Translations under genes and position numbers: made by a program | In this document: positions 1 to 64,000 of the stretch, one piece after another | Numbering within the stretch: the first letter of the stretch is position 1 | Layout of the letters: every line of letters begins with the position of its first letter | Virus record (IMG/VR): IMGVR_UViG_3300001041_000020 | Span: 7,709-71,708 of that record | Direction: 5' to 3' (one strand) | Length of the DNA: 64,000 bases | Source of the DNA: a virus | Notes under the pieces: generated by a model | Databases searched by the model: none | What the model saw: only the letters and a program-made list of their open reading frames with translations | What the model was told of the DNA's origin: nothing

Positions 1-32
1 AACCCACTTGTATTGCACCCTCATCGAAGAAG

Positions 33-479
33 GTGTTTACAATGAGTAGCGTTTCCAGAATGAGTGGCGGCAATTTCGAAATACAAGGTTCTACCGAATT
101 TGAACGAGAACTTCTGCGAGTTATCGGTAAGAAGTATCCTGCGGAAGCCAAAAAGTTTATTCGTAGACAAGCCAATGACGTAAGGAATTTGGCGAGAAAA
201 AACACACCGAAAAGAACCGGATACACAAGAGGACACTGGAAGGTATACGTGAAGGGTAAGAAAACTGTAACTGCCAACTTTTTTGAGGGTAAAGTAACGA
301 ACTATGCCGAGCTATCTCATCTACTCGAAAACGGGCACGAAATTAAAAACCAATACGGAGAATACGGGTTCGAACCCGGGGTGCATATGCTGGAAAATGC
401 CGTCCTCGTAAAGGAGTTGGAATTCGACAGAGAGTTGGAAGTTTTTATCGCAAGAACCTTGGAGGAGCTAAAGGTATGA
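33..479 (+). CDS. HK97 gp10-like tail completion protein
   Basis: TPKRTGY...W and LLENGH motifs; position before tail terminator. Confidence 0.8.
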   Translation: MFTMSSVSRMSGGNFEIQGSTEFERELLRVIGKKYPAEAKKFIRRQANDVRNLARKNTPKRTGYTRGHWKVYVKGKKTVTANFFEGKVTNYAELSHLLENGHEIKNQYGEYGFEPGVHMLENAVLVKELEFDRELEVFIARTLEELKV

Positions 480-955
480 TTGGCTATGTCGATATCAAAA
501 AATCTGTAGCTGATGTCTTGAAAGCTAAAGTAAGCTCAACAAAAGTGCTACCTACCGAGGAATTAAGCGGGTTTAGTAAACCTGCTTTTTTCGTACAAAT
601 AGTGCCTATTAGCGATAGTGCCTTTATCGACTACGAAGAAAAGCTGCTAACCATCAACATCCACTACTTTTCAGCAGAAAAAACCGATACCGCTAACCTA
701 ATAATGCTTGACCAACTAAACAAAGTTTTCTTCAACACTGTGAAAATCGGGGATCGCGTAATCACCCTGAAATCGAAGCGCCACGTAATCGCCGACAACG
801 TCTTGCAGTTTAAGTTTGAGCTTGAATTTTCTAATGACGTTGACGTTGTGGAGATCAATGGCGAGTGGGTAATGTCAACTAAGTTCGACGAAACCTTAGG
901 ATACACGGAAGAAACCATTGAACTCATGCAAGAATTAGAACTCAAGGAGGAATAG
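476..955 (+). CDS. Tail terminator-like protein (XkdJ/DUF6838-like)
   Basis: GFSKPAFFVQI motif; precedes sheath. Confidence 0.7.
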   Translation: MIGYVDIKKSVADVLKAKVSSTKVLPTEELSGFSKPAFFVQIVPISDSAFIDYEEKLLTINIHYFSAEKTDTANLIMLDQLNKVFFNTVKIGDRVITLKSKRHVIADNVLQFKFELEFSNDVDVVEINGEWVMSTKFDETLGYTEETIELMQELELKEE

Positions 956-959
956 AACT

Positions 960-2024
960 ATGGGATTGCCTGAGATAAATATCGCGTTCCAAACCTTGGC
1001 AGTAACGGCGATCGCCAGAAGCGCGAGGGGAATAGTCTCCTTAATCTTAAAGGACTCAACAGTTATCACATTCGATACTAAAATCTATACGGACGTGTCG
1101 CAGATCGACCCTGACGATTGGACAGCAGACAATCTTGATTACATCCAAAAGACGTTTCTTGGGCTTCCGGTAATGGTCATTGTTGAAAGAATCGCCTCAG
1201 ACGCAGTGAATTACACCGCAGCCTTGGCAAGGTTGATCAATAAGAAGTGGAATTACCTGGCCGTACCAGCTATCGAGACTGGCGACGTAGCAACGATCTC
1301 CACTTGGATCAAGGCACGCAGGGACACTGATAAAAAGACGTTCAAGGCCGTCTTACCTGCTAGTGTTTCAGACCACGAGGGGGTCGTAAACTTCACCGGG
1401 ACAGGCATTGTCGTGGGGTCAGATACTTATACGACTGCCGAATACTGCTGCAGGATTGCAGGGATACTGGCTGGACTACCTTTCACCAGAAGCTCAACTT
1501 ACTACATCCTTACCGAGGTGGATAGCATCACCGAAACGGCTACACCTGACGCCGACATTGATGCCGGAAAACTCATCTTAGTCAATGATGGAGAGAACAT
1601 CAAGGTTGGTCGAGGTGTGAACAGCCTAACCACCACAACGGTAACCAAAGGTGCCAAGTTTAAGAAGATCAAGATCATGGAAGCAATCGATCTTATGCGC
1701 GATGACATTCGGAACACCTTTGCGGCGGAGTATGTCGGAAAGGTTAACAACTTCTATGACAACAAGGTTTTGTTCTTGACAGCCGTTAACGCTTACCTTA
1801 AAGGCCTTCAAGGCGACGAAGTCTTAGACCCGAATTTTACCGCGCTTGCTGAAATTGACGTGGATGCGCAAGAGTTGTACCTTCAATCGGTTGGCACTGA
1901 TACCAGCACATTAACCGCAGCGCAGATCAAGGAATACAACACCGGGAGCAAGGTCTTTCTCAAGGCGAGTGGAAGCCCCTTGGACGCCATGGAAGACCTC
2001 GACTTCTCGATGTTGATCGTATAG
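960..2024 (+). CDS. Contractile tail sheath protein (XkdK-like)
   Basis: MGLPEINIAF start, GRGVNSLTT, C-terminal DAMEDL typical of clostridial sheaths. Confidence 0.92.
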   Translation: MGLPEINIAFQTLAVTAIARSARGIVSLILKDSTVITFDTKIYTDVSQIDPDDWTADNLDYIQKTFLGLPVMVIVERIASDAVNYTAALARLINKKWNYLAVPAIETGDVATISTWIKARRDTDKKTFKAVLPASVSDHEGVVNFTGTGIVVGSDTYTTAEYCCRIAGILAGLPFTRSSTYYILTEVDSITETATPDADIDAGKLILVNDGENIKVGRGVNSLTTTTVTKGAKFKKIKIMEAIDLMRDDIRNTFAAEYVGKVNNFYDNKVLFLTAVNAYLKGLQGDEVLDPNFTALAEIDVDAQELYLQSVGTDTSTLTAAQIKEYNTGSKVFLKASGSPLDAMEDLDFSMLIV

Positions 2025-2036
2025 GAGGTGTAGAGC

Positions 2037-2480
2037 GTGACGAAACTCAGAGGGAATAGGCAGATCAACGGGTCGTGGGGGCAGTTGTGGTTAGATGGCG
2101 AATTAGTCTTTGAGGTAGAATCCTTCGAAGCAAAGGTAACAGCCAACAGGGAAACTGTAATTATTGGCATGGATGAGGACTCTAAACTAGTCGGGCTAAA
2201 GGGCGAAGGAACGTTTAAGGTAAAAAAAGTATTCGACCGGGGAAAGAAAAAGTTGCTAGATGCTTGGAAAAGAGGCGAAGATCCGCGCAGTACGTTGGTC
2301 AGTAAACTTAAGGATCCCGACACGGTTGGCAAACAATCCTCTCGGGTTAGTATTGGTAACGTTTGGTTTGACGAATTGACTCTAATGCAATTCGAGCAAG
2401 CCAAGAAACTAGAAGATGAGTACAAGTTTGGATTTACCCCGAGTGATGCCGACTTTATCGATACCATTGACGTTCAATAA
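2037..2480 (+). CDS. Tail tube protein (XkdM-like)
   Basis: INGSWGQLWLDG, SKLKDPD, FTPSD; follows sheath. Confidence 0.9.
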   Translation: MTKLRGNRQINGSWGQLWLDGELVFEVESFEAKVTANRETVIIGMDEDSKLVGLKGEGTFKVKKVFDRGKKKLLDAWKRGEDPRSTLVSKLKDPDTVGKQSSRVSIGNVWFDELTLMQFEQAKKLEDEYKFGFTPSDADFIDTIDVQ

Positions 2481-2507
2481 AAAAAACAAGAGGGGGATGG
2501 AATTACC

Positions 2508-2885
2508 ATGGAAGCAAAGGAAAAACTAAGCATTGGTGATTTGATTGCAAATGCAGATAAGATTAAGGCTAAAAGAACTGAAACTAGGGAGCTATATATC
2601 AAGTCCATGGACGCTACAGTAACTATTAGAAAACCAAGCCATACCGATATTCTGGATAGCCATGATCTAGGGAAAACAGACGGAAACCTCTTTCTGGTTT
2701 ACGAGTGCGTTACAGAACCGAATTTTAAAGACACAGCCTTGCAAGCTGCATACGGGGCAACCGGATATGAGGTATTAAATCAAATAATGGACTCTGGGGA
2801 AATTGATAACATCGCGAAGGAACTAATCAACTTCTGTGGCTACGGAAAAGGCTATGTAAGCATTGTAGAAGCAGTAAAAAACTAA
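2508..2885 (+). CDS. Tail assembly chaperone (XkdN-like)
   Basis: VTEPNFKD motif; ends VKN on a slippery site. Confidence 0.85.
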   Translation: MEAKEKLSIGDLIANADKIKAKRTETRELYIKSMDATVTIRKPSHTDILDSHDLGKTDGNLFLVYECVTEPNFKDTALQAAYGATGYEVLNQIMDSGEIDNIAKELINFCGYGKGYVSIVEAVKN

Positions 2886-3064
2886 TAAAAGGTAATTCAG
2901 AGTTGCGCCTTGTGCATTATTATCTGCAGAAGGGAAAAGACTTGGATTACCTTTTGAATTTATCTACTAAAGAAAAGATTTTCCTTGCGGCAAGCATGGA
3001 TTTGGCCTTTGATGAAAAGGTGGAAGAATGGAAGCGAGGTCACTTGGTCTATTTTGGTAAGTGA
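2876..3064 (+). CDS. -1 frameshift extension of tail chaperone (lambda gpGT-like)
   Basis: Slippery A AAA AAC at 2876-2882; -1 frame open 60 more codons (LIKGNSELRLVHYYLQKG...YFGK) to TGA 3062-3064. Confidence 0.8.
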   Translation, partial: KKLIKGNSELRLVHYYLQKGKDLDYLLNLSTKEKIFLAASMDLAFDEKVEEWKRGHLVYFGK

Positions 3065-3094
3065 TCCCGCCTCTTTTAAGAAGGGGGGTAAGTC

Positions 3095-3322
3095 GTGAAA
3101 GATTTACCCGAATTAAAGGTTAGAATCGCTATCGATGCTGTAGACGCATTCGAGACTTTAACAAAATTAAAAACCAAGCTAGAAGAGATCCTGCTCCTTG
3201 AGAAAGAGATAACAGAACTAAGAGTACACGCTGTAACCATGAATGTAGCAGATGGATTATCGGTCGAAACTATTGCGAATCAAATAGTTGAACGCCTTAG
3301 CGAGACCCCAATTGCTTACTGA
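3095..3322 (+). CDS. Small hypothetical protein between chaperone and tape measure
   Basis: GTG start after G-rich RBS; 75 aa. Confidence 0.55.
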   Translation: MKDLPELKVRIAIDAVDAFETLTKLKTKLEEILLLEKEITELRVHAVTMNVADGLSVETIANQIVERLSETPIAY

Positions 3323-3337
3323 TGATGAGGTGGCATT

Positions 3338-5287
3338 ATGGCAGACCATGAAATAGGGGCTATCCTGACGCTTAGAGATAACATGAGCGCCACGCTCAGA
3401 GGTGTAAGGCGTGAACAGTCTGCGTTTAGGCAAGACGCTAGGGAAACGCAGGAAACTATGCGCGAGCCAATGGATTTTAGGGTAAACGTAGCTTCTGCAG
3501 CAAGTGCCATTGCAGGAATTGGTTTAGCAGTGGGCGCAGTAGCCTTGGCAGCTGGTGGACTTGCAGTCAGTTTTGGTGATGACCTGCAGAAATCCCTTAA
3601 TGGAGTGCAGTCCGCAACAGGTGCAACAGATGAAGTAATGGCGGGCATGGAAGATACCTTGTTGGCTATTTACAATAACAACTTCGGAGAGAACTTTGAG
3701 GAAATAGGCGCCGCAATGAGCCTCGTTAATCAGCAAACTGGCCTTACTGAAGGAGCCCTGCAGGGTGTCACGGAAAACGCTTTAGCCATCAAGGACACGT
3801 TTGGAATTGAAGTAGCCGACAGCATCAAAGGTGCTAATCAGCTCATGAAGCAATTCGGAATGGATGGAACGGCAGCGTATAACCTTATCGCCCAAGGAGC
3901 CCAAGGTGGACTAGACGCTAATGGAGATTTAGTTGATACCTTGCGCGAATACTCAGGCACGTTCGCCGCGCAAGGATTCAGCGCCGAAGAAATGTTCGAT
4001 ATGTTGTCTAACGCCTCTAAGTCGGGTATTCGAGATTTGGATTTGGCCGCAGACGCAATCAAAGAGTTTGGGATAAGAAGCGTTGATGGGAGCTCAACTT
4101 CAGCAGCGGGATTTGAAGCTTTGGGACTTAACGCCGCCTCAATGACTAAAGCGTTCGCCACTGGTGGTGATGAGGCAAAAGCTGCCTTCACGAAAACCAC
4201 CACCGCGCTACTCGCAATGAAGAACCCGGTCGAACAAAATGCCGCAGGCGTTGCCTTATTCGGTACCCAATTTGAGGATATGGGGATCAAGGGAATAACG
4301 GCTCTGGTCAACACTAAAGGGGCAATAGACGAAACTACAGACGCGCTTGGTAAAATAAATGCGGTCAAATATAATACCTTCGGAGAGGCTATGGAAGGCA
4401 TCAAGAGGAAGCTTTTAACGGGATTGTTACTTCCTCTTGATGAGAAGATAACACCGTCACTGAACGCATTCGCTGGATTGATCGATACTAATATGCCAGA
4501 GATTCAGAACGAGATCGAGTACGCATTTAACGTAGCAGGGGATGCCATCGGAAGTGTTGGAGATACCCTGCAGGAAACAAAGGATTTTTTTAGTGACCAT
4601 TGGAGCGTAGTATCTCCCATACTTGGCGGGATAGCAGCAGGGGCGGGAGCGTATTATTTAATTACAGGAGCCACTAAAGCATGGAGCGCAGCAACTAAGC
4701 TAGCAGCAATAGCTCAAACAGGGTTAAATATTGCTATGAATCTAAGCCCGATGGGTAAAACAATTGCTGTTGTCAGTCTATTAGTAGCTGCTGGTATTGC
4801 CTTGTATCAAAACTGGGACACAGTAAGTTCTGTATTAAAAAATACATGGATAGACATAGGAAACTTCTTTAAAACGGGCGTAAACGAGGTAATAGGTCTG
4901 GTAAATAAATTAATTGATGGGATCAATCTTGTTAAAACTACAAAACTCCCACACATTGAAACGCTAGAAATGACCGCCAAGCCAATAGATCGGGCAGGTT
5001 TCGCTGCACTTAAAGGGGATAATATTGACGGAACCTTAGCAACAGGCCTAGACTACGTACCCTTCGATGGTTACATCGCCAAGCTCCACAAGGGAGAACG
5101 AGTGCAAACCGCCAGCGAGAACCCTTACAACGGGGGAAGTGGATCATCGGGCACCAAATCAAGCAGCAGAAGTATCTCTATCGCAAAGTTAGCCGATACG
5201 ATCATAGTTCGTGAAGAAGCAGATATTGACAAGATCGTAGATAGAATAATGATTAAGGTGGATGAGGCAGCTGTAAATACGCTTTAG
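3338..5287 (+). CDS. Tape measure protein
   Basis: Ala/Gly-rich helical, ALFGTQFED, C-terminal LHKGERV. Confidence 0.92.
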   Translation: MADHEIGAILTLRDNMSATLRGVRREQSAFRQDARETQETMREPMDFRVNVASAASAIAGIGLAVGAVALAAGGLAVSFGDDLQKSLNGVQSATGATDEVMAGMEDTLLAIYNNNFGENFEEIGAAMSLVNQQTGLTEGALQGVTENALAIKDTFGIEVADSIKGANQLMKQFGMDGTAAYNLIAQGAQGGLDANGDLVDTLREYSGTFAAQGFSAEEMFDMLSNASKSGIRDLDLAADAIKEFGIRSVDGSSTSAAGFEALGLNAASMTKAFATGGDEAKAAFTKTTTALLAMKNPVEQNAAGVALFGTQFEDMGIKGITALVNTKGAIDETTDALGKINAVKYNTFGEAMEGIKRKLLTGLLLPLDEKITPSLNAFAGLIDTNMPEIQNEIEYAFNVAGDAIGSVGDTLQETKDFFSDHWSVVSPILGGIAAGAGAYYLITGATKAWSAATKLAAIAQTGLNIAMNLSPMGKTIAVVSLLVAAGIALYQNWDTVSSVLKNTWIDIGNFFKTGVNEVIGLVNKLIDGINLVKTTKLPHIETLEMTAKPIDRAGFAALKGDNIDGTLATGLDYVPFDGYIAKLHKGERVQTASENPYNGGSGSSGTKSSSRSISIAKLADTIIVREEADIDKIVDRIMIKVDEAAVNTL

Positions 5288-5304
5288 AGGGAGGGGATGC
5301 AGTA

Positions 5305-5706
5305 ATGGAATTTTGGCTAATACAAGGAAATGAAAAATTACAACTCCCCGTTCCCCCTCCGAATTATGCCATTAAAAAAGCTCTGAACAACGGCACCGTT
5401 GTCGTCGAGGGTATAGGTGAGGTAAGTTTTATCGGAAAACCAAAATTGGCAGAGATACCGACAATTCAATCCTTCTTTCCAAGGCGAGTTTATAGTTTTT
5501 GTCAGTACAAAACATTCCCAACTCCTAAAGAATGTACGGATCTCATTGAAAAGTGGATGGCAAGCGGGAAACCGATTAGATACTTAGTAACAGGTGCCTT
5601 AAATATAGAGTGTAGTATCGAAAGCTTTGAATATGGCGTGCGCGATGGAACAGGCGATGTTTATTTCAGCTTGGAACTAAAAGAATACAAGGTGATCACT
5701 CTATGA
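5305..5706 (+). CDS. Tail tube initiator (XkdP-like, no LysM domain)
   Basis: LQLPVPP, QSFFP, DVYFSLELKEYK. Confidence 0.8.
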   Translation: MEFWLIQGNEKLQLPVPPPNYAIKKALNNGTVVVEGIGEVSFIGKPKLAEIPTIQSFFPRRVYSFCQYKTFPTPKECTDLIEKWMASGKPIRYLVTGALNIECSIESFEYGVRDGTGDVYFSLELKEYKVITL

Positions 5707-6674
5707 TTAAACTCTACAGTATTTACAATGGTGTCGCGACTGACATTACTAACGTAATTAAAAGCATAAGTTGCTCAGGAGATAAAGCGCAAGCAGCGAG
5801 AAAGCTTGGCATCACACTTGCCTACCCTATCTGGGATAGGAATCAACCAAGGGCACAGATAACACCTGGCACAAAGGTCTGGTTGCTGCTGGATGGCAAG
5901 GAAATTTTCAGGGGCGTAGTTTGGGATAGAGAGATAAATTCTGCCGGTGAAGATCTAACTCTTACAGCCTTTGACTATTTAATCTACCTCACGAAATCCA
6001 AGGTAACCTATAACTTTGTGAACATCACTCCGGAAGATGCAACTCGGAAAATATGTGATGAGCTTGGAGTGGAAACAGGAGATCTTGCAAGCACAGGAAT
6101 TACAGTCAATCGGCTCATTGCGCAAAAAACAGGCTACGATGCCATTGTTGAAATGTATGCCCAGGCATCAAAGACAAATGGTAAAAAGTACATTCCGGTT
6201 ATGGATGGCACAAAGTTGAGCGTGATCGAAAAGGGCAAGGTTGCTGCCGATTATACCTTGCGATCCAAGCTAGATGGCGTTGGCAATAACATCATGAGCA
6301 CAAGTTACCGCGACACAATGGACGGAATGATTAACAAAGTGAAAATCTATGACGATAAAAATAATTATGTATCCGAGGTTAGCAACGGAGATTGGATTAG
6401 CGAGTATGGCTTAATACAAGATAACTACACCAAAGAGGCAGACAAGGATAGCATCGCGGTCGCTAACGGAATGCTGGCCGGCATACAACGTGACGTAACT
6501 ATACCAGCCTTAGGGAACTGGGCTTGCAGGGCAGGATACGCCGTGAACACCGAAATAGATTACATTAGCACTTTACAAAATGCAGTTATGTTTATTGATA
6601 GCGACACCCACACGTGGGAGCCTGGCACTGGAAAATATACTATGAGCTTGAACTTGAGCTTCGGGAACGAGTAA
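5703..6674 (+). CDS. Baseplate hub protein (XkdQ/YqbQ-like)
   Basis: SGDKAQAARKL, AFDYLIYL; position. Confidence 0.85.
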   Translation: MIKLYSIYNGVATDITNVIKSISCSGDKAQAARKLGITLAYPIWDRNQPRAQITPGTKVWLLLDGKEIFRGVVWDREINSAGEDLTLTAFDYLIYLTKSKVTYNFVNITPEDATRKICDELGVETGDLASTGITVNRLIAQKTGYDAIVEMYAQASKTNGKKYIPVMDGTKLSVIEKGKVAADYTLRSKLDGVGNNIMSTSYRDTMDGMINKVKIYDDKNNYVSEVSNGDWISEYGLIQDNYTKEADKDSIAVANGMLAGIQRDVTIPALGNWACRAGYAVNTEIDYISTLQNAVMFIDSDTHTWEPGTGKYTMSLNLSFGNE

Positions 6675-6685
6675 GGGGTGATATT

Positions 6686-7087
6686 GTGAATAACCCATAT
6701 AGCAGACTCATAAACCATATGAGAACTCAAGGTGCAAAACTAAACACCCCTTATGTCCAAATTGGTGTAGTTGTATCAGCGGAACCATTGGCCATTAAGC
6801 TGGGGGATCTGCAGATTGGCAAGGAAAACCTCTTGATCGCGGATCACTTACTGCCGAGCTATACGAGGAAGGTTAGTATCCCCCTCACGGATGGCGAAGG
6901 GGTTATGAGTTCTGAGAGCGTAGGGGATCACGGTTCCCATACCCATGAAATATCCAAATTAGGAATTACCGAGGGAGATATTATCTTAACGGATGGACTC
7001 AAGGTGGATGATGTTGTTGCCCTGACACCAGCGCTAGAATTAGACGGACAGATATACATCGTTTTAGCAAGGTTGGTTAGCCCATGA
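6686..7087 (+). CDS. Baseplate spike-like protein (DUF2577/XkdR-like)
   Basis: IGVVVSAEPLAIK and HxHxH motif; GTG start at 6686 after AAGGGGTG. Confidence 0.8.
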   Translation: MNNPYSRLINHMRTQGAKLNTPYVQIGVVVSAEPLAIKLGDLQIGKENLLIADHLLPSYTRKVSIPLTDGEGVMSSESVGDHGSHTHEISKLGITEGDIILTDGLKVDDVVALTPALELDGQIYIVLARLVSP

Positions 7088-7521
7088 GCATATTTCCGTC
7101 AGAGACCGTAACCATCAGCACTCTTATCCAGGCCACGGTGACAGCCTCGACTGAGCTACCACTTGCGAAGGAATATGCATGGGATTACGACCTTAACGAT
7201 TTCCTGTTGATCGATGGTAAAAATGTCATAGTAACAGGCAGGGAAGCGGTTAAAGTGTGGATATGGAAAGTCCTAAAGACCAAGAAAAACAGGTACCGGG
7301 CCTATACTGGAAACTACGGCAACGAGCTTGAATCCCTAATCAACCAAGGTCTTTCAACCGGGGCCTTAAGGTCTGAGTTAGAAAGATACCTTAAAGAGTC
7401 ATTACTGGTTAATGCGTATATCACGGGCATTAAGGATATTGAAATCACCGTAGACGGTAGCATTACAGGCGTTAGTTTTACGGCAACAACAGTTTACGGG
7501 GATGTGATAGTTAGTGTATAG
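7084..7521 (+). CDS. Baseplate wedge/sheath initiator (DUF2634/XkdS-like)
   Basis: EYAWDY, EAVKVWIWKVL, YGNELE. Confidence 0.85.
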   Translation: MSIFPSETVTISTLIQATVTASTELPLAKEYAWDYDLNDFLLIDGKNVIVTGREAVKVWIWKVLKTKKNRYRAYTGNYGNELESLINQGLSTGALRSELERYLKESLLVNAYITGIKDIEITVDGSITGVSFTATTVYGDVIVSV

Positions 7522-8587
7522 CGAGACAAGCGTCGTTATTCTGACCAGAATGCTGGGTAACGTTTCCTCTGACATAGACAAGTCGGAGGGTTCTTTAGTT
7601 TATGATGCCCTTTCTCCGGCAAGTATTGAGATCTCCCAGCAGGGGACAAGTCTAGATGCAGTAGCAAGTAAATTTAACATCGAAAATCTATCGGGTGATG
7701 AATTAGCACTCAGGATATACCAGCGTACGGGCAAGACGAGAAACGAAGCAACGTATGCGACTGCAACCGTCACCATAACGGGTACCGGAACTATTAATAT
7801 TGGGGATTTAGCACAAACGCCAGGGGGCATCCGCTTTAAATCTTTAGAACAAAAAGCGATAGTTGTCACTGCTGACGTTGATGTACAGGCGGTCATTGCC
7901 GGAGCTAGTGGCATGATCCCCGCCAATCAGATAACCCAATTCCCTGTTGCAATCGTCGGTCTAGTAAGCGTAACCAATCCGGATCCTACTCAGGACGGCT
8001 TCGATGCTGAAAGCGATGCAGCACTCCTGCAGCGGTACTACGATTACATCCAAGCCCCTGCAACCGGAGGGAATATTGCACAGTTTACGAGTTTAATAAA
8101 GAGTTATGCAGGCGTGGGCGACGTTAAGGTTTACCCGACTTGGAACGGCAATAACACGGTTAAGCTCGTAATAATAGATGCCAATAAGCTGCCACCAAGC
8201 GTTGAGCTCGTTGCTGGGGCCCAGACTTATATGGATCCGGATGTGGGAGGGCTTGGCCTTGGTGCAGCTCCCTTTGGAGCATTTACGACCGTCGAAGGTG
8301 CAGCGGAAAAAACTATTACTGTTGGCTTTACTGCCGTGAAAGATACTAATTACACTGATGAACAAAGGTTAACGAATGTTGAAGCTAGCCTGGTTGCGTA
8401 TTTTAAGTCAATTGCTTACAAAGAAAGCACAGTAAGTTACGCCAAAATCGGTGCAGCCATATTGGCAAGTGCGGGGATACTGGATTATACAGGACTAACG
8501 GTCAATACAGGTACCGCAAATATCGCGCTAAGTTATACGTCGATCTTAACTGAAGCCCCTGTCTTGGGGGTGGTAACGATTGCGTAG
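7514..8587 (+). CDS. Baseplate J protein (XkdT-like)
   Basis: DKSEGS..YDAL, GFDAESDAAL, PTWNGNNTVK. Confidence 0.92.
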   Translation: MYSETSVVILTRMLGNVSSDIDKSEGSLVYDALSPASIEISQQGTSLDAVASKFNIENLSGDELALRIYQRTGKTRNEATYATATVTITGTGTINIGDLAQTPGGIRFKSLEQKAIVVTADVDVQAVIAGASGMIPANQITQFPVAIVGLVSVTNPDPTQDGFDAESDAALLQRYYDYIQAPATGGNIAQFTSLIKSYAGVGDVKVYPTWNGNNTVKLVIIDANKLPPSVELVAGAQTYMDPDVGGLGLGAAPFGAFTTVEGAAEKTITVGFTAVKDTNYTDEQRLTNVEASLVAYFKSIAYKESTVSYAKIGAAILASAGILDYTGLTVNTGTANIALSYTSILTEAPVLGVVTIA

Positions 8588-9128
8588 TGATAATTTAAAG
8601 AGTTATCTGCCGCCATTCTTGAGTAATACCCAACTCTTTACAGAGATATTTAATGCCGAAGGTCAAGAGTTAGACGGTATAGACATTAATCTTGCGGATC
8701 TAAATGCTCAATTCGACGTAGACGCAGCAACCTGGGCCTTAGAAAAATACGAGAAAGAATTAGGCATAGCGACGGATTATACCAAGGCTCTGGATTACCG
8801 GCGGAGCGTTATTAAATCAAAGTGGCGCGGCAGTGGCAAGCTAGACGCTACGCTCATAAAAACTGTTTGTGAGGCCTTTACTAATGGGGATGTTTCAGTA
8901 ACATTCGACGGAACAATTCATGTAAAATTCAACAGCGTCTTGGGTATTCCACCGAACATGGATGACTTAGGAGTTGCGGTAGAACAAATCAAGCCAGCAT
9001 ATTTATTGCTGGATTATTTGTTTACTTACCTTGTCTACAGTGATCTGGTAGCGTGGGGTGGCACTTATGATGATCTAGCAGCAGTGGGGTTAACCTACGA
9101 CGAAATATCTACGTGGACGCCAGTATAA
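8580..9128 (+). CDS. Baseplate protein (DUF2313/XkdU-like)
   Basis: ATWALEKYEKELGI, IKPAYL. Confidence 0.85.
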   Translation: MRSDNLKSYLPPFLSNTQLFTEIFNAEGQELDGIDINLADLNAQFDVDAATWALEKYEKELGIATDYTKALDYRRSVIKSKWRGSGKLDATLIKTVCEAFTNGDVSVTFDGTIHVKFNSVLGIPPNMDDLGVAVEQIKPAYLLLDYLFTYLVYSDLVAWGGTYDDLAAVGLTYDEISTWTPV

Positions 9129-9145
9129 CGAAAGGGGGTACCTAA

Positions 9146-10132
9146 ATGCCTGGGAGTACACCAATTTATAATTTACCGTACCCGTTAGGTAACGAAACGG
9201 CAGATCCACGGGCTGCCGTTCAAGCACTGGCTGAAGCCGTAGAAGGGGCGATACCAGAAATTCCAGCCGTACCAGTAATCAGTGTAAACGGAGAAACGGG
9301 AGCCGTGAGCTTAAGCGCCGCAGACGTAGGCGCAGAAACGCCCACGGGAGCACAGGACAAAGCAGACGCCGCAGCTGCAGCAGGGGTTGCAGCTGCGGGC
9401 GCGGTGCAGGTCGCTCTTACTGAACATTTGGCAGATTATGCGCAGGATACGGGGGTAGCAAATGCTTATCAAATAACTTTAAATCCTGCTCCAGCTGCCT
9501 ATGAGATAGGTAAAATTTATAAGTTTAAAGCTGCTAATGCGAATACAGGAGCATCCACTTTTACAATAGGAGCATTGGCGGCGACAGCAATTAAAAAGAA
9601 GGCTACTGTTGTGCTGGAGACTGGCGATATATTAGCAGGTCAAGTTGTTCCTGTGATGTACGATGGAACTAATTTTCAATTGATACCAATGAACCCGCCT
9701 ACTATAAGTGATGCTTCAACTACCGTAAAGGGAATTGTGCAACTATCAACCTCTACCTCAAGCACAAGCACAACTTTAGCTGCAACCCCAAGTGCGGTAA
9801 AGACAGCTTGTGATTTAGCGGTTAGTGCTACGAATACTGCAAATGCGGCGGGGAAAGTGGTAAGCGGTAGTTATTCCGGCGATGGTACAAATGGGAGAAT
9901 TATAAATCTAGGGTTTAGGCCGAAATTATTAATATTGGGTAGTGTGACAGGTGGATGGGATATAGTTAATGATTTTAATTCTTATGCGCTATTTGTAGGA
10001 GGATCAGCAGGGATTTCACAAAAAGGTCAGTATGGATTTGCGGTTTATTTTGGAAGTACTGGTTTCACTGTAAATGACCTTTACGGGCAGAATACTTCAG
10101 GCACTATTTACTATTATGTCGCAATAGGTTAG
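9146..10132 (+). CDS. Tail fibre / receptor-binding protein
   Basis: SVNGETGAV, tail-fibre repeat DASTTVKGIVQL...AATPSAVK, C-terminal YYYVAIG. Confidence 0.85.
   Translation: MPGSTPIYNLPYPLGNETADPRAAVQALAEAVEGAIPEIPAVPVISVNGETGAVSLSAADVGAETPTGAQDKADAAAAAGVAAAGAVQVALTEHLADYAQDTGVANAYQITLNPAPAAYEIGKIYKFKAANANTGASTFTIGALAATAIKKKATVVLETGDILAGQVVPVMYDGTNFQLIPMNPPTISDASTTVKGIVQLSTSTSSTSTTLAATPSAVKTACDLAVSATNTANAAGKVVSGSYSGDGTNGRIINLGFRPKLLILGSVTGGWDIVNDFNSYALFVGGSAGISQKGQYGFAVYFGSTGFTVNDLYGQNTSGTIYYYVAIG
9419..9446 (+). other. dif-like recombination site inside tail fibre gene
   Basis: ACTGAACATTT-GGCAGA-TTATGCGCAGG; right arm TTATGCGCAG identical to 11817-11826. Confidence 0.55.
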
Positions 10133-10141
10133 GAGGCAGAA

Positions 10142-10711
10142 ATGTTTATTATTGTAAACAAAAGTACGAATAAGATTGTTCAAACTATAGATATTAACTA
10201 TGGTATTGAGGTTAACGAGAATCAATTGCTACAGGAAGTCACCAACGATATTCTTGCGGAAAAAATTAGGACAGCCCATGATTACACGTTAATTTTTACC
10301 GATGGCATAGTTACGGATATCAATGTAATCCAAACCATAGCAGCATACCAAACTCCTTCCCTTGAACAGATCAAACAACAAAAAATCCTAGAACTAAACA
10401 CAGCTTGCAATCAAACAATATTAGGTGGGTTCCCATCATCTTGCACAGGTGTAGAGTATCAGTATAAGTTTGACATGGAGTACCAAGGAAACTTTGCGCA
10501 ACAAGGTGTAATGCTCAGCTTAGACCCGACAATTGAAACAGTTATGTGGCCTACGAGTGTAGGGGTAATACCACATACCCGCGAACAGTTTATTCAGCTT
10601 TGTAAAGATGCTCAGGGCTGGAAAGCAACTAATGTTTATAGGTATTTTGGGATGAAAGCTCAAGTTGAAGCGTGTACAGAGATCGCAGATGTCGAACAGT
10701 TTGCTTGGTGA
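10142..10711 (+). CDS. Tail fibre assembly-like protein (DUF4376-like)
   Basis: KILELNTACNQTILGGF; follows fibre. Confidence 0.7.
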   Translation: MFIIVNKSTNKIVQTIDINYGIEVNENQLLQEVTNDILAEKIRTAHDYTLIFTDGIVTDINVIQTIAAYQTPSLEQIKQQKILELNTACNQTILGGFPSSCTGVEYQYKFDMEYQGNFAQQGVMLSLDPTIETVMWPTSVGVIPHTREQFIQLCKDAQGWKATNVYRYFGMKAQVEACTEIADVEQFAW

Positions 10712-10716
10712 GGGTG

Positions 10717-10932
10717 ATGAAAAAGTACATTTGGAACCTGTTAATCTCCGTTGATCAACTCATCAACACAATTTTAGGCGGTTATCCAGATGAAACTATG
10801 AGTAGTCGAATGGGCAAGCGTGTGGCGAAAGGTGATAGTTGGTTGTGCCATTTTATCTGTAAATTACTGAACCTAATTGATAAGAATCATTGCATCGATG
10901 CAATCGAAAAGGATGAAGGATTACCAATGTAG
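10717..10932 (+). CDS. Small conserved phage protein
   Basis: NLLISVDQLINTILGGYPDETMSSR...DKNHC, recurrent after phage tail fibres. Confidence 0.7.
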   Translation: MKKYIWNLLISVDQLINTILGGYPDETMSSRMGKRVAKGDSWLCHFICKLLNLIDKNHCIDAIEKDEGLPM

Positions 10933-10985
10933 TTATGTCGCAGTAGACGCATTATGTATATTAACACGCAATTATGCGCATAAAT
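10931..10985 (+). repeat. dif-like site cluster A
   Basis: ATGTCGCAGTA-GACGCA-TTATGTATATT, then CACGCAA-TTATGCGCATAA. Confidence 0.7.
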
Positions 10986-11251
10986 ATGTACAAGTAACCC
11001 AAGCCCCACTATCTGGTATATAATCACCTTATTGGGGGTGGTTATGCTGGCGAGGAAAGCAGTAAACATCACCTTGGATCCGGATGTATATGAGGAGTTT
11101 TGCAAGTACGCTGGTAAAAAGGGAATTCGTGTATCGCCCTGGGTGAACGCCAAGATGGAGGAGTTTATCGAAGAGGAGCGGGAAGCGGAAGCTGAGAAAG
11201 CGGCAACCAAGAAGAAAAAGTAAGGGCACCCTACGGGGTGTCTTTGCTTTT
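10965..11251 (+). repeat. RHH module copy 1 (site, promoter, gene, hairpin)
   Basis: Diverged direct repeat of 12441-12727. Confidence 0.85.
11044..11223 (+). CDS. CopG/ribbon-helix-helix-like regulator, copy 1
   Basis: RKAVNITLDPDVYEEF...VSPWV; RBS GGGGGTGG. Confidence 0.7.
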   Translation: MLARKAVNITLDPDVYEEFCKYAGKKGIRVSPWVNAKMEEFIEEEREAEAEKAATKKKK

Positions 11252-11273
11252 TGAATTTGAAAGGATGAGAGTA

Positions 11274-11723
11274 TTGAAAAAGTATATTGGGTTTAAGATG
11301 ATTGAAGCGGAACCAATGACCGCATACGAAGCGGGTCAACATCTGGCGAGACCAATCGACATTTCTGATGCAGGGAAACAACGTGATGGCTATCTGGTTA
11401 AATATCCTGACGGTTATGTCAGCTGGTCACCTAAAGACGTATTCGAAAAGGCGTATATGCAAGTAGGGGACAACAACACCATTACCAATGACAATGTAGA
11501 TAATTTCATTATAAGGTATGAAGATTTTACTATTGGCGATAAAACAACGGTAGTTAGGGCTGTATTAGCTAATAACTTTGTAGTTGTCGATTCCTCAAGT
11601 TGCGTCGATCCTAAGAATTTTAATCAAGAAATTGGGACTAGTATATGCAAGGATAGGATCAAAGGTAAGGTTTGGGAGTTACTTGGCTTTTTGCTCCAAA
11701 CAGCTAAAGAAGGAATACGATAG
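11274..11723 (+). CDS. Phage Gp49/DUF2829-related protein
   Basis: KKYIGFKMIEAEPM, GYLVKYPDGYVSWSPKDVFEKAY, SSCVDPKNF..EIG, WELLGF. Confidence 0.75.
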   Translation: MKKYIGFKMIEAEPMTAYEAGQHLARPIDISDAGKQRDGYLVKYPDGYVSWSPKDVFEKAYMQVGDNNTITNDNVDNFIIRYEDFTIGDKTTVVRAVLANNFVVVDSSSCVDPKNFNQEIGTSICKDRIKGKVWELLGFLLQTAKEGIR

Positions 11724-11731
11724 AATATTTG

Positions 11732-11838
11732 CTGCGCATCATCAAATGATACTCCTCGAAAAAGCGCTGAAACCCTTGGTATCATAGGTTTGTAGATATA
11801 TTTGGTTGTTGACTCATTATGCGCAGTTATGCGCATAA
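11732..11838 (+). repeat. X repeat copy 1 with dif-like arms
   Basis: About 85 bp direct repeat of 13296-13392 containing AAACCCTTGGTATCA; ends TTATGCGCAG-TTATGCGCATAA. Confidence 0.8.
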
Positions 11839-11967
11839 AGAAGCGCGTGCAACTAAAGCCACGGGACCCATTATCTTCAGAATTATTTCATTTACAGATG
11901 AAGGATATTCTTATATTTTATAGAAGTTTATCTGTAAAAGTTTTTAGGTGAGAAGAGGGTGCTTTAG

Positions 11968-12432
11968 ATGGCAATAAATTACGCGATTAAGAAAGAAACT
12001 CCTGAGAATATTAATGATTTAGTTAAGATGGCCGGTATTAAAATTAGTTGGAGAAAAAGGATTGAAGCAGTAAATGAATTAAAAAAATGGGATTGCCAAA
12101 AATCACGAGATGTATTAACAAGATTAGCACTACACGACAGGGTTTATAAAGTTATGGAAGAAGCTTTTAGGGCAGCACAGGCATTGGGTATAACTAAAAA
12201 TGGTAAACCAATATATTTAGGGAAAAAAGATATTGGTTATAAATCCAGTGATTTTAAGAAGGTTTTTTCACGAATTAAGAGAGAATCTAAATTAGAAGAT
12301 CTAGATTTACAAATCTTCAAAGACAAGTTTATTCAAGTTGATCCTGAAATGTATGATGTAATGTCGTATGAAAAAGGAGATAAGCTTGATACTTGGATAG
12401 GAAATATGTATGATTCATTGCCTAAAAAATAA
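11968..12432 (+). CDS. HEAT-repeat-like protein (cassette cargo)
   Basis: SWRKRIEAVNEL...LALHDRVYKVMEEAFRA; AT-rich; own sigH-like promoter AGGA 11902 / GAAG 11923. Confidence 0.65.
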   Translation: MAINYAIKKETPENINDLVKMAGIKISWRKRIEAVNELKKWDCQKSRDVLTRLALHDRVYKVMEEAFRAAQALGITKNGKPIYLGKKDIGYKSSDFKKVFSRIKRESKLEDLDLQIFKDKFIQVDPEMYDVMSYEKGDKLDTWIGNMYDSLPKK

Positions 12433-12440
12433 GGTAATTA

Positions 12441-12727
12441 CACTCAATTATGCTCATAAATATTTGTAAGCAACTCAAGCCCCACTATTTGGTATATAAT
12501 CACCTTATTGGGGGTGGTTATGCTGACTAGGAAATCTCTAAACATTACTATCGAACCAGGCATCTATGAGGAATTTTGTGATTATGCGGGCAAGAAGGGA
12601 ATCAGAGTTTCGCCTTGGGTGAATGCGAAGATGAAGGAGTTTATCGAGGAGGAAAGGCAAGCGGAGGCCGAGAAGGCAGCTAACAAAAAGAAAAAGTAAA
12701 GGCACCCCGTAGGGTGTCCTTGCTTTT
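12441..12727 (+). repeat. RHH module copy 2
   Basis: Diverged direct repeat of 10965-11251. Confidence 0.85.
12520..12699 (+). CDS. CopG/RHH-like regulator, copy 2
   Basis: Close paralogue of 11044-11223. Confidence 0.7.
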   Translation: MLTRKSLNITIEPGIYEEFCDYAGKKGIRVSPWVNAKMKEFIEEERQAEAEKAANKKKK

Positions 12728-12765
12728 GGGATTGCCAAATACTCTTTTCGTGCCTTTATGGGTTA

Positions 12766-12933
12766 TCAGTCATTTCTTTCTGGCGGTACAAAATCTATTA
12801 ATTTTTTAGCTTCTTCCACCGTTTCAACCAGCTTTGACCTCTTTGTGCCAAAGTCAACACGATAACCACTTTCTTCCTCATATTGCAAGATCGGATAACC
12901 TTTATAATTTTCGATGTCTTTACGATTCAGCAT
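12766..12933 (-). CDS. Small hypothetical protein
   Basis: RBS GGCGGTG before ATG 12933; TTGACA promoter upstream. Confidence 0.55.
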   Translation of the reverse strand: MLNRKDIENYKGYPILQYEEESGYRVDFGTKRSKLVETVEEAKKLIDFVPPERND

Positions 12934-13059
12934 AATGTTCACCGCCATTTTTTACTTATATTATTAGCGTTAACGCTAATAATTGTCAAGAAAAAGTACG
13001 GGCACCCTACGGGGTGTCTTTGCTTTATGTTTCGAAATCAGAAAGGACGGTTTATCAAA

Positions 13060-13290
13060 ATGGAATTGGAAAAAATGAGCGAGTTAGAGTTTGTTGTCAA
13101 GACAGCAATTAAAACCAAGCAGAGTCTAGGGCTACTTATTGAAATGCCTGGTTTTGAAATGCCTGAGATGATTGTCAATCCTGTTGAAAACTTAGAGAAG
13201 AAACTCGAATATTACAAGAATACTTATGATGAAGATTTGGAGCACAAGCGCGCAAAAGGCATCAGAATTATAGGGTATACTTTTTGCTAA
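13060..13290 (+). CDS. Small phage hypothetical protein (cassette cargo)
   Basis: RBS GAAAGGA; IEMPGFEMPEMIVNP..N...KLEYYKNTYDEDL. Confidence 0.7.
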   Translation: MELEKMSELEFVVKTAIKTKQSLGLLIEMPGFEMPEMIVNPVENLEKKLEYYKNTYDEDLEHKRAKGIRIIGYTFC

Positions 13291-13291
13291 A

Positions 13292-13392
13292 AGTTATGTC
13301 GCATAATCAAATACTAACCCTCGAAAATGCTCTTAAACCCTTGGTATCACTGGTTTGTAGATATATCCGGTTGTAGACGCATTATGTCTAGC
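13292..13392 (+). repeat. X repeat copy 2 with dif-like arms, next to recombinase 3' end
   Basis: TTATGTCGCATAA ... GTAGACGCATTATGT (15 bp identical to 10943-10957). Confidence 0.8.
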
Positions 13393-13397
13393 AACGA

Positions 13398-13430
13398 AGG
13401 CAAAAAAATAACGCCTTTCGAGGCGTTTTA
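13398..13430. terminator. Bidirectional hairpin terminator
   Basis: A-run, AACGCCT-TTCG-AGGCGTT, T-run. Confidence 0.7.
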
Positions 13431-14435
13431 TTGGACAAAATACTGATCATATGACTGCTTTTTCTTTTCGTCAGTAAGGCTTACGTAGGTCATTGTTGTG
13501 TTAGGATCGGAGTGCCCGAGTAGCTTCTGCACAGCTACCAGTCCGGCACCATTTTGCAGCATTAGAGTTGCAAAGGTATGACGGAATACATGCGTATGCA
13601 CGTTTTTCTTAACCTCAGACCGTGCAGCAATAATCTTAATCTCTCGCTGGATGCCTTTATTCGAGAGCCTCCGAAATGGTTGTCGCTGGGTGATGAATAA
13701 CGCATCGACATTATCAGTTCTCCGCATGAGATATTTCTTAAGGTGGTACATGGCCTTAAAACCAAAGTAGACTGTTCGCTCCTTGTTACCCTTCCCGACG
13801 ACCAGTACGGACATCGCCTGATAGTCTATATCCTGACGGTTAAGCTGTTGTACTTCGGATAATCGGGCTCCGGTGGCATAATAGACTTCGATCATGGCAC
13901 GTTCTCTCGGGGTTACGCATGCTTCTCTGATCATCTCTAACTCTTCAATGGTGAGTGATTTTGGGTTACGCCGTTCCTTCCGCGGGGGCTTAATTCGGCG
14001 GGTTGGATCCTTTGGAATTATTTCTTCGTTCGCAAGCCAACCGAACATACTCTTGAGGACTGATAGGCGCTTGGAGATTGAAGATGTTTTGAGATGTTCG
14101 AACTCGCCCAGGTAAATCCTAATATCTGACGTGGTGACTTCATCCGTGGCCTTGTGGACGTGCTCGCTAAAGATCCGGAGTTCAAGGGTGTAACAGTCTA
14201 AGGTTATCTGGCTCAGACCTTCGAGTCTTTTACCAGCCAAGAACAGTTTGATTTTCTGCTGTAGGTCAGGATGACCATGCGGGATCAGCGCAGGTTTGAT
14301 ATCGTACTGGGACAGGATACCGGTTATGGTCTGTTGAAGTTTCTGTTTGTCCTCTTTGGGGCAAGATAAGGTAACAGCGCACATTATCTGTTCGAGTAGG
14401 ATCTCGGCAGTCGAGCTAAGTATTTGTTGAGACAT
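13428..14435 (-). CDS. XerC/XerD-family tyrosine recombinase
   Basis: SAM-like N-domain; TGARLSE, GKGNKER, HVFRHTFAT, LGH...Y catalytic set intact; no arm-binding domain. Confidence 0.92.
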   Translation of the reverse strand: MSQQILSSTAEILLEQIMCAVTLSCPKEDKQKLQQTITGILSQYDIKPALIPHGHPDLQQKIKLFLAGKRLEGLSQITLDCYTLELRIFSEHVHKATDEVTTSDIRIYLGEFEHLKTSSISKRLSVLKSMFGWLANEEIIPKDPTRRIKPPRKERRNPKSLTIEELEMIREACVTPRERAMIEVYYATGARLSEVQQLNRQDIDYQAMSVLVVGKGNKERTVYFGFKAMYHLKKYLMRRTDNVDALFITQRQPFRRLSNKGIQREIKIIAARSEVKKNVHTHVFRHTFATLMLQNGAGLVAVQKLLGHSDPNTTMTYVSLTDEKKKQSYDQYFVQ

Positions 14436-14442
14436 CTCTTTT

Positions 14443-14553
14443 CGCTCCTCTTTATTTTGGCCGGAGCGCCATGGTATAATCGAAATGTAAGACGCTCCGG
14501 TGTCTTTCTGTAAGCACTCGTCTAGGCCGGCAAGCTAAGGACGGGTGCTTTCT
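14443..14553. promoter_or_regulatory. Structured recombinase leader with antisense promoter
   Basis: CCGGAGCG/CGCTCCGG inverted repeat, + strand TGGTATAAT, hairpin 14512-14550. Confidence 0.5.
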
Positions 14554-14789
14554 ATTGCGTTGGCTAGCATCATTACTTCGTGGCTTCCAATCCATGTAGT
14601 TGCCACACGGTTTCTACTTAGGTCAAATATCCCGAATATGGTACCGTCTTGGACTATGCACCGTGCCTTTTCTTTGTTCTGATCAGATGTGCATCGAATA
14701 ATCGCAAGCGGTACCGCACACTCTTCCATAGATGTAACCACTTTTCTGAGTTTTTCGGGCAGATCCTCAAACGCGCACTCTTTTTTCAC
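14535..14789 (-). CDS. Hypothetical protein
   Basis: RBS GGAGGG; co-oriented with recombinase. Confidence 0.55.
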   Translation of the reverse strand: MKKECAFEDLPEKLRKVVTSMEECAVPLAIIRCTSDQNKEKARCIVQDGTIFGIFDLSRNRVATTWIGSHEVMMLANAIESTRP

Positions 14790-14792
14790 TGT

Positions 14793-14942
14793 TCATCCCT
14801 CCTTCACTTCGTGGGCCCTATGAGTGAACAACCATTTTCCAAGTGGTTTTGAGTAGTAGTATTCTTTGCCGCATTTACTGCAGGTGATATTATGACCCTT
14901 TTGGGCCTTTGTAGTAATGCCACAGCAAGTTAATCGTTTCAA
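14793..14942 (-). CDS. Small Zn-ribbon protein
   Basis: TTG start after GGAGGG; CCG...CSKC. Confidence 0.5.
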   Translation of the reverse strand: MKRLTCCGITTKAQKGHNITCSKCGKEYYYSKPLGKWLFTHRAHEVKEG

Positions 14943-14991
14943 GCTAATCCCTCCTTCACGCCGGTATTGGCCCCGGCTTGGCCTTGCGGGT

Positions 14992-15135
14992 TTATTTGGT
15001 GTAAGATTCAAGGATCGAATTAATATCCTGGTCGAGTTCGATTGGATCCACCGTACACATGTAAGTGTTTGCTATACGTTCGAATGCCTCAATTTTTTGA
15101 CCATCGCTCAATAAGAGAAGATCGGATAATGTCAT
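14992..15135 (-). CDS. 47-aa hypothetical protein (not in ORF track)
   Basis: MTLSDLLLLSDGQKIEAFERIANTYMC...; RBS GGAGGGG. Confidence 0.55.
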   Translation of the reverse strand: MTLSDLLLLSDGQKIEAFERIANTYMCTVDPIELDQDINSILESYTK

Positions 15136-15199
15136 TTTTCGTTTTCCCCTCCGTCTTAATCCTTAACTTCTTGGCGTTTATAATCAACTTCTTATCTAT

Positions 15200-15274
15200 A
15201 ATATACATGAAATTTACCAAGAAGTCAACTAAAACAATTAACTTATTGACGTTTTTTATTAACTTTGCTATTAT
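15200..15274. promoter_or_regulatory. Divergent sigA promoters
   Basis: Minus: TTGACT-17-TATATT; plus: TTGACG-17-TATTAT. Confidence 0.7.
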
Positions 15275-15296
15275 TGATTTCAGGAGAGTGATAGCG

Positions 15297-15509
15297 TTGA
15301 TTATAAATAAATTGAGTGAAGTTATGGGTAGAAAACGTTTGAAGATATCGGATGTACTAGGGGGAACAGGGCTTGCTCGGAATACTGTTGCGGAGCTATA
15401 TCATGGTCGAGTAAAAAGGGTTGATCTAGAAACTTTAGATAAGCTCTGTAACTACTTAGACGTAGAGCTTAGTGAACTATTGGAGCATAAAAAAGACGTC
15501 GGGGATTAA
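15297..15509 (+). CDS. Cro/C1-type HTH regulator (YozG-like)
   Basis: TGLARNTVAELY...VDLETLDKLCNYLDV. Confidence 0.85.
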   Translation: MIINKLSEVMGRKRLKISDVLGGTGLARNTVAELYHGRVKRVDLETLDKLCNYLDVELSELLEHKKDVGD

Positions 15510-15605
15510 CCTCGGCGTTTGGTGTATTTAAGGTTTCTCCTAACCGTCAATCGACGGTTATTTTTATGGGTAGCAACGATAAGAGGTGAAAAGGACGGTG
15601 TGCTA

Positions 15606-15869
15606 ATGACAGAGCAACAAGGGTTAATGTCGGATATTCGGGAGCGTTTAGCAAGGCTCGAAACAAAAATTGACAACCTAAACGACCTAAGTAAAAAAGT
15701 AGATGACATGTCCACTAAAGTGGCAGAGGCTGAAGCCCGTTCGAAATCTAATACTCACCGCCTCGACAAACTGGAAGAAGCAAATACTTGGCTCTGGCGT
15801 AAAATCGTCGGGGCCATTATTGCTGCCGGAATCAGCGGCGGCATTGGGGCGTTGGCTATTTTTAGGTAG
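15606..15869 (+). CDS. XhlA-like holin accessory protein
   Basis: RLARLETKID coiled coil, RLDKLE, WLWR plus C-terminal TM; precedes endolysin. Confidence 0.8.
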   Translation: MTEQQGLMSDIRERLARLETKIDNLNDLSKKVDDMSTKVAEAEARSKSNTHRLDKLEEANTWLWRKIVGAIIAAGISGGIGALAIFR

Positions 15870-15885
15870 GGGAGAGTGATACTAA

Positions 15886-16695
15886 ATGAAAGCAGTCATA
15901 AACTACGGCCACGGTCCCAAAAACGTTGGCTATGATCCGGGAGCCATCGGCCCTACAGGATACAAAGAAGCTACGCAAAACAAGGAAGTTGGCGAGTTGG
16001 TCGTTGCGAAACTCAAGGCCAACAGCTGGGAAATCCTAGCGATCCAAGACGGAGACCTGAACGATGTTACCGACCAATCTAACAACTACAAACCTAATGC
16101 CTTCCTCTCGATCCACGCCAACTCCTTCGCCGATCCGAGCGCTCATGGGGTTGAAACCATAGCTCTGGGACCTGGCGGAATGGGGGAAAAAATAGCCCGG
16201 GAGATCCAAAAAGAGCTGGTAGCGGCCACTGGGCTCACAGATCGAGGTGTTAAGTTTTCCAACCTGCACGTACTCAGGGAGACAAAAGGTTATCCTGCCG
16301 CGTTGGTGGAGATTGGATTTATCTCGAATCCTGCAGAGGAAGCGTTGATGAAACGGGATAGCTGGGATGAGCTCGTAGCATTGGCGATCTGCAGGGGATT
16401 TAGCCGGGGGTTGGGAGTGCCTTATGTAGAGTGGAAGGAGGCGATAGACGTGTTGGAGGTAGCAGTCTTACTCAATACAAAGGAAGACTATTGGGCCGGG
16501 GCCGACGTGGCCGCCAAGAATGGTAACTGCGCGATGTTTGTTCGTGGGACTGATCGGTCGGTGCCGAAGGATGCGATGAGCGCGAAGAGGTTGATTGTAG
16601 TTGGTGGGCCGACGACTGGGCACCCAGGGGAAGTGCTGATGAGTGGGAAAACGAAGTTCGATACAGCTGCAGCGGTTGGGAAGTATTTAGGATAG
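15886..16695 (+). CDS. Endolysin, N-acetylmuramoyl-L-alanine amidase (Amidase_3) with CWB2-like C-terminus
   Basis: GHG..DPGA, SIHAN, LVEIGFISN. Confidence 0.92.
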   Translation: MKAVINYGHGPKNVGYDPGAIGPTGYKEATQNKEVGELVVAKLKANSWEILAIQDGDLNDVTDQSNNYKPNAFLSIHANSFADPSAHGVETIALGPGGMGEKIAREIQKELVAATGLTDRGVKFSNLHVLRETKGYPAALVEIGFISNPAEEALMKRDSWDELVALAICRGFSRGLGVPYVEWKEAIDVLEVAVLLNTKEDYWAGADVAAKNGNCAMFVRGTDRSVPKDAMSAKRLIVVGGPTTGHPGEVLMSGKTKFDTAAAVGKYLG

Positions 16696-16909
16696 TGCCC
16701 CTACTTGATGATTTATGGGTAAAATGCAAAGATAATTGATACCCCACAACTCAAGTACCACAAAGGATAAGGAGTCTATCTAGTTTATTTAGCCTATTAA
16801 ATCAAGTCAATACATTTCGGAATAGTATACCGTCTGTATACCAGTCTACTAACGGTATACTTACTACCTAAATTGGCAAGCGCTTGCCAAAATGAGAAAG
16901 GGGAAAAGC

Positions 16910-17041
16910 GTGAGTATTATACTTATCCTACTAATAATCGTGGCGTGCTTACTAATTTTAGGTGCATCAAGTCAACCGCACATGCGGAGTCCGGAACACC
17001 CTAAAATTAGGCGCCCTATGGAAGGAAAAGCAGGCAAATGA
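16910..17041 (+). CDS. 43-aa membrane peptide
   Basis: GTG after GAAAGGGG; MSIILILLIIVACLLILG. Confidence 0.45.
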   Translation: MSIILILLIIVACLLILGASSQPHMRSPEHPKIRRPMEGKAGK

Positions 17042-17084
17042 CCTGCTTTTAATTTTTGCTCAAAATGAAAGGGAGGTAATCAAA

Positions 17085-17270
17085 ATGTCTTACAGCTTAA
17101 ATTCGCCATGCTACGCGTGTTCCAAGAAAGAAACTTGCAAAGATGAATCAAAAATCAAAGACGCAATTGCCAAAATTCACGAAACTACTTTTGAAGATGG
17201 GCACCAGGGCTCAGGGCAAATTGTATTAGCATGCGTTACTCAAAACAGACCATTATGGGTTCCAAAATAA
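17085..17270 (+). CDS. Small Cys-rich protein
   Basis: RBS GGGAGG; CYAC...C motif. Confidence 0.55.
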   Translation: MSYSLNSPCYACSKKETCKDESKIKDAIAKIHETTFEDGHQGSGQIVLACVTQNRPLWVPK

Positions 17271-17309
17271 AATTGGCAAGTGCTTGCCAGAATGAAAGGA
17301 ATGATCTCT

Positions 17310-17510
17310 ATGGAAAAGAAATGGTGGGAATCTAAGACTGTAGTAGGTGGCCTCATAGCAGTGGGTGCGGCTGTAGCTGGCGCGTTTGGTATCGCTATTG
17401 ATACAGATACACAGGATCAGATAGCCGAGTGCGTTGTGGTGGCCGCTACGGCTATAGGTGGATTGTTGGCGATCTATGGTAGAGTGAAAGCGGAAAGTAA
17501 GATTAAATAA
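17310..17510 (+). CDS. Holin
   Basis: KKWWESKTV plus two TMs ending YGRVKA. Confidence 0.75.
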   Translation: MEKKWWESKTVVGGLIAVGAAVAGAFGIAIDTDTQDQIAECVVVAATAIGGLLAIYGRVKAESKIK

Positions 17511-17520
17511 GGACATAGCG

Positions 17521-17558
17521 AAAGCCCTCTCGCCTTAATTGGTGGGAGGGCTTTTTTG
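17521..17558 (+). terminator. Rho-independent terminator ending late operon
   Basis: AAAGCCCTCTCGCC...GGTGGGAGGGCTTTTTT. Confidence 0.85.
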
Positions 17559-17584
17559 CGTTTAAACTTATTGCTACACTCTTT

Positions 17585-18052
17585 TTATCTTAATAAATTA
17601 GCAAGAATGCGTATAACCCGATGTAGGGTAAGCATACTGTAAACCAGTAAAAATATAAAAATTAATGTCATTATTTGAAGATTAAGTGTCGTTGTACCTG
17701 TAAAGGCAATGGCTGAAATACAATAAAAGGTTAGGAGTAAGGAAACGGTTATAGAATCAACCATGTATCGAAGTATATGATCATAAACACTTCGCCCATC
17801 TGCCCTTGTAACTTGCTGTAGGCCTTGTACAATTTGTTTTTCGGCAAGAGCGTAGAAAATTGTTAAGGCTGTTGCAAGGAATCCCACCGAAATGGCGCTA
17901 AAGTTAATCGTCGCTGATAAAACGTCTTTTAGAATTACTAAAGAACATTTATCTAAATTACGTACAAAGAAGAATGAGAGAACAACAAATATAATGCTTA
18001 ATAAAAGAGGGTGAAATCGTTCCCATTTATAAGCCAATATTATCATCTCCAT
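17585..18052 (-). CDS. Multi-pass (about 4 TM) membrane protein
   Basis: Hydrophobic segments; FSAISVGFLATAL; coupled to upstream gene. Confidence 0.7.
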   Translation of the reverse strand: MEMIILAYKWERFHPLLLSIIFVVLSFFFVRNLDKCSLVILKDVLSATINFSAISVGFLATALTIFYALAEKQIVQGLQQVTRADGRSVYDHILRYMVDSITVSLLLTFYCISAIAFTGTTTLNLQIMTLIFIFLLVYSMLTLHRVIRILANLLR

Positions 18053-18054
18053 TC

Positions 18055-18915
18055 TCAGAGAAATTGAGCAAGAATCTCCTGTCGCCTATTATTATACGCT
18101 GTAAGTAGGAAATTGTACATTAATTCCTTTGTTAGAGGATTCTGGCGATTAGCATTGAACAAATTCACCTCAACCATGCGGTCATGTAAAAGGTCAATTG
18201 GCAATACTCTTTCATCCTCTTCCTCTTTACCATATATCTTTAATACAGAAACTTGTTCACGATTGCTTAAAAGGGTTTGAATAATCCTTCGAATGGGATT
18301 TGTGTTCAAGGACGAGTTGCGCTCGAGGCTGTCCGATTGAAGTTCAAGGGAAATTTTTCCTCCGTTAGTAGCGCGTAAGATGTTGATTAAGGCTTGAGTG
18401 CTATCATCAGGATTTACAAAAATATTAGTGTTCGTGGGTACGGCAAATTTAAATTCGATTCGTTTAATGAAGTTTTGATGAGCCATCCTTGCTAATGCAT
18501 CCCTAGTAAGTACTGGTGATAGCTCAAATTGATTAGGATTATCTACTAGGAACTTTGATATGTATTCTCTGAAAGCCCCGGACTTTGTGCCATAATGATT
18601 ATACTGCATTGCTATGACTCTTGTTCTTGGATCATAAATGAATGATGCTTCTTCTCCGACGCCCTCATTTTCGGCTAAAACAAAGTCATCTACTTCCCCA
18701 TTAAGGTTTGCTCGTTTTGGTATTTCATTCATACGTATTTTTACAATTGTCCCCAGCCAATAGCCTGCATCTAAAAAAAGGTGGTTTATTGATGCATATT
18801 CTTTTCCGATCCGTTTTGTTCGATCGGGAATTGGAGTATTTTGTATTGTCTCGAATACCGACTCCAACGTGATTTCGGGTTCAATGATCCCAAAAAAATC
18901 AATATTAATGCTCAT
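18055..18915 (-). CDS. DUF6731/DUF4747-like protein, putative defence component
   Basis: KIRMNEIP, EGVGEEASFIYDP, MQYNHYG, PIDLLHDRM; AT-rich moron. Confidence 0.6.
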   Translation of the reverse strand: MSINIDFFGIIEPEITLESVFETIQNTPIPDRTKRIGKEYASINHLFLDAGYWLGTIVKIRMNEIPKRANLNGEVDDFVLAENEGVGEEASFIYDPRTRVIAMQYNHYGTKSGAFREYISKFLVDNPNQFELSPVLTRDALARMAHQNFIKRIEFKFAVPTNTNIFVNPDDSTQALINILRATNGGKISLELQSDSLERNSSLNTNPIRRIIQTLLSNREQVSVLKIYGKEEEDERVLPIDLLHDRMVEVNLFNANRQNPLTKELMYNFLLTAYNNRRQEILAQFL

Positions 18916-19151
18916 ACCCAATAATTTCCTCCTCAATACTTAATAATAAATTCTAAATATTTAAATTTCGACAGTTAAGTTTCTATTCCTACCTGTGACA
19001 CTCTTAATGGTTATACGACTATTTTTGCACAAAATAAGAGGCCTTGTTGTTGGACCTTCTTGTTTTGTGAGACAGGTTTCCCCTTACTTCGCAAGCAAGT
19101 TATGAGATGATTAGAGTTAATGAGAGAAGAAGAGTTTGGAGGAAACCTAGA

Positions 19152-20162
19152 ATGAGTACTGAAATGGAAAAATGGCGAGATGGTTATTACAAAGAAATGG
19201 GAACCACATATAAGAATCATGTTAACAAATTTGTTGATTATCTCAAACATATTGGAAAGGCTGATATGCCAAATATGGTAACCCTTGATGATGTTCGTAA
19301 TTGCGTAGGTCATTATGTTAAGTATGGAACACTGCGGGCAATAGGAACTATGGAATCACATTTAGAATCTTTAAAGAGTTTTTATGACTACTTGCTTAAA
19401 ACGGGTAAATCTCAAGATATATTTTCTCAAATGAATTATGAAGAATTTAAAAATAATCTATCAATTCAATTTCATTTAGCCGAAAAAATTGGAAGAGAAA
19501 CGTTCAGCGTAGAAACTATGATAGACATACTATCAAAACTAGATAATTACTTAGAAGTTGATTACTATAAATTAAATGGAACTCAGGTTCAAAATAGATA
19601 CTTAAATTGGACAGCACTGAGTTTATTTATTAAACTTACCCTTGTTGCCCCTGCGAAAAGGCAAGTGATAGGTAATCTTAGGTTTTCCGATTTTGGCGAA
19701 GACTTACGATCAGTAGTTGTAAATGAGATAGAACTTGCTATTCCAAACTCTTTGAGGCGTGACTTGAAGAATGCAATAGAATTAGCAAAAAATATAGGTA
19801 ACGAAAGTATTAAAGCAGATGATGAAATTTTTAAGTTTATTATTATAGGTTCGAATTTCAGTGAGGAAAGCCTTAACCGATGGTTTTGTTCCTTTATTAA
19901 GGACCAGCATATTGTAGGAATTAATGAAATTGACAATGAAAAGGATACTTACCCAGTTGAGCCAATTCAGAAAACTGCAATTAGCAATATGGTTAAGGGA
20001 AAGGCGAATTTAGCGTATATCTCTAAGGTGAGTGGAATCAAAATTGGAAGATTAGAAGAAGCTTATCATGACGAGATCTTTGAGATTGATCAACAACAGC
20101 CACCGGTAAGCGAAGCTATAGATTGGGAAATTAGAAAAAGTAGGTATTATTCTTACATATAG
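19152..20162 (+). CDS. Degenerate tyrosine-recombinase-fold protein
   Basis: Core-binding-like N-half (TYKNHVNKFVDYL, LKSFYDYL); catalytic motifs altered. Confidence 0.6.
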   Translation: MSTEMEKWRDGYYKEMGTTYKNHVNKFVDYLKHIGKADMPNMVTLDDVRNCVGHYVKYGTLRAIGTMESHLESLKSFYDYLLKTGKSQDIFSQMNYEEFKNNLSIQFHLAEKIGRETFSVETMIDILSKLDNYLEVDYYKLNGTQVQNRYLNWTALSLFIKLTLVAPAKRQVIGNLRFSDFGEDLRSVVVNEIELAIPNSLRRDLKNAIELAKNIGNESIKADDEIFKFIIIGSNFSEESLNRWFCSFIKDQHIVGINEIDNEKDTYPVEPIQKTAISNMVKGKANLAYISKVSGIKIGRLEEAYHDEIFEIDQQQPPVSEAIDWEIRKSRYYSYI

Positions 20163-20177
20163 AAGGAGCACAACCCC

Positions 20178-20426
20178 ATGAAAATCCTCGCAACCCCCAT
20201 CGAAGTCCTAGCCCACTTCGAACTAGACGGCACACCCCACCCGCTCCGCTTCAAACTCAACGGAGAAACAATCAGGATCGAGCAGGTCGTCTCAGTCACC
20301 GAAGAGAAGCTGGCCGGCAATCGTATGCTGATCTTCCGCTGCCAGAGCGAGATTAAGGGAGTACTAAAGCCGTTTGAGATTAAGTATGAGTTGGGTACCT
20401 GCAAATGGTATCTGTGGAAAATGTGA
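20178..20426 (+). CDS. Small conserved clostridial protein (DUF6504-like)
   Basis: PIEVLAHF...P.PLRF...FRCQS...KWYL. Confidence 0.6.
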   Translation: MKILATPIEVLAHFELDGTPHPLRFKLNGETIRIEQVVSVTEEKLAGNRMLIFRCQSEIKGVLKPFEIKYELGTCKWYLWKM

Positions 20427-20555
20427 GAATAATAACCTTTGACCCAAGACATAATACTCCCACTAAATCGCTCGTCCTACTTTACCCTCATCGGAATGGT
20501 GGGGGCCTTTTTGTTTTGTATATGTAAAGGGGAGTTGTACTCCTCCCTCGAAGCT

Positions 20556-20630
20556 GGATCCCGCGACCTCTCCAGCAGTTGGCTGGATCATCGGTTTCGG
20601 CCACGTCCCGAGCGGCCATCATCAGGCCGT
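20556..20630 (-). ncRNA. Putative hammerhead ribozyme (type I-like)
   Basis: CUGAUGA-(U)GGCCGC/GUGGCC stem II-GAAA-stem III-GUC, intergenic at operon 3' end. Confidence 0.6.
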
Positions 20631-20634
20631 TAAG

Positions 20635-21135
20635 TTATTTGGATTCTCCCCAGCTAATCAATCTCCAGCCCTTCCACTGGTGACTAATATTTTTGCGTTT
20701 GCCTTGCATAGAGTATTTTATTTTACTTATTCCGTCCCACGCTTGCTGGACTGTACCGTCAAGCATATCAGCGTGATCGCGCAGCCAAAGCTTGAGATTA
20801 CGGCACTCATATATCCGTCCATCGGGAGCTTGGATAACCCAATCTTTTGCGTTGACATGCGTTTCAAATCTTCCGGTCAGAGGGCGAAGGGGTAACATTT
20901 CGTGTGCTTTTGCTAAGGCGACAGTATTTACTCCTGCCTCATATAGCTTTTGACGATGTATTTTAGAGCACTCCGCACTACAGGTTTTAGTTGGATTGCT
21001 TTGCGGATCAGCAAAGGTTGACCCGCAAACTATACATATTTTATGATTAGTTTTCCATTTTGCGTAGCAATCCATGGAGCAGGCGCTTTTATTGCGTCCT
21101 TTGGGTTTGCCACAGATGGGACATATTTTATTCAT
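20635..21135 (-). CDS. Zn-finger protein with NUMOD-like C-terminal domain
   Basis: CPICG/CSMDC, CIVCG/CSAEC; PDGRIYECRNL, WKGWRL. Confidence 0.6.
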   Translation of the reverse strand: MNKICPICGKPKGRNKSACSMDCYAKWKTNHKICIVCGSTFADPQSNPTKTCSAECSKIHRQKLYEAGVNTVALAKAHEMLPLRPLTGRFETHVNAKDWVIQAPDGRIYECRNLKLWLRDHADMLDGTVQQAWDGISKIKYSMQGKRKNISHQWKGWRLISWGESK

Positions 21136-21268
21136 CCTTTCTCATATCCTCTATTAACTTTTTAATCTTAGCATGCTCATCATCAGTAACATAGATTACC
21201 TGTTTTTTGCGTCCGGTCGGCTTACGTCCGGCTCCAGGGCGAAAACCACCATGTTCAGCTTTCTGCAT
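21128..21268 (-). CDS. 46-aa GGxRxGAGRK small DNA-binding protein (not in ORF track)
   Basis: MQKAEHGGFRPGAGRKPTGRKKQVIYVTDDE; RBS GGAG. Confidence 0.65.
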   Translation of the reverse strand: MQKAEHGGFRPGAGRKPTGRKKQVIYVTDDEHAKIKKLIEDMRKDE

Positions 21269-21280
21269 AATTTACATCTC

Positions 21281-21883
21281 CTATTCCCACGCTTCAGAAA
21301 ATTCACTATCCGCAAATAATTCAGCGAGCCCGCTAATCTGCTTTAACCTTAGTACCTCATCTGGTTCCATGCCTAATTCTTTTGCAATCTTATTGTCACT
21401 CCAATTACGACGTGATAACTCTAAAACAATATCGCTCATGGCAGTTACAGCATGCTTTCCTCTTGCCCGATTATGGCGAATAGTAGAAGCTATGCGGTCA
21501 CCTTTATCCAATCTGCTAGCGTTGATAATTGTGATAGGCAGATAACCATGCACGCGGATGCGGACATTTTCGCATTCTTTACCGACCCTGTTACGGTGGA
21601 ATCCATCGACAACCTCGTAGTGATCATCATCCCAGAAACTAACAATAGGCTGGGTATAACCATCTTCACTGATGCTATGTTGGAGTAATTTCATTTCTGG
21701 TGGGGCAACAGTGTTAGGGTTATAGTCATTGGCTTGGACTTGTTCTCCTGGGACCCATATAACACAGTCAACAGGATCATCCTTAAAAGGACTTATTTCA
21801 TGTAGTGCCAGTTTGATCTTATTGATTCTGGCGATGCGTTCATCAATCGGCAATGTGGCTATCTCTTTTAAAATATTTTCCAT
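21281..21883 (-). CDS. ibrB: IbrB/YbdM-like ParB-nuclease-domain protein
   Basis: ANDYNPNTVAPPEMKLL, VVDGFHR, STIRHNRARGKH. Confidence 0.88.
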   Translation of the reverse strand: MENILKEIATLPIDERIARINKIKLALHEISPFKDDPVDCVIWVPGEQVQANDYNPNTVAPPEMKLLQHSISEDGYTQPIVSFWDDDHYEVVDGFHRNRVGKECENVRIRVHGYLPITIINASRLDKGDRIASTIRHNRARGKHAVTAMSDIVLELSRRNWSDNKIAKELGMEPDEVLRLKQISGLAELFADSEFSEAWE

Positions 21884-23067
21884 TCACGCCGTCTCCGTTT
21901 CATCAACTTTTGATATTTCTCGTAAGCGTTAGACTTTGTTTGAGTAAATGACAGCCCTTTTCCCCAGTAATCATTGCGCAAAAGCATCTTACAAATACGT
22001 CTCCAACTAGGAACCTTTTTTGCCGCCTCGTCTTTCGGATCTGCAAAATCAGGTATTCCGCGAGAATATCCTCTATCCTCGTACCATTTTAAAAATACTG
22101 CAACCTTATTCTCGAAGTGTTCCTTGGTTCTGTCCGGCATGCTAGAAAGGAGCATCATTGCGAAGGATTCCCAAGTGTGCCCATCTGGCTTCGTGATTTT
22201 GATATTGCCCATAATATTTCCTGTTTCTTGAACGTAGAGAGCGCCATGATTCGCTCCGCTTACCCTGGCAACAATCTTGCCCCAAGTCTCTGGCTCAATG
22301 ATGTGAAACAGCCACAACCCGCGCCTCTGATCGTCTCCGTAAGGCTGACAGATCCGCATTTGATGGATGGTTAATCCGGCTTGGTGCATCAAGTCATAAA
22401 GTTTGTTATATGGCTTATCAAGCTTGGCATTATATGTCCAGATATCGGATGTTCTCCAGTCGTAAATAGGGTAGACGTTGTATAAACCTTGACCTAACCA
22501 TGTAGTATATCCCTTATCCTCAAACTTCGATTTTTTACCAACTATGGTGCGATATCGGTTCAATGACTCATCAGACCTAATGCCGACGAAACAGGCTGTA
22601 AGTTTTCCATCGCCAAACCATCGCCCAAACTCCGGGACAAATTCTTCAAACTCCATATCGTAATGGTAAAAAGGGAAATAGGTGCGATCCGTAATCGCTA
22701 TCTTGGGTGGTTGGCGCACCCATTCAACGTTATTTCCCCAGCAAGTCCATTTTGGTTGATATTGACTCACAGCATTTCGCAGGGCAATAGGGAGTGACAC
22801 CCAATAAGGCTCGATATGGTCTGCATAGTGAGCGTACATATGCTGGATGTGATCAATTGTAATTTTGTACTGGGCTTCTAAATCAACAAACAGTACACCT
22901 ACTTTACGATTGCGTTTAATGGCCTCACTCATGACCAAGTGGAGCATGACGCTACTATCTTTGCCTCCGCTAAAGCTTACGTAAATGCGGGGGAAGTTAT
23001 CAAAGATGTAGGTTATTCGTTCTCTAGCTGCTGTGAGGACGTCGATTCCGAGCGGTTTTTTAGCCAT
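21868..23067 (-). CDS. ibrA: IbrA/YbdN-like PAPS-reductase/DUF3440 protein
   Basis: SFSGGKDS, GIRSDESLNR, YPIYDW, MRICQPYGD, PSWRRICK..LRNDYW. Confidence 0.9.
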   Translation of the reverse strand: MAKKPLGIDVLTAARERITYIFDNFPRIYVSFSGGKDSSVMLHLVMSEAIKRNRKVGVLFVDLEAQYKITIDHIQHMYAHYADHIEPYWVSLPIALRNAVSQYQPKWTCWGNNVEWVRQPPKIAITDRTYFPFYHYDMEFEEFVPEFGRWFGDGKLTACFVGIRSDESLNRYRTIVGKKSKFEDKGYTTWLGQGLYNVYPIYDWRTSDIWTYNAKLDKPYNKLYDLMHQAGLTIHQMRICQPYGDDQRRGLWLFHIIEPETWGKIVARVSGANHGALYVQETGNIMGNIKITKPDGHTWESFAMMLLSSMPDRTKEHFENKVAVFLKWYEDRGYSRGIPDFADPKDEAAKKVPSWRRICKMLLRNDYWGKGLSFTQTKSNAYEKYQKLMKRRRREWKIF

Positions 23068-23822
23068 TTCTCAACCCCCTGGACAAAATATTTAGTCTTT
23101 ACTTTATCTGCTTTTACAATTTCAGCACAATAATTGTAATTATTTAATGCCTCCATAAGCGATTCCCACAAATTATGGTGGGTATTATTAACGGAAGAAT
23201 ATGCGAATTTACTATTTTGCAGTGATTTTACGAGTTCATTAATGTCCATTCGCTCACAAAGCATTCTTAAGTACTTATTAAGTTTCGAAACGTCAATCCG
23301 CATTGTTTCGGAAATGAATTTTCTTTGCTCATCGGTTAGATCCCCAATGACGGTCATATTTAAAGCCGCATAATGAGTTTGCTTTGAAGAAGTTATACTA
23401 TCTGGTTCTGGTTTACTGGGTTCATACCCCATGCTCCTAAGCTGATCTATAACATCCTCTTCGGTTATCTTGATAATGTCCCCATCATTACTTACAATAC
23501 AAAAATACTTATCTACATTTTTCCATGATGTCTGCGACTTAACTTGGTAGATGTGTCCGGACTCAAGAATGTATTCAGCCATAATTCCTCTTGATCCCTT
23601 GGAATTTGATCTCGAATATTCCTTTTTGTACTTCAAAAAGTTACGAAGGTATTTATATTTCGGATCGAATCCTGTTATTTCAGCAACCCATCCAGAGGAA
23701 GGCGTGTTGCCGAATGTAACATCGCCAATACCGGGTAGTAATTCATTAGATAAATTCCTGTAAAGCTTGTTTAATTGCCGAACATCATCGCCAAATAGCT
23801 CAATCTCAAGATAAGCTTTCAT
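23013..23822 (-). CDS. Hypothetical protein upstream of ibrA
   Basis: WVAEITGFDPKY, YSRSNSKGSRG; same operon. Confidence 0.7.
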   Translation of the reverse strand: MKAYLEIELFGDDVRQLNKLYRNLSNELLPGIGDVTFGNTPSSGWVAEITGFDPKYKYLRNFLKYKKEYSRSNSKGSRGIMAEYILESGHIYQVKSQTSWKNVDKYFCIVSNDGDIIKITEEDVIDQLRSMGYEPSKPEPDSITSSKQTHYAALNMTVIGDLTDEQRKFISETMRIDVSKLNKYLRMLCERMDINELVKSLQNSKFAYSSVNNTHHNLWESLMEALNNYNYCAEIVKADKVKTKYFVQGVEKWLKNRSESTSSQQLENE

Positions 23823-23842
23823 TCATGATTCTCCTTATCTTT

Positions 23843-23873
23843 TAAGGGGCTAACGGTTTAGTATTAGCCCCTT
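23843..23873. terminator. Hairpin terminator/attenuator
   Basis: AAGGGGCTAA...TTAGCCCCTT. Confidence 0.6.
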
Positions 23874-23896
23874 TGATTCTATTAGCTTTTATACTT

Positions 23897-24301
23897 CTAA
23901 CATAAGCAGTCGCACAATGCTACTTCATCATCACATATAACTCCATTATCATTTTCAAATACCGGAGAGCCATCCACATAAATCCTTAGTCGATTGCACT
24001 GAACAGAGTAACGAGCTTCTTTTTTTGATCCGTTTCTCGCAAAGGGGTTTTCCTCGCTCGAATACACTGGTGTTCCATTCTCGTTGTACTCGTTAAAATC
24101 CGATAGATCTATGTTGAACGATTTTAAGTACTCATCACCTTTTAGTAATTTTTCCTTAAGCCTACCATGGATGGACTGACATTCTTCTAATGTTATCTCT
24201 CCGAACACCTTTAATTCGGTGTATGCCCCGAATGAGTGGTTATGGTCGCTGCTTTGGCTGTAGACGAATCCTGACACATGAGAAAGTTTTTTCATTTTCA
24301 T
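23897..24301 (-). CDS. Hypothetical protein
   Basis: RBS GAGG; directly downstream of sigA promoter. Confidence 0.6.
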   Translation of the reverse strand: MKMKKLSHVSGFVYSQSSDHNHSFGAYTELKVFGEITLEECQSIHGRLKEKLLKGDEYLKSFNIDLSDFNEYNENGTPVYSSEENPFARNGSKKEARYSVQCNRLRIYVDGSPVFENDNGVICDDEVALCDCLC

Positions 24302-24332
24302 TTCCTCGCTCTCATTTCTTAATCTTGATATA

Positions 24333-24361
24333 AGTATACCAAAATCAAAAACATACGTCAA
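24333..24361 (-). promoter_or_regulatory. sigA promoter of the ibrAB-containing operon
   Basis: TTGACG-17-TATACT with extended TG. Confidence 0.7.
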
Positions 24362-24702
24362 CATGATTTTAGTGTATTTTAATCAAATTGCATAATTATT
24401 TACAAACAAAACAGCCCCCCAGCTTTCGCCAGGGGCCAATATTATTGTTTCGGCGGCTCCATCATTATAGTCAATAATTCCATTAACCCTTCCATTAATA
24501 GTTCCATTCGATCTTCGCGTTACTGGAATCGTTACTGGAATTGCAAGAAACCTTCAAACCCTTGCGCACCAAGGCTCAGAGGTATGTCAGTGGGCGAAAT
24601 AAAAACACACTTAAAATCTCGTAACATATACCCTTTTTTCTATAAAATAAATACCCCGATCGCTCGGCCCGCAGGGATCGATGCGAAGGGGGTAAGCTGT
24701 GT

Positions 24703-24900
24703 CTAATTAGTCGATTCCTTTGCCTTTTTTATCTCCTGTACCGTTTTCTCGATCTCCCTCACCGACTCAACCAGCCCCGCATTTGCTTGGCGTACTCCAT
24801 TCCTGACAGCTGCCCTGATGATGCCGTAGAAGAGGATGAGGGACAAGAACCACAGACAGAGGAAGAGGAGGAAATTAGGGAGGAGGAATGCGTCGCGCAT
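24703..24900 (-). CDS. Small membrane protein (DUF6019-like)
   Basis: TM followed by IIRAAVRNGV. Confidence 0.55.
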   Translation of the reverse strand: MRDAFLLPNFLLFLCLWFLSLILFYGIIRAAVRNGVRQANAGLVESVREIEKTVQEIKKAKESTN

Positions 24901-24923
24901 GGGATCATTCCTTTCAATGGTGG

Positions 24924-25898
24924 TTAATCATTCTGTGACGTTATGGTAATCGTATCAGTCTTATAATCAGATTTAGCCGTAACATTCTGAAGGATTAATG
25001 CTCCAAAGGCATTTTTAGCTCTGTATGTCATTTTAACGATTAAGTGGTCTCCTTTATCTGAGTATGTCGTTTTTTCGTGATCGAAGCTCTTTGGGTCGTT
25101 TAAGTTCTTTTTGAGTAAATCTACTAGATGGGTATGCGATCCGTCCCACGAACTAAACTGCCCCTTAATCCATGCTTGGTATTTCTTTTGAGCATATAGC
25201 CTTTCAAAATCTGCTTTCACCTCGGTCTTTTCGGCATCTGTTAGACGGTTGAAATATTTGTCTTCGATTTCTGCGAAATGCTTCAATTCATCTTCGGAAA
25301 ATAATTTATATTGAGCCATTATTAATAATGCCTTATCAGAGTCTGTAATCTTAGCTGCCTCGGCCTTTTCCTGAGCTATCTGTTCGGCGGTCTTCCCTGA
25401 TTGTGATGCTGTCGTTGGCGCCGTTGCGTCCTCGCCTCCAATAATACTACCAACCGTGCCAAATATGACTAGATAACCTACGATAGCGACAGCCATTTTC
25501 CACTTAGTCTTTGATCGAAAACCGAGAATCTTATTCCACCATTTTCGAGGAATTTCCTCTAAGCGTATATTAGTGTTTGCCTTAACTAAGGCGGCAACAT
25601 CTTTACCCTTTTGGTTTACCTTCAATTCATAGGTTCTTGTGTCGCTTTTTAAGATAAAGACTGACTGGGTAAACAAATGGTCAACGGTTGCGCTAGTCCA
25701 GTTCTCCCACTTCTCCTCGGATAACTTGCTGGCAGACCCATTCTTAAAATCGTACTGCTCAAATCCAGTGGTCGAAAAGACTAAAAATGAATTCAGTTTA
25801 CCCTGAACATCCGTGACAAGTGCCGGAAAAATTCCTAACTGATTTAAATAAATTTTAAATGCGTCTATCGGTTTTTGTTGTTTCTCTTTCTTTGCCAT
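24924..25898 (-). CDS. Bitopic membrane protein, possible superinfection exclusion
   Basis: ILGFRSKTKWKM plus TM; C-terminal FSSWDGSH...LNDPKSF...YRAKNAFG. Confidence 0.6.
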   Translation of the reverse strand: MAKKEKQQKPIDAFKIYLNQLGIFPALVTDVQGKLNSFLVFSTTGFEQYDFKNGSASKLSEEKWENWTSATVDHLFTQSVFILKSDTRTYELKVNQKGKDVAALVKANTNIRLEEIPRKWWNKILGFRSKTKWKMAVAIVGYLVIFGTVGSIIGGEDATAPTTASQSGKTAEQIAQEKAEAAKITDSDKALLIMAQYKLFSEDELKHFAEIEDKYFNRLTDAEKTEVKADFERLYAQKKYQAWIKGQFSSWDGSHTHLVDLLKKNLNDPKSFDHEKTTYSDKGDHLIVKMTYRAKNAFGALILQNVTAKSDYKTDTITITSQND

Positions 25899-25991
25899 TC
25901 AACACACACTCCTAATCCTTTACATACAATTGTCTTTCTTCCTTATAAATTAGAGGATTCCTGCAACTCGACAGGATTAATGGTTTTACGA

Positions 25992-28391
25992 CTATTTTGC
26001 AGCGTTCTTCTCATCACCTCCTTGGCGCGTAATAGGTGCAGGAAGGTGGGTGACAAACTTGGCATAATTCTCGTTGCACTTTATCAGATTCAAACTGTGA
26101 TAGCGTTTGAGGTTCAGTAAATCCTCTTCTGTGTATGGGTACAATTCGCTCTTAAGCTCATCAAAGTTCTTTTTATCCGACCCGCTTATTAGCATGTAGG
26201 AAGCATTGGCAGTGCGTAAGTCCTCCCTGATCTGCTTGATCTGGTTTAAGTAATGGCAACTGATGATAGGCTTCAGATTAAACTTAGGGAGTTGGCTTAA
26301 CTTCTTCGCCAGAAATTTCTCCGCATTCCTGACCTGGTAAAGCTCATCGATTTCTAGATTAACCTTAGTCATTTTGGATCTATCAATATTTTGGGCATCA
26401 AACTGGGCTTCCCGGATCTGCAACGCCAGCCATATTTTAGTTAGCCAGTATGTTACATATACGTCCCGTTCATTGTCAGTAAGGAACATTCTTTGTGGCA
26501 TCTTGATAACGATCAGTTGATTCTTTTGGATCTCCCTTACTAGGTCGATATTGTTCTCGCTGCCTTTTTTGAGCATTGTCTCGAGGTAAGCGTTGACCTT
26601 TAGTTTCTGCAGCCGGTCGACTGCACCGGTGATTAGGTGCATCCGGGTACCGACTACTTTACCTTTTTCGACGGTATCTAGCTCGAGCAGGTACCCAATA
26701 TATTCTTCCATGTTTTCCATCTGCTCCTCGGGTGTGTTTTCGATGAAAGACTTACGGATTTTATAATTCATCAGCACCGCAAATACGTCTTTAATATTCC
26801 CGTTAGTCAAGAATACGACCAAAGCAGCACTTTCGAAGTATCGGCCCATGCGAGCTGTGAAGTTAGCGTCATCCGCGTTTATGCTGTCTACGAGGGTCAT
26901 AAGGAGGGCTGTTTGCTCCTTGGCATTCTTATATTGGACAAAAGGATCTGTGCTCGGCGGAACTTCGTTATATCCCAGGCCTTGCAAGGTGTCCCAATTA
27001 TCACACCTTAGTTCTAATACCTTATCCGCAGGGAAGGAGCTAGCTATCTCAGTGCTAAGCTGGCAGCTCCCAATATAATCCGGGATAATAACGCACTCCC
27101 CAGCTTCGATAGCGTCTCTGGCGATGTTTGCCAAATACTTAGATTTACCCGCTCTATTTGGGCCGATCAATACGAGGCCCAGCATCCTGTATTCGGCATC
27201 AGTACTCATATAAACTTTTTGGCAGTTACCCTTAAATGTATTGGTGCCTAAACACATCACGCCCGTAAGGAGTTCTTCGGGTACTTCTGATTCTAGCGTT
27301 CCAATCCGTTCAATAAACTTGTGCTTCTCCAGTAACTCTCTGCCGGGCAGCGCAATAAAATTAGAGCATTCATTTTCACTGGCCTTAAAGGAAGCGGCTC
27401 CCTTAATCCTCGTGGCTAACGGGTTAAACTTGCCATACAAGCGCTTATGGGTTAAAGAGTTATCCTCCGAGATCGTATCAAAACTCTGGGCAAGACTCTT
27501 GGCATTGTTGTATTGCTGCATCTTATCCTTGCTTTCACTTAGCACTAAAATTTGAGTATCTAGAACCGTACTCTTACCCTTGGACAGGGTGTATTCTGAA
27601 ATAATCTTAGTATTTCTGAGGCTGGAGATAATCTGATCAAAAACCTCGCATTCCTTACTTCGCGTTGCTTTTTTGTTTTCCCCAGCAAGGAGTGCGCTTG
27701 CATTGTTCACGAGTCCATTTATTTGAGAGAATGCCCATTTAAGCAGGTATCCTACGTTCGCAACATTTTGGTCAACAGGGAGATCACTACGCATCTTCGC
27801 TATGGTTTTCTTATACTTAGTAGGCCACGAGAATTGGGACGTAGGAATGAAGTTGTAAAATATACCCACGCTGTCGCCATCCTCCATGATGTCTACGATG
27901 TTAAGGTTTGCCTCTAGCAGGTCATTGTTGCGTTTGTCTACGGCCAGACTTAAGCCGTCTTCCTTGCGGTAAAACAGGTGATACTTGGTTGCGGAATCCC
28001 CAAACGCAGGGATCGTAGTTATATCAGTAACAGGTTTCGCCGTGAGTCCTTTCCAAGTGCCGGATAGCTTCTCTTGGAGAATGTTGGCGTACTGCGTAGG
28101 GACAATAAAGTAGAACTCAATTCGCTTCTTTTCGATGTAAATGAAGTATGAAACCTTAAGTGCTAGGGCTACCGAATACTTAGTGCCGATCATGAATTCT
28201 CTACCCAGGATACTGACAAGTTTTCCTTGTTCAACCTTGATGCTTCGCTTAATGTCTCGGTAAAGAGATCCGATGGTCGTAGCGATATTGGAAGTGCCGT
28301 TGTTTAATATAGAGTTGTTAGGCGTTAATTTGATATAGGTGTACTCAGGCTTAACAAACGCTACGTAATCACTAAGCCTAATAGATTTCAT
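25992..28391 (-). CDS. VirB4/TraG/HerA-FtsK superfamily P-loop ATPase
   Basis: Walker A GPNRAGKS, Walker B LEIDE, SCHYLNQ. Confidence 0.75.
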   Translation of the reverse strand: MKSIRLSDYVAFVKPEYTYIKLTPNNSILNNGTSNIATTIGSLYRDIKRSIKVEQGKLVSILGREFMIGTKYSVALALKVSYFIYIEKKRIEFYFIVPTQYANILQEKLSGTWKGLTAKPVTDITTIPAFGDSATKYHLFYRKEDGLSLAVDKRNNDLLEANLNIVDIMEDGDSVGIFYNFIPTSQFSWPTKYKKTIAKMRSDLPVDQNVANVGYLLKWAFSQINGLVNNASALLAGENKKATRSKECEVFDQIISSLRNTKIISEYTLSKGKSTVLDTQILVLSESKDKMQQYNNAKSLAQSFDTISEDNSLTHKRLYGKFNPLATRIKGAASFKASENECSNFIALPGRELLEKHKFIERIGTLESEVPEELLTGVMCLGTNTFKGNCQKVYMSTDAEYRMLGLVLIGPNRAGKSKYLANIARDAIEAGECVIIPDYIGSCQLSTEIASSFPADKVLELRCDNWDTLQGLGYNEVPPSTDPFVQYKNAKEQTALLMTLVDSINADDANFTARMGRYFESAALVVFLTNGNIKDVFAVLMNYKIRKSFIENTPEEQMENMEEYIGYLLELDTVEKGKVVGTRMHLITGAVDRLQKLKVNAYLETMLKKGSENNIDLVREIQKNQLIVIKMPQRMFLTDNERDVYVTYWLTKIWLALQIREAQFDAQNIDRSKMTKVNLEIDELYQVRNAEKFLAKKLSQLPKFNLKPIISCHYLNQIKQIREDLRTANASYMLISGSDKKNFDELKSELYPYTEEDLLNLKRYHSLNLIKCNENYAKFVTHLPAPITRQGGDEKNAAK

Positions 28392-28407
28392 AATTTCAAA
28401 TCACCTC

Positions 28408-29028
28408 CTACTTTAGATTTAAGTACGGGGCTGGATCCACCGAGTGTTTACCTTTGTCTAAACGTATCTCGAAATGAACATGAGGGCCGGTGGACTTTCC
28501 AGTGTTTCCGGATAAAGCGATGACTTCTCCTTTGTTTACCGGTTGGCCAACTATAACTAATACCTGACTATTGTGGGCATACATTGTTTGAGTACCGTCT
28601 GGATGATCTACCTCTACTACATTACCGACTATGTTACCTTTGTACCCCGCAAAGCTTACAGTGCCCGACTTGCTGGAGCGGACTTTGGTGCCCTCGCTTA
28701 CAGCGAAATCAATGCCGTGATGAAATCCTCCGTCACGTGGGCCAAAAGGGGAGGACACAGGGCCGGATACCGGAGCAATATAATCTGATGCAGCAATAGG
28801 AGCTGCTTGGGCGGGCGGGCCAAGAACGGCCACAATCATAATGTAGGCGACTAACAAGATTCCTGCATAACGAATCCCTTGCTTCAGTCCTCCGGCGTAA
28901 AGTATTACAAGTATGGTACAGCCAAGCACTGTAACTGTGTGCATATAGCTCATGAATAGATCGGGTTTAGCGGTAATTAAGGTAACAAGGGCCATTAATA
29001 GCCCGCCTTTTAGTGCCAATGCCAGCAT
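28408..29028 (-). CDS. Membrane-anchored M23 peptidase
   Basis: HHGIDF, YAH, STGPHVHFE; N-terminal TMs. Confidence 0.88.
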   Translation of the reverse strand: MLALALKGGLLMALVTLITAKPDLFMSYMHTVTVLGCTILVILYAGGLKQGIRYAGILLVAYIMIVAVLGPPAQAAPIAASDYIAPVSGPVSSPFGPRDGGFHHGIDFAVSEGTKVRSSKSGTVSFAGYKGNIVGNVVEVDHPDGTQTMYAHNSQVLVIVGQPVNKGEVIALSGNTGKSTGPHVHFEIRLDKGKHSVDPAPYLNLK

Positions 29029-29041
29029 AAATTAACCCCTC

Positions 29042-29365
29042 CTAACTCAAGAACCCCTCTATCTGCAGCACAATATTAGGTATCAAGATGATTAAAGCAA
29101 CACAGGCAGCATAGGCGATAGACTTCTCCTTAATTCCATCGTAGTCTCCATTAAGGGCGCACTGAATTGCGTCTAACGCCCACTTACCGATAATAATCCA
29201 TTTGCCAACGGAGAATATTTTTTTGTAGGCGCGCATTCCCCCATCATCTACGCTGCCCGCAGCTAATGCCGTACTAGGGATAAGCAATAAGATAGCGGAC
29301 GTAAACGCAACCTGGATATAAAAGGATTTATGTCGCTGAAAATGGCTAACAACTTTTACCAACAT
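29042..29365 (-). CDS. VirB2/TrbC pilin-like membrane protein
   Basis: Signal peptide ending ALAA plus two hydrophobic helices. Confidence 0.55.
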   Translation of the reverse strand: MLVKVVSHFQRHKSFYIQVAFTSAILLLIPSTALAAGSVDDGGMRAYKKIFSVGKWIIIGKWALDAIQCALNGDYDGIKEKSIAYAACVALIILIPNIVLQIEGFLS

Positions 29366-29453
29366 GATATTTCACTCCTTTTCGGTATATTTCAGCTAGC
29401 TGTCGAATAGAGTTTAAAAACTTTAAACTCAATAGGCAGAGTCTAGCCCTCGA

Positions 29454-29744
29454 TCAAGAGCTTCGATATCCTCCGTGATGTTGGGGCTCTTTTTCGTTTT
29501 TAGGGCCTTTTTCCTTAAGTCTGATCGTTAGTTCGTGGGCTATTAGTTGTGCATCGGCTGGTGTGATGGAGGTTGGCGACCTATCCCTTGTTCCCATTAC
29601 ACCCATCTCAACCAACTTCAGTCGAACCCCATCCCTGACAATATCGGCCATTTCTCCCTCCTCCAGCTTTAAGTTACTGACGGCTTGTTGGATGTCTTTG
29701 TCTCGCTTGCGAAGTCTTGCCCGCAGAATTGTTATGTCGCTCAT
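29454..29744 (-). CDS. RHH-like regulator
   Basis: ILRARLRKRDKDI...ADIVRDGVR; RBS GGAGG. Confidence 0.55.
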   Translation of the reverse strand: MSDITILRARLRKRDKDIQQAVSNLKLEEGEMADIVRDGVRLKLVEMGVMGTRDRSPTSITPADAQLIAHELTIRLKEKGPKNEKEPQHHGGYRSS

Positions 29745-29888
29745 GTGTGTACCTCCTGTGTCTTGGTTGTGCTACCATCGTGATACATGTGTGTTTCGCT
29801 TGTGTCACAAATTACCTGTTAAAGATATATGCCTTGCAAGGTATAATATTACTCGCAAGGACTATTTTTGTATAAAAAAATTCCCTGA

Positions 29889-30080
29889 TTATTCAGGGAA
29901 GAGATATTCAATGGGTTTATTTAGGGCTTTCGAGAACTTCCTAGCTGTTTCAAGAGAGATACTTGTCTTCACTTTTTCATTTATGATTCGACTTATCACA
30001 TTTTGACGTATACCAGTTAGTTCTTGAAGTTCTTTTTGAGTTATTCTTCTTTCTTTCATTGCTTCGCGTAAACGATTCAT
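29889..30080 (-). CDS. XRE HTH regulator
   Basis: ITQKELQELTGIRQNVISRIIN. Confidence 0.85.
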   Translation of the reverse strand: MNRLREAMKERRITQKELQELTGIRQNVISRIINEKVKTSISLETARKFSKALNKPIEYLFPE

Positions 30081-30131
30081 ACTATCACCACAGGAAATAT
30101 ATTCCATATATCGTATCTAAAATCCTTCTTT

Positions 30132-30347
30132 TTAATGATAATAATCAGGCCAAAGGTAATCAACCTTCTCTCCAAGCGCAAGTGCAATATCTTGAGCAGT
30201 AGATAAATAACAATCTTTTCCATTCATGATTTGAGATAAATGAGACTTAGAGTAGCCAGTTATTTCCTCTAAGTCTTTTAGTCTTAAACCCTTTTTAATC
30301 ATAGCGTCATAAGCCCTGCAACGCTTGTGTTGTTTCAATATCATCAC
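30132..30347 (-). CDS. XRE HTH regulator
   Basis: LKDLEEITGYSKSHLSQIMNG. Confidence 0.8.
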   Translation of the reverse strand: MMILKQHKRCRAYDAMIKKGLRLKDLEEITGYSKSHLSQIMNGKDCYLSTAQDIALALGEKVDYLWPDYYH

Positions 30348-30551
30348 CGAGGCTTAAAGTTCAACAAGAATTGCTTGTTTCCTTCGCTAAAATGGGTATT
30401 ATGGGAAGTTTATACTTAAGTTAAAATATTGTGTCAAAAATATGCTATATTTAGCGTAAACTATGTAGTTTTCTCACAAGACATTATGACTCAATTCGAC
30501 ATGGTTCTAGGTTTAAACTTATAGGTAGCACCAAGGGAATGACATAAATGA

Positions 30552-30746
30552 ATGGTTGGTAATAGAATAGCTGAATTTAGAAAGGAGAAAGGTTGGACAC
30601 AAAAAGACCTGGCCGAAGCGGCTAGGTTAAGCAGGGGATACATTGCAGCTATTGAAGAGGGGAATCAGAAACCTAAAATCAAAACTGTAGTAATGATAGC
30701 GGGAGCATTAGGAGTTGAGGTAAAAGAGCTTTACGATGATAAATAA
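30552..30746 (+). CDS. XRE HTH regulator
   Basis: WTQKDLAEAARLSRGYIAAIEEG. Confidence 0.85.
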   Translation: MVGNRIAEFRKEKGWTQKDLAEAARLSRGYIAAIEEGNQKPKIKTVVMIAGALGVEVKELYDDK

Positions 30747-30780
30747 TGAAATAATTAATTAGCCTTCGACAAATTACCCC

Positions 30781-30810
30781 TTGATGAATATACGGAACAC
30801 GTGTTCTAAT
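30781..30810 (+). promoter_or_regulatory. Promoter overlapped by Firmicutes SOS (LexA/DinR) box
   Basis: GAAC-ACGT-GTTC at 30795-30806 downstream of TTGATG. Confidence 0.65.
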
Positions 30811-30846
30811 AAAAAGGCAATAAATGTTCTTGAGGGAGGTTGTATT

Positions 30847-31125
30847 TTGGGAACAAAAACGAAGGTAAATGAAGATCAATTCAAGAATGAATTTCTCGAT
30901 GAGGCCAATGTACTTGTGGAGGTCAAGGTCAGTGATGATGAAGGGGAAACATGGCATAGAAGGAAGATCAGCATGGTCGCCGGATTAGATGAATCTGGTC
31001 TTTTAGTCGGAGAATTATTTCAATTCAATGGCGAGAAGTATAAGGTCTCAGTGGGCGAAGATGGGCTGATAGCTGAGCCACTAAAAATACCGACTGAGAG
31101 GAAATCGAAACAAGGTAGGAAATAA
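30847..31125 (+). CDS. Small putatively SOS-regulated protein
   Basis: TTG start after GGGAGG. Confidence 0.6.
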   Translation: MGTKTKVNEDQFKNEFLDEANVLVEVKVSDDEGETWHRRKISMVAGLDESGLLVGELFQFNGEKYKVSVGEDGLIAEPLKIPTERKSKQGRK

Positions 31126-31290
31126 ACAAGGAAGCCCGTACACCCCGCAAGAGTTTCGGACTTCCCTAGCAAAATCCCCTCACGAAGGGAATATTTGTAA
31201 TGTAATTATATCCAGTAGCGCAACTGATGACAAGCTGTAAATATTGAGATGTTGCGTTTTATGCAACTAATTAAGAGAGGAATTGGTTTT

Positions 31291-31539
31291 ATGTTTCAAA
31301 TAACTTTAAAGACAGCAAGGGAATTAAATGGGCATACATTAGAGGAAGCGGCAAAATGCTTAGGTATGAATATGGATAATTATTGTAATGTAGAGAATGA
31401 TCCTAGTCAAATACCGCTGAGTTTAATTTGTGAAATAGTAGTCTTTTATGGTGTTGCGATGAGTATTATATATCCAGGAACAGAAGCCGAATGCATAAAG
31501 CACAATCAAAAGCTCGTTATTAATAGGGGTAACAATTAG
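31291..31539 (+). CDS. XRE HTH regulator
   Basis: ITLKTARELNGHTLEEAAKCLG. Confidence 0.8.
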   Translation: MFQITLKTARELNGHTLEEAAKCLGMNMDNYCNVENDPSQIPLSLICEIVVFYGVAMSIIYPGTEAECIKHNQKLVINRGNN

Positions 31540-31790
31540 GTAACGCAATCATACAAATGGCTATTATTTAGTATTAAAGATATTGCAGTAATAAATTGTA
31601 AATAAGGCGTAAAGCCTCGATTTTACGCACTCTTGTAGTATACCGTTAAAGATATTTCTTCCTATTTAAAGTACCTATTTTATGGGCGGCATGATGTAAG
31701 CGAAAGCTTACAATCCGCTCGTACCAATGGACTGAGCGTTTTAAAAACTCATAATTTCCTCCTGGGGTAACGAAAGGGTAACGCAATCAC
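31526..31790 (+). other. attP with arm sites and groEL-3'-like core
   Basis: Paired GGGGTAAC/GGTAACGCAATC repeats at 31526-31550 and 31764-31789 flank ATGGGCGGCATGATGTAA (31682-31699, MGGMM*). Confidence 0.78.
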
Positions 31791-31828
31791 ATAAAACATA
31801 TTCCATACCCATGGATGGTATGGAATAA

Positions 31829-33085
31829 TTAGAGGCTTTTCATGAGTTCGCTGAACTTTTGGGAGGCCTCTTTTTTCATTGCTTTTGTAGTGTGCATATA
31901 AACCAACCTTGTTGTTTTATCATCCTTGTGTCCTAGCCTCTCCATGATCTCGGGGAGACTTACTCCAGCTTCAGCCAAGAGAGAGGTGTGGGTATGCCGT
32001 AAAGAGTGTGGAGTTAGTGAAGTATTTAAACTAGCGATTTTTAAAAGGCGGCGCATTCTGTTTTCTATCGTTTTTATGATTTCCGGATAACCAAGGTACT
32101 TAACCTCTTTGGTGAATACAAAATCTTTATCATGCCATGTGCTACGGTTCTCCATCTTGACAATATTCTGTTCGGACTTGTGCTTCTTTAGCTCCTCTAA
32201 AACAACTCCATCCACTGTTATTTTGCGCTTTAGCCCGTTCTTTGGCAGTACGAGCTTGTATTTTTTAATATTGTTATTTGGGTTATATAACGTCTTTGTG
32301 ATATTGACTGCACATTCATCGAAGTCAATATCTTTCCATTTAAGGGCGCACAGTTCCCCGACTCTCATGCCGGTATAGGCCAACAACATGAACACCTGAT
32401 AATCTTTATCTAAGCCCTTATTTTTAGCTGTTTTCAAGAATAAGGACAGTTCATCTTTCTCCATGTATTTTATTTCCTCTTCTTCGTCCTCCAACTCATC
32501 AATAGATTTAGTCTCGTCCCTTGGCAAATAAGCGTATTGTGTAGGATCGATTTTTAATTCTCCTACTTCAAGTGCCCTTTTGAAAATCATCCTCGCGGTA
32601 ACGTGTATTCCTTCAAGGGTTTGTCGACTTAAACCGCCTTTGTCATTTCCTTTTTTATCTTTACCCTTACCGTGCTCCTTGAGGTCAATAAGGGCATTTT
32701 GATATTGCTTCAAAGTTATATTCTTAAGCTTTAGTTTCGCAAAGTATTTATTTAGATGCGCAAGCTCATGTATGCGAATCCTTATTGTTCCGTCTTTACG
32801 TTGTCTCTTTCCGGAGTTTTTATAATAGTCCATCCATTCCTTAGCAAATTCCTCAAAGGTTAGATTTGACTCTTTAATAAATGCCCCCTGTACTACCTCA
32901 TCTATAACCTTCGCAACTGCCAATTGGGCAGCTTTTTTTGTTTTAAAGCCTCCTTTCTTTGTCTGATCACGTCCGCCGGTCTTAGGGTCAACACCAACAT
33001 CAACAATGTAGTACCATGTTGCTCCACAATTGCATTTCTTTTTGTCAGCACATTTGCATTTCGGCTTATATACATGGCCTTGCAT
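31829..33085 (-). CDS. int: Phage tyrosine integrase with arm-binding domain
   Basis: TKKGGFKTKKAA, YTGMRVGEL, HSLRHTH, RLGH...VY. Confidence 0.95.
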   Translation of the reverse strand: MQGHVYKPKCKCADKKKCNCGATWYYIVDVGVDPKTGGRDQTKKGGFKTKKAAQLAVAKVIDEVVQGAFIKESNLTFEEFAKEWMDYYKNSGKRQRKDGTIRIRIHELAHLNKYFAKLKLKNITLKQYQNALIDLKEHGKGKDKKGNDKGGLSRQTLEGIHVTARMIFKRALEVGELKIDPTQYAYLPRDETKSIDELEDEEEEIKYMEKDELSLFLKTAKNKGLDKDYQVFMLLAYTGMRVGELCALKWKDIDFDECAVNITKTLYNPNNNIKKYKLVLPKNGLKRKITVDGVVLEELKKHKSEQNIVKMENRSTWHDKDFVFTKEVKYLGYPEIIKTIENRMRRLLKIASLNTSLTPHSLRHTHTSLLAEAGVSLPEIMERLGHKDDKTTRLVYMHTTKAMKKEASQKFSELMKSL

Positions 33086-33091
33086 CGGCCC

Positions 33092-33436
33092 CTACTCCCT
33101 TCTCTTGAGGCAGTCGTTGTCAACCAATAAAACTTCTTCTAGATATAGCTTTAGTCGCTTAATCCCGTACTCATTAAGGAGATTGATTCCTTTTAAATTG
33201 TCCTTAAAATTGAAATCCGGCTCATCGCTTTTAATAAATTTTCCTGTTGCTAAATAGTCAACAGTTACATCGAAGTATTCTGCAATCTTAACAGCATTGT
33301 CGAATTTAATATCCTTCAATTGCTTCTTAATTATGCTATCAAGCGTTGTGTACGGTATCCCTGTGTCTTTTGCAATATCAGATATCTTTACTCCTTCTTC
33401 TGCCATAAGCTCCCTAAACACTTCCCAAAGTTCCAA
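33092..33436 (-). CDS. CI/ImmR-like repressor (HTH only, no S24 peptidase)
   Basis: IAKDTGIPYTTLDSII...FDVTVDYL; divergent from cro. Confidence 0.85.
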   Translation of the reverse strand: MELWEVFRELMAEEGVKISDIAKDTGIPYTTLDSIIKKQLKDIKFDNAVKIAEYFDVTVDYLATGKFIKSDEPDFNFKDNLKGINLLNEYGIKRLKLYLEEVLLVDNDCLKRRE

Positions 33437-33475
33437 TTCTCCGCACCTCCGTTCACTGTATTGTACATAAAAATA

Positions 33476-33575
33476 TTACGAATATCAATGTATTATTTAC
33501 GAAAAGTAGTAATATTATTCTTGACTCATTACGAATATTCGTATAATATTAAAATAATATTACGAAGTATCGTAA
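33476..33575. promoter_or_regulatory. Lysis/lysogeny switch with four operators
   Basis: TTACGAA..TCGTAA-type palindromes at 33476, 33497, 33529, 33560; third lies between TTGACT 33521 and TATAAT 33542. Confidence 0.8.
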
Positions 33576-33595
33576 AGGAGAGGAGCGGGGTGACG

Positions 33596-33835
33596 ATGGA
33601 GCAAATGTTTTATCCTACGTTTAAGGCGGAAGTTGCGCGTAGGGGATTAAAGCCTGTTGACGTAGTGGTTGCAGCCTTAAATGTTTCCCCTAAGACGGCA
33701 TACAACAAAGTCACCGGAGTAACGGCATTTACGTTAAACGAGACTGCCGCAGTCAGGGACAAGTATTTTCCAGAGATGACTATTGATGAATTATTTTTAC
33801 CAACACAGGTATCAACGCAAGAGGAGGCGCAGTAA
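33596..33835 (+). CDS. Cro-like regulator
   Basis: YPTFKAEVARRG...TAFTLNE...YFPEMTIDELF. Confidence 0.8.
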   Translation: MEQMFYPTFKAEVARRGLKPVDVVVAALNVSPKTAYNKVTGVTAFTLNETAAVRDKYFPEMTIDELFLPTQVSTQEEAQ

Positions 33836-34035
33836 TGAATGAGCTTCCCGAAATGCTAACAGCAAAACATATAGCTACACACCTCGGGATATCCCGTCGT
33901 CGCGTTTACGAATTATTCCAATTGAAGCCAGAGTTTGGAGGTATTCCGAACTTTGAGATCGGACTTTCCAAGAGGGTTGAAAAGAGTGACTTTCTGAAAT
34001 GGATCGCGGATCGAAAGCGTGAAAAGGCAAGCTGA
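33835..34035 (+). CDS. Excisionase-like HTH_17 protein
   Basis: LPEMLTAKHIATHLGISRRRVYEL. Confidence 0.8.
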   Translation: MNELPEMLTAKHIATHLGISRRRVYELFQLKPEFGGIPNFEIGLSKRVEKSDFLKWIADRKREKAS

Positions 34036-34153
34036 TATCTAACCTTGTGAAAAAGTTGACTATAGGAGATACCTTACTCCGGTGGAATTAGTCCATTCCT
34101 CATCACCGATTACCTTGTTGTTCAAAGTATCTCACGAAAGCAGGTGCAAATAA

Positions 34154-34633
34154 ATGTCAAGAATCGCAACTAAATGTGCGGATAATGCATTCCATATTGC
34201 GCGAATAAACGCGATTACGAGCAATGAAATGTTTAGCAGCCGCGAAGGCGTAGCGGAGATCACAGGTATAGAGCGAACAAGACTTGGGCGAATTGAGGCC
34301 GGAACCCTAGTTCCTTACCCAGAAGAAGTGTTATTACTGGCTCACGTTTATAATGCGCCGGAACTAGCTAACCATTACTGCTCCAAGGAGTGTCCTCTCG
34401 GCAAGCAAACAATACGTCCGGTTGAAACAGGGGATTTAGACCGTTTAACAATACAGGCACTGTCAGCTTTGCAGCATATAGCCCCAATCAAGGACATGCT
34501 TATTGAGGTTGCCGCTGACGGAGTAATTAGCGATGATGAAAGGCCAAAGTTTAAACAAATCCTAGATGCCTTATACACGATTGCAGACAACGCTGAATCA
34601 TTGAAACTGTGGGCCAAGAAAAACCTTAAATAG
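34154..34633 (+). CDS. Phage XRE/CII-like regulator
   Basis: SREGVAE...IE.G...PYPEEV, YNAPEL..HYCSKECPLG. Confidence 0.7.
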   Translation: MSRIATKCADNAFHIARINAITSNEMFSSREGVAEITGIERTRLGRIEAGTLVPYPEEVLLLAHVYNAPELANHYCSKECPLGKQTIRPVETGDLDRLTIQALSALQHIAPIKDMLIEVAADGVISDDERPKFKQILDALYTIADNAESLKLWAKKNLK

Positions 34634-34673
34634 AGATTGTGAAAACGTTGGTCATTGGAGGGGGGAAAGTAAA

Positions 34674-34913
34674 GTGGGTATTAATTTCAAGGCAACGATC
34701 AAAAAGGGAAGTCCAATGCCATGCATCTGTGAAATATGCAGTTCGGTAAAAGCACTTCCCGTGGCTGATCGGGACAAAGTCGTCCCGGAAAATAACTTGT
34801 GTTTTAAGGCTGAGGATTGGGTTCGTCCATATAAACCATTTACTAACTCAAAGCGAACTGTCTCGTTAACATGTAAGGGATTTTCGCATATGAGAAGTTG
34901 CACGTACAGGTAG
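34674..34913 (+). CDS. Hypothetical protein
   Basis: RBS GGAGG; operon context. Confidence 0.5.
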   Translation: MGINFKATIKKGSPMPCICEICSSVKALPVADRDKVVPENNLCFKAEDWVRPYKPFTNSKRTVSLTCKGFSHMRSCTYR

Positions 34914-34930
34914 GAAAGGAGCCCGAGCCC

Positions 34931-35140
34931 ATGGCCACACCAAAATGTAAAACCTGTAACTGGCGAATCTCATCAGGCAAGAAAAGCTACTGTATCCACC
35001 TAGGCGCACCCCGAAAAAGAAGAAGTGAACCAGTCTGGATTCCGTCGAAGGAAGCGAAGCCGAGTCCTAGTTGGTGTCCGTTGAGGGTTGGGCAGGAAGG
35101 AGGAAGCAATGAGCGAACGATTAACTGCACGAAGCCCTAG
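34931..35140 (+). CDS. Small Cys-rich protein
   Basis: CKTC...PSWCPL. Confidence 0.55.
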   Translation: MATPKCKTCNWRISSGKKSYCIHLGAPRKRRSEPVWIPSKEAKPSPSWCPLRVGQEGGSNERTINCTKP

Positions 35141-35873
35141 GAATGGCATGGCGTATTTGGTCAACGTCAAAGATGATGAACAAGCCCTTGACGGAAGATA
35201 TAATACGCTTTTATGCGTTAGAGATGCTTTCGAAAGACTCGCCACTTATGAGGAAACAGGATTAATCCCGAGCGAGATCGATGGGCTCAAAACGGCAAGC
35301 AAAGAAGCGGCCGAAATCCTTAGAGATATGGTTGACGTGGCAAACGCAACAGGGAGCGCTTATTTGTATCGGAGAGATACCGAAAATGTTTTGAGGATTA
35401 TTAAGGCGTTGAATGTTTATCCGGCACTACCAATTGCTATTCATACCGACTTGGTAATACCCAAAACAACCCCCGAAATGTGTTCGAACTGTATGCGAGA
35501 AGTTGAGATACCAGGAAATGAACCATCAAAATGTCCTGAGTGCGGAGATGATATTTTGCCATGTTCGACTTGTTATGACGAAATTGACGGCAACAAATCT
35601 TGCAATTGGGATAAAAGCACTTGGTGCTGGAGGTTCCCAAAAACAGTTTCCACAACTCCCAAGCGGTACGTTGATAATCGTGGTTGGATCTACTTCGTCC
35701 GTGCTGGGATAGGAGGAAATACGTTCAAGACGTTTTGCAAGAAGGATCCCCAGAAACCGGCTGGCATGGGAGAACACGGGTACCGAAGTACCCCATGGTG
35801 CGAAACGTTTGACCATGCGCAGAAGAACCTTGACATGATGGCCGCGGTTAACGGGTGGAAGGAGATTACTTAG
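35109..35873 (+). CDS. Multi-module phage hypothetical protein
   Basis: ERLT...RLATYEETG module plus Zn ribbon. Confidence 0.7.
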   Translation: MSERLTARSPRNGMAYLVNVKDDEQALDGRYNTLLCVRDAFERLATYEETGLIPSEIDGLKTASKEAAEILRDMVDVANATGSAYLYRRDTENVLRIIKALNVYPALPIAIHTDLVIPKTTPEMCSNCMREVEIPGNEPSKCPECGDDILPCSTCYDEIDGNKSCNWDKSTWCWRFPKTVSTTPKRYVDNRGWIYFVRAGIGGNTFKTFCKKDPQKPAGMGEHGYRSTPWCETFDHAQKNLDMMAAVNGWKEIT

Positions 35874-36003
35874 TAATGTGTGATGAAATCAAGCAGGAGA
35901 TCGGGAACTTTCTGTATGACATGTGCAATATGCCGGATGGCTCAACTTACTCAATTGCACTGGTGCGTGAAATGCTCGAAAGTCTGCTAGGGGAAGGAGA
36001 TCA

Positions 36004-36201
36004 ATGAGATATTTATTATGGCTCCTATTCTCCTCCAAGCGTAAACAATGCTGCGAATGTAAGAAGACATTCCATAATCCTTTTAAAGGAGTTGTGACGC
36101 ACACGATTATGCTTAGTGGTGGCAGTGAGAGGATTAAAGTTACTTGCAACGACGGGGTAGGCTGTCCGCACTGTTTCAATGGGATGTTTATCCGAGTATA
36201 A
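36004..36201 (+). CDS. Small Zn-ribbon protein
   Basis: CCEC...CPHC; RBS AAGGAG. Confidence 0.5.
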   Translation: MRYLLWLLFSSKRKQCCECKKTFHNPFKGVVTHTIMLSGGSERIKVTCNDGVGCPHCFNGMFIRV

Positions 36202-36214
36202 GGGAGGTGAAGAG

Positions 36215-36406
36215 ATGATGCTCCGTAAGATCCTCGAATCATTCGTCGGCCCATTATCAAACTCTGAATTCGCCGTAGTCTTAGACCTGGTTAGAACCGA
36301 TGTGAAGGTCAATCGCGTCGCCTTTAAGCGAAGGACAAGCACCAAGGAAGCGGTTGACATCGCGCTAGGTTGCTTCATGGCACTCCAGAGGGGTCAGGTA
36401 GCCTAA
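36215..36406 (+). CDS. Hypothetical protein
   Basis: RBS GGGAGG. Confidence 0.6.
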   Translation: MMLRKILESFVGPLSNSEFAVVLDLVRTDVKVNRVAFKRRTSTKEAVDIALGCFMALQRGQVA

Positions 36407-36429
36407 TGGATGAGGGAGGTAAAAACGAT

Positions 36430-37020
36430 TTGAGAAAAACCAAAGCGCAAAAGCAAACTGAAAACCCGAGAGTAATTCATGAATTCGAAGGTGGGCCCGT
36501 TGCTTTATTTTGGGAAAACCCTTCATGGTTTAGTCCTAGTTACAAAAGCGAAGACATGAAGCCTATCGTCCTTGAACTATGTAAATACCATCAGATTTTT
36601 GTTGATCATAAGATCACGCCAACCTTAGATGCCGTTGCGTGGGAGAAGATAGAATTGGTTGTCGCGTGTGAGGAATGCGAAGACTGTATGCCTAAAACAT
36701 GCCTGAAATCGGTTGAGGAAGTCGGAGAAAAGGGCTCGGGGATGAAGTTATCCGAGACTCTTGAAGGTTGGGTCATTGATCTTGCAAAATGTACGCCGTG
36801 GGATGATCCTGTTAAGCTCAAAGCCGAAAACACCAAACTAAAACTCCAACTTGAAAAGGTGCTGGAAGCGATTGGAGACGGAGTCCCATGTCCGAACGCT
36901 GTTGATTTGCCAAACCATGATAATTGCAGCAGCGAGGCGGACTGCAGAGAGTGCTGGCGGCAAGCATTAGAAAGCGTTGGGGAAAGCGAGGTGAGGGGAA
37001 GCGGATGCGAAGGTAATTGA
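36430..37020 (+). CDS. Hypothetical Cys-rich protein
   Basis: TTG after GGGAGG; CRECW. Confidence 0.55.
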   Translation: MRKTKAQKQTENPRVIHEFEGGPVALFWENPSWFSPSYKSEDMKPIVLELCKYHQIFVDHKITPTLDAVAWEKIELVVACEECEDCMPKTCLKSVEEVGEKGSGMKLSETLEGWVIDLAKCTPWDDPVKLKAENTKLKLQLEKVLEAIGDGVPCPNAVDLPNHDNCSSEADCRECWRQALESVGESEVRGSGCEGN

Positions 37021-37042
37021 CCTAGCCAAAGAAGGAACGCTC

Positions 37043-37249
37043 ATGCCGTGCGCTCCGGACGTTTGCCAAGAGTGCGCCACGAAGCACGATCCCGAAATGC
37101 CACACAACCAGCAGAGCCTTTACTATCAGTACAAGTTTTATCAGCTGCACGGTCGGCGGCCAACCTGGGAGGATTCGATGGCGCATTGTTCTCCGGAAAT
37201 GAAAAGCTGGTGGAAGAAGGAACTCAAAGAAAGAGGTATCGAGATTTAA
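37043..37249 (+). CDS. Small conserved phage protein
   Basis: CQECATKHDPEMPHNQQSLYYQY...PTWEDSMAHC. Confidence 0.65.
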   Translation: MPCAPDVCQECATKHDPEMPHNQQSLYYQYKFYQLHGRRPTWEDSMAHCSPEMKSWWKKELKERGIEI

Positions 37250-37269
37250 GTGCAAGGAGGGTGGGCCCT

Positions 37270-37536
37270 ATGCAAAAACAATCGCTAACCCCACGATGTC
37301 TATGTGGTCAAACCATAAAGTTCCCAAAACGCAAGAACATATCGCACTGCACGACCACGGGATGCGGTGTTCGCTGGGAGCGAGGCCCAGAAGGATATTG
37401 GGCAATCGGTCTCACAAGGATTATGTTTACCCCTTTTCTGGCAAAGGTTAAGGAACCCAAAGGCAAGCTTGATCATTATGGTCGGTACATGGAGTGGAGG
37501 GAGAAGAGTAAGAGAAAGGCGGGATCGAGATGCTGA
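37270..37536 (+). CDS. Zn-ribbon hypothetical protein
   Basis: RBS GGAGGG; CLCG...C..GCG. Confidence 0.55.
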   Translation: MQKQSLTPRCLCGQTIKFPKRKNISHCTTTGCGVRWERGPEGYWAIGLTRIMFTPFLAKVKEPKGKLDHYGRYMEWREKSKRKAGSRC

Positions 37537-37862
37537 AAGGTAAAAAGATAATCCTTTGCTTGCCGAAAAAGATCGGAGGACTTGTTCGTCGGCAGCTGCT
37601 TAAAATCGATTGGGTAAAACTTGAGGTGCAAGCTTATCAATTGGTGCAAAAGGAGAAGATCCGCCACGAGGATTGGGCGCAAACCATGCACAGCGGCCAG
37701 TCGATTCGGGATCACAAAACAGAGAAACCTAATACATATACCACGCTTGCGACTGTAACCGACGATGAATTGACCGTGGAATATATGGCGGGCAGGGCGG
37801 TTGGTCATGAGCATGTTGTTCCGGTGTTTATCGATTCTACCGCATGGGGAGGCATGAAGTGA
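37530..37862 (+). CDS. Hypothetical protein
   Basis: Translationally coupled in operon. Confidence 0.5.
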   Translation: MLKGKKIILCLPKKIGGLVRRQLLKIDWVKLEVQAYQLVQKEKIRHEDWAQTMHSGQSIRDHKTEKPNTYTTLATVTDDELTVEYMAGRAVGHEHVVPVFIDSTAWGGMK

Positions 37863-38059
37863 GACGAGGCAAAAGCCCAACTAGGGCGCAGAAGCTCAGG
37901 CTTAAATCCTTGAGACTCGATCCCAGGAACTGGCTGATCGTTAGAGATTGCCCTACATGTTTCCAGATAATTCATCGGGTGTCGAAAAAGGTTCGAACAC
38001 TTGACTTGAAGCCAAGGAAGGAGAATCCAATTGGATCAACTAGAACTCGAAGTAATTAA
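37859..38059 (+). CDS. DUF6906-like small phage protein
   Basis: GKSPTRAQK...LDPRNWLIVR. Confidence 0.65.
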   Translation: MRRGKSPTRAQKLRLKSLRLDPRNWLIVRDCPTCFQIIHRVSKKVRTLDLKPRKENPIGSTRTRSN

Positions 38060-38387
38060 CATCCTAAGGGAACTTAAGATTCCGGCACACCTAAAAGGCT
38101 ATCAGTACATCATAACGGCAATTAAATATCTGATAGAAAATCCAAGCGCCATTCACCGCATGATGAAGGAGCTTTATCCGGAAGTCGGAAAAGCGCACGG
38201 TGAGGATAAAGTTGGTCGCGTAGAGAGGGCAATTCGCACGGCTCTGTTAGGCGGAAGTGTTAATGAAGCGACATGGCTCAGAGTGCTTGGCAGGACTGGT
38301 CCCATGCCCAATGGCGAGTTTCTGGCGTCTTTGCTTGAGACGGTAAAGATTAAATTTAGGCTATCAGAAGCTGCGAGAAAGGAGTAG
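38031..38387 (+). CDS. Spo0A C-terminal (DNA-binding) domain protein
   Basis: ELKIPAHLKGYQYI, KELYPEV, RVERAIRTA, PNGEFLA; no receiver domain. Confidence 0.88.
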   Translation: MDQLELEVINILRELKIPAHLKGYQYIITAIKYLIENPSAIHRMMKELYPEVGKAHGEDKVGRVERAIRTALLGGSVNEATWLRVLGRTGPMPNGEFLASLLETVKIKFRLSEAARKE

Positions 38388-38389
38388 TC

Positions 38390-39064
38390 GTGGAAGAGTA
38401 CACTTTTAAAAAGTCAACCTGCGAGCGTTACGACTTACGTTGGAAACACAACGGATGGGCAACTTTTACGATTGATGAAAATGGCGGGATATTTAGTGTT
38501 CAATCTGATTTCGGTAATTACAACTATGCATGGCCTAAAAACGGAAGGGAATCATTTAAACATTTTCTTATCGAAATTACTCGGAGTCCTGATTATGTTC
38601 TTGGAAAGATTTCCAAAGAAGATTATTTTGATCCCGATAAAGCGGAGAAAAAATGGAAAGCAAAGATAATTGAACTTCGGAAAGATAGAGAATGCACAAA
38701 GGAACAGGCCAGGGATGCTTGGGAGTTCCTTGTTAACGATTTGAATGTTGATGGTTCTGTGGATTATCTTCAATCTGAGATTTACGGAAATAGCGCAATA
38801 GCTGCCTTATCGGAGGAGCCGTGGTATGAATTCGAGATCGATTTAGATTATCCGCGCATGGCAGTCAGGTTTGTTAATGAAGTCATGCCGATGTTCGCCG
38901 ACATACTCCGGAAGGAAATTGAGGATGCGGACGCGAAAAAGCCCTCCGCGCCAACGGAGAGCCCCAAGGAAATATCTCAAGTTAATTGTACCATAGATTC
39001 ATCCAAGATTGCACCATTGGTGGACAAGGTGTGGGCGGAAGAAGTTTTAAGGAAAGAGGGATAA
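38390..39064 (+). CDS. Hypothetical phage protein
   Basis: SDFGNYNYAW motif. Confidence 0.7.
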   Translation: MEEYTFKKSTCERYDLRWKHNGWATFTIDENGGIFSVQSDFGNYNYAWPKNGRESFKHFLIEITRSPDYVLGKISKEDYFDPDKAEKKWKAKIIELRKDRECTKEQARDAWEFLVNDLNVDGSVDYLQSEIYGNSAIAALSEEPWYEFEIDLDYPRMAVRFVNEVMPMFADILRKEIEDADAKKPSAPTESPKEISQVNCTIDSSKIAPLVDKVWAEEVLRKEG

Positions 39065-39067
39065 GTA

Positions 39068-39244
39068 TTGAAACCAAAGTCTAGCAAGCAAGATAGTCGA
39101 GGCATGTGGTTCATTGACTGCGCTGAATGTACTCAAGGTGGCAAGGGCGACAAGTCTTGTTCTTCTGGTCATAACGTTAAGCAAATTCGGAAGGGCGGAT
39201 GTTTTTCCGGCCAATTGTTAGCGAAATTTAAGGAGGAAAAGTAA
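39068..39244 (+). CDS. 58-aa Cys-rich protein (not in ORF track)
   Basis: TTG start; WFIDCAEC...CSSG...GCFSG. Confidence 0.5.
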   Translation: MKPKSSKQDSRGMWFIDCAECTQGGKGDKSCSSGHNVKQIRKGGCFSGQLLAKFKEEK

Positions 39245-39946
39245 TTGAAAATTTCAAATCAACATCTCCACGAAGTATGCAAGATTGGTCAAGGTAATGA
39301 TTGCTGCAGATATATCATGGTCGGAGGATTAGAGGGCGTTGAGTGTGTTAAGCATTCTGACCTGAAGAAAATCATGGATGCCAGGGTGGCAAACAAGGAA
39401 ATGACTGCTCAAGGCGACAATTGCGACGGGATTTCAGCCCCGTCTAATGAATCGGAAACAAAGAGTGAAGTTAAGATGAGGATTGTTGACAGAGTATCCC
39501 AGGATACAGGTATAACTCCTGAGGCCCTAACGAAATACCATTGCGTCAGTGCGCATCTTGAACCTGAACATTTTCAACCACTTTGTGATGGTCCTTGCGA
39601 GGCTTGCTGGAATCAAGAGGATGCCCAAGGGGAAGCGGTGGATCCCAACGTATTGGCAACGGTGACGGTTGAGGAAGCGGAGCAATATCAAAAGGCTAAG
39701 GATAAACTTGAAAAAGCTCAAGAACTCTCTAAGCAAGCCATAGAAATGGCGATGAGCGCCAAAGAAGAAAACGGATCGTGGTTTGACAAGATGAGGAACA
39801 AGTACGGAATTACTGGTGGTGGAATTCGATTTGATGCCGAAACAAAGACGATACGGAAGGTTGAAGCGTTCGACAGGGATGCCACTGTCTTAAAGATGTT
39901 TAAGATGTTATTTGAGAGAAAAACTGCTTTTAGGATTGAGAGGTAA
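39245..39946 (+). CDS. Hypothetical protein
   Basis: CKIGQGNDCCRY; CEACW; coiled coil. Confidence 0.65.
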   Translation: MKISNQHLHEVCKIGQGNDCCRYIMVGGLEGVECVKHSDLKKIMDARVANKEMTAQGDNCDGISAPSNESETKSEVKMRIVDRVSQDTGITPEALTKYHCVSAHLEPEHFQPLCDGPCEACWNQEDAQGEAVDPNVLATVTVEEAEQYQKAKDKLEKAQELSKQAIEMAMSAKEENGSWFDKMRNKYGITGGGIRFDAETKTIRKVEAFDRDATVLKMFKMLFERKTAFRIER

Positions 39947-39951
39947 GCACC

Positions 39952-40218
39952 ATGTTTGTTTTCGTAGGCGATTTGTGCCAAATGGCGGATCAGGAGCGCG
40001 AACTAAGGAGACAAGGTTTTGCGGTGGGGAATAGTGATGTTTACCCGACCGTTGATTCAGAGGATGAATATATTGAGGCTTTACGATTTATCTGGAATCG
40101 AAAGATTAACGGATGGTGGAACTACAAGGATGACTATGTTAAGTATGGCATTTGTAACGCGGCAGAGTATATTGCCGCACTTAAGCGGTCGGTTGAATCC
40201 AAAAAGTCCAGTGTTTAG
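39952..40218 (+). CDS. Hypothetical protein
   Basis: RBS GAGG; operon context. Confidence 0.55.
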   Translation: MFVFVGDLCQMADQERELRRQGFAVGNSDVYPTVDSEDEYIEALRFIWNRKINGWWNYKDDYVKYGICNAAEYIAALKRSVESKKSSV

Positions 40219-40248
40219 ATTTAAACAAAAGAGAGCGAGGAAATGTAA

Positions 40249-41169
40249 ATGTCAGTAAAAGAAACTAAGACCCAAGAACAGACTCAGGAAATTGCGGTAT
40301 TGGGTGATGGAGCCGTATTTGTTAAACGAACCGAGTCCGGACTGGTTAAAGCCGTCAAGGCACAGGTCAGACTTGATGAGAGAAAAGGCCATCTTGTCGA
40401 AATTCAGGGAAAAGTCATGATCACAGGAGCCGGTTACAACGAATTAAACAAAGTTGCCGGAGTGTCTGTTGTTACTCCTGAAAAAATAACTCTGCCAGAT
40501 GGATCAATGGTTGTTAATCCTTACCCGATTATTGACCTAATTTCAGGATCTATTTCAAAGGTCTGGGTTAAGAAGATGGCGATTGGATTGAGCCCCATTG
40601 GTAATTTGGTTATCACCACTTCCACGTTACTCTACGATATCCAAATGTATTTTATCCAGGATCTTGTGAAGAAGATCAAATTTAATGCTGCAGCCGGACG
40701 CTTATGCATGGAATCTATGTTAACAGATCAAGACAAGCAAAAGGGCATTTTTTACCGAATCGAAGGAGACCTGGGAGTTTGGGCAGATTTCAGTCATAAA
40801 GAGATTTTGACCTGTATTGAAACATTTGTTCAAAACAAACTCTTCGCAGAGCGAAAAGCCCAAACCATTGCCGAACGCAACGCGATGAAAAAGCATCCTG
40901 CTCTTGCAACGACCTTAGTTGTTCCGACCGGGCCAGAGAAGGCCCGCACTGCCGTTGTTAACGTGGTTGGATTCTCCCATGATTTCTCCCAACAGGAGCT
41001 ATTAGATATAGCACAAAAAGCATCAGACGGTGAACCGATCACCGTGAATAACAAAAAGGTTGAGGTTGTTGATATCTCATCCAGTGAACTTACTGAAGAA
41101 GATTTGGCAGCCAGTACTGACGAGGAAGAAAATCCGGAAGGCTCTTCCAACGGGGGTGACCTTCTTTGA
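40249..41169 (+). CDS. Putative single-strand annealing/recombination protein
   Basis: ITGAGYNELNKVAGV, AERKAQTIAERNA, acidic tail; precedes SMC-like ATPase. Confidence 0.45.
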   Translation: MSVKETKTQEQTQEIAVLGDGAVFVKRTESGLVKAVKAQVRLDERKGHLVEIQGKVMITGAGYNELNKVAGVSVVTPEKITLPDGSMVVNPYPIIDLISGSISKVWVKKMAIGLSPIGNLVITTSTLLYDIQMYFIQDLVKKIKFNAAAGRLCMESMLTDQDKQKGIFYRIEGDLGVWADFSHKEILTCIETFVQNKLFAERKAQTIAERNAMKKHPALATTLVVPTGPEKARTAVVNVVGFSHDFSQQELLDIAQKASDGEPITVNNKKVEVVDISSSELTEEDLAASTDEEENPEGSSNGGDLL

Positions 41170-43373
41170 TTAAAGAGATAACCATGCGCAACTTCAAGGG
41201 TCAAATGGAGTCGCAAAAGCTAACAGGTAAAGACATTTTCGTCGGCCCCAATGGCAAAGGAAAGACAACCCGGTTACAGGCCGTCGGCATTTCTCTTCTT
41301 GGCTATGTGCCGGGTAGAGGCAAGCTACCCGCAGAGACGTTTAAATTAGCTAGTGCGGACAATATGTCAATTGGGTTAGTTACGGACAATTTAACCTTTT
41401 CTCGCACTTTTACCAAGTCAGAAAAAGGTGGCAAGGATGGATCCAATAACGTTACGGTTTCCCAGGGGATTGATTTATCTCCTAGTCGGGGCGAAAAGAA
41501 AGCGGCGGATAAAGAGGCAAGGATCGCCTTCGAGGTCGGAAACTTCCCGGTAATGTTGGACTTTAACGAGTTTCTTTCATTGTCAGATGCAAAAAGAAGG
41601 GATTTTATTTATGGATTATCGTCCATCAAAACAGATTTATGGGATCGCACCAAAGTCGAGAGCCATATAAGGACGAAACTCCTTACCATGGATCTTGAAG
41701 TAAATAATCCCGATCAATACCAAATTATGAGCGGACTAATAGCTGACGCTATGAAAGAGTATCCCGAAAGTGATGATATTCAGGACGGATTGCAATCAAT
41801 GATCGAATGGGCCAAAGCCAAGCAGACCCATTGGAACGAGGAAAAGAAGAATTCACAGGGAGCGGTTAAGAAGCTGGCTGACATGAAAAACCAGCTGGCA
41901 GAGACCGGCCGAAATATCGTGCAACACAAAGCCGAATTAGAACAGCTGCAGCAGCAATTTACTCAAAGTGAAAGCCAACTAGCTAGGGACAGAGAACGAA
42001 AACGCGCGATCGATCAGCGCATTGCTAGGATTAGTGAGCTTGGCACGATTATCGAAAACATATTCACCAGTGCGTCGACAAAAGAATTTGTTCCATACGA
42101 TCCCATGATTGCCGTTCTCCAAGGGAAGATCAAGCAACATGATTTTAAGACGGAATTTGACAAACTAGATCAAGAATTACAATCCACAAATAACCAATTG
42201 AAAGAAGCGAGAGAACAAGAGCGAGCGGCTTACATTACTTTAGCTCAAATTCAGGCAGAAAAAACAGTTCTTGATTCAACCTTAAAGCAGATTGATGAGC
42301 AGTCTCAGAAAAACAGTGCCGCTAGAGTCTGCGTTATTCATCCTAAGATTGGGTGCGACAAGGATTTTAGTAAGGCGGCGACGGTCTTTAGTCAGCAGTT
42401 AGTCGTATTAGGGCAAAAGGAAGCTAGTCAACATGACGTGTTGAAGGAAATAAGAAAGCGGATCGAAGACCTTGAAGCGAGCAAGGCTAATATTGACTCG
42501 CAGCGCACAGAGGCGCACAAAAAACAAACTGCGCTTAATCAGTCGAATGAGGAAATTAGAAAATCGATAGCTGACATCGAAAAGAAAAAAGCAGATGAAA
42601 TTAATGCTGTAGCCAGAATCGATGATCAACTGAAGATGTATCGAGAGGAATTGACCAGACTTAAAAATCAACCAGCTGAGCCTATTGCGCCCCTTGATAT
42701 TTTGGAGAAGCAAAGTGAAGGTCTGAAGGTGCAGATTGATGAGCTCAAGGTCAAGCTCGAGGGGCAAGAAAAGGCTAAGATCACATTGAGCAGCCTGAAG
42801 TCCACGATGATTGATTCTAAGACAGCGACTTATAATGCACAGTGCATAAAGGACTTGGCTGAGTCTCTTGGTGCAAAAGGTCTGCAGGGCGAGCTGGTGA
42901 AGGGGATCCTTGAACCGATCAGATCAGACATACAGGCGAATCTCCAACTCATGGGCATCGATAGTGAATTCTATTTCTCTACCGAATCAGATACCGGCAA
43001 GGAAGTGTTCCAATTCGGTTGGAGGAATAACCACGGGGATGAACGTAACTTTGATGCCCTCAGCACCGGGCAACAGCTGCTATTACTTATCGCGATGCTG
43101 GTCACCTTCTTAGAGCGATCAAATCCACCACTGAAGGTGCTGGCCATCGACAATATAGAGAATCTTGACCGGGTTAATTTCCGTAAGGCTTTGTCCGGCA
43201 TGGACAAGTTGTCTGCCAAAATTGATAACATCATACTCTCCGGGGTTGTCGATTTGTACGAAGCGAAGTGGATTGATGGCGAGGAAGTTAGGACATTGCT
43301 TCCGGAGCTCAATGGCTGGGGAGTAACAGATTTAGGAGAGATTGCAGTCGAGGGGGTGAAGCAAAGTGCCTAA
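41166..43373 (+). CDS. SbcC/Rad50-like SMC ATPase
   Basis: GPNGKGKT, long coiled coil with central Cys pair, LSTGQQ, LAIDNIE. Confidence 0.88.
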   Translation: MIKEITMRNFKGQMESQKLTGKDIFVGPNGKGKTTRLQAVGISLLGYVPGRGKLPAETFKLASADNMSIGLVTDNLTFSRTFTKSEKGGKDGSNNVTVSQGIDLSPSRGEKKAADKEARIAFEVGNFPVMLDFNEFLSLSDAKRRDFIYGLSSIKTDLWDRTKVESHIRTKLLTMDLEVNNPDQYQIMSGLIADAMKEYPESDDIQDGLQSMIEWAKAKQTHWNEEKKNSQGAVKKLADMKNQLAETGRNIVQHKAELEQLQQQFTQSESQLARDRERKRAIDQRIARISELGTIIENIFTSASTKEFVPYDPMIAVLQGKIKQHDFKTEFDKLDQELQSTNNQLKEAREQERAAYITLAQIQAEKTVLDSTLKQIDEQSQKNSAARVCVIHPKIGCDKDFSKAATVFSQQLVVLGQKEASQHDVLKEIRKRIEDLEASKANIDSQRTEAHKKQTALNQSNEEIRKSIADIEKKKADEINAVARIDDQLKMYREELTRLKNQPAEPIAPLDILEKQSEGLKVQIDELKVKLEGQEKAKITLSSLKSTMIDSKTATYNAQCIKDLAESLGAKGLQGELVKGILEPIRSDIQANLQLMGIDSEFYFSTESDTGKEVFQFGWRNNHGDERNFDALSTGQQLLLLIAMLVTFLERSNPPLKVLAIDNIENLDRVNFRKALSGMDKLSAKIDNIILSGVVDLYEAKWIDGEEVRTLLPELNGWGVTDLGEIAVEGVKQSA

Positions 43374-43995
43374 GTTATTGGAATCAACTGTCTATGAAAA
43401 GTTAAAGAAAGCGGTTGAAAAGGATTGCATAAGGGGTAACGGATGCTTTAATCCTAACGGATGCGATAAGCAGTTCACTATAATGGTTCCATCTGAAGGA
43501 GCAATGAAAAAATATAGCGACACTTCTTGTAGGTTAAATACAAAATGTTCTCACCAATATTGCGACAAATTTAAGTGGATCATTGACAGAGCGAAGCACT
43601 ATGGAGAAAAACTCAATCTTAATTGGGAAGAGGTTCTTAATTCTTGGGAAGCTTCAAGAAGCTATTGGTACATGAATTATTACCAAGAATGTAACCAACC
43701 AGAAATTAAAGGCGATAAGATTAGGGTCTTTGAAACGGTTGCGGAAATGCTTGAATCTATTGGCAAAAAGGAATTCCGCTGTCCTTCTTGCAGCGGAATA
43801 TCTATGAGTCCATATAAGTGCGACACCGGTCTCGAGATGAGCAAAGGAAAGGTTTGTGACTGGAATGTTGGGGGTTTGTTTGGCGATTTGGGAAGAGGCA
43901 CATTCGTTTATTGTAAAGACAAGTTGAGCGGACAAACGATTTTTATGCCAATATCCTGGGAGCATGTTTCGGATGGGGTTGATCAAAGTGTCTGA
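43366..43995 (+). CDS. Cys-rich phage hypothetical protein
   Basis: WEASRSYWYMNYYQECNQP, FRCPSC, CDW..GGLF. Confidence 0.7.
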   Translation: MPKLLESTVYEKLKKAVEKDCIRGNGCFNPNGCDKQFTIMVPSEGAMKKYSDTSCRLNTKCSHQYCDKFKWIIDRAKHYGEKLNLNWEEVLNSWEASRSYWYMNYYQECNQPEIKGDKIRVFETVAEMLESIGKKEFRCPSCSGISMSPYKCDTGLEMSKGKVCDWNVGGLFGDLGRGTFVYCKDKLSGQTIFMPISWEHVSDGVDQSV

Positions 43996-44200
43996 GCTGT
44001 TATTTGAGGGTTGTACAGCTTTATTGCGTCGACCGGGCTCAAGTTTGGAGGACGCTATTACTGTAGGTAGTTTTAGGCTTGTAAAGATTCTTGAGGTCAT
44101 TGGAACGACAATAACTTCATCGCCACCAGGCTCCTCCGTATCCATATTGGTTCAAGTAACCCCGCCAGAGGAGGTGAAGACAGATGCCAGGATGTTATAA
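43964..44200 (+). CDS. Hypothetical protein
   Basis: Operon context only. Confidence 0.4.
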   Translation: MFRMGLIKVSELLFEGCTALLRRPGSSLEDAITVGSFRLVKILEVIGTTITSSPPGSSVSILVQVTPPEEVKTDARML

Positions 44201-44329
44201 ATGCGGAACCCAACAAAAGATTTTAACAAGCCTTACGACCACTCTTCCTGATACTAAAGGAAAACCTCAAATTGGTTCTTACGCTCTTTGTGATAAATGC
44301 GCCGAAGAGCATAAGGAGGATGCAAAGAA

Positions 44330-46204
44330 ATGAGTCTCCTAGACGGTCTAAATGAACGACAATTACAGGCGGTCGTGTCTGACAATCCAATCATTCTCAA
44401 TCTAGCTGGGGCAGGATCTGGAAAAACCAGAGTCCTGACCCATAGAATAGCCCATCTCCATCAAGAAAGGCGAGTGGGTACCAGTAATATACTCGCCATA
44501 ACTTTCACCCGTCTCGCGGCCAAGGAAATGAAAGAGCGTGCTATGAAGTTAGTTGGAGCGAACGAGGGTAAAAAACTAACGATCGGAACGTTTCATAGCT
44601 TCTGCGTGCGAGTTCTCAAGGAATGGGGACACCTGGTTGATCTAGAGAAGAACTTCACTATTTACACCGAGGATGACCGTAGGGCGATTATTCAGTCTTG
44701 TATTGATGAGCTGGGGTACAAGGTTAAGTTGCAGGACGTGTTGGATAATCTTTATGTTATCTTCCCGGATGACTCGACAGTATCTAAGGTAGCGAGTGAA
44801 TATTACTATCGCTTAAAACGGAATAATGCGGTCGACCTTGATGGATTGTTATTTTTTGCAAAGGAAGTTCTTGCCTTTTCTGCGGCTCAAGCGGAATTGC
44901 AAAATAGGTACCGTTTTGTTTTTGTTGATGAGTTTCAGGACACCAATGACATACAACTTGAAATCATTCAGCTTTTAAATCCATACAACCTTTTTGTCGT
45001 CGGAGACGATTTTCAATCTATCTACCAGTTCCGAGGAGCGAACGTCCAAAATATCATTGATTTTCCGAACAAGTATCCTAGATGCGAAGTTGTCAAGCTC
45101 GAGCGCAATTATCGGTCGACAAAGCAGATCGTTTCGGCTGCCAATACGCTAATTAAACACAATGTCAGTCAAACGGAAAAGGCGCTGATTGCCGATCGTG
45201 ATGGTGCGGATATCGTTTACACGGTTAGGCCTGATGATGATGCTGAAGCAAGGCACGTTGCTGCAGCGATAGGCGCTGAGTCAAAGCTGACAGAAACATG
45301 GTCAGATGTTGCGGTGTTGGCGAGAACGAATCGACAATTACACAAGGTTAAAGAGGCTTTGGATCGATGGGATATTCCGTCGTTGATTGTTTCGAGTCAG
45401 GATGATGTCTTTAAGAAGGACGATATTCGAAAAATTATTGCCTTTATTGAAGCTGCTATAAATCCACAGGACGATATAAACCTCCGTAAAGTGATCAATT
45501 TCCCTGAGGCGAGATTTACTGATCTTGACATTCAAAACCTTGAATTAAAGGCGCTCAATATCGGACAGAGTCTCTCGGAAGTAATGCAAATCGGAACAGT
45601 GAAGGAAAGGCTTTTTTATCAACTCTTAGAATCGGCTAAAGAAAGTTCCGAAGAACACGAAACCGCCCTCGAGGTAATCGAAGAAGCAATACATCAACTT
45701 GACCTCAGGTATCACTACTACAACGAGGGCTTAAATAACCGGGCAGAAGATCTTGTGACAATGTTTGTCGAGGTAGATCGATGGCAAAAGGTTCAAAATG
45801 TACTAGGTGAACCCAGTGGCATCTTTTCTTTTCTGAAATGGCTCCGGATGAAGGATATTCAGGAAAAGCTAGTTCAAGAAAAAGTCGATGTAGTCAAGTT
45901 AATGACGGTTCACGCATCAAAAGGCCTCGAATTCCCGGTAGTGTTCGTCATCGGAATGAACCAAGGAGTTTTCCCCAGTAAGAGAACTGAGGACATGGAG
46001 GAAGAACGTCGTCTCTTCTACGTTGCGATCACCAGGGCAAAGGATCGGTTATACCTCACTCGTCCGGAGAACAGGGTTGCTTATCCTGGTGGGCCGATGG
46101 CTTTTCAAGTGGAGAGCCAATTTATTAGGGAGATTAACATTGAACAGTCGAGAGAATCAAGTAAGCCGCGAGGAAAGGCCGTGGACTTCGGATGGTTGGA
46201 GTAG
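44330..46204 (+). CDS. UvrD/PcrA SF1 helicase
   Basis: AGAGSGKT, VDEFQD, GDDFQSIY.FRGA, NYRST, TVHASKGLEF, EERRLFYVAITRA. Confidence 0.95.
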   Translation: MSLLDGLNERQLQAVVSDNPIILNLAGAGSGKTRVLTHRIAHLHQERRVGTSNILAITFTRLAAKEMKERAMKLVGANEGKKLTIGTFHSFCVRVLKEWGHLVDLEKNFTIYTEDDRRAIIQSCIDELGYKVKLQDVLDNLYVIFPDDSTVSKVASEYYYRLKRNNAVDLDGLLFFAKEVLAFSAAQAELQNRYRFVFVDEFQDTNDIQLEIIQLLNPYNLFVVGDDFQSIYQFRGANVQNIIDFPNKYPRCEVVKLERNYRSTKQIVSAANTLIKHNVSQTEKALIADRDGADIVYTVRPDDDAEARHVAAAIGAESKLTETWSDVAVLARTNRQLHKVKEALDRWDIPSLIVSSQDDVFKKDDIRKIIAFIEAAINPQDDINLRKVINFPEARFTDLDIQNLELKALNIGQSLSEVMQIGTVKERLFYQLLESAKESSEEHETALEVIEEAIHQLDLRYHYYNEGLNNRAEDLVTMFVEVDRWQKVQNVLGEPSGIFSFLKWLRMKDIQEKLVQEKVDVVKLMTVHASKGLEFPVVFVIGMNQGVFPSKRTEDMEEERRLFYVAITRAKDRLYLTRPENRVAYPGGPMAFQVESQFIREINIEQSRESSKPRGKAVDFGWLE

Positions 46205-46458
46205 ATTCCCACGAGGTAAAACTCAACTACTACGCCATGGCCGTGGCAATCCTGGCAAAATGCAATATCGATACCGCCTTTGAAAAATTGCAGAATGACA
46301 ACCCTGAAAAGGTTAGGAATTACTTTACGCCAGAGGACACTGAAGACATGCAAAAGATGAGGGATGAAGGTTTGTCGTACTACGCCATAGCTAAGATTTA
46401 TGATGTTTCGCGGTCTACGATTATTTGGAGAGTAGCCAGAGATGGCAAGGAGGACTAG
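46192..46458 (+). CDS. HTH protein
   Basis: GLSYYAIAKIYDVSRSTI. Confidence 0.65.
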   Translation: MVGVDSHEVKLNYYAMAVAILAKCNIDTAFEKLQNDNPEKVRNYFTPEDTEDMQKMRDEGLSYYAIAKIYDVSRSTIIWRVARDGKED

Positions 46459-46460
46459 TG

Positions 46461-47504
46461 ATGGGTGAAACAAATATTGAGTGGGCTAGTCATACGTGGA
46501 ACCCGGTAACCGGCTGCAGTAAAGTCTCAGATGGGTGTGCTCACTGCTATGCCGAGCGCGAATGGCCAAGACTGGCCGGGAATCCCAAAACACCATATTA
46601 CGGTCGTAAATTTAATGACGTGCGCATTCATCCAGAGCGATTGGAGCAACCCTTACGATGGACGAAGCCGCGAAAGATATTCGTGAATTCGATGAGCGAT
46701 CTATTCCATGATGACGTGGACGAAAAGTTCATCGCTAAAGCATTTGCCATCATGGATCTGGCTCGCCAGCATACTTATATGGTCTTGACCAAGAGGCCTG
46801 AACGAGCCAAGAGGATACTAAACGACGAAGATTTTCAGTTTCATATTGGCTGGTTTCAATCCCAGGCCATTCGAGAGTTCGGGCTTCCGGAACCAAAAGA
46901 GATAGGGCCATTCCCTTTTAAAAATGTATGGATTGGTGTATCCGTCGAAAACCAGGCGACCGCGGACGAACGAATTCCTTTGCTATTACAGATACCGGCG
47001 GTGGTGAGGTTTATAAGTGCGGAGCCGCTGCTTGGGCCAATCGTATTGAAGAGAAAAGCTGTAGATGAGCAAGAAATAATCCAAGCTACGCTAATGGGCC
47101 TATTGGAAGAATACAGTCGAGCTGTAGAACGTGGAATTGATTGGGTGATATGTGGCGGAGAATCGGGTCCAGGGGCGAGACCAATGCATCCAGATTGGGT
47201 TAGGGGTTTGAGGGATCAATGCCAAGCGGCAAATGTACCATTTTTCTTTAAACAATGGGGAGAGTTCAAAGAGGCCTGTCGCTATAACTCTTGGCCTAAA
47301 TATAGAGATCACGTTGGTGTAACTACGAAAGCGATTGGGTTGGATAAATCGGCATTACTTAACGCTGACGGTTCAGATTTAGTAAATGGTGGGCCTGATC
47401 ATAAGATTTACCCTATCAGTCACCTTGAACGAGTTGGTAAAAAGCAAGCCGGCCGCGAATTAGATGGCCGGACTTGGGATGAATTTCCTGAGATGCATCA
47501 GTGA
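46461..47504 (+). CDS. DUF5131 (phage Gp37/Gp68) protein
   Basis: TNIEW..TWNPVTGCSKVSDGCAHCYA, FVNSMSDLFH, FFFKQWG. Confidence 0.92.
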   Translation: MGETNIEWASHTWNPVTGCSKVSDGCAHCYAEREWPRLAGNPKTPYYGRKFNDVRIHPERLEQPLRWTKPRKIFVNSMSDLFHDDVDEKFIAKAFAIMDLARQHTYMVLTKRPERAKRILNDEDFQFHIGWFQSQAIREFGLPEPKEIGPFPFKNVWIGVSVENQATADERIPLLLQIPAVVRFISAEPLLGPIVLKRKAVDEQEIIQATLMGLLEEYSRAVERGIDWVICGGESGPGARPMHPDWVRGLRDQCQAANVPFFFKQWGEFKEACRYNSWPKYRDHVGVTTKAIGLDKSALLNADGSDLVNGGPDHKIYPISHLERVGKKQAGRELDGRTWDEFPEMHQ

Positions 47505-47518
47505 GTAGGTGATAATTA

Positions 47519-48007
47519 GTGCTCTATGAGGAACGATTCCAGAAAGTACATCAACTCCTAAAAGACCATAGATGTAAGCCGACCTTTTCATTCCACGAGG
47601 AATATACATCACCCCTAATTCTTGGAGGAGGTTCATTCTATCAGACGGATAAAGAGATGAATCTCGATCATGGCCCGAAAGAGTGGAGAGAAGAAGTTGA
47701 CGCCAAGTTGGATGTCTGCGTACCAACTAAGAAAGCGTATTCCGAAAGAGAAAAAATCAGATTTGACATTGAATGGAGCCAAAAAGCCCGTCTGTACAGT
47801 ATGTATGTTTCGCTACCAACGTCGGCCAGAAGTATTTCATTGAGTCGCAATAGATATAAGACGCAAGATAACTTGATGAATGACATTGAAAATTGGTTAG
47901 TTAAAGCAGGTTGTAAAAGAACATCGAAAAAAGACATTCAAAAACCCGAGGCTAAAGATTACGTTTCGGAATATACGCAAACTGAGTTGTTTTGTTTGGT
48001 TGATTAG
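47519..48007 (+). CDS. Hypothetical protein
   Basis: Operon context. Confidence 0.6.
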   Translation: MLYEERFQKVHQLLKDHRCKPTFSFHEEYTSPLILGGGSFYQTDKEMNLDHGPKEWREEVDAKLDVCVPTKKAYSEREKIRFDIEWSQKARLYSMYVSLPTSARSISLSRNRYKTQDNLMNDIENWLVKAGCKRTSKKDIQKPEAKDYVSEYTQTELFCLVD

Positions 48008-48017
48008 GAGGTAAATA

Positions 48018-49772
48018 ATGCATTTTACCCAGGAACTTATTATTGACAACTTTGCCGGAGGCGGCGGAGCAAGCACGGGAATCGAGATGGCAACAGATCG
48101 CCCAGTCGATATAGCAATTAACCACGATCCTGCAGCCATTGCCATGCACAAGGTCAATCATCCGGATACCTTGCATTACTGCGAATCCGTCTGGGAAGTC
48201 GACCCAAGAAAAGTAACAAATGGTCGCCCGGTAGCCTTGGTATGGTTTAGCCCGGACTGTAAACATTTCTCTAAGGCGAAGGGCGGGAAGCCAGTTGAGA
48301 AACACATACGAGGTCTAGCATGGGTAGCGGTTCGTTGGGCAGCTACGGTTAGGCCTCGAGTGATCATGCTGGAAAATGTTGAAGAATTTAAAACCTGGGG
48401 GCCGTTACTTATAGACGGTAGACCAGATCCCAAGCAAAAAGGACGCACATTCAAGGCTTTTGTCCATGCACTTGAGCGTCAGGGTTATAAGGTCGAATGG
48501 CAAGAACTCCGAGCGTGCGATTACGAAGCCCCAACAATTCGAAAACGGTTTTTCTTGATTGCTCGGTGCGACGGTCAACCCATCGTTTGGCCGAATCCAA
48601 CTCACGGAGATCCGAAAAGCGAGGAAGTTAAGGTTGGCAGGCTTAAACCATGGAGAACCGCAGCGGAAATAATCGATTGGTCAATACCTTGCCCTAGCAT
48701 ATTTGAACGCAAGAAACCCCTTGCGGAGAACACAATGCGAAGAATAGCCAGGGGAATTCAGAAGTTTGTTATTGATAATCCTAATCCTTTTATTGTCAGG
48801 GTTAACCATAGCGGATCAAGTCACCATTATTGCGACTCAATTGACGAACCGCTTAAGACAATTACCGCTAAAAACGGATGGGGAATTGTGACGCCGATTA
48901 TCGCTCGCATTGGCCAGACTGGGTTTGGTGGCGACCGGATGCAGTATCCACTAAGTAATCCTCTGACAACAATCGTAAGCAAGGCTGAGCATTTACTTAT
49001 TACTCCAACGCTTATGGTTAACACGACAGGTCACCCCGGGAGTAAGGTTGATGAACCGATTCGAACCATAACCACAGGTGGTCACCATGCACTCATAACT
49101 CCGATTATCGCTCGTCAGTTTGGTCAATCAGTCGGCCACTCAATAGAAAATCCCCTAGGAACTATCACAGCAGGAGGCGGCGGAAAATCTCAGTTAGTAA
49201 CAGCGTTTCTTGCTCAATATCATACCGAGAAGAACCCTTTAGAAGTAAGAGGACAAGCACTTGATAAACCAACTCTCACTCTTGATGCATCAAATAGATA
49301 CAGCTTGGCAACCAGTCACATGATTAAGTTCAGAGGGACAAACACTGGACACCCGGTAATGGAACCCCTACACACGATCACGGCGGGGGGATTGCACCTT
49401 GGAGAGGTTCGAGCGTTCCTGATGGCTTATTACGGTGCTAGTGTGGGGCAAAACTGTGATGAACCCCTGCATACTGTTACAGCTAAACATCGATTCGGAC
49501 TAGTGACTGTCCATGGTCAGGACTATCAAATCGTCGATATCGGGATGAGGATGTTAGAACCACGTGAATTATTTGATGCGCAGAGTTTCCCTCATGACTA
49601 TGTAATTGACAAAGATTACTACGGCAGATTTTATCCTAAGGCTGCTCAAGTTGCTAGGTGTGGCAATGCAGTACCGCCTGTAATTCCAAAAGCTTTAGTC
49701 AGGGCAAATTTACCAGAGCTATGCGGCATAAATAAACCAACTAAGCAGCGAATGCAAATGTCATTGTTTTAA
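48018..49772 (+). CDS. DNA (cytosine-5) methyltransferase
   Basis: FAGGGG, SPDC, ENVEEF, RKRFF, repeated PLxTIT units, GNAV. Confidence 0.93.
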   Translation: MHFTQELIIDNFAGGGGASTGIEMATDRPVDIAINHDPAAIAMHKVNHPDTLHYCESVWEVDPRKVTNGRPVALVWFSPDCKHFSKAKGGKPVEKHIRGLAWVAVRWAATVRPRVIMLENVEEFKTWGPLLIDGRPDPKQKGRTFKAFVHALERQGYKVEWQELRACDYEAPTIRKRFFLIARCDGQPIVWPNPTHGDPKSEEVKVGRLKPWRTAAEIIDWSIPCPSIFERKKPLAENTMRRIARGIQKFVIDNPNPFIVRVNHSGSSHHYCDSIDEPLKTITAKNGWGIVTPIIARIGQTGFGGDRMQYPLSNPLTTIVSKAEHLLITPTLMVNTTGHPGSKVDEPIRTITTGGHHALITPIIARQFGQSVGHSIENPLGTITAGGGGKSQLVTAFLAQYHTEKNPLEVRGQALDKPTLTLDASNRYSLATSHMIKFRGTNTGHPVMEPLHTITAGGLHLGEVRAFLMAYYGASVGQNCDEPLHTVTAKHRFGLVTVHGQDYQIVDIGMRMLEPRELFDAQSFPHDYVIDKDYYGRFYPKAAQVARCGNAVPPVIPKALVRANLPELCGINKPTKQRMQMSLF

Positions 49773-49783
49773 GGGGGGATTAC

Positions 49784-50614
49784 ATGAGTATCGGCCCCGT
49801 CCTCAAATATCCCGGATCCAAATGGCGAATGGCCGATTGGGTTGTCTCGCATATGCCAAAACACGGTAGTTATTTAGAGCCCTATTTCGGGTCCGGAGCT
49901 GTGTTTTTTACAAAAAAACCATCTCATATCGAAACTATTAACGACTTGGATCAAAACATAATTAAATTTTTTCGAATTCTGAGGGAGCAGCCGGAGGAGC
50001 TAGCGCGTCTAATTGAATTTACTCCTTGGTCTCGAGTTGAATACGAGGATCTATTAACCTCAGCTGCAGCAGAAAATTATTTTAAAACAACAGATTCTGA
50101 ACTTGAGAATGCGAGGAGATTGATGGTAAGGCTCTCAATGGGGTTTAGATCCAAAACTAGTGATCGTACAGGGTGGAGATCTAATATTCAATCCAGTGTC
50201 GGGGGGGCAGCATCGACCATTTGGAAATCTATGCCCTCAAGAATTAGATTTGCAGCCAAACGATTAAAAGATGCTCAAATTGAATGCAGACCAGCGATGG
50301 ATCTAATCAAAAGATTTAACTATCCAGAGGTTTTGATATACGCCGATCCTCCATACATGTTTGGAACTAGGTTTGAAAAAAGACAGTATAAGCACGAAAT
50401 GTCTGATGTCAATCATGTTGAATTACTCGAGGCATTAAATAATCACTCTGGTACAGTTTTGTTAAGTGGATATGCTTGTGACTTTTATGATGATCAATTA
50501 AAGCATTGGACTAGGAAGACAACTAAGTCATGGGCAGAAGGTGGAAGACAGCGCGAGGAAGTCCTTTGGATAAATCCAGCTGCAGCTAAATCAATTGGGA
50601 CAACACTGTTTTAA
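49784..50614 (+). CDS. DNA adenine methyltransferase (Dam/D12 class)
   Basis: YPGSKW, EPYFGSG, DPPY. Confidence 0.92.
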   Translation: MSIGPVLKYPGSKWRMADWVVSHMPKHGSYLEPYFGSGAVFFTKKPSHIETINDLDQNIIKFFRILREQPEELARLIEFTPWSRVEYEDLLTSAAAENYFKTTDSELENARRLMVRLSMGFRSKTSDRTGWRSNIQSSVGGAASTIWKSMPSRIRFAAKRLKDAQIECRPAMDLIKRFNYPEVLIYADPPYMFGTRFEKRQYKHEMSDVNHVELLEALNNHSGTVLLSGYACDFYDDQLKHWTRKTTKSWAEGGRQREEVLWINPAAAKSIGTTLF

Positions 50615-50657
50615 CAAAGGGGAGATGGTCAGATGGCATGGATTGGGGGTTCTGGTT

Positions 50658-51059
50658 ATGAATGAAATTGAATCAAGGTTCTTTAAATCATACGAGGAGA
50701 TCGTTAAGCGCTGTAAGGAAGATCAGGATTATTTTAACAATTTTCCATATTATCTTTTCTTCCTGAAACCTCAAGTAGTTATCGGGATCTATAAAGTAGA
50801 TTTCCTTTTTAACGATTGTGTTATTGAGATTGATGGTCATGAAAATCATAAAACCAAAGAGCAACGAGAGTATGACTACGTAAGGGAACGATATTTAATG
50901 AAAAAGGGATATAAAGTAATCCGGTTTATGGGTACCGAGGTTTTCCTTGATTCTCAAAAATGCGTAATGGAAATGTTTGAGATAGGTGATTTATTCCAAA
51001 GAAAACATGATGAAGCCTTAGATAATGGCTTTAAATTTGGTCAGGATTATCCGCATTAA
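50658..51059 (+). CDS. DUF559/Vsr-like endonuclease
   Basis: PQ..IG.YKVDF, IEIDGHENH, VIRFMG. Confidence 0.8.
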   Translation: MNEIESRFFKSYEEIVKRCKEDQDYFNNFPYYLFFLKPQVVIGIYKVDFLFNDCVIEIDGHENHKTKEQREYDYVRERYLMKKGYKVIRFMGTEVFLDSQKCVMEMFEIGDLFQRKHDEALDNGFKFGQDYPH

Positions 51060-51073
51060 AGAGGAGTGAAGTT

Positions 51074-51907
51074 ATGGCAAGGCCGCAAAAAGAAGGATTA
51101 GACTACTTTTCATTAGATGTTGACATGGATCAAGACGACAAAATTCGTCTAATAGAAGCAAAGTTTAAACTTACTGGCTTTGCCATCGTTATTAAGTTAT
51201 TGATGAAAATCTATAAGGAAGGCTATTTTTACAAATGGACCGAACGAGAACAGTTATTGTTTGCTGACTATATCCATGAGGAACTGCCTCTTGTAACAGA
51301 GGTTATCAACGAAGCGATTAAATGGGAATTGTTTAATCCCGAGCTTTATACAAAATACCAAATACTAACGAGCAGCGGGATTCAAAAAAGATACCTTCAG
51401 GCAGTTAAAAAACGTAGCGAAATTGCAATGCTTGAAGAGTACTTCTTAGTGGAAGAAAAAGACATTCCTAAAAATACTTCCATAACCCTAGTTAATGTAG
51501 AAAAAACCCCAGTTAATTCTTCCGAAACTACCTCAGAAGAGGAGTTTCAGGCGACATTAATCCCTAAAGAAAAGGAAAGTAAAGGAAAGGAAAGTAAAGT
51601 AAAGAATATTAAGCCGGAAATTATTAAAAAGTTGTTTGGTGAAAAAGTTCTCCTGACAGAAGAGGAATATCAAAAGTTAGTTGACCAACATGGCGAAGAC
51701 GCTACTAAGCAGATGATCGGTATCCTTGATAACTGGTACCTAACCAAGGGAAATAAGCCAAATAAATCGGATTATCACACGATGGTAGGTGTGGGATGGG
51801 TTTTAAAGCGATTCAAGGAGGATCAGCAAAGGCAGCGCAATAAAGATCCCGGGGACAAGCTTCCCGAGCCATCGAAGCCCGGCAAATACGAAAAGTTTTA
51901 CCTGTGA
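51074..51907 (+). CDS. Replication initiator (DUF4373 N-terminus)
   Basis: MARPQKEGLDYFSLD, LTSSGIQKRY. Confidence 0.85.
   Translation: MARPQKEGLDYFSLDVDMDQDDKIRLIEAKFKLTGFAIVIKLLMKIYKEGYFYKWTEREQLLFADYIHEELPLVTEVINEAIKWELFNPELYTKYQILTSSGIQKRYLQAVKKRSEIAMLEEYFLVEEKDIPKNTSITLVNVEKTPVNSSETTSEEEFQATLIPKEKESKGKESKVKNIKPEIIKKLFGEKVLLTEEEYQKLVDQHGEDATKQMIGILDNWYLTKGNKPNKSDYHTMVGVGWVLKRFKEDQQRQRNKDPGDKLPEPSKPGKYEKFYL
51571..51604 (+). repeat. AAAG(G/T) tandem repeats in initiator gene, candidate origin
   Basis: AAAGGAAAGTAAAGGAAAGGAAAGTAAAGTAAAG. Confidence 0.45.
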
Positions 51908-51918
51908 GGTGAGCATTA

Positions 51919-53022
51919 ATGCCAAGAATGGGACATGCGAACCCAAGAACATACGGAAAAATTCTTAAGGACTCGAAAAGAGAAGTCGCAATTGTATATT
52001 CCGAGACGACCCGCAAATTTGACGTACCTCACTACGAAGCCACTGGCGAGGTTGTATACCTTGACGAGGAGGAAAAGGATATGCCAACGGTTGATCAAAT
52101 GGCGAACGCCAAAAAGCTTCGAAAAGAGATCACAACAATTGAGCAATTTGAGGCAATTGGAAACTACAAGGATGTTGCTATTAAGTATCACGTCGCCATC
52201 ATGACTGCCCATGGATTGATGAGATCGTTAAAAGCAAAAAAAGCTAAGGAGGAAACCAAAATGATCGAATCGCAAGAACCGGTTAATTGTTCACCAACCC
52301 TGGAAGAGATCGAGACGTTTCACACAGATGTTGAGATTCCGGAGTTGCCAAAAGTTGAGTTTTGCATCCCATTGGGCGAGTTGAAATATTTACGAGAGGG
52401 CTCAGCGGAAGAAGTTATCAGGGTTGAACGAAAGGCGTTATCAAGCGAAGAGTTAGAAAATTTAAAGATTGCACTTTCAATTCCCCAAGGCATAGACCCC
52501 CAAATAGAGCAAGAAGAATGCCTACATGGCAAACCATGCGCTGCGTGCTCGGAAGTGCTATCCGTAACGTTTTGCAAAGAATGTGGAGACCTGATCGTTC
52601 CTCCTGGGAATTCTGGCTTGTGTGTTGCCTGTTCCCAAAATAAAGAGGCGGTCGACACACCCCTTGGCAAGATAAGCACAAAGACAGGTCGTTACATATG
52701 CGTAGATTGTGGCAAAGGAATACTGGACGGTGTTGCGGTTTATGCACAATCCGGGTTGTGTCAAAGTTGTAGTAAGGCCTTGGCTGCAGAGGAGAAAGAT
52801 TGCGAGCCAGGCGTGGAAGATCAAATATCCGAAGAAGATTTCGATCGGATAATGTCCAAGGTTGAATTGAAGTGGCGAGCTGCTCCCATAACTAAAGCAC
52901 AAACAATCGAGGAATTATGGAAAAGACTTGAATCAACCACTTGCGCACTTCACAAAATGACCATCGAACAAGCTGAAAGGGATTTCCAAAAACGGCTTGC
53001 CGGGGTGGTTGAGGGATGTTAA
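51919..53022 (+). CDS. Hypothetical protein with Zn fingers
   Basis: Several CxxC pairs. Confidence 0.65.
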
Positions 53023-53420
53023 ATCGCGTCGTTTTAGTCGGCCGTCTTGTGAGGGATCCAGAACTTAGGTATTCCCCTTCCGGAGTCGCCGTAACAAACT
53101 TCACCCTAGCTGTTGATCGTAAATTCAAGAATGCCCAAGGCGAAAGGGAAACTGACTTTATCCCATGCGTTGTATTTAAACAACTTGCCGAACTTTGCGC
53201 GAATTATTTGGCCAAGGGAAAACTTGCTTCAGTCGATGGCCGCATCCAGATCAGGACATACAACGATAAGGATGGCCAAAAGCGTTGGGTGACTGAGGTT
53301 ATTGCGGAAAATGTACATTTTCTGAGTCCGAAGGATGGACAAGCCGGAGCCTCGGCGCGGACTACAAACGGTACCGAGTATGGGCATGAAGTGAATTTGG
53401 ATGATGATATTCCGTTCTAA
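53016..53420 (+). CDS. ssb: Single-stranded DNA-binding protein
   Basis: [19 protein letters not shown]; C-terminal DDDIPF. Confidence 0.97.
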
Positions 53421-53435
53421 GGAGGTCGATGACCG

Positions 53436-53816
53436 ATGGGTTGGAACGAATGCATTCAATGCCTAAAGAATATCCAGCACGACGGAAAATGCAATGGAAA
53501 AGATGGCTCTGTCCCTTGTCTGATCTATGAGCACGATCCTCGTGGAGTCAGGGTATACGAGGATAAAACTAAGTTCAGACTTGATTTTGACGATGATATT
53601 CCGGAGATCGGAAAACCAGCTGTCAATTGGTTACTTAGCGGCGTTAATAAAACGATAACATTCACAAAGATTCGCGGAGTTGAATGGAACAAGGATGCCA
53701 GGGGATTGCATGGCATTTACGTTTGGGCTGAATACTGGTATTGGTCGGATGAGAACGGGGAACTTCCGGCGGAGAAACCAAGGTTGAGACTTGTTAGGAA
53801 TGGGGGAGAAAAGTGA
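53436..53816 (+). CDS. Hypothetical protein
   Basis: RBS AAGGAGG. Confidence 0.65.
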   Translation: MGWNECIQCLKNIQHDGKCNGKDGSVPCLIYEHDPRGVRVYEDKTKFRLDFDDDIPEIGKPAVNWLLSGVNKTITFTKIRGVEWNKDARGLHGIYVWAEYWYWSDENGELPAEKPRLRLVRNGGEK

Positions 53817-54265
53817 GCAGAGAGATTAAATTCCGTGGCAAACAGATTAGTAATGGCGAGTGGGTTTGTGGTTATTTCACCAAAAACGAAAAAAGCGGAA
53901 AGTTCTATATCACCACTCAAGGCGAAGTTGGGGGAGCACATCCACATCAGGTCGATCCCGAAACAGTCGGCCAATTCACCGAAAAGACCGATGTGACAGG
54001 CCAAAAAGTATACGAAGGGGATATCTTCTCAGATCATTTCAGTAGCAAAGTTCGTGGCATCGTTAAATTTGGAGAATATCGGAACCCGTTCAACGACGAT
54101 GAGCACGGCGGGCATGTAGGATTTTACATCGATTGGAAAGGCGATCGTGGTTTGAATCGAAAAGACTTGGCTTATTGGATTAAGGTATCGCGCGTGATTG
54201 GGAATGTGCACGACAATAATGAACTTTTGGAGGGAATGACATGTACGAAAAATCCCCGCGAATAA
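53813..54265 (+). CDS. YopX-family protein
   Basis: REIKFRGK, VDPETVGQFT, YEGDI, VIGNVHDN. Confidence 0.9.
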   Translation: MSREIKFRGKQISNGEWVCGYFTKNEKSGKFYITTQGEVGGAHPHQVDPETVGQFTEKTDVTGQKVYEGDIFSDHFSSKVRGIVKFGEYRNPFNDDEHGGHVGFYIDWKGDRGLNRKDLAYWIKVSRVIGNVHDNNELLEGMTCTKNPRE

Positions 54266-54760
54266 GGGAAATGGCCGAAGAGTTGATTGACGATCATCAC
54301 CCACACCTTAAGGATGCAAAGGAACTTATTGAATACTATGTCCGCGATGATGGGGGGGGTGGATTGGACAGGTAAGTGTAAAAAATGCACGAGCTTTGAG
54401 CGATTTTTAACCAAAAAGATGTTCCACATTTTTATCATAGAACCCGCTTTTGAGATGTGGCCGATGGAAAAACTGAAAGCCCTTGTCGACCATGAGTTGT
54501 GTCACATCCAGCGTAATACTGGGATGGTCATTACCGATCCAAACACTGGCAGAATCCTCAAGAAGGAATGGGCCAATAAAGATGATCCTGACAGCTGGCA
54601 CATTCGAGAACATGATGTCGAAGAATTCTCTGATGTAATCCACCGACACGGGCTTTGGGAGCATGGAATTGAGAAGTTCGCTGAGGCCGTTAGGGAAGCT
54701 GAGTATCAAATGACTATTTACGATGCCGAAGGAGAACGGGAGATGAAATTAGTCAAATGA
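54241..54760 (+). pseudogene. Phage metallopeptidase-like gene frameshifted at a G8 tract
   Basis: ATG 54241 frame (MYEKSPRIREMAEELIDDHHPHL) stops after G8 at 54352-54359; G7 would join it to DHELCH...HDVEEF. Confidence 0.7.
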
Positions 54761-55140
54761 ACCATAACGAAAGTGATGAGCAAATCTCTCTTTTCCAGTG
54801 GGTCAACCTAATGCTATATCAACACCCTGAACTCTCGCTTCTCCACTCAATCCCAAACGGGGGAAAGCGGAACATCCGAGAAGCCACTCGATTGAAAAAG
54901 GAAGGAGCATTGGCAGGAGTAAGCGACACCTTCCTGCCGGTTGCTCGGGGTGGTTATCACGGGCTATATATTGAGTTGAAGGTCAAGGGTGGGTCTGTTT
55001 CGCAGAGCCAGAAGTGGTGGATCGAAGAAACGACCAAGCAGGGGTATTTGGCAGTTGTTTGTTTTGGATGGCAAGAAGCTAGTGAGGTCATTAAGGGGTA
55101 TTTGGAAATGAGGAAGAACAATGGAGGAGTTTATAAGTAA
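54757..55140 (+). CDS. VRR-NUC nuclease
   Basis: ESDEQ, HSIPNGGKR, GVSD, YIELK. Confidence 0.9.
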   Translation: MNHNESDEQISLFQWVNLMLYQHPELSLLHSIPNGGKRNIREATRLKKEGALAGVSDTFLPVARGGYHGLYIELKVKGGSVSQSQKWWIEETTKQGYLAVVCFGWQEASEVIKGYLEMRKNNGGVYK

Positions 55141-55465
55141 AGGTTGGGCCATAACCAAGGAACCCATCATGGTTAAAAAATATGAGATTCCCAAAGAATT
55201 AATGGTTGCTATCTCAAATCTAGATCTAAACGGATCGCAATGGAAAATACTATGGAATGTATTCATGAATAATTACGATAACGCATCGAAGGAAATGTCA
55301 TTAGTTACACTGACTGAGGCTACTGGATATTGCAAAAAACAGGTTCAAAGAGAGCTTAAGAGACTTTTTGAAAGAAGAATCCTAACGGAGACAATTAAAC
55401 CAGATTGCACGAATGCAAGGGTTATGAATATCAATAGATCCTTTACTGAATGGAAAATGCACTGA
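55121..55465 (+). CDS. Replication protein O N-terminal-like winged helix
   Basis: IPKELM.AI...DLNGSQWKIL; INRSFTEW. Confidence 0.6.
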   Translation: MEEFISKGWAITKEPIMVKKYEIPKELMVAISNLDLNGSQWKILWNVFMNNYDNASKEMSLVTLTEATGYCKKQVQRELKRLFERRILTETIKPDCTNARVMNINRSFTEWKMH

Positions 55466-55493
55466 GAAGGGAAAGGAATTGGGGGGCGAAAAC

Positions 55494-55976
55494 ATGCTCG
55501 ATAACACAACTATCCTCAAGGCCTTAAAAGAAAGGCATCCGGAAAACCAATGGGCGTTCTTTAGGGAGTTAAGGGTTGGAACAGGTTATCGAAACGTCAA
55601 GAAAGGGCTTAATCCAGAACAACGTCTTGACGCGTGGGCAATCAACCTTTATCCGAGCAAAAACTTCCTTCGTATAGCCTACGAGATTAAGGTAAGTCGT
55701 GGTGATTTCTTGCGAGAGATGAAGCAACCACAGAAACGAGAACAGGCATTACAACTCTCTAATTTGTTTTACTTCGTCACACCAGTTGGGTTAATCAAAC
55801 CCGAAGAGTTGCCTCCTGAGGCTGGACTCATCGAAGTCATAGATGAACAGCAAAGCAAGATTAAGGTTGTAGCTCCGGTCAGAGAAGGTGGCGAGCTGTC
55901 TTGGCAGTTTTTAGCATCGATAGCTAGGAGAGTTCAGGCAGAAGAAGGAGAGGTGTCTTTAACTCATGAAAATTAA
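55494..55976 (+). CDS. MmcB-like PD-(D/E)XK nuclease
   Basis: RLDAWA, YEIKVSRGDF, ELPPEAGLI. Confidence 0.75.
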   Translation: MLDNTTILKALKERHPENQWAFFRELRVGTGYRNVKKGLNPEQRLDAWAINLYPSKNFLRIAYEIKVSRGDFLREMKQPQKREQALQLSNLFYFVTPVGLIKPEELPPEAGLIEVIDEQQSKIKVVAPVREGGELSWQFLASIARRVQAEEGEVSLTHEN

Positions 55977-56139
55977 CGACCTCGGTAGCACCATATCTCA
56001 ATTATGGGTCGATGATACCTTCGAGTTTTCCTTAAACGGTAAATGTGACAAAGAGGGCAACGTGACGATAACGAGTTTATCCATTGTGCCGAAGGTTGAA
56101 GATAAGGAGTCATGCGCAGGGTTTAAGCAGAACGTGTAA
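55966..56139 (+). CDS. 57-aa hypothetical protein
   Basis: RBS GGAGAGG; ATG 55966. Confidence 0.4.
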   Translation: MKINDLGSTISQLWVDDTFEFSLNGKCDKEGNVTITSLSIVPKVEDKESCAGFKQNV

Positions 56140-56367
56140 GGAGGAATGAACTGTTGATTAGTAAAACCACTTGGTGGAAGATAGTTCAGGAAACAAAATC
56201 GACTCCCAACTGCAAATCCTGTCCACACTGTTACAACCATGTGTCAGAGTTGCCTTGTGCAAAGTGTAAACCATTAGGAAAGAGAGTGTGTTAGGTGAGT
56301 AAGCAAATGAACTGCCCGGGATGTGAAGCAGGGTGGGTTATTGAACGGTATTTGAGGGAGGAAGTAA

Positions 56368-56925
56368 ATGAAGACTCATTACCTAAAAACAACGCCTGAA
56401 TTTTTTCAAGACGTAAAATCGGGCGCGAAAATATTTGAAGTAAGGCTTAACGACCGAGATTATCAAGTCGGAGATACGGCAGTTTTGCAGGAGTGGTTGC
56501 CGCATACCGAACAATATAGCGGCGACGAGATAACTAAAAAAATCACATATATCCTCGATGATAAGGTGTATTGCTCACCTGGTTATGTGATTATGTCGTT
56601 AGGTGATATCTCTGATCATAGTTTGGTTTCCTTGCCGATCCTAAACTGCTTAAAACCAACAACTGTATCCTGCACATTTAAAGTCCTCGAAGAATTAGGA
56701 GAGCTTGTACAGTTGATCGGCAAGCACTCGGGTTTAAGTGGTGAAACTCCAACAATTAGCGAAGAAGTGCGGATAAGAAGAATGGTGCTTGAGTCTCTAG
56801 ATGTTGCACAGGCTGCCATAACGATGGCACACACACTGTGTGAATTACACGAACTATCGTTGGAGTCGTTTATTGAAAGTCATGGGAGGAAGCTTAGGCA
56901 GAAAGGGTATTTGGTGAACGTATGA
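56368..56925 (+). CDS. ASCH/DUF3850 domain fused to MazG-like domain
   Basis: HYLK..PEFF..V.SG.K.FEVR.NDRDYQVGD; KVLEELGEL...ESLDVAQ. Confidence 0.75.
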   Translation: MKTHYLKTTPEFFQDVKSGAKIFEVRLNDRDYQVGDTAVLQEWLPHTEQYSGDEITKKITYILDDKVYCSPGYVIMSLGDISDHSLVSLPILNCLKPTTVSCTFKVLEELGELVQLIGKHSGLSGETPTISEEVRIRRMVLESLDVAQAAITMAHTLCELHELSLESFIESHGRKLRQKGYLVNV

Positions 56926-57110
56926 AAATAATCCTAGCCATAAACGGAAGTTATTGCACAGGTCAAGACAAGGGATTAATACTCGGAAAACGCAACGATG
57001 CAGTGACAGTGGATAAGTCAGGAATAGTGGCAACTCTTCGAATGTTGGCCGACCTGGTTGAAAATAACGAGTTCGATCTAAAACGGTTTGAGATACTCAA
57101 GCCTAAGTAA
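56922..57110 (+). CDS. Hypothetical protein
   Basis: Coupled ORF. Confidence 0.5.
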   Translation: MKIILAINGSYCTGQDKGLILGKRNDAVTVDKSGIVATLRMLADLVENNEFDLKRFEILKPK

Positions 57111-57348
57111 GGGGTGTTTTGCGATAAGGGAACCTAATCAAACGCCAATAAACCAAGAAAAGGTGAAAGAACTTCTGGCTAAAATTCCACCTCAAAAGGC
57201 ATGCGCACTCTCAATGATTAGCGGAGGATCAATTCCTTGCAAAAAAGAAGGGTGCGCTTGGTGGGTGACTAGCACGGGGATGTGTGTTGTTAAGGATCTT
57301 GCTCATACTCTGAAGTTGATTGCAGGAGGTAAGGCAGATGCCTTGTAA
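57088..57348 (+). CDS. Hypothetical Cys-rich protein
   Basis: CKKEGCAWW. Confidence 0.45.
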   Translation: MRYSSLSKGCFAIREPNQTPINQEKVKELLAKIPPQKACALSMISGGSIPCKKEGCAWWVTSTGMCVVKDLAHTLKLIAGGKADAL

Positions 57349-57466
57349 GTGCCTAACCTTCTGCAAGGGACAAGCTTGCGTATGCAACGGATGTAAGTTA
57401 AAGGGTGAGTGCAAATATGTCTATACCGGTGATTGTCGATGGATTGAGATTGGAGGACTGAAGTAG

Positions 57467-58087
57467 ATGGCTGAAATTACCGTAAAGCTGACTGAAGAAC
57501 AAGAGAAGTTCCTGAAACTCTTTGCCAATAACCACTATCCAAACGCAAAGGACAACCTGTGTACCTCTCAACCGATACACGTCGTTCAATCATACAATCC
57601 TCACTATATTCCTTATGCGGAGAATACGGCAGAATACTTTGATGCCGATGATTTGAGATTTTGCTGGGATACTGACGATTATTCTGAATGGTTCAAAAGT
57701 GATATTGAAGCCATTAAGAGTTACTACGATTATCAGGACGAAGTTTGTCTGATGCCAATAAAACCGTTCAATCAAGTCGAATTCTCCGACATGATCAAGG
57801 TTGACGGAAATGATATCCACGTAACAGATTATGATGATTATTTCCGGGCTTATGGTATTGAAAATATGATCATGGCGTGGGAACACGAGGAGTGGAAGGA
57901 TATAGCTTACTTTTTTATTCTAGAAGAAGCTAATAAGTATATGAAATACCAATCTCATAACCTGAAAAGCCCAAGAACATATACACTCCATGGCGGTTAT
58001 GGAAATATTGGTGAGTATCATCACTTTTGGGAGTTACTATTTGGTATGGGCAAGCAACTGAACGAAACCCCTGAGACACAAAAATGA
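57467..58087 (+). CDS. Hypothetical phage protein
   Basis: DNLCTSQPIHVVQ...YQSHNL; RBS GGAGG. Confidence 0.7.
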   Translation: MAEITVKLTEEQEKFLKLFANNHYPNAKDNLCTSQPIHVVQSYNPHYIPYAENTAEYFDADDLRFCWDTDDYSEWFKSDIEAIKSYYDYQDEVCLMPIKPFNQVEFSDMIKVDGNDIHVTDYDDYFRAYGIENMIMAWEHEEWKDIAYFFILEEANKYMKYQSHNLKSPRTYTLHGGYGNIGEYHHFWELLFGMGKQLNETPETQK

Positions 58088-58174
58088 GCAATGAAGAAAT
58101 CAGGCGTCGATTGAAAGTCTTATGGGAAATGTATCTCAGTCAACCAGACGTGAACAACCAAAAGAGGTGTGACG

Positions 58175-58348
58175 ATGAAGACCGTAACATACAAGGGTGA
58201 GAGATATACGGTTAGTGTTCCGAGGCCCGTTGGTGAAGGAATGCACACGTGCGACGCATGGAAGCAAAGGACGGGCAAGGAAATCAAAAGCGCTGACATG
58301 CTCGACAAGTTGGCAAAGGCTTGGTTTAAGGCAAGGGGAAGGAGATAG
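58175..58348 (+). CDS. 57-aa hypothetical protein
   Basis: RBS GAGG; MKTVTYKGERY. Confidence 0.45.
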   Translation: MKTVTYKGERYTVSVPRPVGEGMHTCDAWKQRTGKEIKSADMLDKLAKAWFKARGRR

Positions 58349-58353
58349 GATTA

Positions 58354-58728
58354 TTGGCTACAGCAGAACGAATTATCATAGTTTGCGGGGGAGATTATCC
58401 ACTACTTGCATCGTTGTATAACGGGTGCGAAATTGCCATTGAGGGCATTGTAGATGTGTTTATTCCTGTACCAGAAAAGGCATCTGAAGCATTCAGGGAG
58501 ATTTGCGAGATGTTCGACGATGTGCTTATAGAAACAACGTGGGATCGTCCTAAATGGTACAACCCGATCGACCGCCATAACTACCGCAAGATCCACCACA
58601 TTACGCCGAAGCAAGTTGTGAAGCGGAGAGATAGGCAGAGGGAAAGCCGCCGTTCCCTTGATGGTTTAAGCCCTAAAAATGAGATTATTGATACCGATCC
58701 TGAAGAGTTGGAGGTGATAGTCTCTTAA
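58354..58728 (+). CDS. Hypothetical protein
   Basis: RBS GGAG. Confidence 0.5.
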   Translation: MATAERIIIVCGGDYPLLASLYNGCEIAIEGIVDVFIPVPEKASEAFREICEMFDDVLIETTWDRPKWYNPIDRHNYRKIHHITPKQVVKRRDRQRESRRSLDGLSPKNEIIDTDPEELEVIVS

Positions 58729-59156
58729 TGGATGCGATCTTAACGACCAGGAGTTTCCTTGAAACTCTAAACGTCGTCGAAAAGGATTGGGGTACTTGGG
58801 TAGATGGCCTAAAACTATGTGATGCGGAAACACAAGACCTTCTGCACGAAATAGAGTTGACTAATTTTGATAGACGTCGTGGTCATCAACTCTGCAAACA
58901 ACTCCAAGAGGTGAGAAAACGCAGGCGGAATCTTAAAGAGAAAATGGAATTACTCAGAAGCATTAAGGAGTTCGCGGACTGCAATAAGCAACTAAAAATC
59001 AGCTTATTCAAGACACTGACCAGCATGGAGAAAACAGAGGAGAGCCAAGGGGAAAGGTCATATTATCCGAGGGTTAGGAATGATCTTGAACTTGCGAAGG
59101 ATAGGGAGGATATCCAGAGTCAGGAGGTGCGTGGTGAATGTTGTGCAGAATCTTAG
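58728..59156 (+). CDS. Coiled-coil phage protein
   Basis: QDLLHEIEL...RKRRR..K...Y.PRV. Confidence 0.7.
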   Translation: MDAILTTRSFLETLNVVEKDWGTWVDGLKLCDAETQDLLHEIELTNFDRRRGHQLCKQLQEVRKRRRNLKEKMELLRSIKEFADCNKQLKISLFKTLTSMEKTEESQGERSYYPRVRNDLELAKDREDIQSQEVRGECCAES

Positions 59157-59377
59157 ATATGATCAGCAAGGTTAGTGTTTTTATGTTCCTGTTCTGCCTC
59201 TTAATCATGGTGCAGAAACATATCCTTTGGTTATTTTTCTCTGATCTCAAGGCATGGGGAACAATCGGTATATTTTATGTCTATGAATTAGCGATATCGA
59301 CAGTCGCGATATGCTTGATCCACTTCTTTGTAACGATTAGTTCACCTTGGGAAAAATATATCAAGATGGAGGGGTAG
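59138..59377 (+). CDS. Small two-TM membrane protein
   Basis: Hydrophobic segments; RBS GGAGG. Confidence 0.5.
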   Translation: MLCRILDMISKVSVFMFLFCLLIMVQKHILWLFFSDLKAWGTIGIFYVYELAISTVAICLIHFFVTISSPWEKYIKMEG

Positions 59378-59381
59378 GAAG

Positions 59382-59933
59382 ATGACAATACAAGAATTCG
59401 CAAAGATGCTAGACGGCCGGGAAATGGGAAACGAAATGACTTGGGAACAAAAAGAACAGGCGAAGAAATTAGGGTTCGTTGTGATTTTTGGGTACTCCGA
59501 TGATAACACCATAATCCAAGGGGTCATTACGGATGAAGTTGGTTGCATCGATGGCGGGGAAATCTATCTTAATGAAAGAGGAATATTCGAAAAGTGTGAT
59601 TACGAATGCAGCCATTCTGAATTAGCGAAGGAAAAATGTAAGCGAATAGAAATTGTTTGGCATAACGAAGGGGAATATTGCTGGACATATGATACCGATA
59701 TACCCCACGCCATATTTAATATCATGGAAGATGGAACTGGGTACTGCAAGGGCATCGTGTTTGATATTAAGAATTTAGGGGAGGAAGTTAAGACTAGATT
59801 ATATATAGATATACCTTGCGATTATGAGTTCTGCGCAAATACGGCTATAACAACCAACGAACAGGCTGAAGACTGCCGGAAAGTTAAGGGTATCGATATA
59901 GTGAAGAGTTGCGAATGGAAGGTGCCGTTTTGA
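59382..59933 (+). CDS. Conserved phage hypothetical protein
   Basis: LDGRE, VIFGYSDD, WTYDTDIPHA.F.I.ED...C.GIVF. Confidence 0.7.
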   Translation: MTIQEFAKMLDGREMGNEMTWEQKEQAKKLGFVVIFGYSDDNTIIQGVITDEVGCIDGGEIYLNERGIFEKCDYECSHSELAKEKCKRIEIVWHNEGEYCWTYDTDIPHAIFNIMEDGTGYCKGIVFDIKNLGEEVKTRLYIDIPCDYEFCANTAITTNEQAEDCRKVKGIDIVKSCEWKVPF

Positions 59934-59991
59934 AGCTATGGTAGCGATAATGAGTTATTGGGAAACGGAATCAGAGGAGGAAATAAGGTAA

Positions 59992-60240
59992 ATGCCTAAA
60001 GTTACGGATAACCAGACGCTTAACAACGTCGATGAGGGTAAGGTTTTAACTGAGGTGAAATACAGAGATTTGGCGGATTTAATTTTCATACTTCAGGATC
60101 AAGCTAATCTCTACCATGATCAGGATGAATGTTGCGACGAGTTAACAGTTAATCAATTTACAGAGTGGCTTCTCACAATGAAGGGGTCGGTTGAGTTGAT
60201 TGAATATGTACCAAGGCCGAAGTTGGAGGGTGAGCTATGA
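59992..60240 (+). CDS. Hypothetical protein
   Basis: RBS GGAGG. Confidence 0.55.
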   Translation: MPKVTDNQTLNNVDEGKVLTEVKYRDLADLIFILQDQANLYHDQDECCDELTVNQFTEWLLTMKGSVELIEYVPRPKLEGEL

Positions 60241-60485
60241 AAAACACATTAGGTGATCTAAATAATCATCTATTCGCCCAACTAGAACGCTTAGGAGAAG
60301 AAGAGCTCAAAGGTGAAGCGCTGCAAGAAGAAATCAGTAGAGCAAAATCAATTTCAGATATCGCAACGCAAGTTATCGCGAACGGGTCACTGGTACTAAA
60401 GGCAAGTTTAGCCATAAATGACGGCGACATAAGGGCTAGCGACACAAAGTCTAAAGGAAGATTACTCGAATTGCTTGGAGGTTGA
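60237..60485 (+). CDS. Conserved phage protein paired with HNH
   Basis: KNTLGDLNNHLFAQLERL. Confidence 0.75.
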   Translation: MKNTLGDLNNHLFAQLERLGEEELKGEALQEEISRAKSISDIATQVIANGSLVLKASLAINDGDIRASDTKSKGRLLELLGG

Positions 60486-60488
60486 TTT

Positions 60489-61112
60489 ATGAGCAATCGT
60501 AAATATAACGCTGAGCATATCGAATATTTAAAGGCCAACATCCCAGGACGAAGCTTCAAGGAATTAACAGCTATGTTCAATGAGCGATTCGGAATGGATT
60601 TAAAGATTGCGGCAGTGATTTCGTTATGCGATCGGCATGGACTGCATAACGGGCGCGACACGAAGTTGAATAAGGGCTATGCACCTACGCAATTCAAAAA
60701 GGGACATGTGCCAGCCAACAAAGGTCTGAAAGGCGTAGGTGGATGGGAACCAACGCAGTTTAAAAAGGGGAATAAGCCAGCCAATTGGGTGCCAATAGGG
60801 TCTGAAAGGGTAAATGGAGACGGCTATGTAGATATCAAAATTACAGACGGTAAATTGCAGAAAAACTGGAAGGGCAAGCACATCTTGATCTGGGAGACAG
60901 CTAACGGGCCTGTACCAAAAGGACACGTAGTGATTTTTGGGGATAAAAACAACCGAAATTTTGACATTAGCAATCTCATCCTTGTTTCCCGAAAGCAGCT
61001 CGTGAGGCTAAACAAGCTTAATCTAATTCAAGATGATGCCGATCTAACCAGGACAGGGATTATCATCGTTGATATTTATAACAAAATCGGCGAGAGGAAG
61101 AAAAGCAAATAA
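60489..61112 (+). CDS. HNH endonuclease-family protein
   Basis: FKKG.P.N repeats, KH.LIWE..NGPVPKG, D.NNRNF..SNL. Confidence 0.85.
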   Translation: MSNRKYNAEHIEYLKANIPGRSFKELTAMFNERFGMDLKIAAVISLCDRHGLHNGRDTKLNKGYAPTQFKKGHVPANKGLKGVGGWEPTQFKKGNKPANWVPIGSERVNGDGYVDIKITDGKLQKNWKGKHILIWETANGPVPKGHVVIFGDKNNRNFDISNLILVSRKQLVRLNKLNLIQDDADLTRTGIIIVDIYNKIGERKKSK

Positions 61113-61180
61113 GTAGATATAAGTCCTTGTGGATTAAATGTGGATAAAGGGGTGAATTAATTAGACGGAGGTGGCCAAGT

Positions 61181-61699
61181 ATGAAAAAGCTAATCGATGA
61201 GTATCGAATTACTCTAAGACGTGTCAATAGAGCAAGAATAGGGGCCACCAAGGAGGATAGATCATTACTCGCAAGCTGTGCGGACGGCTTAACCTTCTCT
61301 ATTAAGTATATGGAAATGGGCAAGCATCCGGATAGTCGGCGAGGGATTGCTAGGCTAAGTGGTATGCAAAGGGAGATACCAGTGGATCCGCGGAACGTGG
61401 CTTTTGTTCGGGAGGCTGCAATGCAGCGTCGGCCAACAGAAGCTAGCGAGAGGACGCAAAGGGCTATCAATGATTTAGGGATAGTGCTTAAGAAACTAAC
61501 CGCTAAGGAGTTGGAGGCATATTCCTTTGTTAGAAGTAGTGGCTACTCTTTTCAAGAAGCAGCAGAGCTGATGAAGATACAAAAAGGGACGGTGCAAATT
61601 CTGGTTAGAAGGGCAGAGGAAAAGATTCGTAAGATGGTATCGGATCTAACAGACCATGGGATTACCTTTAAGCAAGATATCCAGTTAGAAATGTTCTGA
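61181..61699 (+). CDS. Sigma70 region-4-like late transcription activator
   Basis: LTAKELEAY...GYSFQEAAELMKIQKGTVQ...RAEEKI at end of early operon. Confidence 0.8.
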   Translation: MKKLIDEYRITLRRVNRARIGATKEDRSLLASCADGLTFSIKYMEMGKHPDSRRGIARLSGMQREIPVDPRNVAFVREAAMQRRPTEASERTQRAINDLGIVLKKLTAKELEAYSFVRSSGYSFQEAAELMKIQKGTVQILVRRAEEKIRKMVSDLTDHGITFKQDIQLEMF

Positions 61700-61742
61700 T
61701 TTTGTCTTACGATTGCCACCTATATATAAGGGATGTTTTATT

Positions 61743-61768
61743 CAAGGGCCTTCGGGCTCTTTTCTTTT
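61743..61768 (+). terminator. Hairpin terminator
   Basis: AAGGGCC-TTCG-GGCTCTT followed by T-run. Confidence 0.7.
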
Positions 61769-62252
61769 GGAGAAGAATAGGAGTTGAGAATCTTGGCTAA
61801 GCGAACGAGGATTGAGCCAACCCTTTTCCAATGCTCAAGGTGTAAGAAGAAGTACTTCTCTTATCTGAAAAGAATGTGGTGTCCGGAGTGTACAAAGGAG
61901 AAAGACGAGAGTGTGGGGTCGGATGATGCGGGCGAATCGGAGGATAGTTGATGCAAGGAGGATTTAAAAGCAAATAGTAGCTTGGAAATGCACAAATTGT
62001 GGTCAACCGGTTGATGGTGACGAAAACCTAAAAGATGGCACACGATGCCCGTTATGCAAGGGGATGCTTGAGCTTGTAGGTGAGCATGAGGATAAGCCGC
62101 GAGGATTAACCGTGAGTGTGGATATGAAGGGGTTAGACCAATTCAAGCTAATCCTTAGCGTTGTTGGTGAGTTGATCGCGGATGAACGCATTTGTAAATC
62201 TATCAGGATGGAATATGCGAGCAAGATTATTCTGAAGGGATAGTTCGATATA

Positions 62253-62546
62253 ATGGCGAGACATCCAGAGGTATACAAAAACAAAGACTGGCCAAAGGTA
62301 AGGCAGTTTGTAATTATTAGAGCTAATGGTCTTTGCGAGCAATGTGGTACTAAGGGGATCATTAAGTCTGGCAAGGAAGTTGATCACATCATTGAGCTAA
62401 CTGATGAGAATAAGTGTGATTGGAACATAGCTTACAACCCGGATAACCTACAATACTTATGTCCTGATTGCCACAATCATAAAAGCGGAAGAAGCACTGG
62501 ATTACAGAACTTTTTAATACCACCGTCCAAGGATGGTAATACGTAG
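62253..62546 (+). CDS. Terminase-associated HNH endonuclease (HK97 gp74-like)
   Basis: LCEQC, VDHI, NLQYLCPDCHN. Confidence 0.88.
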   Translation: MARHPEVYKNKDWPKVRQFVIIRANGLCEQCGTKGIIKSGKEVDHIIELTDENKCDWNIAYNPDNLQYLCPDCHNHKSGRSTGLQNFLIPPSKDGNT

Positions 62547-62569
62547 ACCAAAAGGCAGAGTGATATTGA

Positions 62570-63982
62570 TTGATATGCGGAACCTGTAAGGACGAAAAAC
62601 CGGACAACGAATTCACAAAGCTTAACGTGAGTAAGGATGGAACTAAAGGCCTATGTAGGAGCTGCAAAAAGGAACGAGATATTAAACATTCAGTCATAAA
62701 GAAAGCTAATAATCAAAGACTTCCATTTTTCGAATTAACCCCAAACTTAATAAAAAGAATTAAAGCGAGGATCGGAGTCCTTAACCTTCATAAGTTCTCT
62801 GATAGGGAAAATACAAAAGGTATCCCGATGGTTAATATGTCAAACGTGGGGCTAAATGCAATCCTTAAGGAACTTGGTGAACCATACGAATATTGCGATG
62901 CCAAGCAGATCAACGACTACGAGTACATCTTATTGTCATTAACAAGTGTTATGGATGTAGAAAATTTGATTTACACATTCGAGAAATATGCACCAACGGA
63001 TATCAAGGCCAAGGTCATTGTTGGTGGCTTTGGGGTTTGCAATATTAAGCTAATTATTCCATACATCGACGTTGCAGCCTTCGGTAGGGTTGAGGGACAA
63101 ATAAAGGAAATCATTGAAGGGAAGAGGCTCGATAATGTATGGAGAAAGACGGATGATCCTCATATCGAAAACAGATATACAATCCGCCAGACACAGTACC
63201 TGGTAGATGGCGAAATAGGAGTAGGGTGTAGAAATCATTGCAGGTACTGCCAATACACTCACATAAGGTGCCAGATACACGATAATACAATATATAATCC
63301 AGGTAGTAAGATAGCGTCGATAGAATCAGATTGGAGGGCATTGGATGCCACAAGAGCCGGACGATATACTACAGCCTGGGATGGGTGGTCTGATTCAACC
63401 CGCAAGATGGTATGCAAGCCAGTAACAGACAAGGCAATCGTTGCTAAGTTAATAGACCTTGGCAATAGGGATATCAGCGGGGCTCTTAATATAAAAGTCT
63501 TTCAGATTGTCGGATATCCTTGGGAGACGGAGGAATCAGTAGTCGACGACATGGAGAAATGCAAGGGTATATTCAGAGAAGTCAATGACAACATAAAGAA
63601 TAAGATTGTTCTATCGTTCCTTAACACACCATTTGGGCCAGAACCAATAACACCAATGCAGTATGATGCGGCAAACATTGAGACATCATGGCGCGTTGTC
63701 GTTAGGCCAGATGAGTATTATGTTGGCGAAAAAGTAATGGCTCATATCGTGCCATTTATAACCGGTTCGTTTACATTGTTAAAGCGTGTCTTCATCCACA
63801 GGGCAGAGGTTAAGGATCTTGACCTCTTTAAGAACATAGCGTTCTCTAGCAAGCTAAGGAGGATGCCTGATACCGATAAGATTAAGTGGTTACTTAAATA
63901 TAGAGTTATTGATGCTAAAATGTTTGGCAAGATTGAAAGCGCAGCGTTCGATTATCTGATCCCCCCGGGGTCAATAATATAA
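62570..63982 (+). CDS. Radical SAM protein with N-terminal Zn finger and possible cobalamin-binding-like domain
   Basis: GCRNHCRYC (CxxxCxxC), VIVGG, IVGYPWETEE. Confidence 0.75.
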   Translation: MICGTCKDEKPDNEFTKLNVSKDGTKGLCRSCKKERDIKHSVIKKANNQRLPFFELTPNLIKRIKARIGVLNLHKFSDRENTKGIPMVNMSNVGLNAILKELGEPYEYCDAKQINDYEYILLSLTSVMDVENLIYTFEKYAPTDIKAKVIVGGFGVCNIKLIIPYIDVAAFGRVEGQIKEIIEGKRLDNVWRKTDDPHIENRYTIRQTQYLVDGEIGVGCRNHCRYCQYTHIRCQIHDNTIYNPGSKIASIESDWRALDATRAGRYTTAWDGWSDSTRKMVCKPVTDKAIVAKLIDLGNRDISGALNIKVFQIVGYPWETEESVVDDMEKCKGIFREVNDNIKNKIVLSFLNTPFGPEPITPMQYDAANIETSWRVVVRPDEYYVGEKVMAHIVPFITGSFTLLKRVFIHRAEVKDLDLFKNIAFSSKLRRMPDTDKIKWLLKYRVIDAKMFGKIESAAFDYLIPPGSII

Positions 63983-64000
63983 TGAATTAGTCGAGGGGAC

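Follow-up and report, generated by a model that had tools for sequence, protein, structure and literature searches.

A relaxase-less, pilin-containing module derived from type IV secretion in a temperate phage and its relatives among mobile elements of endospore formers

[quoted passage not shown] A sequence-only reading of the same DNA had described a stripped-down T4SS-like machine, and this description is borne out by the VirB4 fold of the ATPase, by the pilin-like protein and by the retention of the genes side by side in relatives. The machine is pilin-containing and relaxase-less: the absence of a relaxase, noted earlier, holds for the parent record (IMGVR_UViG_3300001041_000020; 71.7 kb, completeness estimate 84%), in which neither a Replic_Relax gene nor an FtsK_SpoIIIE-family ATPase gene was found. 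We infer that the module translocates DNA across the cell envelope. The whole reading, namely, that it moves the DNA of its element through a pilin conduit with no relaxase or coupling protein dedicated to the task, has in our estimate an even chance of being correct. Below, conservation counts refer to 93 non-identical related loci, and tblastn neighbour searches to 121 loci.

The phage and its transcription unit

The source is a temperate contractile-tailed phage that encodes a tail sheath, tape measure, baseplate, endolysin and integrase within the window. The module is placed between the lysis genes and the integrase (ORF at 31829-33085), as it is in temperate relatives; downstream of it come genes for a ParB-like protein and a PAPS reductase (DndC/BrxP-like). 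The four co-oriented minus-strand ORFs reported earlier are all present, each preceded by a Shine-Dalgarno-like sequence, and the gaps between them (88, 13 and 16 nt) agree with the tight spacing ascribed to them. The proposed operon holds as to co-orientation but not as to extent, given that the unit runs on the minus strand from about 29850 to 24416, farther than claimed. Its six genes are bracketed by minus-strand terminator-like hairpins, one detected by the hairpin scan at the first-gene side (29900-29881) and the other, of the intrinsic-terminator type, closing the unit at 24435-24416 (a stem of 8 pairs, including 6 G-C, with a T-rich stretch behind it). The distal part of the unit encodes a 324-aa bitopic membrane protein (24924..25898, minus strand; predicted TM segment at residues 134-156) and, in the last gene, a 65-aa protein with a single predicted TM segment (24703..24900, minus strand). 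The 324-aa protein matches PHROG families of unknown function, has no relative in the PDB and was found by tblastn in 0 of the 121 related loci, so that by sequence comparison it appears to be lineage-specific; the 65-aa protein was likewise found in 0/121.

The first gene (29454..29744, minus strand, with an RBS) encodes a small soluble protein of 96 aa. Its identification as an RHH protein in the sequence-only reading found no support: the protein has no match in Pfam, PHROG, NCBIfam or PDB, its positional equivalents from related loci match an RHH family in 0 of 10 cases, and tblastn at E<=1e-3 recovers it in none of the 121 loci. Similar small proteins, by eye of the ITFRLRK...RDGLRLMLGI type, occupy the same position in the loci L058, L063, L065, L084 and L097, and the protein is probably a DNA-binding regulator or adaptor. 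Directly after the gene is a GC-rich hairpin (29456..29491; 15 pairs, with G-T allowed) that has no U-tract on the minus strand and is listed by the scan as terminator-like on the plus strand; by eye, related hairpins are present in L043 and L048.

Upstream of the first gene, the promoter-like stretch AATA-15 nt-CATATAT (29825..29850, minus strand), previously likened, loosely, to a sigE/sigK promoter, is indeed present in the sequence but is not above chance as a single match: the window has 8 instances of AATA-N15-CATA where 3.35 are expected, a count reached in 3 of 100 shuffles, and because the pattern is common in the window, one match says little. The spacer contains a perfect palindrome, CCTTGCAAGG (29841-29832); the closest relative, L043, shares ATA-15 nt-CATATATC with a different spacer palindrome. 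A consensus scan found no sigma-70-type site at 29825-29850; the case for a sporulation promoter is weak, and no sigma class can be assigned to the stretch.

The ATPase, the pilin-like protein and the membrane-anchored peptidase

The 799-aa ATPase (25992..28391, minus strand, with an RBS) is a P-loop protein, as first noticed, with intact Walker A (GPNRAGKS, 410-417) and Walker B motifs, DE at 682-683 and no TM segment. It matches phrog_5156 (2.3e-83) and has no Pfam match above the cut-off, VirB4 models included. When its structure model (pLDDT 87.8) was searched with Foldseek, the top matches were full-length R388 TrwK/VirB4 chains (best E 5e-14). The N-terminal VirB4-like domain (residues 1-340; nt 28391-27372), folded alone and compared with 48,161 chains, matches TrwK residues 34-389 (Z 14.2, rmsd 3.4, 223 aligned), the next-best Z scores being 9.5 and 7.9. 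The C-terminal P-loop domain of the FtsK/HerA superfamily (residues 368-790; nt 27290-26022) matches Thermoanaerobacter VirB4 4ag5 (Z 27.9, rmsd 3.3, 339 aligned), followed by DndH-C (26.0), TrwB (25.2), HerA (24.5), FtsK (17.5) and TcpA (17.4); HerA proteins of the Sir2-HerA and DUF4297-HerA defence systems score ~20-24.5. Of the label "VirB4/FtsK-type", the VirB4 half gives the best match for both domains, and the comparison with VirB4, VirD4 and TcpA places the ATPase with VirB4, VirD4 and HerA rather than with FtsK and TcpA. As modelled, the protein has a two-domain VirB4 fold. SPO1 gp27.4 is a member of the same family; in the passages of Pathria et al. 2012 (PMC3357382) that concern it, gp27.4 is matched to ORF201 of 0305phi8-36, a "coupling ATPase". 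The SPO1 protein gp27.3, adjoining gp27.4, is a Replic_Relax protein (2.9e-12), homologues of which were found by tblastn in 0 of 120 other loci.

The 107-aa protein (29042..29365, minus strand, with an RBS) has the topology of a VirB2/TrbC-like prepilin. In line with the signal-peptide, two-helix protein described earlier, it opens with a hydrophobic, signal-like stretch up to ALA|AGS and carries a hydrophobic helix towards the C-terminus; cleavage is predicted after ALA at residue 35, and the mature part of about 72 aa is predicted to comprise two hydrophobic helices flanking a charged loop. The VirB2-like reading is supported by architecture, position and language-model neighbours, with 21 of 30 ESM Atlas feature matches being clusters that have the TrbC family set in common, at a best score of 0.91 with 187 shared features; TrbC appears on 16-17% of the members in the two top clusters shown. 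The HMM built from alignment A4 detects exactly one same-strand homologue in 93/93 non-identical loci, in each of which it ends 80-1518 nt upstream of the ATPase start, and one each in phiCp-D (5.5e-24) and TPDSL_ph2 (1.9e-22). Among 36 members of the pilin-like family, none matches Pfam TrbC or T4SS_pilin, and hhalign gave no significant match when the family was compared with individual TrbC-like neighbours. In distant relatives, however, the proteins encoded at the equivalent position come up to these Pfam models or close to them: that of a C. sporogenes plasmid exceeds the TrbC cut-off (28.5 bits, cut-off 27.9), that of D6E matches T4SS_pilin at 2.2e-5, and SPO1 gp29.1 matches it weakly (0.022).

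The gene in between (28408..29028, minus strand, with an RBS) encodes a 206-aa fusion of a membrane part with an M23 metallopeptidase. The TM-anchored peptidase of the sequence-only reading is confirmed by about three predicted N-terminal TM segments and a Pfam Peptidase_M23 match (1.7e-32). Residues 1-78 (nt 29028-28795) contain a conserved two-helix hairpin, and residues 102-199 (nt 28725-28432) form the M23 domain, predicted to be extracytoplasmic, with intact catalytic motifs HHGID (103) and HVH (183), such that the endopeptidase looks active. The hairpin stands alone in 50 loci (upstream of the ATPase start in 48 of them), forms the C-terminal end of a long protein in 34 and takes the N-terminal position, the arrangement of this phage, in 5; Pfam matches were obtained for 0/14 members of the hairpin family. 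A separate single-TM M23 protein is encoded directly downstream of the ATPase in L060, L062, L066, L068, L071, L077 and L098. The occurrence of the M23 domain and the hairpin fused in either order, or as separate proteins, argues for a functional link between them.

Conservation, hosts and a cis element

The genes are conserved together in the relatives: the pilin-like protein is encoded in 93/93 loci, the membrane hairpin in 89/93, always on the ATPase strand, and an M23 domain in 46/93. We take the order pilin, small TM protein, ATPase to mirror virB2-virB3-virB4. The carriers include lytic phages (SPO1, CP-51, 0305phi8-36), temperate phages and plasmids, many of the plasmid matches being 50-72-kb replicons typed non-mobilizable. 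All phage records with matches (71/71) and all plasmid records (36/36) come from endospore formers, as do 145 of 146 records in a search with SPO1 gp27.4, and the 37 genome loci belong to endospore-forming Bacillota lineages except for one MAG labelled Bacteroidota. The restriction to such hosts fits the idea of delivery into the forespore but is confounded by phylogeny. ParM-like genes lie upstream of the module in at least 24 of 121 loci, and in many loci, as well as in D6E, SPO1 and phiCp-D, a ParM-like gene followed by a small protein directly precedes it. ParM is absent from most loci and was not found in this phage by a weak search, in which the StbA control matched no control genome.

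A conserved cis element (29380..29457, minus strand), delineated by motif and hairpin comparison, precedes the pilin-like gene. It starts with a sigma-A-like TTGATC-17-TATTGA (29457-29429), followed by the motif AGAnTnnGCCTAnT; a hairpin with 9-bp arms, GAGTTTAAA/gtt/TTTAAACTC (29430-29410), is followed by TATTCGACA (29409-29401) and, about 20 nt beyond, by AAATATAC. Of 56 sequences, 24 have a hairpin and then TAT[GT] no more than 200 nt before the pilin gene (shuffles: mean 1.3, maximum 4). The stricter pattern, a hairpin and then TAT[GT]C, occurs in the upstream 2 kb in 29/96 on the coding strand versus 4/96 on the other, and in the downstream sequence in 11/87. The stems vary between loci and yet pair, with 85.9% of cells paired versus 62% in shuffles and 31 double changes versus 8.8 (0/500 shuffles), a count biased by the picking of rows for pairing. 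The pattern matches the window twice, at 29409 and at 31898, the latter within the integrase ORF; the DNA fold of the element has a z-score of -3.4, and no Rfam family matches it. From its sequence, the element could serve as an operator/promoter plus leader, or else as a hairpin of the oriT kind that is flanked by a nick-site-like stretch. In the oriT nick regions of R388 and RSF1010, an inverted repeat is followed by about 8 conserved bases, and the layout of the element, a strand-specific hairpin and then TAT(G/T)C, resembles these. The promoter/operator reading would fit equally well, TTGATC-17-TATTGA sharing sequence with the left hairpin arm. The putative 0A box TGTCGAA is present inside TATTCGACA (29401-29407, plus strand) but is not enriched, the window having 11 copies where 7.9 are expected (a number attained in 13 of 100 shuffles), and only 2 of the 23 aligned element copies carry it, which makes the Spo0A-box argument weak.

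Possible functions and comparison with known systems

Under the translocation reading, the ATPase would form a ring at the inner face of the membrane, docked on the small membrane proteins, while the M23 domain, held outside the membrane by the hairpin, would breach the thick wall locally. Powered by ATP hydrolysis, the processed pilin would be extracted from the membrane and build a short pilus or conduit. Through it the DNA of the element would pass into a neighbouring cell or, within one cell, into a second compartment such as the forespore, and, as in archaeal Ced/Ted, no dedicated relaxase or coupling protein would be needed. The DNA-handling links in relatives, that is, the Replic_Relax protein gp27.3 in SPO1 and the ParM-like genes, favour this reading. 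Against it count the near-equal likeness of the C-terminal domain to defence-linked DndH-C (26.0) and HerA (24.5) and the fact that the interval between lysis genes and integrase is a frequent prophage site for exclusion and defence genes. The same holds for the missing relaxase and VirB6-like protein, for the lack of Pfam matches in the pilin-like and hairpin families and of a Pfam VirB4 match in the ATPase, and for the normal laboratory growth of 0305phi8-36 after loss of the homologous island.

That the machine specifically moves phage DNA into the forespore is unlikely, even though matches are almost confined to phages, prophages and plasmids of endospore-forming Bacillota, life in spore formers being the common trait of these lytic, temperate and plasmid carriers, and linkage with ParM-type partition genes is frequent. 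The natural channel from mother cell to forespore uses the M23-fold protein SpoIIQ, which is among the weaker NCBIfam M23 matches of the 206-aa protein (2.3e-17); the M23 domain of SpoIIQ is degenerate, however, whereas the catalytic motifs of the phage protein are intact. SPO1 forms virospores, and its ParM gene is discussed in that context in part of PMC12991052; the module is also dispensable for laboratory lytic growth, deletion of the homologous island of 0305phi8-36 having caused no laboratory growth defect according to the relevant part of PMC3357382. Nevertheless, the host distribution is confounded by gene exchange among these phages as well as by phylogeny, integrated prophages like this one enter the spore with the chromosome anyway, and neither the promoter nor the 0A-box argument rises above chance.

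A surface structure only, a pilus or adhesin that helps infected cells or lysogens to make contact, aggregate or form biofilms with no DNA moved, would account for a strictly conserved core of pilin, membrane adaptor and assembly ATPase and for the lack of a detected DNA-handling gene in most loci. We consider it improbable to the same degree, given the candidate DNA-binding small protein and the conserved hairpin element linked to the operon and the ParM/ParR-like and Replic_Relax genes that adjoin the module in some relatives; furthermore, the VirB4-dependent pili of known systems belong to DNA- or protein-translocating machines.

Superinfection exclusion or anti-phage defence, in which a membrane-anchored HerA/VirB4-superfamily ATPase complex blocks or expels foreign DNA, seems to us quite improbable. 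The accessory-region location in temperate relatives, the likeness of the C-terminal domain to DndH-C and defence HerA proteins, a weak PADLOC match to mad8 (4.9e-7) and the downstream ParB-like and DndC/BrxP-like genes are compatible with such a role, but the VirB4-specific N-terminal domain scores well above other folds, the ATPase has no conserved effector gene (nuclease, Sir2 or similar) beside it, and the other proteins have no PADLOC match. The pilin-like partner is obligatory and secreted, and a wall hydrolase accompanies it in half of the loci; to our knowledge, neither is a feature of HerA-type defence systems. An accessory role in partition, with the ATPase and membrane proteins tethering or resolving extrachromosomal copies together with ParM/ParR and without envelope crossing, is very unlikely, because despite the ParM-like genes directly before many modules and the often non-mobilizable plasmid carriers, ParM is missing from most loci and such a role has no place for a signal-peptide pilin or an extracytoplasmic peptidase.

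The idea of virion-free transfer is already in print for homologues: as far as the pertinent sections of Pathria et al. 2012 (PMC3357382) go, the homologous genes are read there as a "phage DNA translocation operon", and virion-free cell-to-cell transfer is proposed for those of 0305phi8-36 and SPO1. Gram-positive T4SS classes are reported, in part of PMC12102498, to be without VirB2 homologues, so that a pilus in the phage system would be unusual. Precedents for such a composition are the relaxase-less DNA importers Ced/Ted, described in part of PMC9905601, and the relaxase-less systems of Patescibacteria, of unknown function in the corresponding part of PMC12102498, both of which combine VirB2 and VirB4 homologues with VirB6; no polytopic VirB6-like ORF was found in the window.

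The accessory operon and its VirB4-like ATPase

That the locus is a machine derived from type IV secretion systems (T4SS) is well supported. The source record is a 71.7-kb IMG/VR virus entry with a completeness estimate of 84%. In the window, the contractile-tail module and the endolysin occupy 1-17 kb, a minus-strand accessory/lysogeny region extends over 20-33 kb with a tyrosine integrase (31829-33085) at its end, and the early and replication genes come after. The operon belongs to the accessory region and consists of six co-oriented genes bracketed by terminator-like hairpins at 29900-29881 and 24435-24416 (minus strand). These genes encode, in order, a 96-aa soluble protein (29744-29454, minus strand as all that follow), a 107-aa protein that begins with a signal-like leader and has a hydrophobic helix at its C-terminus (29365-29042), a 206-aa protein with approximately three transmembrane (TM) segments and an M23 domain (29028-28408; PF01551, 1.7e-32, 111.9 bits vs a cut-off of 28.7), a 799-aa P-loop protein without TM segments (28391-25992), a 324-aa bitopic membrane protein (25898-24924) and a 65-aa TM protein (24900-24703). 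ORF, Pfam, TM and motif checks agree with the coordinates and gene descriptions of the earlier, sequence-only reading, with two exceptions. The four genes recognized there are all part of the unit, which is two genes longer, ending with those for the 324-aa and 65-aa proteins; and the 96-aa protein, labelled RHH, has no match in Pfam, PHROG, NCBIfam or PDB, while none of its 10 positional equivalents matches an RHH family and its strand-helix-helix pattern is seen by eye only. The 324-aa protein has only chance-level matches to PDB sequences, and megablast of window positions 21000-33500 against the phage collection yielded no match. The sequencing runs found for the source are 4 DNA runs from one groundwater study, with no RNA run listed.

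Small, oppositely oriented Cro/CI-type HTH genes in the interval from the operon to the integrase (29889-30347, minus strand; 30552-30746 and 31249-31539, plus strand) probably constitute the lysogeny switch. The 72-aa HTH gene of this interval matches HTH_3 (5.1e-14), and the operon starts directly after its terminator. Downstream of the operon, on the same strand, an overlapping gene pair (21281-23067, minus) encodes a ParB-like protein (phrog_2159, 3.7e-72) and a PAPS-reductase/DUF3440 protein (Pfam 1.5e-32 and 1.6e-19; weak PADLOC matches to BrxP and DndC); such a pair adjoins the ATPase in 0/121 related loci. A second tyrosine-integrase-like gene (13428-14435, minus; phrog_1, 2.6e-57) is located between the tail and lysis genes, far from the integrase at 31829-33085. 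The 735-aa protein encoded at 41166-43373 (plus), which matches phrog_32642 (unknown function) over its full length with E = 0 and shows a weak match to an SbcC-like family, is a well-conserved phage protein to which no function is assigned.

The 799-aa ATPase contains a Walker A motif, GPNRAGKS, at residues 410-417 and a DE pair at 682-683. Pfam reports only AAA_29 (0.0047, under the cut-off) and no match to CagE_TrbE_VirB, AAA_10 or DUF87, NCBIfam reports no match, and PHROGs assigns the protein to phrog_5156 (2.3e-83), annotated as "unknown function". A profile of 52 homologues compared with PDB sequences gives weak matches to TrwB (0.0034), HerA (0.011) and VirB4 (0.3). The AlphaFold model of the ATPase is confident (pLDDT 87.8), and Foldseek with the full model places full-length chains of R388 TrwK/VirB4 at the top (best E 5e-14). 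For the C-terminal domain (368-790), the best match by VIA-align is the Thermoanaerobacter VirB4 (4ag5; Z 27.9, rmsd 3.3, 339/374 residues), followed by DndH-C (26.0), TrwB (25.2) and HerA (24.5), with FtsK (17.5) and TcpA (17.4) clearly lower. The N-terminal 340 residues, folded alone (pLDDT 78.3), retrieve only TrwK chains among the Foldseek top 10; in a comparison with 48,161 representative chains, residues 34-389 of TrwK/VirB4 come first (Z 14.2, rmsd 3.4, 223 aligned), and the next-best structural matches reach Z 9.5 and 7.9. Because both domains match VirB4 by fold, the whole VirB4 architecture appears to be present, and the modelled protein is best described as a VirB4 with a complete two-domain architecture.

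A comparison with the structures of VirB4, VirD4 and TcpA, suggested along with the original label of a VirB4/FtsK-type ATPase, therefore ranks VirB4 first and retains only the first half of that label. The likeness to VirD4/TraG-type coupling proteins consists of the TrwB score for the C-terminal domain and a weak precomputed PF10412 match in some homologues; the ATPase is not of this type given that it has no TM segment that could serve as a membrane anchor, and over its first 340 residues the fold is that of the VirB4 N-terminal domain. The FtsK and TcpA Z scores, some ten units below that of VirB4, and the lack of a PF01580 match lead us to reject a pump of the FtsK/SpoIIIE or TcpA type. 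PADLOC finds in the operon only a weak mad8 match, to the P-loop part of the ATPase, and a predicted complex between the membrane hairpin of the 206-aa protein and the N-terminal domain of the ATPase, run without controls, scored 0.00. Under the VirB4 assignment, phrog_5156 can be re-annotated, and the labels "MsbA", "TraD" and "VirD4" that are common on genes of this family can be corrected.

Conserved partners and host range

The loci compared here comprise 37 from reference genomes and 80 from IMG/VR and are limited to relatives with ATPase identity to the query of at least about 40%, because a narrower ATPase alignment (A2) served as the search query; once duplicates with the same ATPase and loci short of upstream DNA were dropped, 93 were left. 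An HMM built from an alignment of the pilin-like family (A4) finds the pilin-like gene in all 93, one in each, on the same strand and with its end 80-1518 nt upstream of the ATPase start. The membrane hairpin domain of the M23 protein is detected in 89/93 loci by an iterated HMM (from alignment A6), and the M23 domain itself in 46/93 by tblastn. Both HMMs also find their gene in phages phiCp-D and TPDSL_ph2. Hence, of the trio expected to be conserved together, the pilin-like gene and the hairpin accompany the ATPase throughout or nearly so, and the peptidase does so in the 46 loci; judging from these surveys, the pilin-like protein appears to be an obligatory partner of the ATPase, joined by a membrane-hairpin/M23 partner. 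The 96-aa, 324-aa and 65-aa proteins and the downstream genes, the PAPS reductase and ParB-like protein included, were found by tblastn in 0/121 loci and so fall outside this core. In related loci, the place of the 96-aa gene is usually held by some small soluble protein, often preceded by a ParM-like gene (ParM-like genes occur in at least 24/121 loci).

The 107-aa protein combines, by sequence and hydropathy, a signal-like leader, two hydrophobic helices, a short charged loop and small size. Across 36 aligned family members, an A-x-A is conserved at the end of the leader, the predicted cleavage site, as is the pattern GKW..I.KG..D.I....GD...AK. The gene lies directly before those for the small TM protein and the VirB4, an order that matches virB2-virB3-virB4 of conjugative T4SS. 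Among the ESM Atlas feature neighbours of the protein, 21 of the 30 nearest clusters share the TrbC family set (best 0.91, 187 shared features), which is a lead, not proof. Pfam TrbC (PF04956) and T4SS_pilin (PF18895) match 0/36 members of the window's own family, and hhalign of this family against three single TrbC-like neighbours is not significant. Positional equivalents in distant relatives come closer to the models: the one on a C. sporogenes plasmid matches Pfam TrbC (28.5 bits, cut-off 27.9), and PGAP labels such neighbours "TrbC/VirB2 family protein"; the D6E equivalent matches T4SS_pilin at 2.2e-5 (24.9 bits, cut-off 26.6) and SPO1 gp29.1 at 0.022. The protein is probably VirB2-like, as the sequence-only reading had it, with architecture, position and Atlas neighbours in favour and the Pfam models, applied to its own family, against.

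The 206-aa protein, described from the outset as a TM-anchored M23 peptidase, retains intact zinc ligands (HHGID at 103 and HVH at 183) and is accordingly predicted to contain an M23 LytM-type peptidoglycan endopeptidase domain. Of the loci with the membrane hairpin, 50 encode it as a stand-alone protein of 80-110 aa, 34 have it as the C-terminal part of a longer protein and 5 as the N-terminal part, the arrangement seen in the window. The longer hairpin proteins inspected are M23 fusions, the Bacillaceae type having M23 first and the hairpin last; in a further group of loci, hairpin and peptidase are encoded by different genes, the latter as a single-TM M23 protein just downstream of the ATPase. 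The two fusion orders and the split arrangement together argue well for a joint function of hairpin protein and peptidase. Given that the short basic loop of the hairpin is expected inside, the M23 domain would be placed outside the cell in both fusion orders. The VirB3 and PrgI Pfam models match 0/14 members of the hairpin family, and the name "VirB3-like" would refer to its position and topology only; the membrane part of this protein, used as an Atlas query, gave no usable match.

A tblastn search of 50,697 phage records with the window ATPase yielded 71 records, among them SPO1 gp27.4, CP-51, CampHawk, D6E, Clostridium phage phiCp-D (35% identity) and Terrisporobacter phage TPDSL_ph2 (32%). 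The hosts of all 71 belong to Bacillus, Geobacillus, Lysinibacillus, Brevibacillus, Alicyclobacillus, Clostridium or Terrisporobacter. With SPO1 gp27.4 as the query, 146 phage records were found, including 0305phi8-36 ORF201, and 145 of these fall within the same genera, the exception being a Microcystis phage. These genera sporulate, and phages of Staphylococcus, Streptococcus, Lactococcus and Listeria are probably numerous in the collection as well. The plasmids matched belong to Clostridium, Bacillus, Priestia, Alicyclobacillus, Thermoactinomyces and Laceyella, with two further ones from Embleya and one from Sulfitobacter, and the genome loci are all from endospore-forming Bacillota except for one MAG labelled Bacteroidota (L031, 44% identity over the full length). 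The outliers (L031, the Microcystis phage, and the Embleya and Sulfitobacter plasmids) could be binning errors, P-loop-only matches or real transfers. The host pattern fits a sporulation-linked role, but shared ancestry and gene exchange could also produce it. Among 401 sampled genomes of the phylum, 6 have the ATPase family at E<=1e-10; SpoIVA is present in all 6 and in 323/401 overall, hence little contrast.

A C. sporogenes plasmid (NZ_CP022406.1; L123 8633-11433) encodes a TrbC/VirB2-family protein and an ATPase of the window's family as a pair. On the large Clostridium plasmids (150-275 kb) that carry this pair, no other annotated T4SS gene lies within 9 kb, and these plasmids are mostly typed as non-mobilizable. 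The SPO1 cluster (L004 3436-9493) has the order gp29.1, gp27.9, gp27.8, gp27.7, gp27.6, gp27.5, gp27.4, gp27.3, where gp29.1 is a membrane protein with a weak T4SS_pilin match, gp27.9 is ParM-like, gp27.7, 27.6 and 27.5 are three tiny TM proteins, gp27.4 is the ATPase and gp27.3 matches Replic_Relax (2.9e-12). With these genes, the module is more complete in SPO1, which is strictly lytic, than in the window.

Upstream DNA elements and missing components

Between the small upstream gene and the pilin gene, a block is conserved at the DNA level even where the pilins are only ~45% identical. It consists of the motif AGAnTnnGGCTAnGT, a hairpin (arms of 7-10 bp, loop of 2-11 nt), TAT(G/T)C(G) immediately after it and AAATATGC ~20 nt on. 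In 24/56 sequences, the 200 nt before the pilin gene contain a hairpin with TAT[GT] after it (shuffles: mean 1.3, maximum 4); the stricter TAT[GT]C pattern occurs in 29/96 upstream regions on the coding strand, 4/96 on the opposite strand and 11/87 downstream regions. The stems vary by locus and are still complementary, with 31 double-sided changes vs 8.8 in shuffles, a count biased by the selection of rows for pairing. RNAalifold on the MAFFT alignment of the element (A5) predicted no pairs because the hairpin arms are misaligned in it, and pairs were then counted on a supplied structure. In the window, the hairpin is at 29430-29410 with TATTCGACA at 29409-29401 and folds better than 200/200 shuffles (z -3.4). 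The pattern recurs in the window at one place, 31898, inside the integrase ORF, taken as chance. Rfam on 29300-29900 gives NsiR1 at chance level only (E 1.5). A scan for hairpin-plus-TAT[GT]C ahead of the ATPase gene gave no match for SPO1, D6E, phiCp-D, TPDSL_ph2 and the C. sporogenes plasmid.

The element may be an operator, promoter or leader: sigma-type boxes, TTGATC-17-TATTGA in the window and TTGACA-17-TATTAA in its closest relative, L043, overlap the hairpin's left arm. Alternatively, by analogy with the oriT regions of R388 and RSF1010, where a recognition hairpin is laid out with a nick-site flank, it may be an oriT-like recognition hairpin with a nick-site-like flank. The TGTCGAA heptamer pointed out earlier is the reverse complement of part of TATTCGACA; as a Spo0A box it is not a conserved feature, given its presence in only 2/23 aligned copies, those of the window and L043.

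The AATA-15-CATATAT sequence likened to a sigE/sigK promoter is present, but the loose pattern is common, occurring 8 times in the window vs 3.35 expected. L043 keeps ATA-15-CATATATC around a different palindrome. The site before the 96-aa gene is probably the real promoter, with an operator in the spacer. The sequence does not reveal its sigma class, particularly in view of the likely host: the closest named proteins are from Desulfitobacteriaceae and Desulfosporosinus youngiae, and the phage probably infects a member of Desulfitobacteriaceae. A perfect palindrome of 10 bp, CCTTGCAAGG, lies in the spacer at 29832-29841, and 21 nt upstream of it is a near-repeat, CCTTGCGA; in L043, at about 6575-6590, the ATA and CATATATC boxes enclose a different palindrome, AGACTTTAGTCT, at the equivalent position. 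The spacer palindrome looks like an operator exchanged together with its regulator.

The 71.7-kb record contains no match to the Replic_Relax relaxase (PF13814) or to the FtsK/SpoIIIE family (PF01580). Near the operon, no ORF has the four or more hydrophobic segments expected of a VirB6-like polytopic protein, and the only 4-TM ORF in the window (17585-18052, 155 aa) lies beside the lysis region. The absence of a visible relaxase, remarked on in the sequence-only reading, therefore holds at the level of profile searches of the record, with no VirB6-like ORF in the window either. Homologues of SPO1 gp27.3 were found by tblastn in 0/120 other loci. Plasmids with the ATPase family are typed by MOB-suite, via PLSDB, as non-mobilizable in 35/36 cases, or in 50/59 with the gp27.4 query.

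Function and relation to known systems

The chances that the module forms an envelope-spanning conduit or pilus moving DNA, with delivery to the forespore counted in, seem to us evenly balanced. The remaining weight is spread over a pilus or adhesin that moves no DNA, a role in exclusion or defence, and an accessory to partition. It is unlikely, on our estimate, that the module represents an unclassified relaxase-less, pilin-containing T4SS-derived class (VirB2-like pilin, membrane hairpin with or without M23 peptidase, VirB4), shared by phages and plasmids of endospore-forming Bacillota, that would recognize a hairpin-plus-TATGCG site on the DNA of its carrier and move this DNA through the thick wall without virions, into the forespore or neighbours; delivery to the forespore on its own is quite improbable. 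If the fuller reading is true, DNA would enter the forespore, giving phage-carrying spores, or neighbouring cells. If the proteins are correctly assigned, a VirB4 machine equipped with a VirB2-like pilin exists in tailed phages of spore formers. The questions of how lytic phage genomes enter spores and whether phage DNA spreads by cell contact are narrowed here to three genes and one cis site. SPO1 and other manipulable B. subtilis phages carry the gene module.

The module resembles the VirB2-VirB3-VirB4 core of conjugative T4SS (R388 TrwL/TrwM/TrwK; 7o42, 8rtd; 4ag5) in the two-domain ATPase fold and in the succession of a small signal-peptide two-helix protein, a small TM protein and an ~800-aa ATPase. 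Conjugative T4SS employ VirB1-type enzymes as wall hydrolases, and a wall hydrolase is associated with the phage module as well. Unlike conjugative T4SS, the module has no VirB6, relaxase or FtsK-family ATPase, the three components covered by the search, and no sequence match to the Pfam VirB4, VirB3 and TrbC models, its hydrolase is an M23 domain fused to a small TM protein, and its carriers are tailed phages. The Gram-positive systems ICEBs1 (ConE/CwlT), Tn916 (Orf16/Orf14) and pCW3 (Tcp) likewise combine an ~800-aa VirB4-like ATPase without TM segments, a cell-wall hydrolase and small membrane proteins. Unlike the module, these systems possess a coupling protein, a relaxase and VirB6/VirB8-like proteins, and their known hydrolases are of the muramidase or NlpC/P60/CHAP types, not M23. 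TcpA of pCW3 fits the C-terminal domain of the phage ATPase worse than VirB4 (Z 17.4 vs 27.9).

A homologous "DNA translocation operon" was defined informatically by Pathria et al. 2012 (PMC3357382) in 0305phi8-36 (orf200-207) and SPO1 (gp27.3-27.9). In the available text of that paper, ORF201 and gp27.4 (HHpred 4e-22 between them, Table 2) are described as coupling ATPases of the VirD4/TraG type, and the operon also has orf200/gp27.3 as a relaxase of the CloDF13 MobC/Replic_Relax type, orf207/gp27.9 as an MreB/ParM-like protein, and a VirB6-like protein. Deletion of the island is reported to have no effect on laboratory growth, and virion-free cell-to-cell spread of phage DNA is speculated upon, so the central idea of the sequence-only reading was already in print for homologues. 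The ATPases belong to the same family (window vs gp27.4, 8e-12 with 98% coverage; gp27.4 vs 0305phi8-36 ORF201, 2e-20), and in both cases the protein is soluble, without a TM segment, and adjoined by small membrane proteins (PMC3357382). Unlike in that description, both domains of the ATPase here fold like VirB4, and neither the relaxase nor the VirB6-like and MreB/ParM-like proteins were found in the window phage. The pilin-like gene, TM hairpin protein, M23 fusion and hairpin cis element are not described in the text available to us, against which the conserved core, the relaxase-less state, the peptidase fusions and the cis element appear to be new. No literature test of the cell-contact spread idea was found, and the later literature on the module consists of citations of Pathria et al. 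2012 only, supplements being outside coverage.

Among relaxase-less derivatives, the T4SS of Patescibacteria (Quinonero-Coronel et al. 2025, PMC12102498), whose function is thought to be co-opted, are described in the portion available as mostly without relaxase, monoderm, and with VirB4 near VirB3-like and VirB2-like genes, a plan that the phage module resembles. These clusters differ in that they also include VirB6 and TrsD and are detected by CONJscan/Pfam, whereas Pfam misses the window proteins; the hosts of the phage module are endospore-forming Bacillota and its carriers phages and plasmids. The same source reports Gram-positive T4SS classes without VirB2 homologues, which makes a pilin-bearing module in Bacillota noteworthy. 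The archaeal Ced/Ted systems (Beltran et al. 2023, PMC9905601) are, as far as the accessible description goes, chromosomal DNA importers without a peptidase that always include a VirB6-like channel (CedA/TedA), of which no counterpart was found in the window. By the same description, they share with the phage module the plan of a minimal relaxase-less T4SS derivative built around a VirB2-like pilin and a VirB4-like ATPase, and they are evidence that such a reduced set can move DNA.
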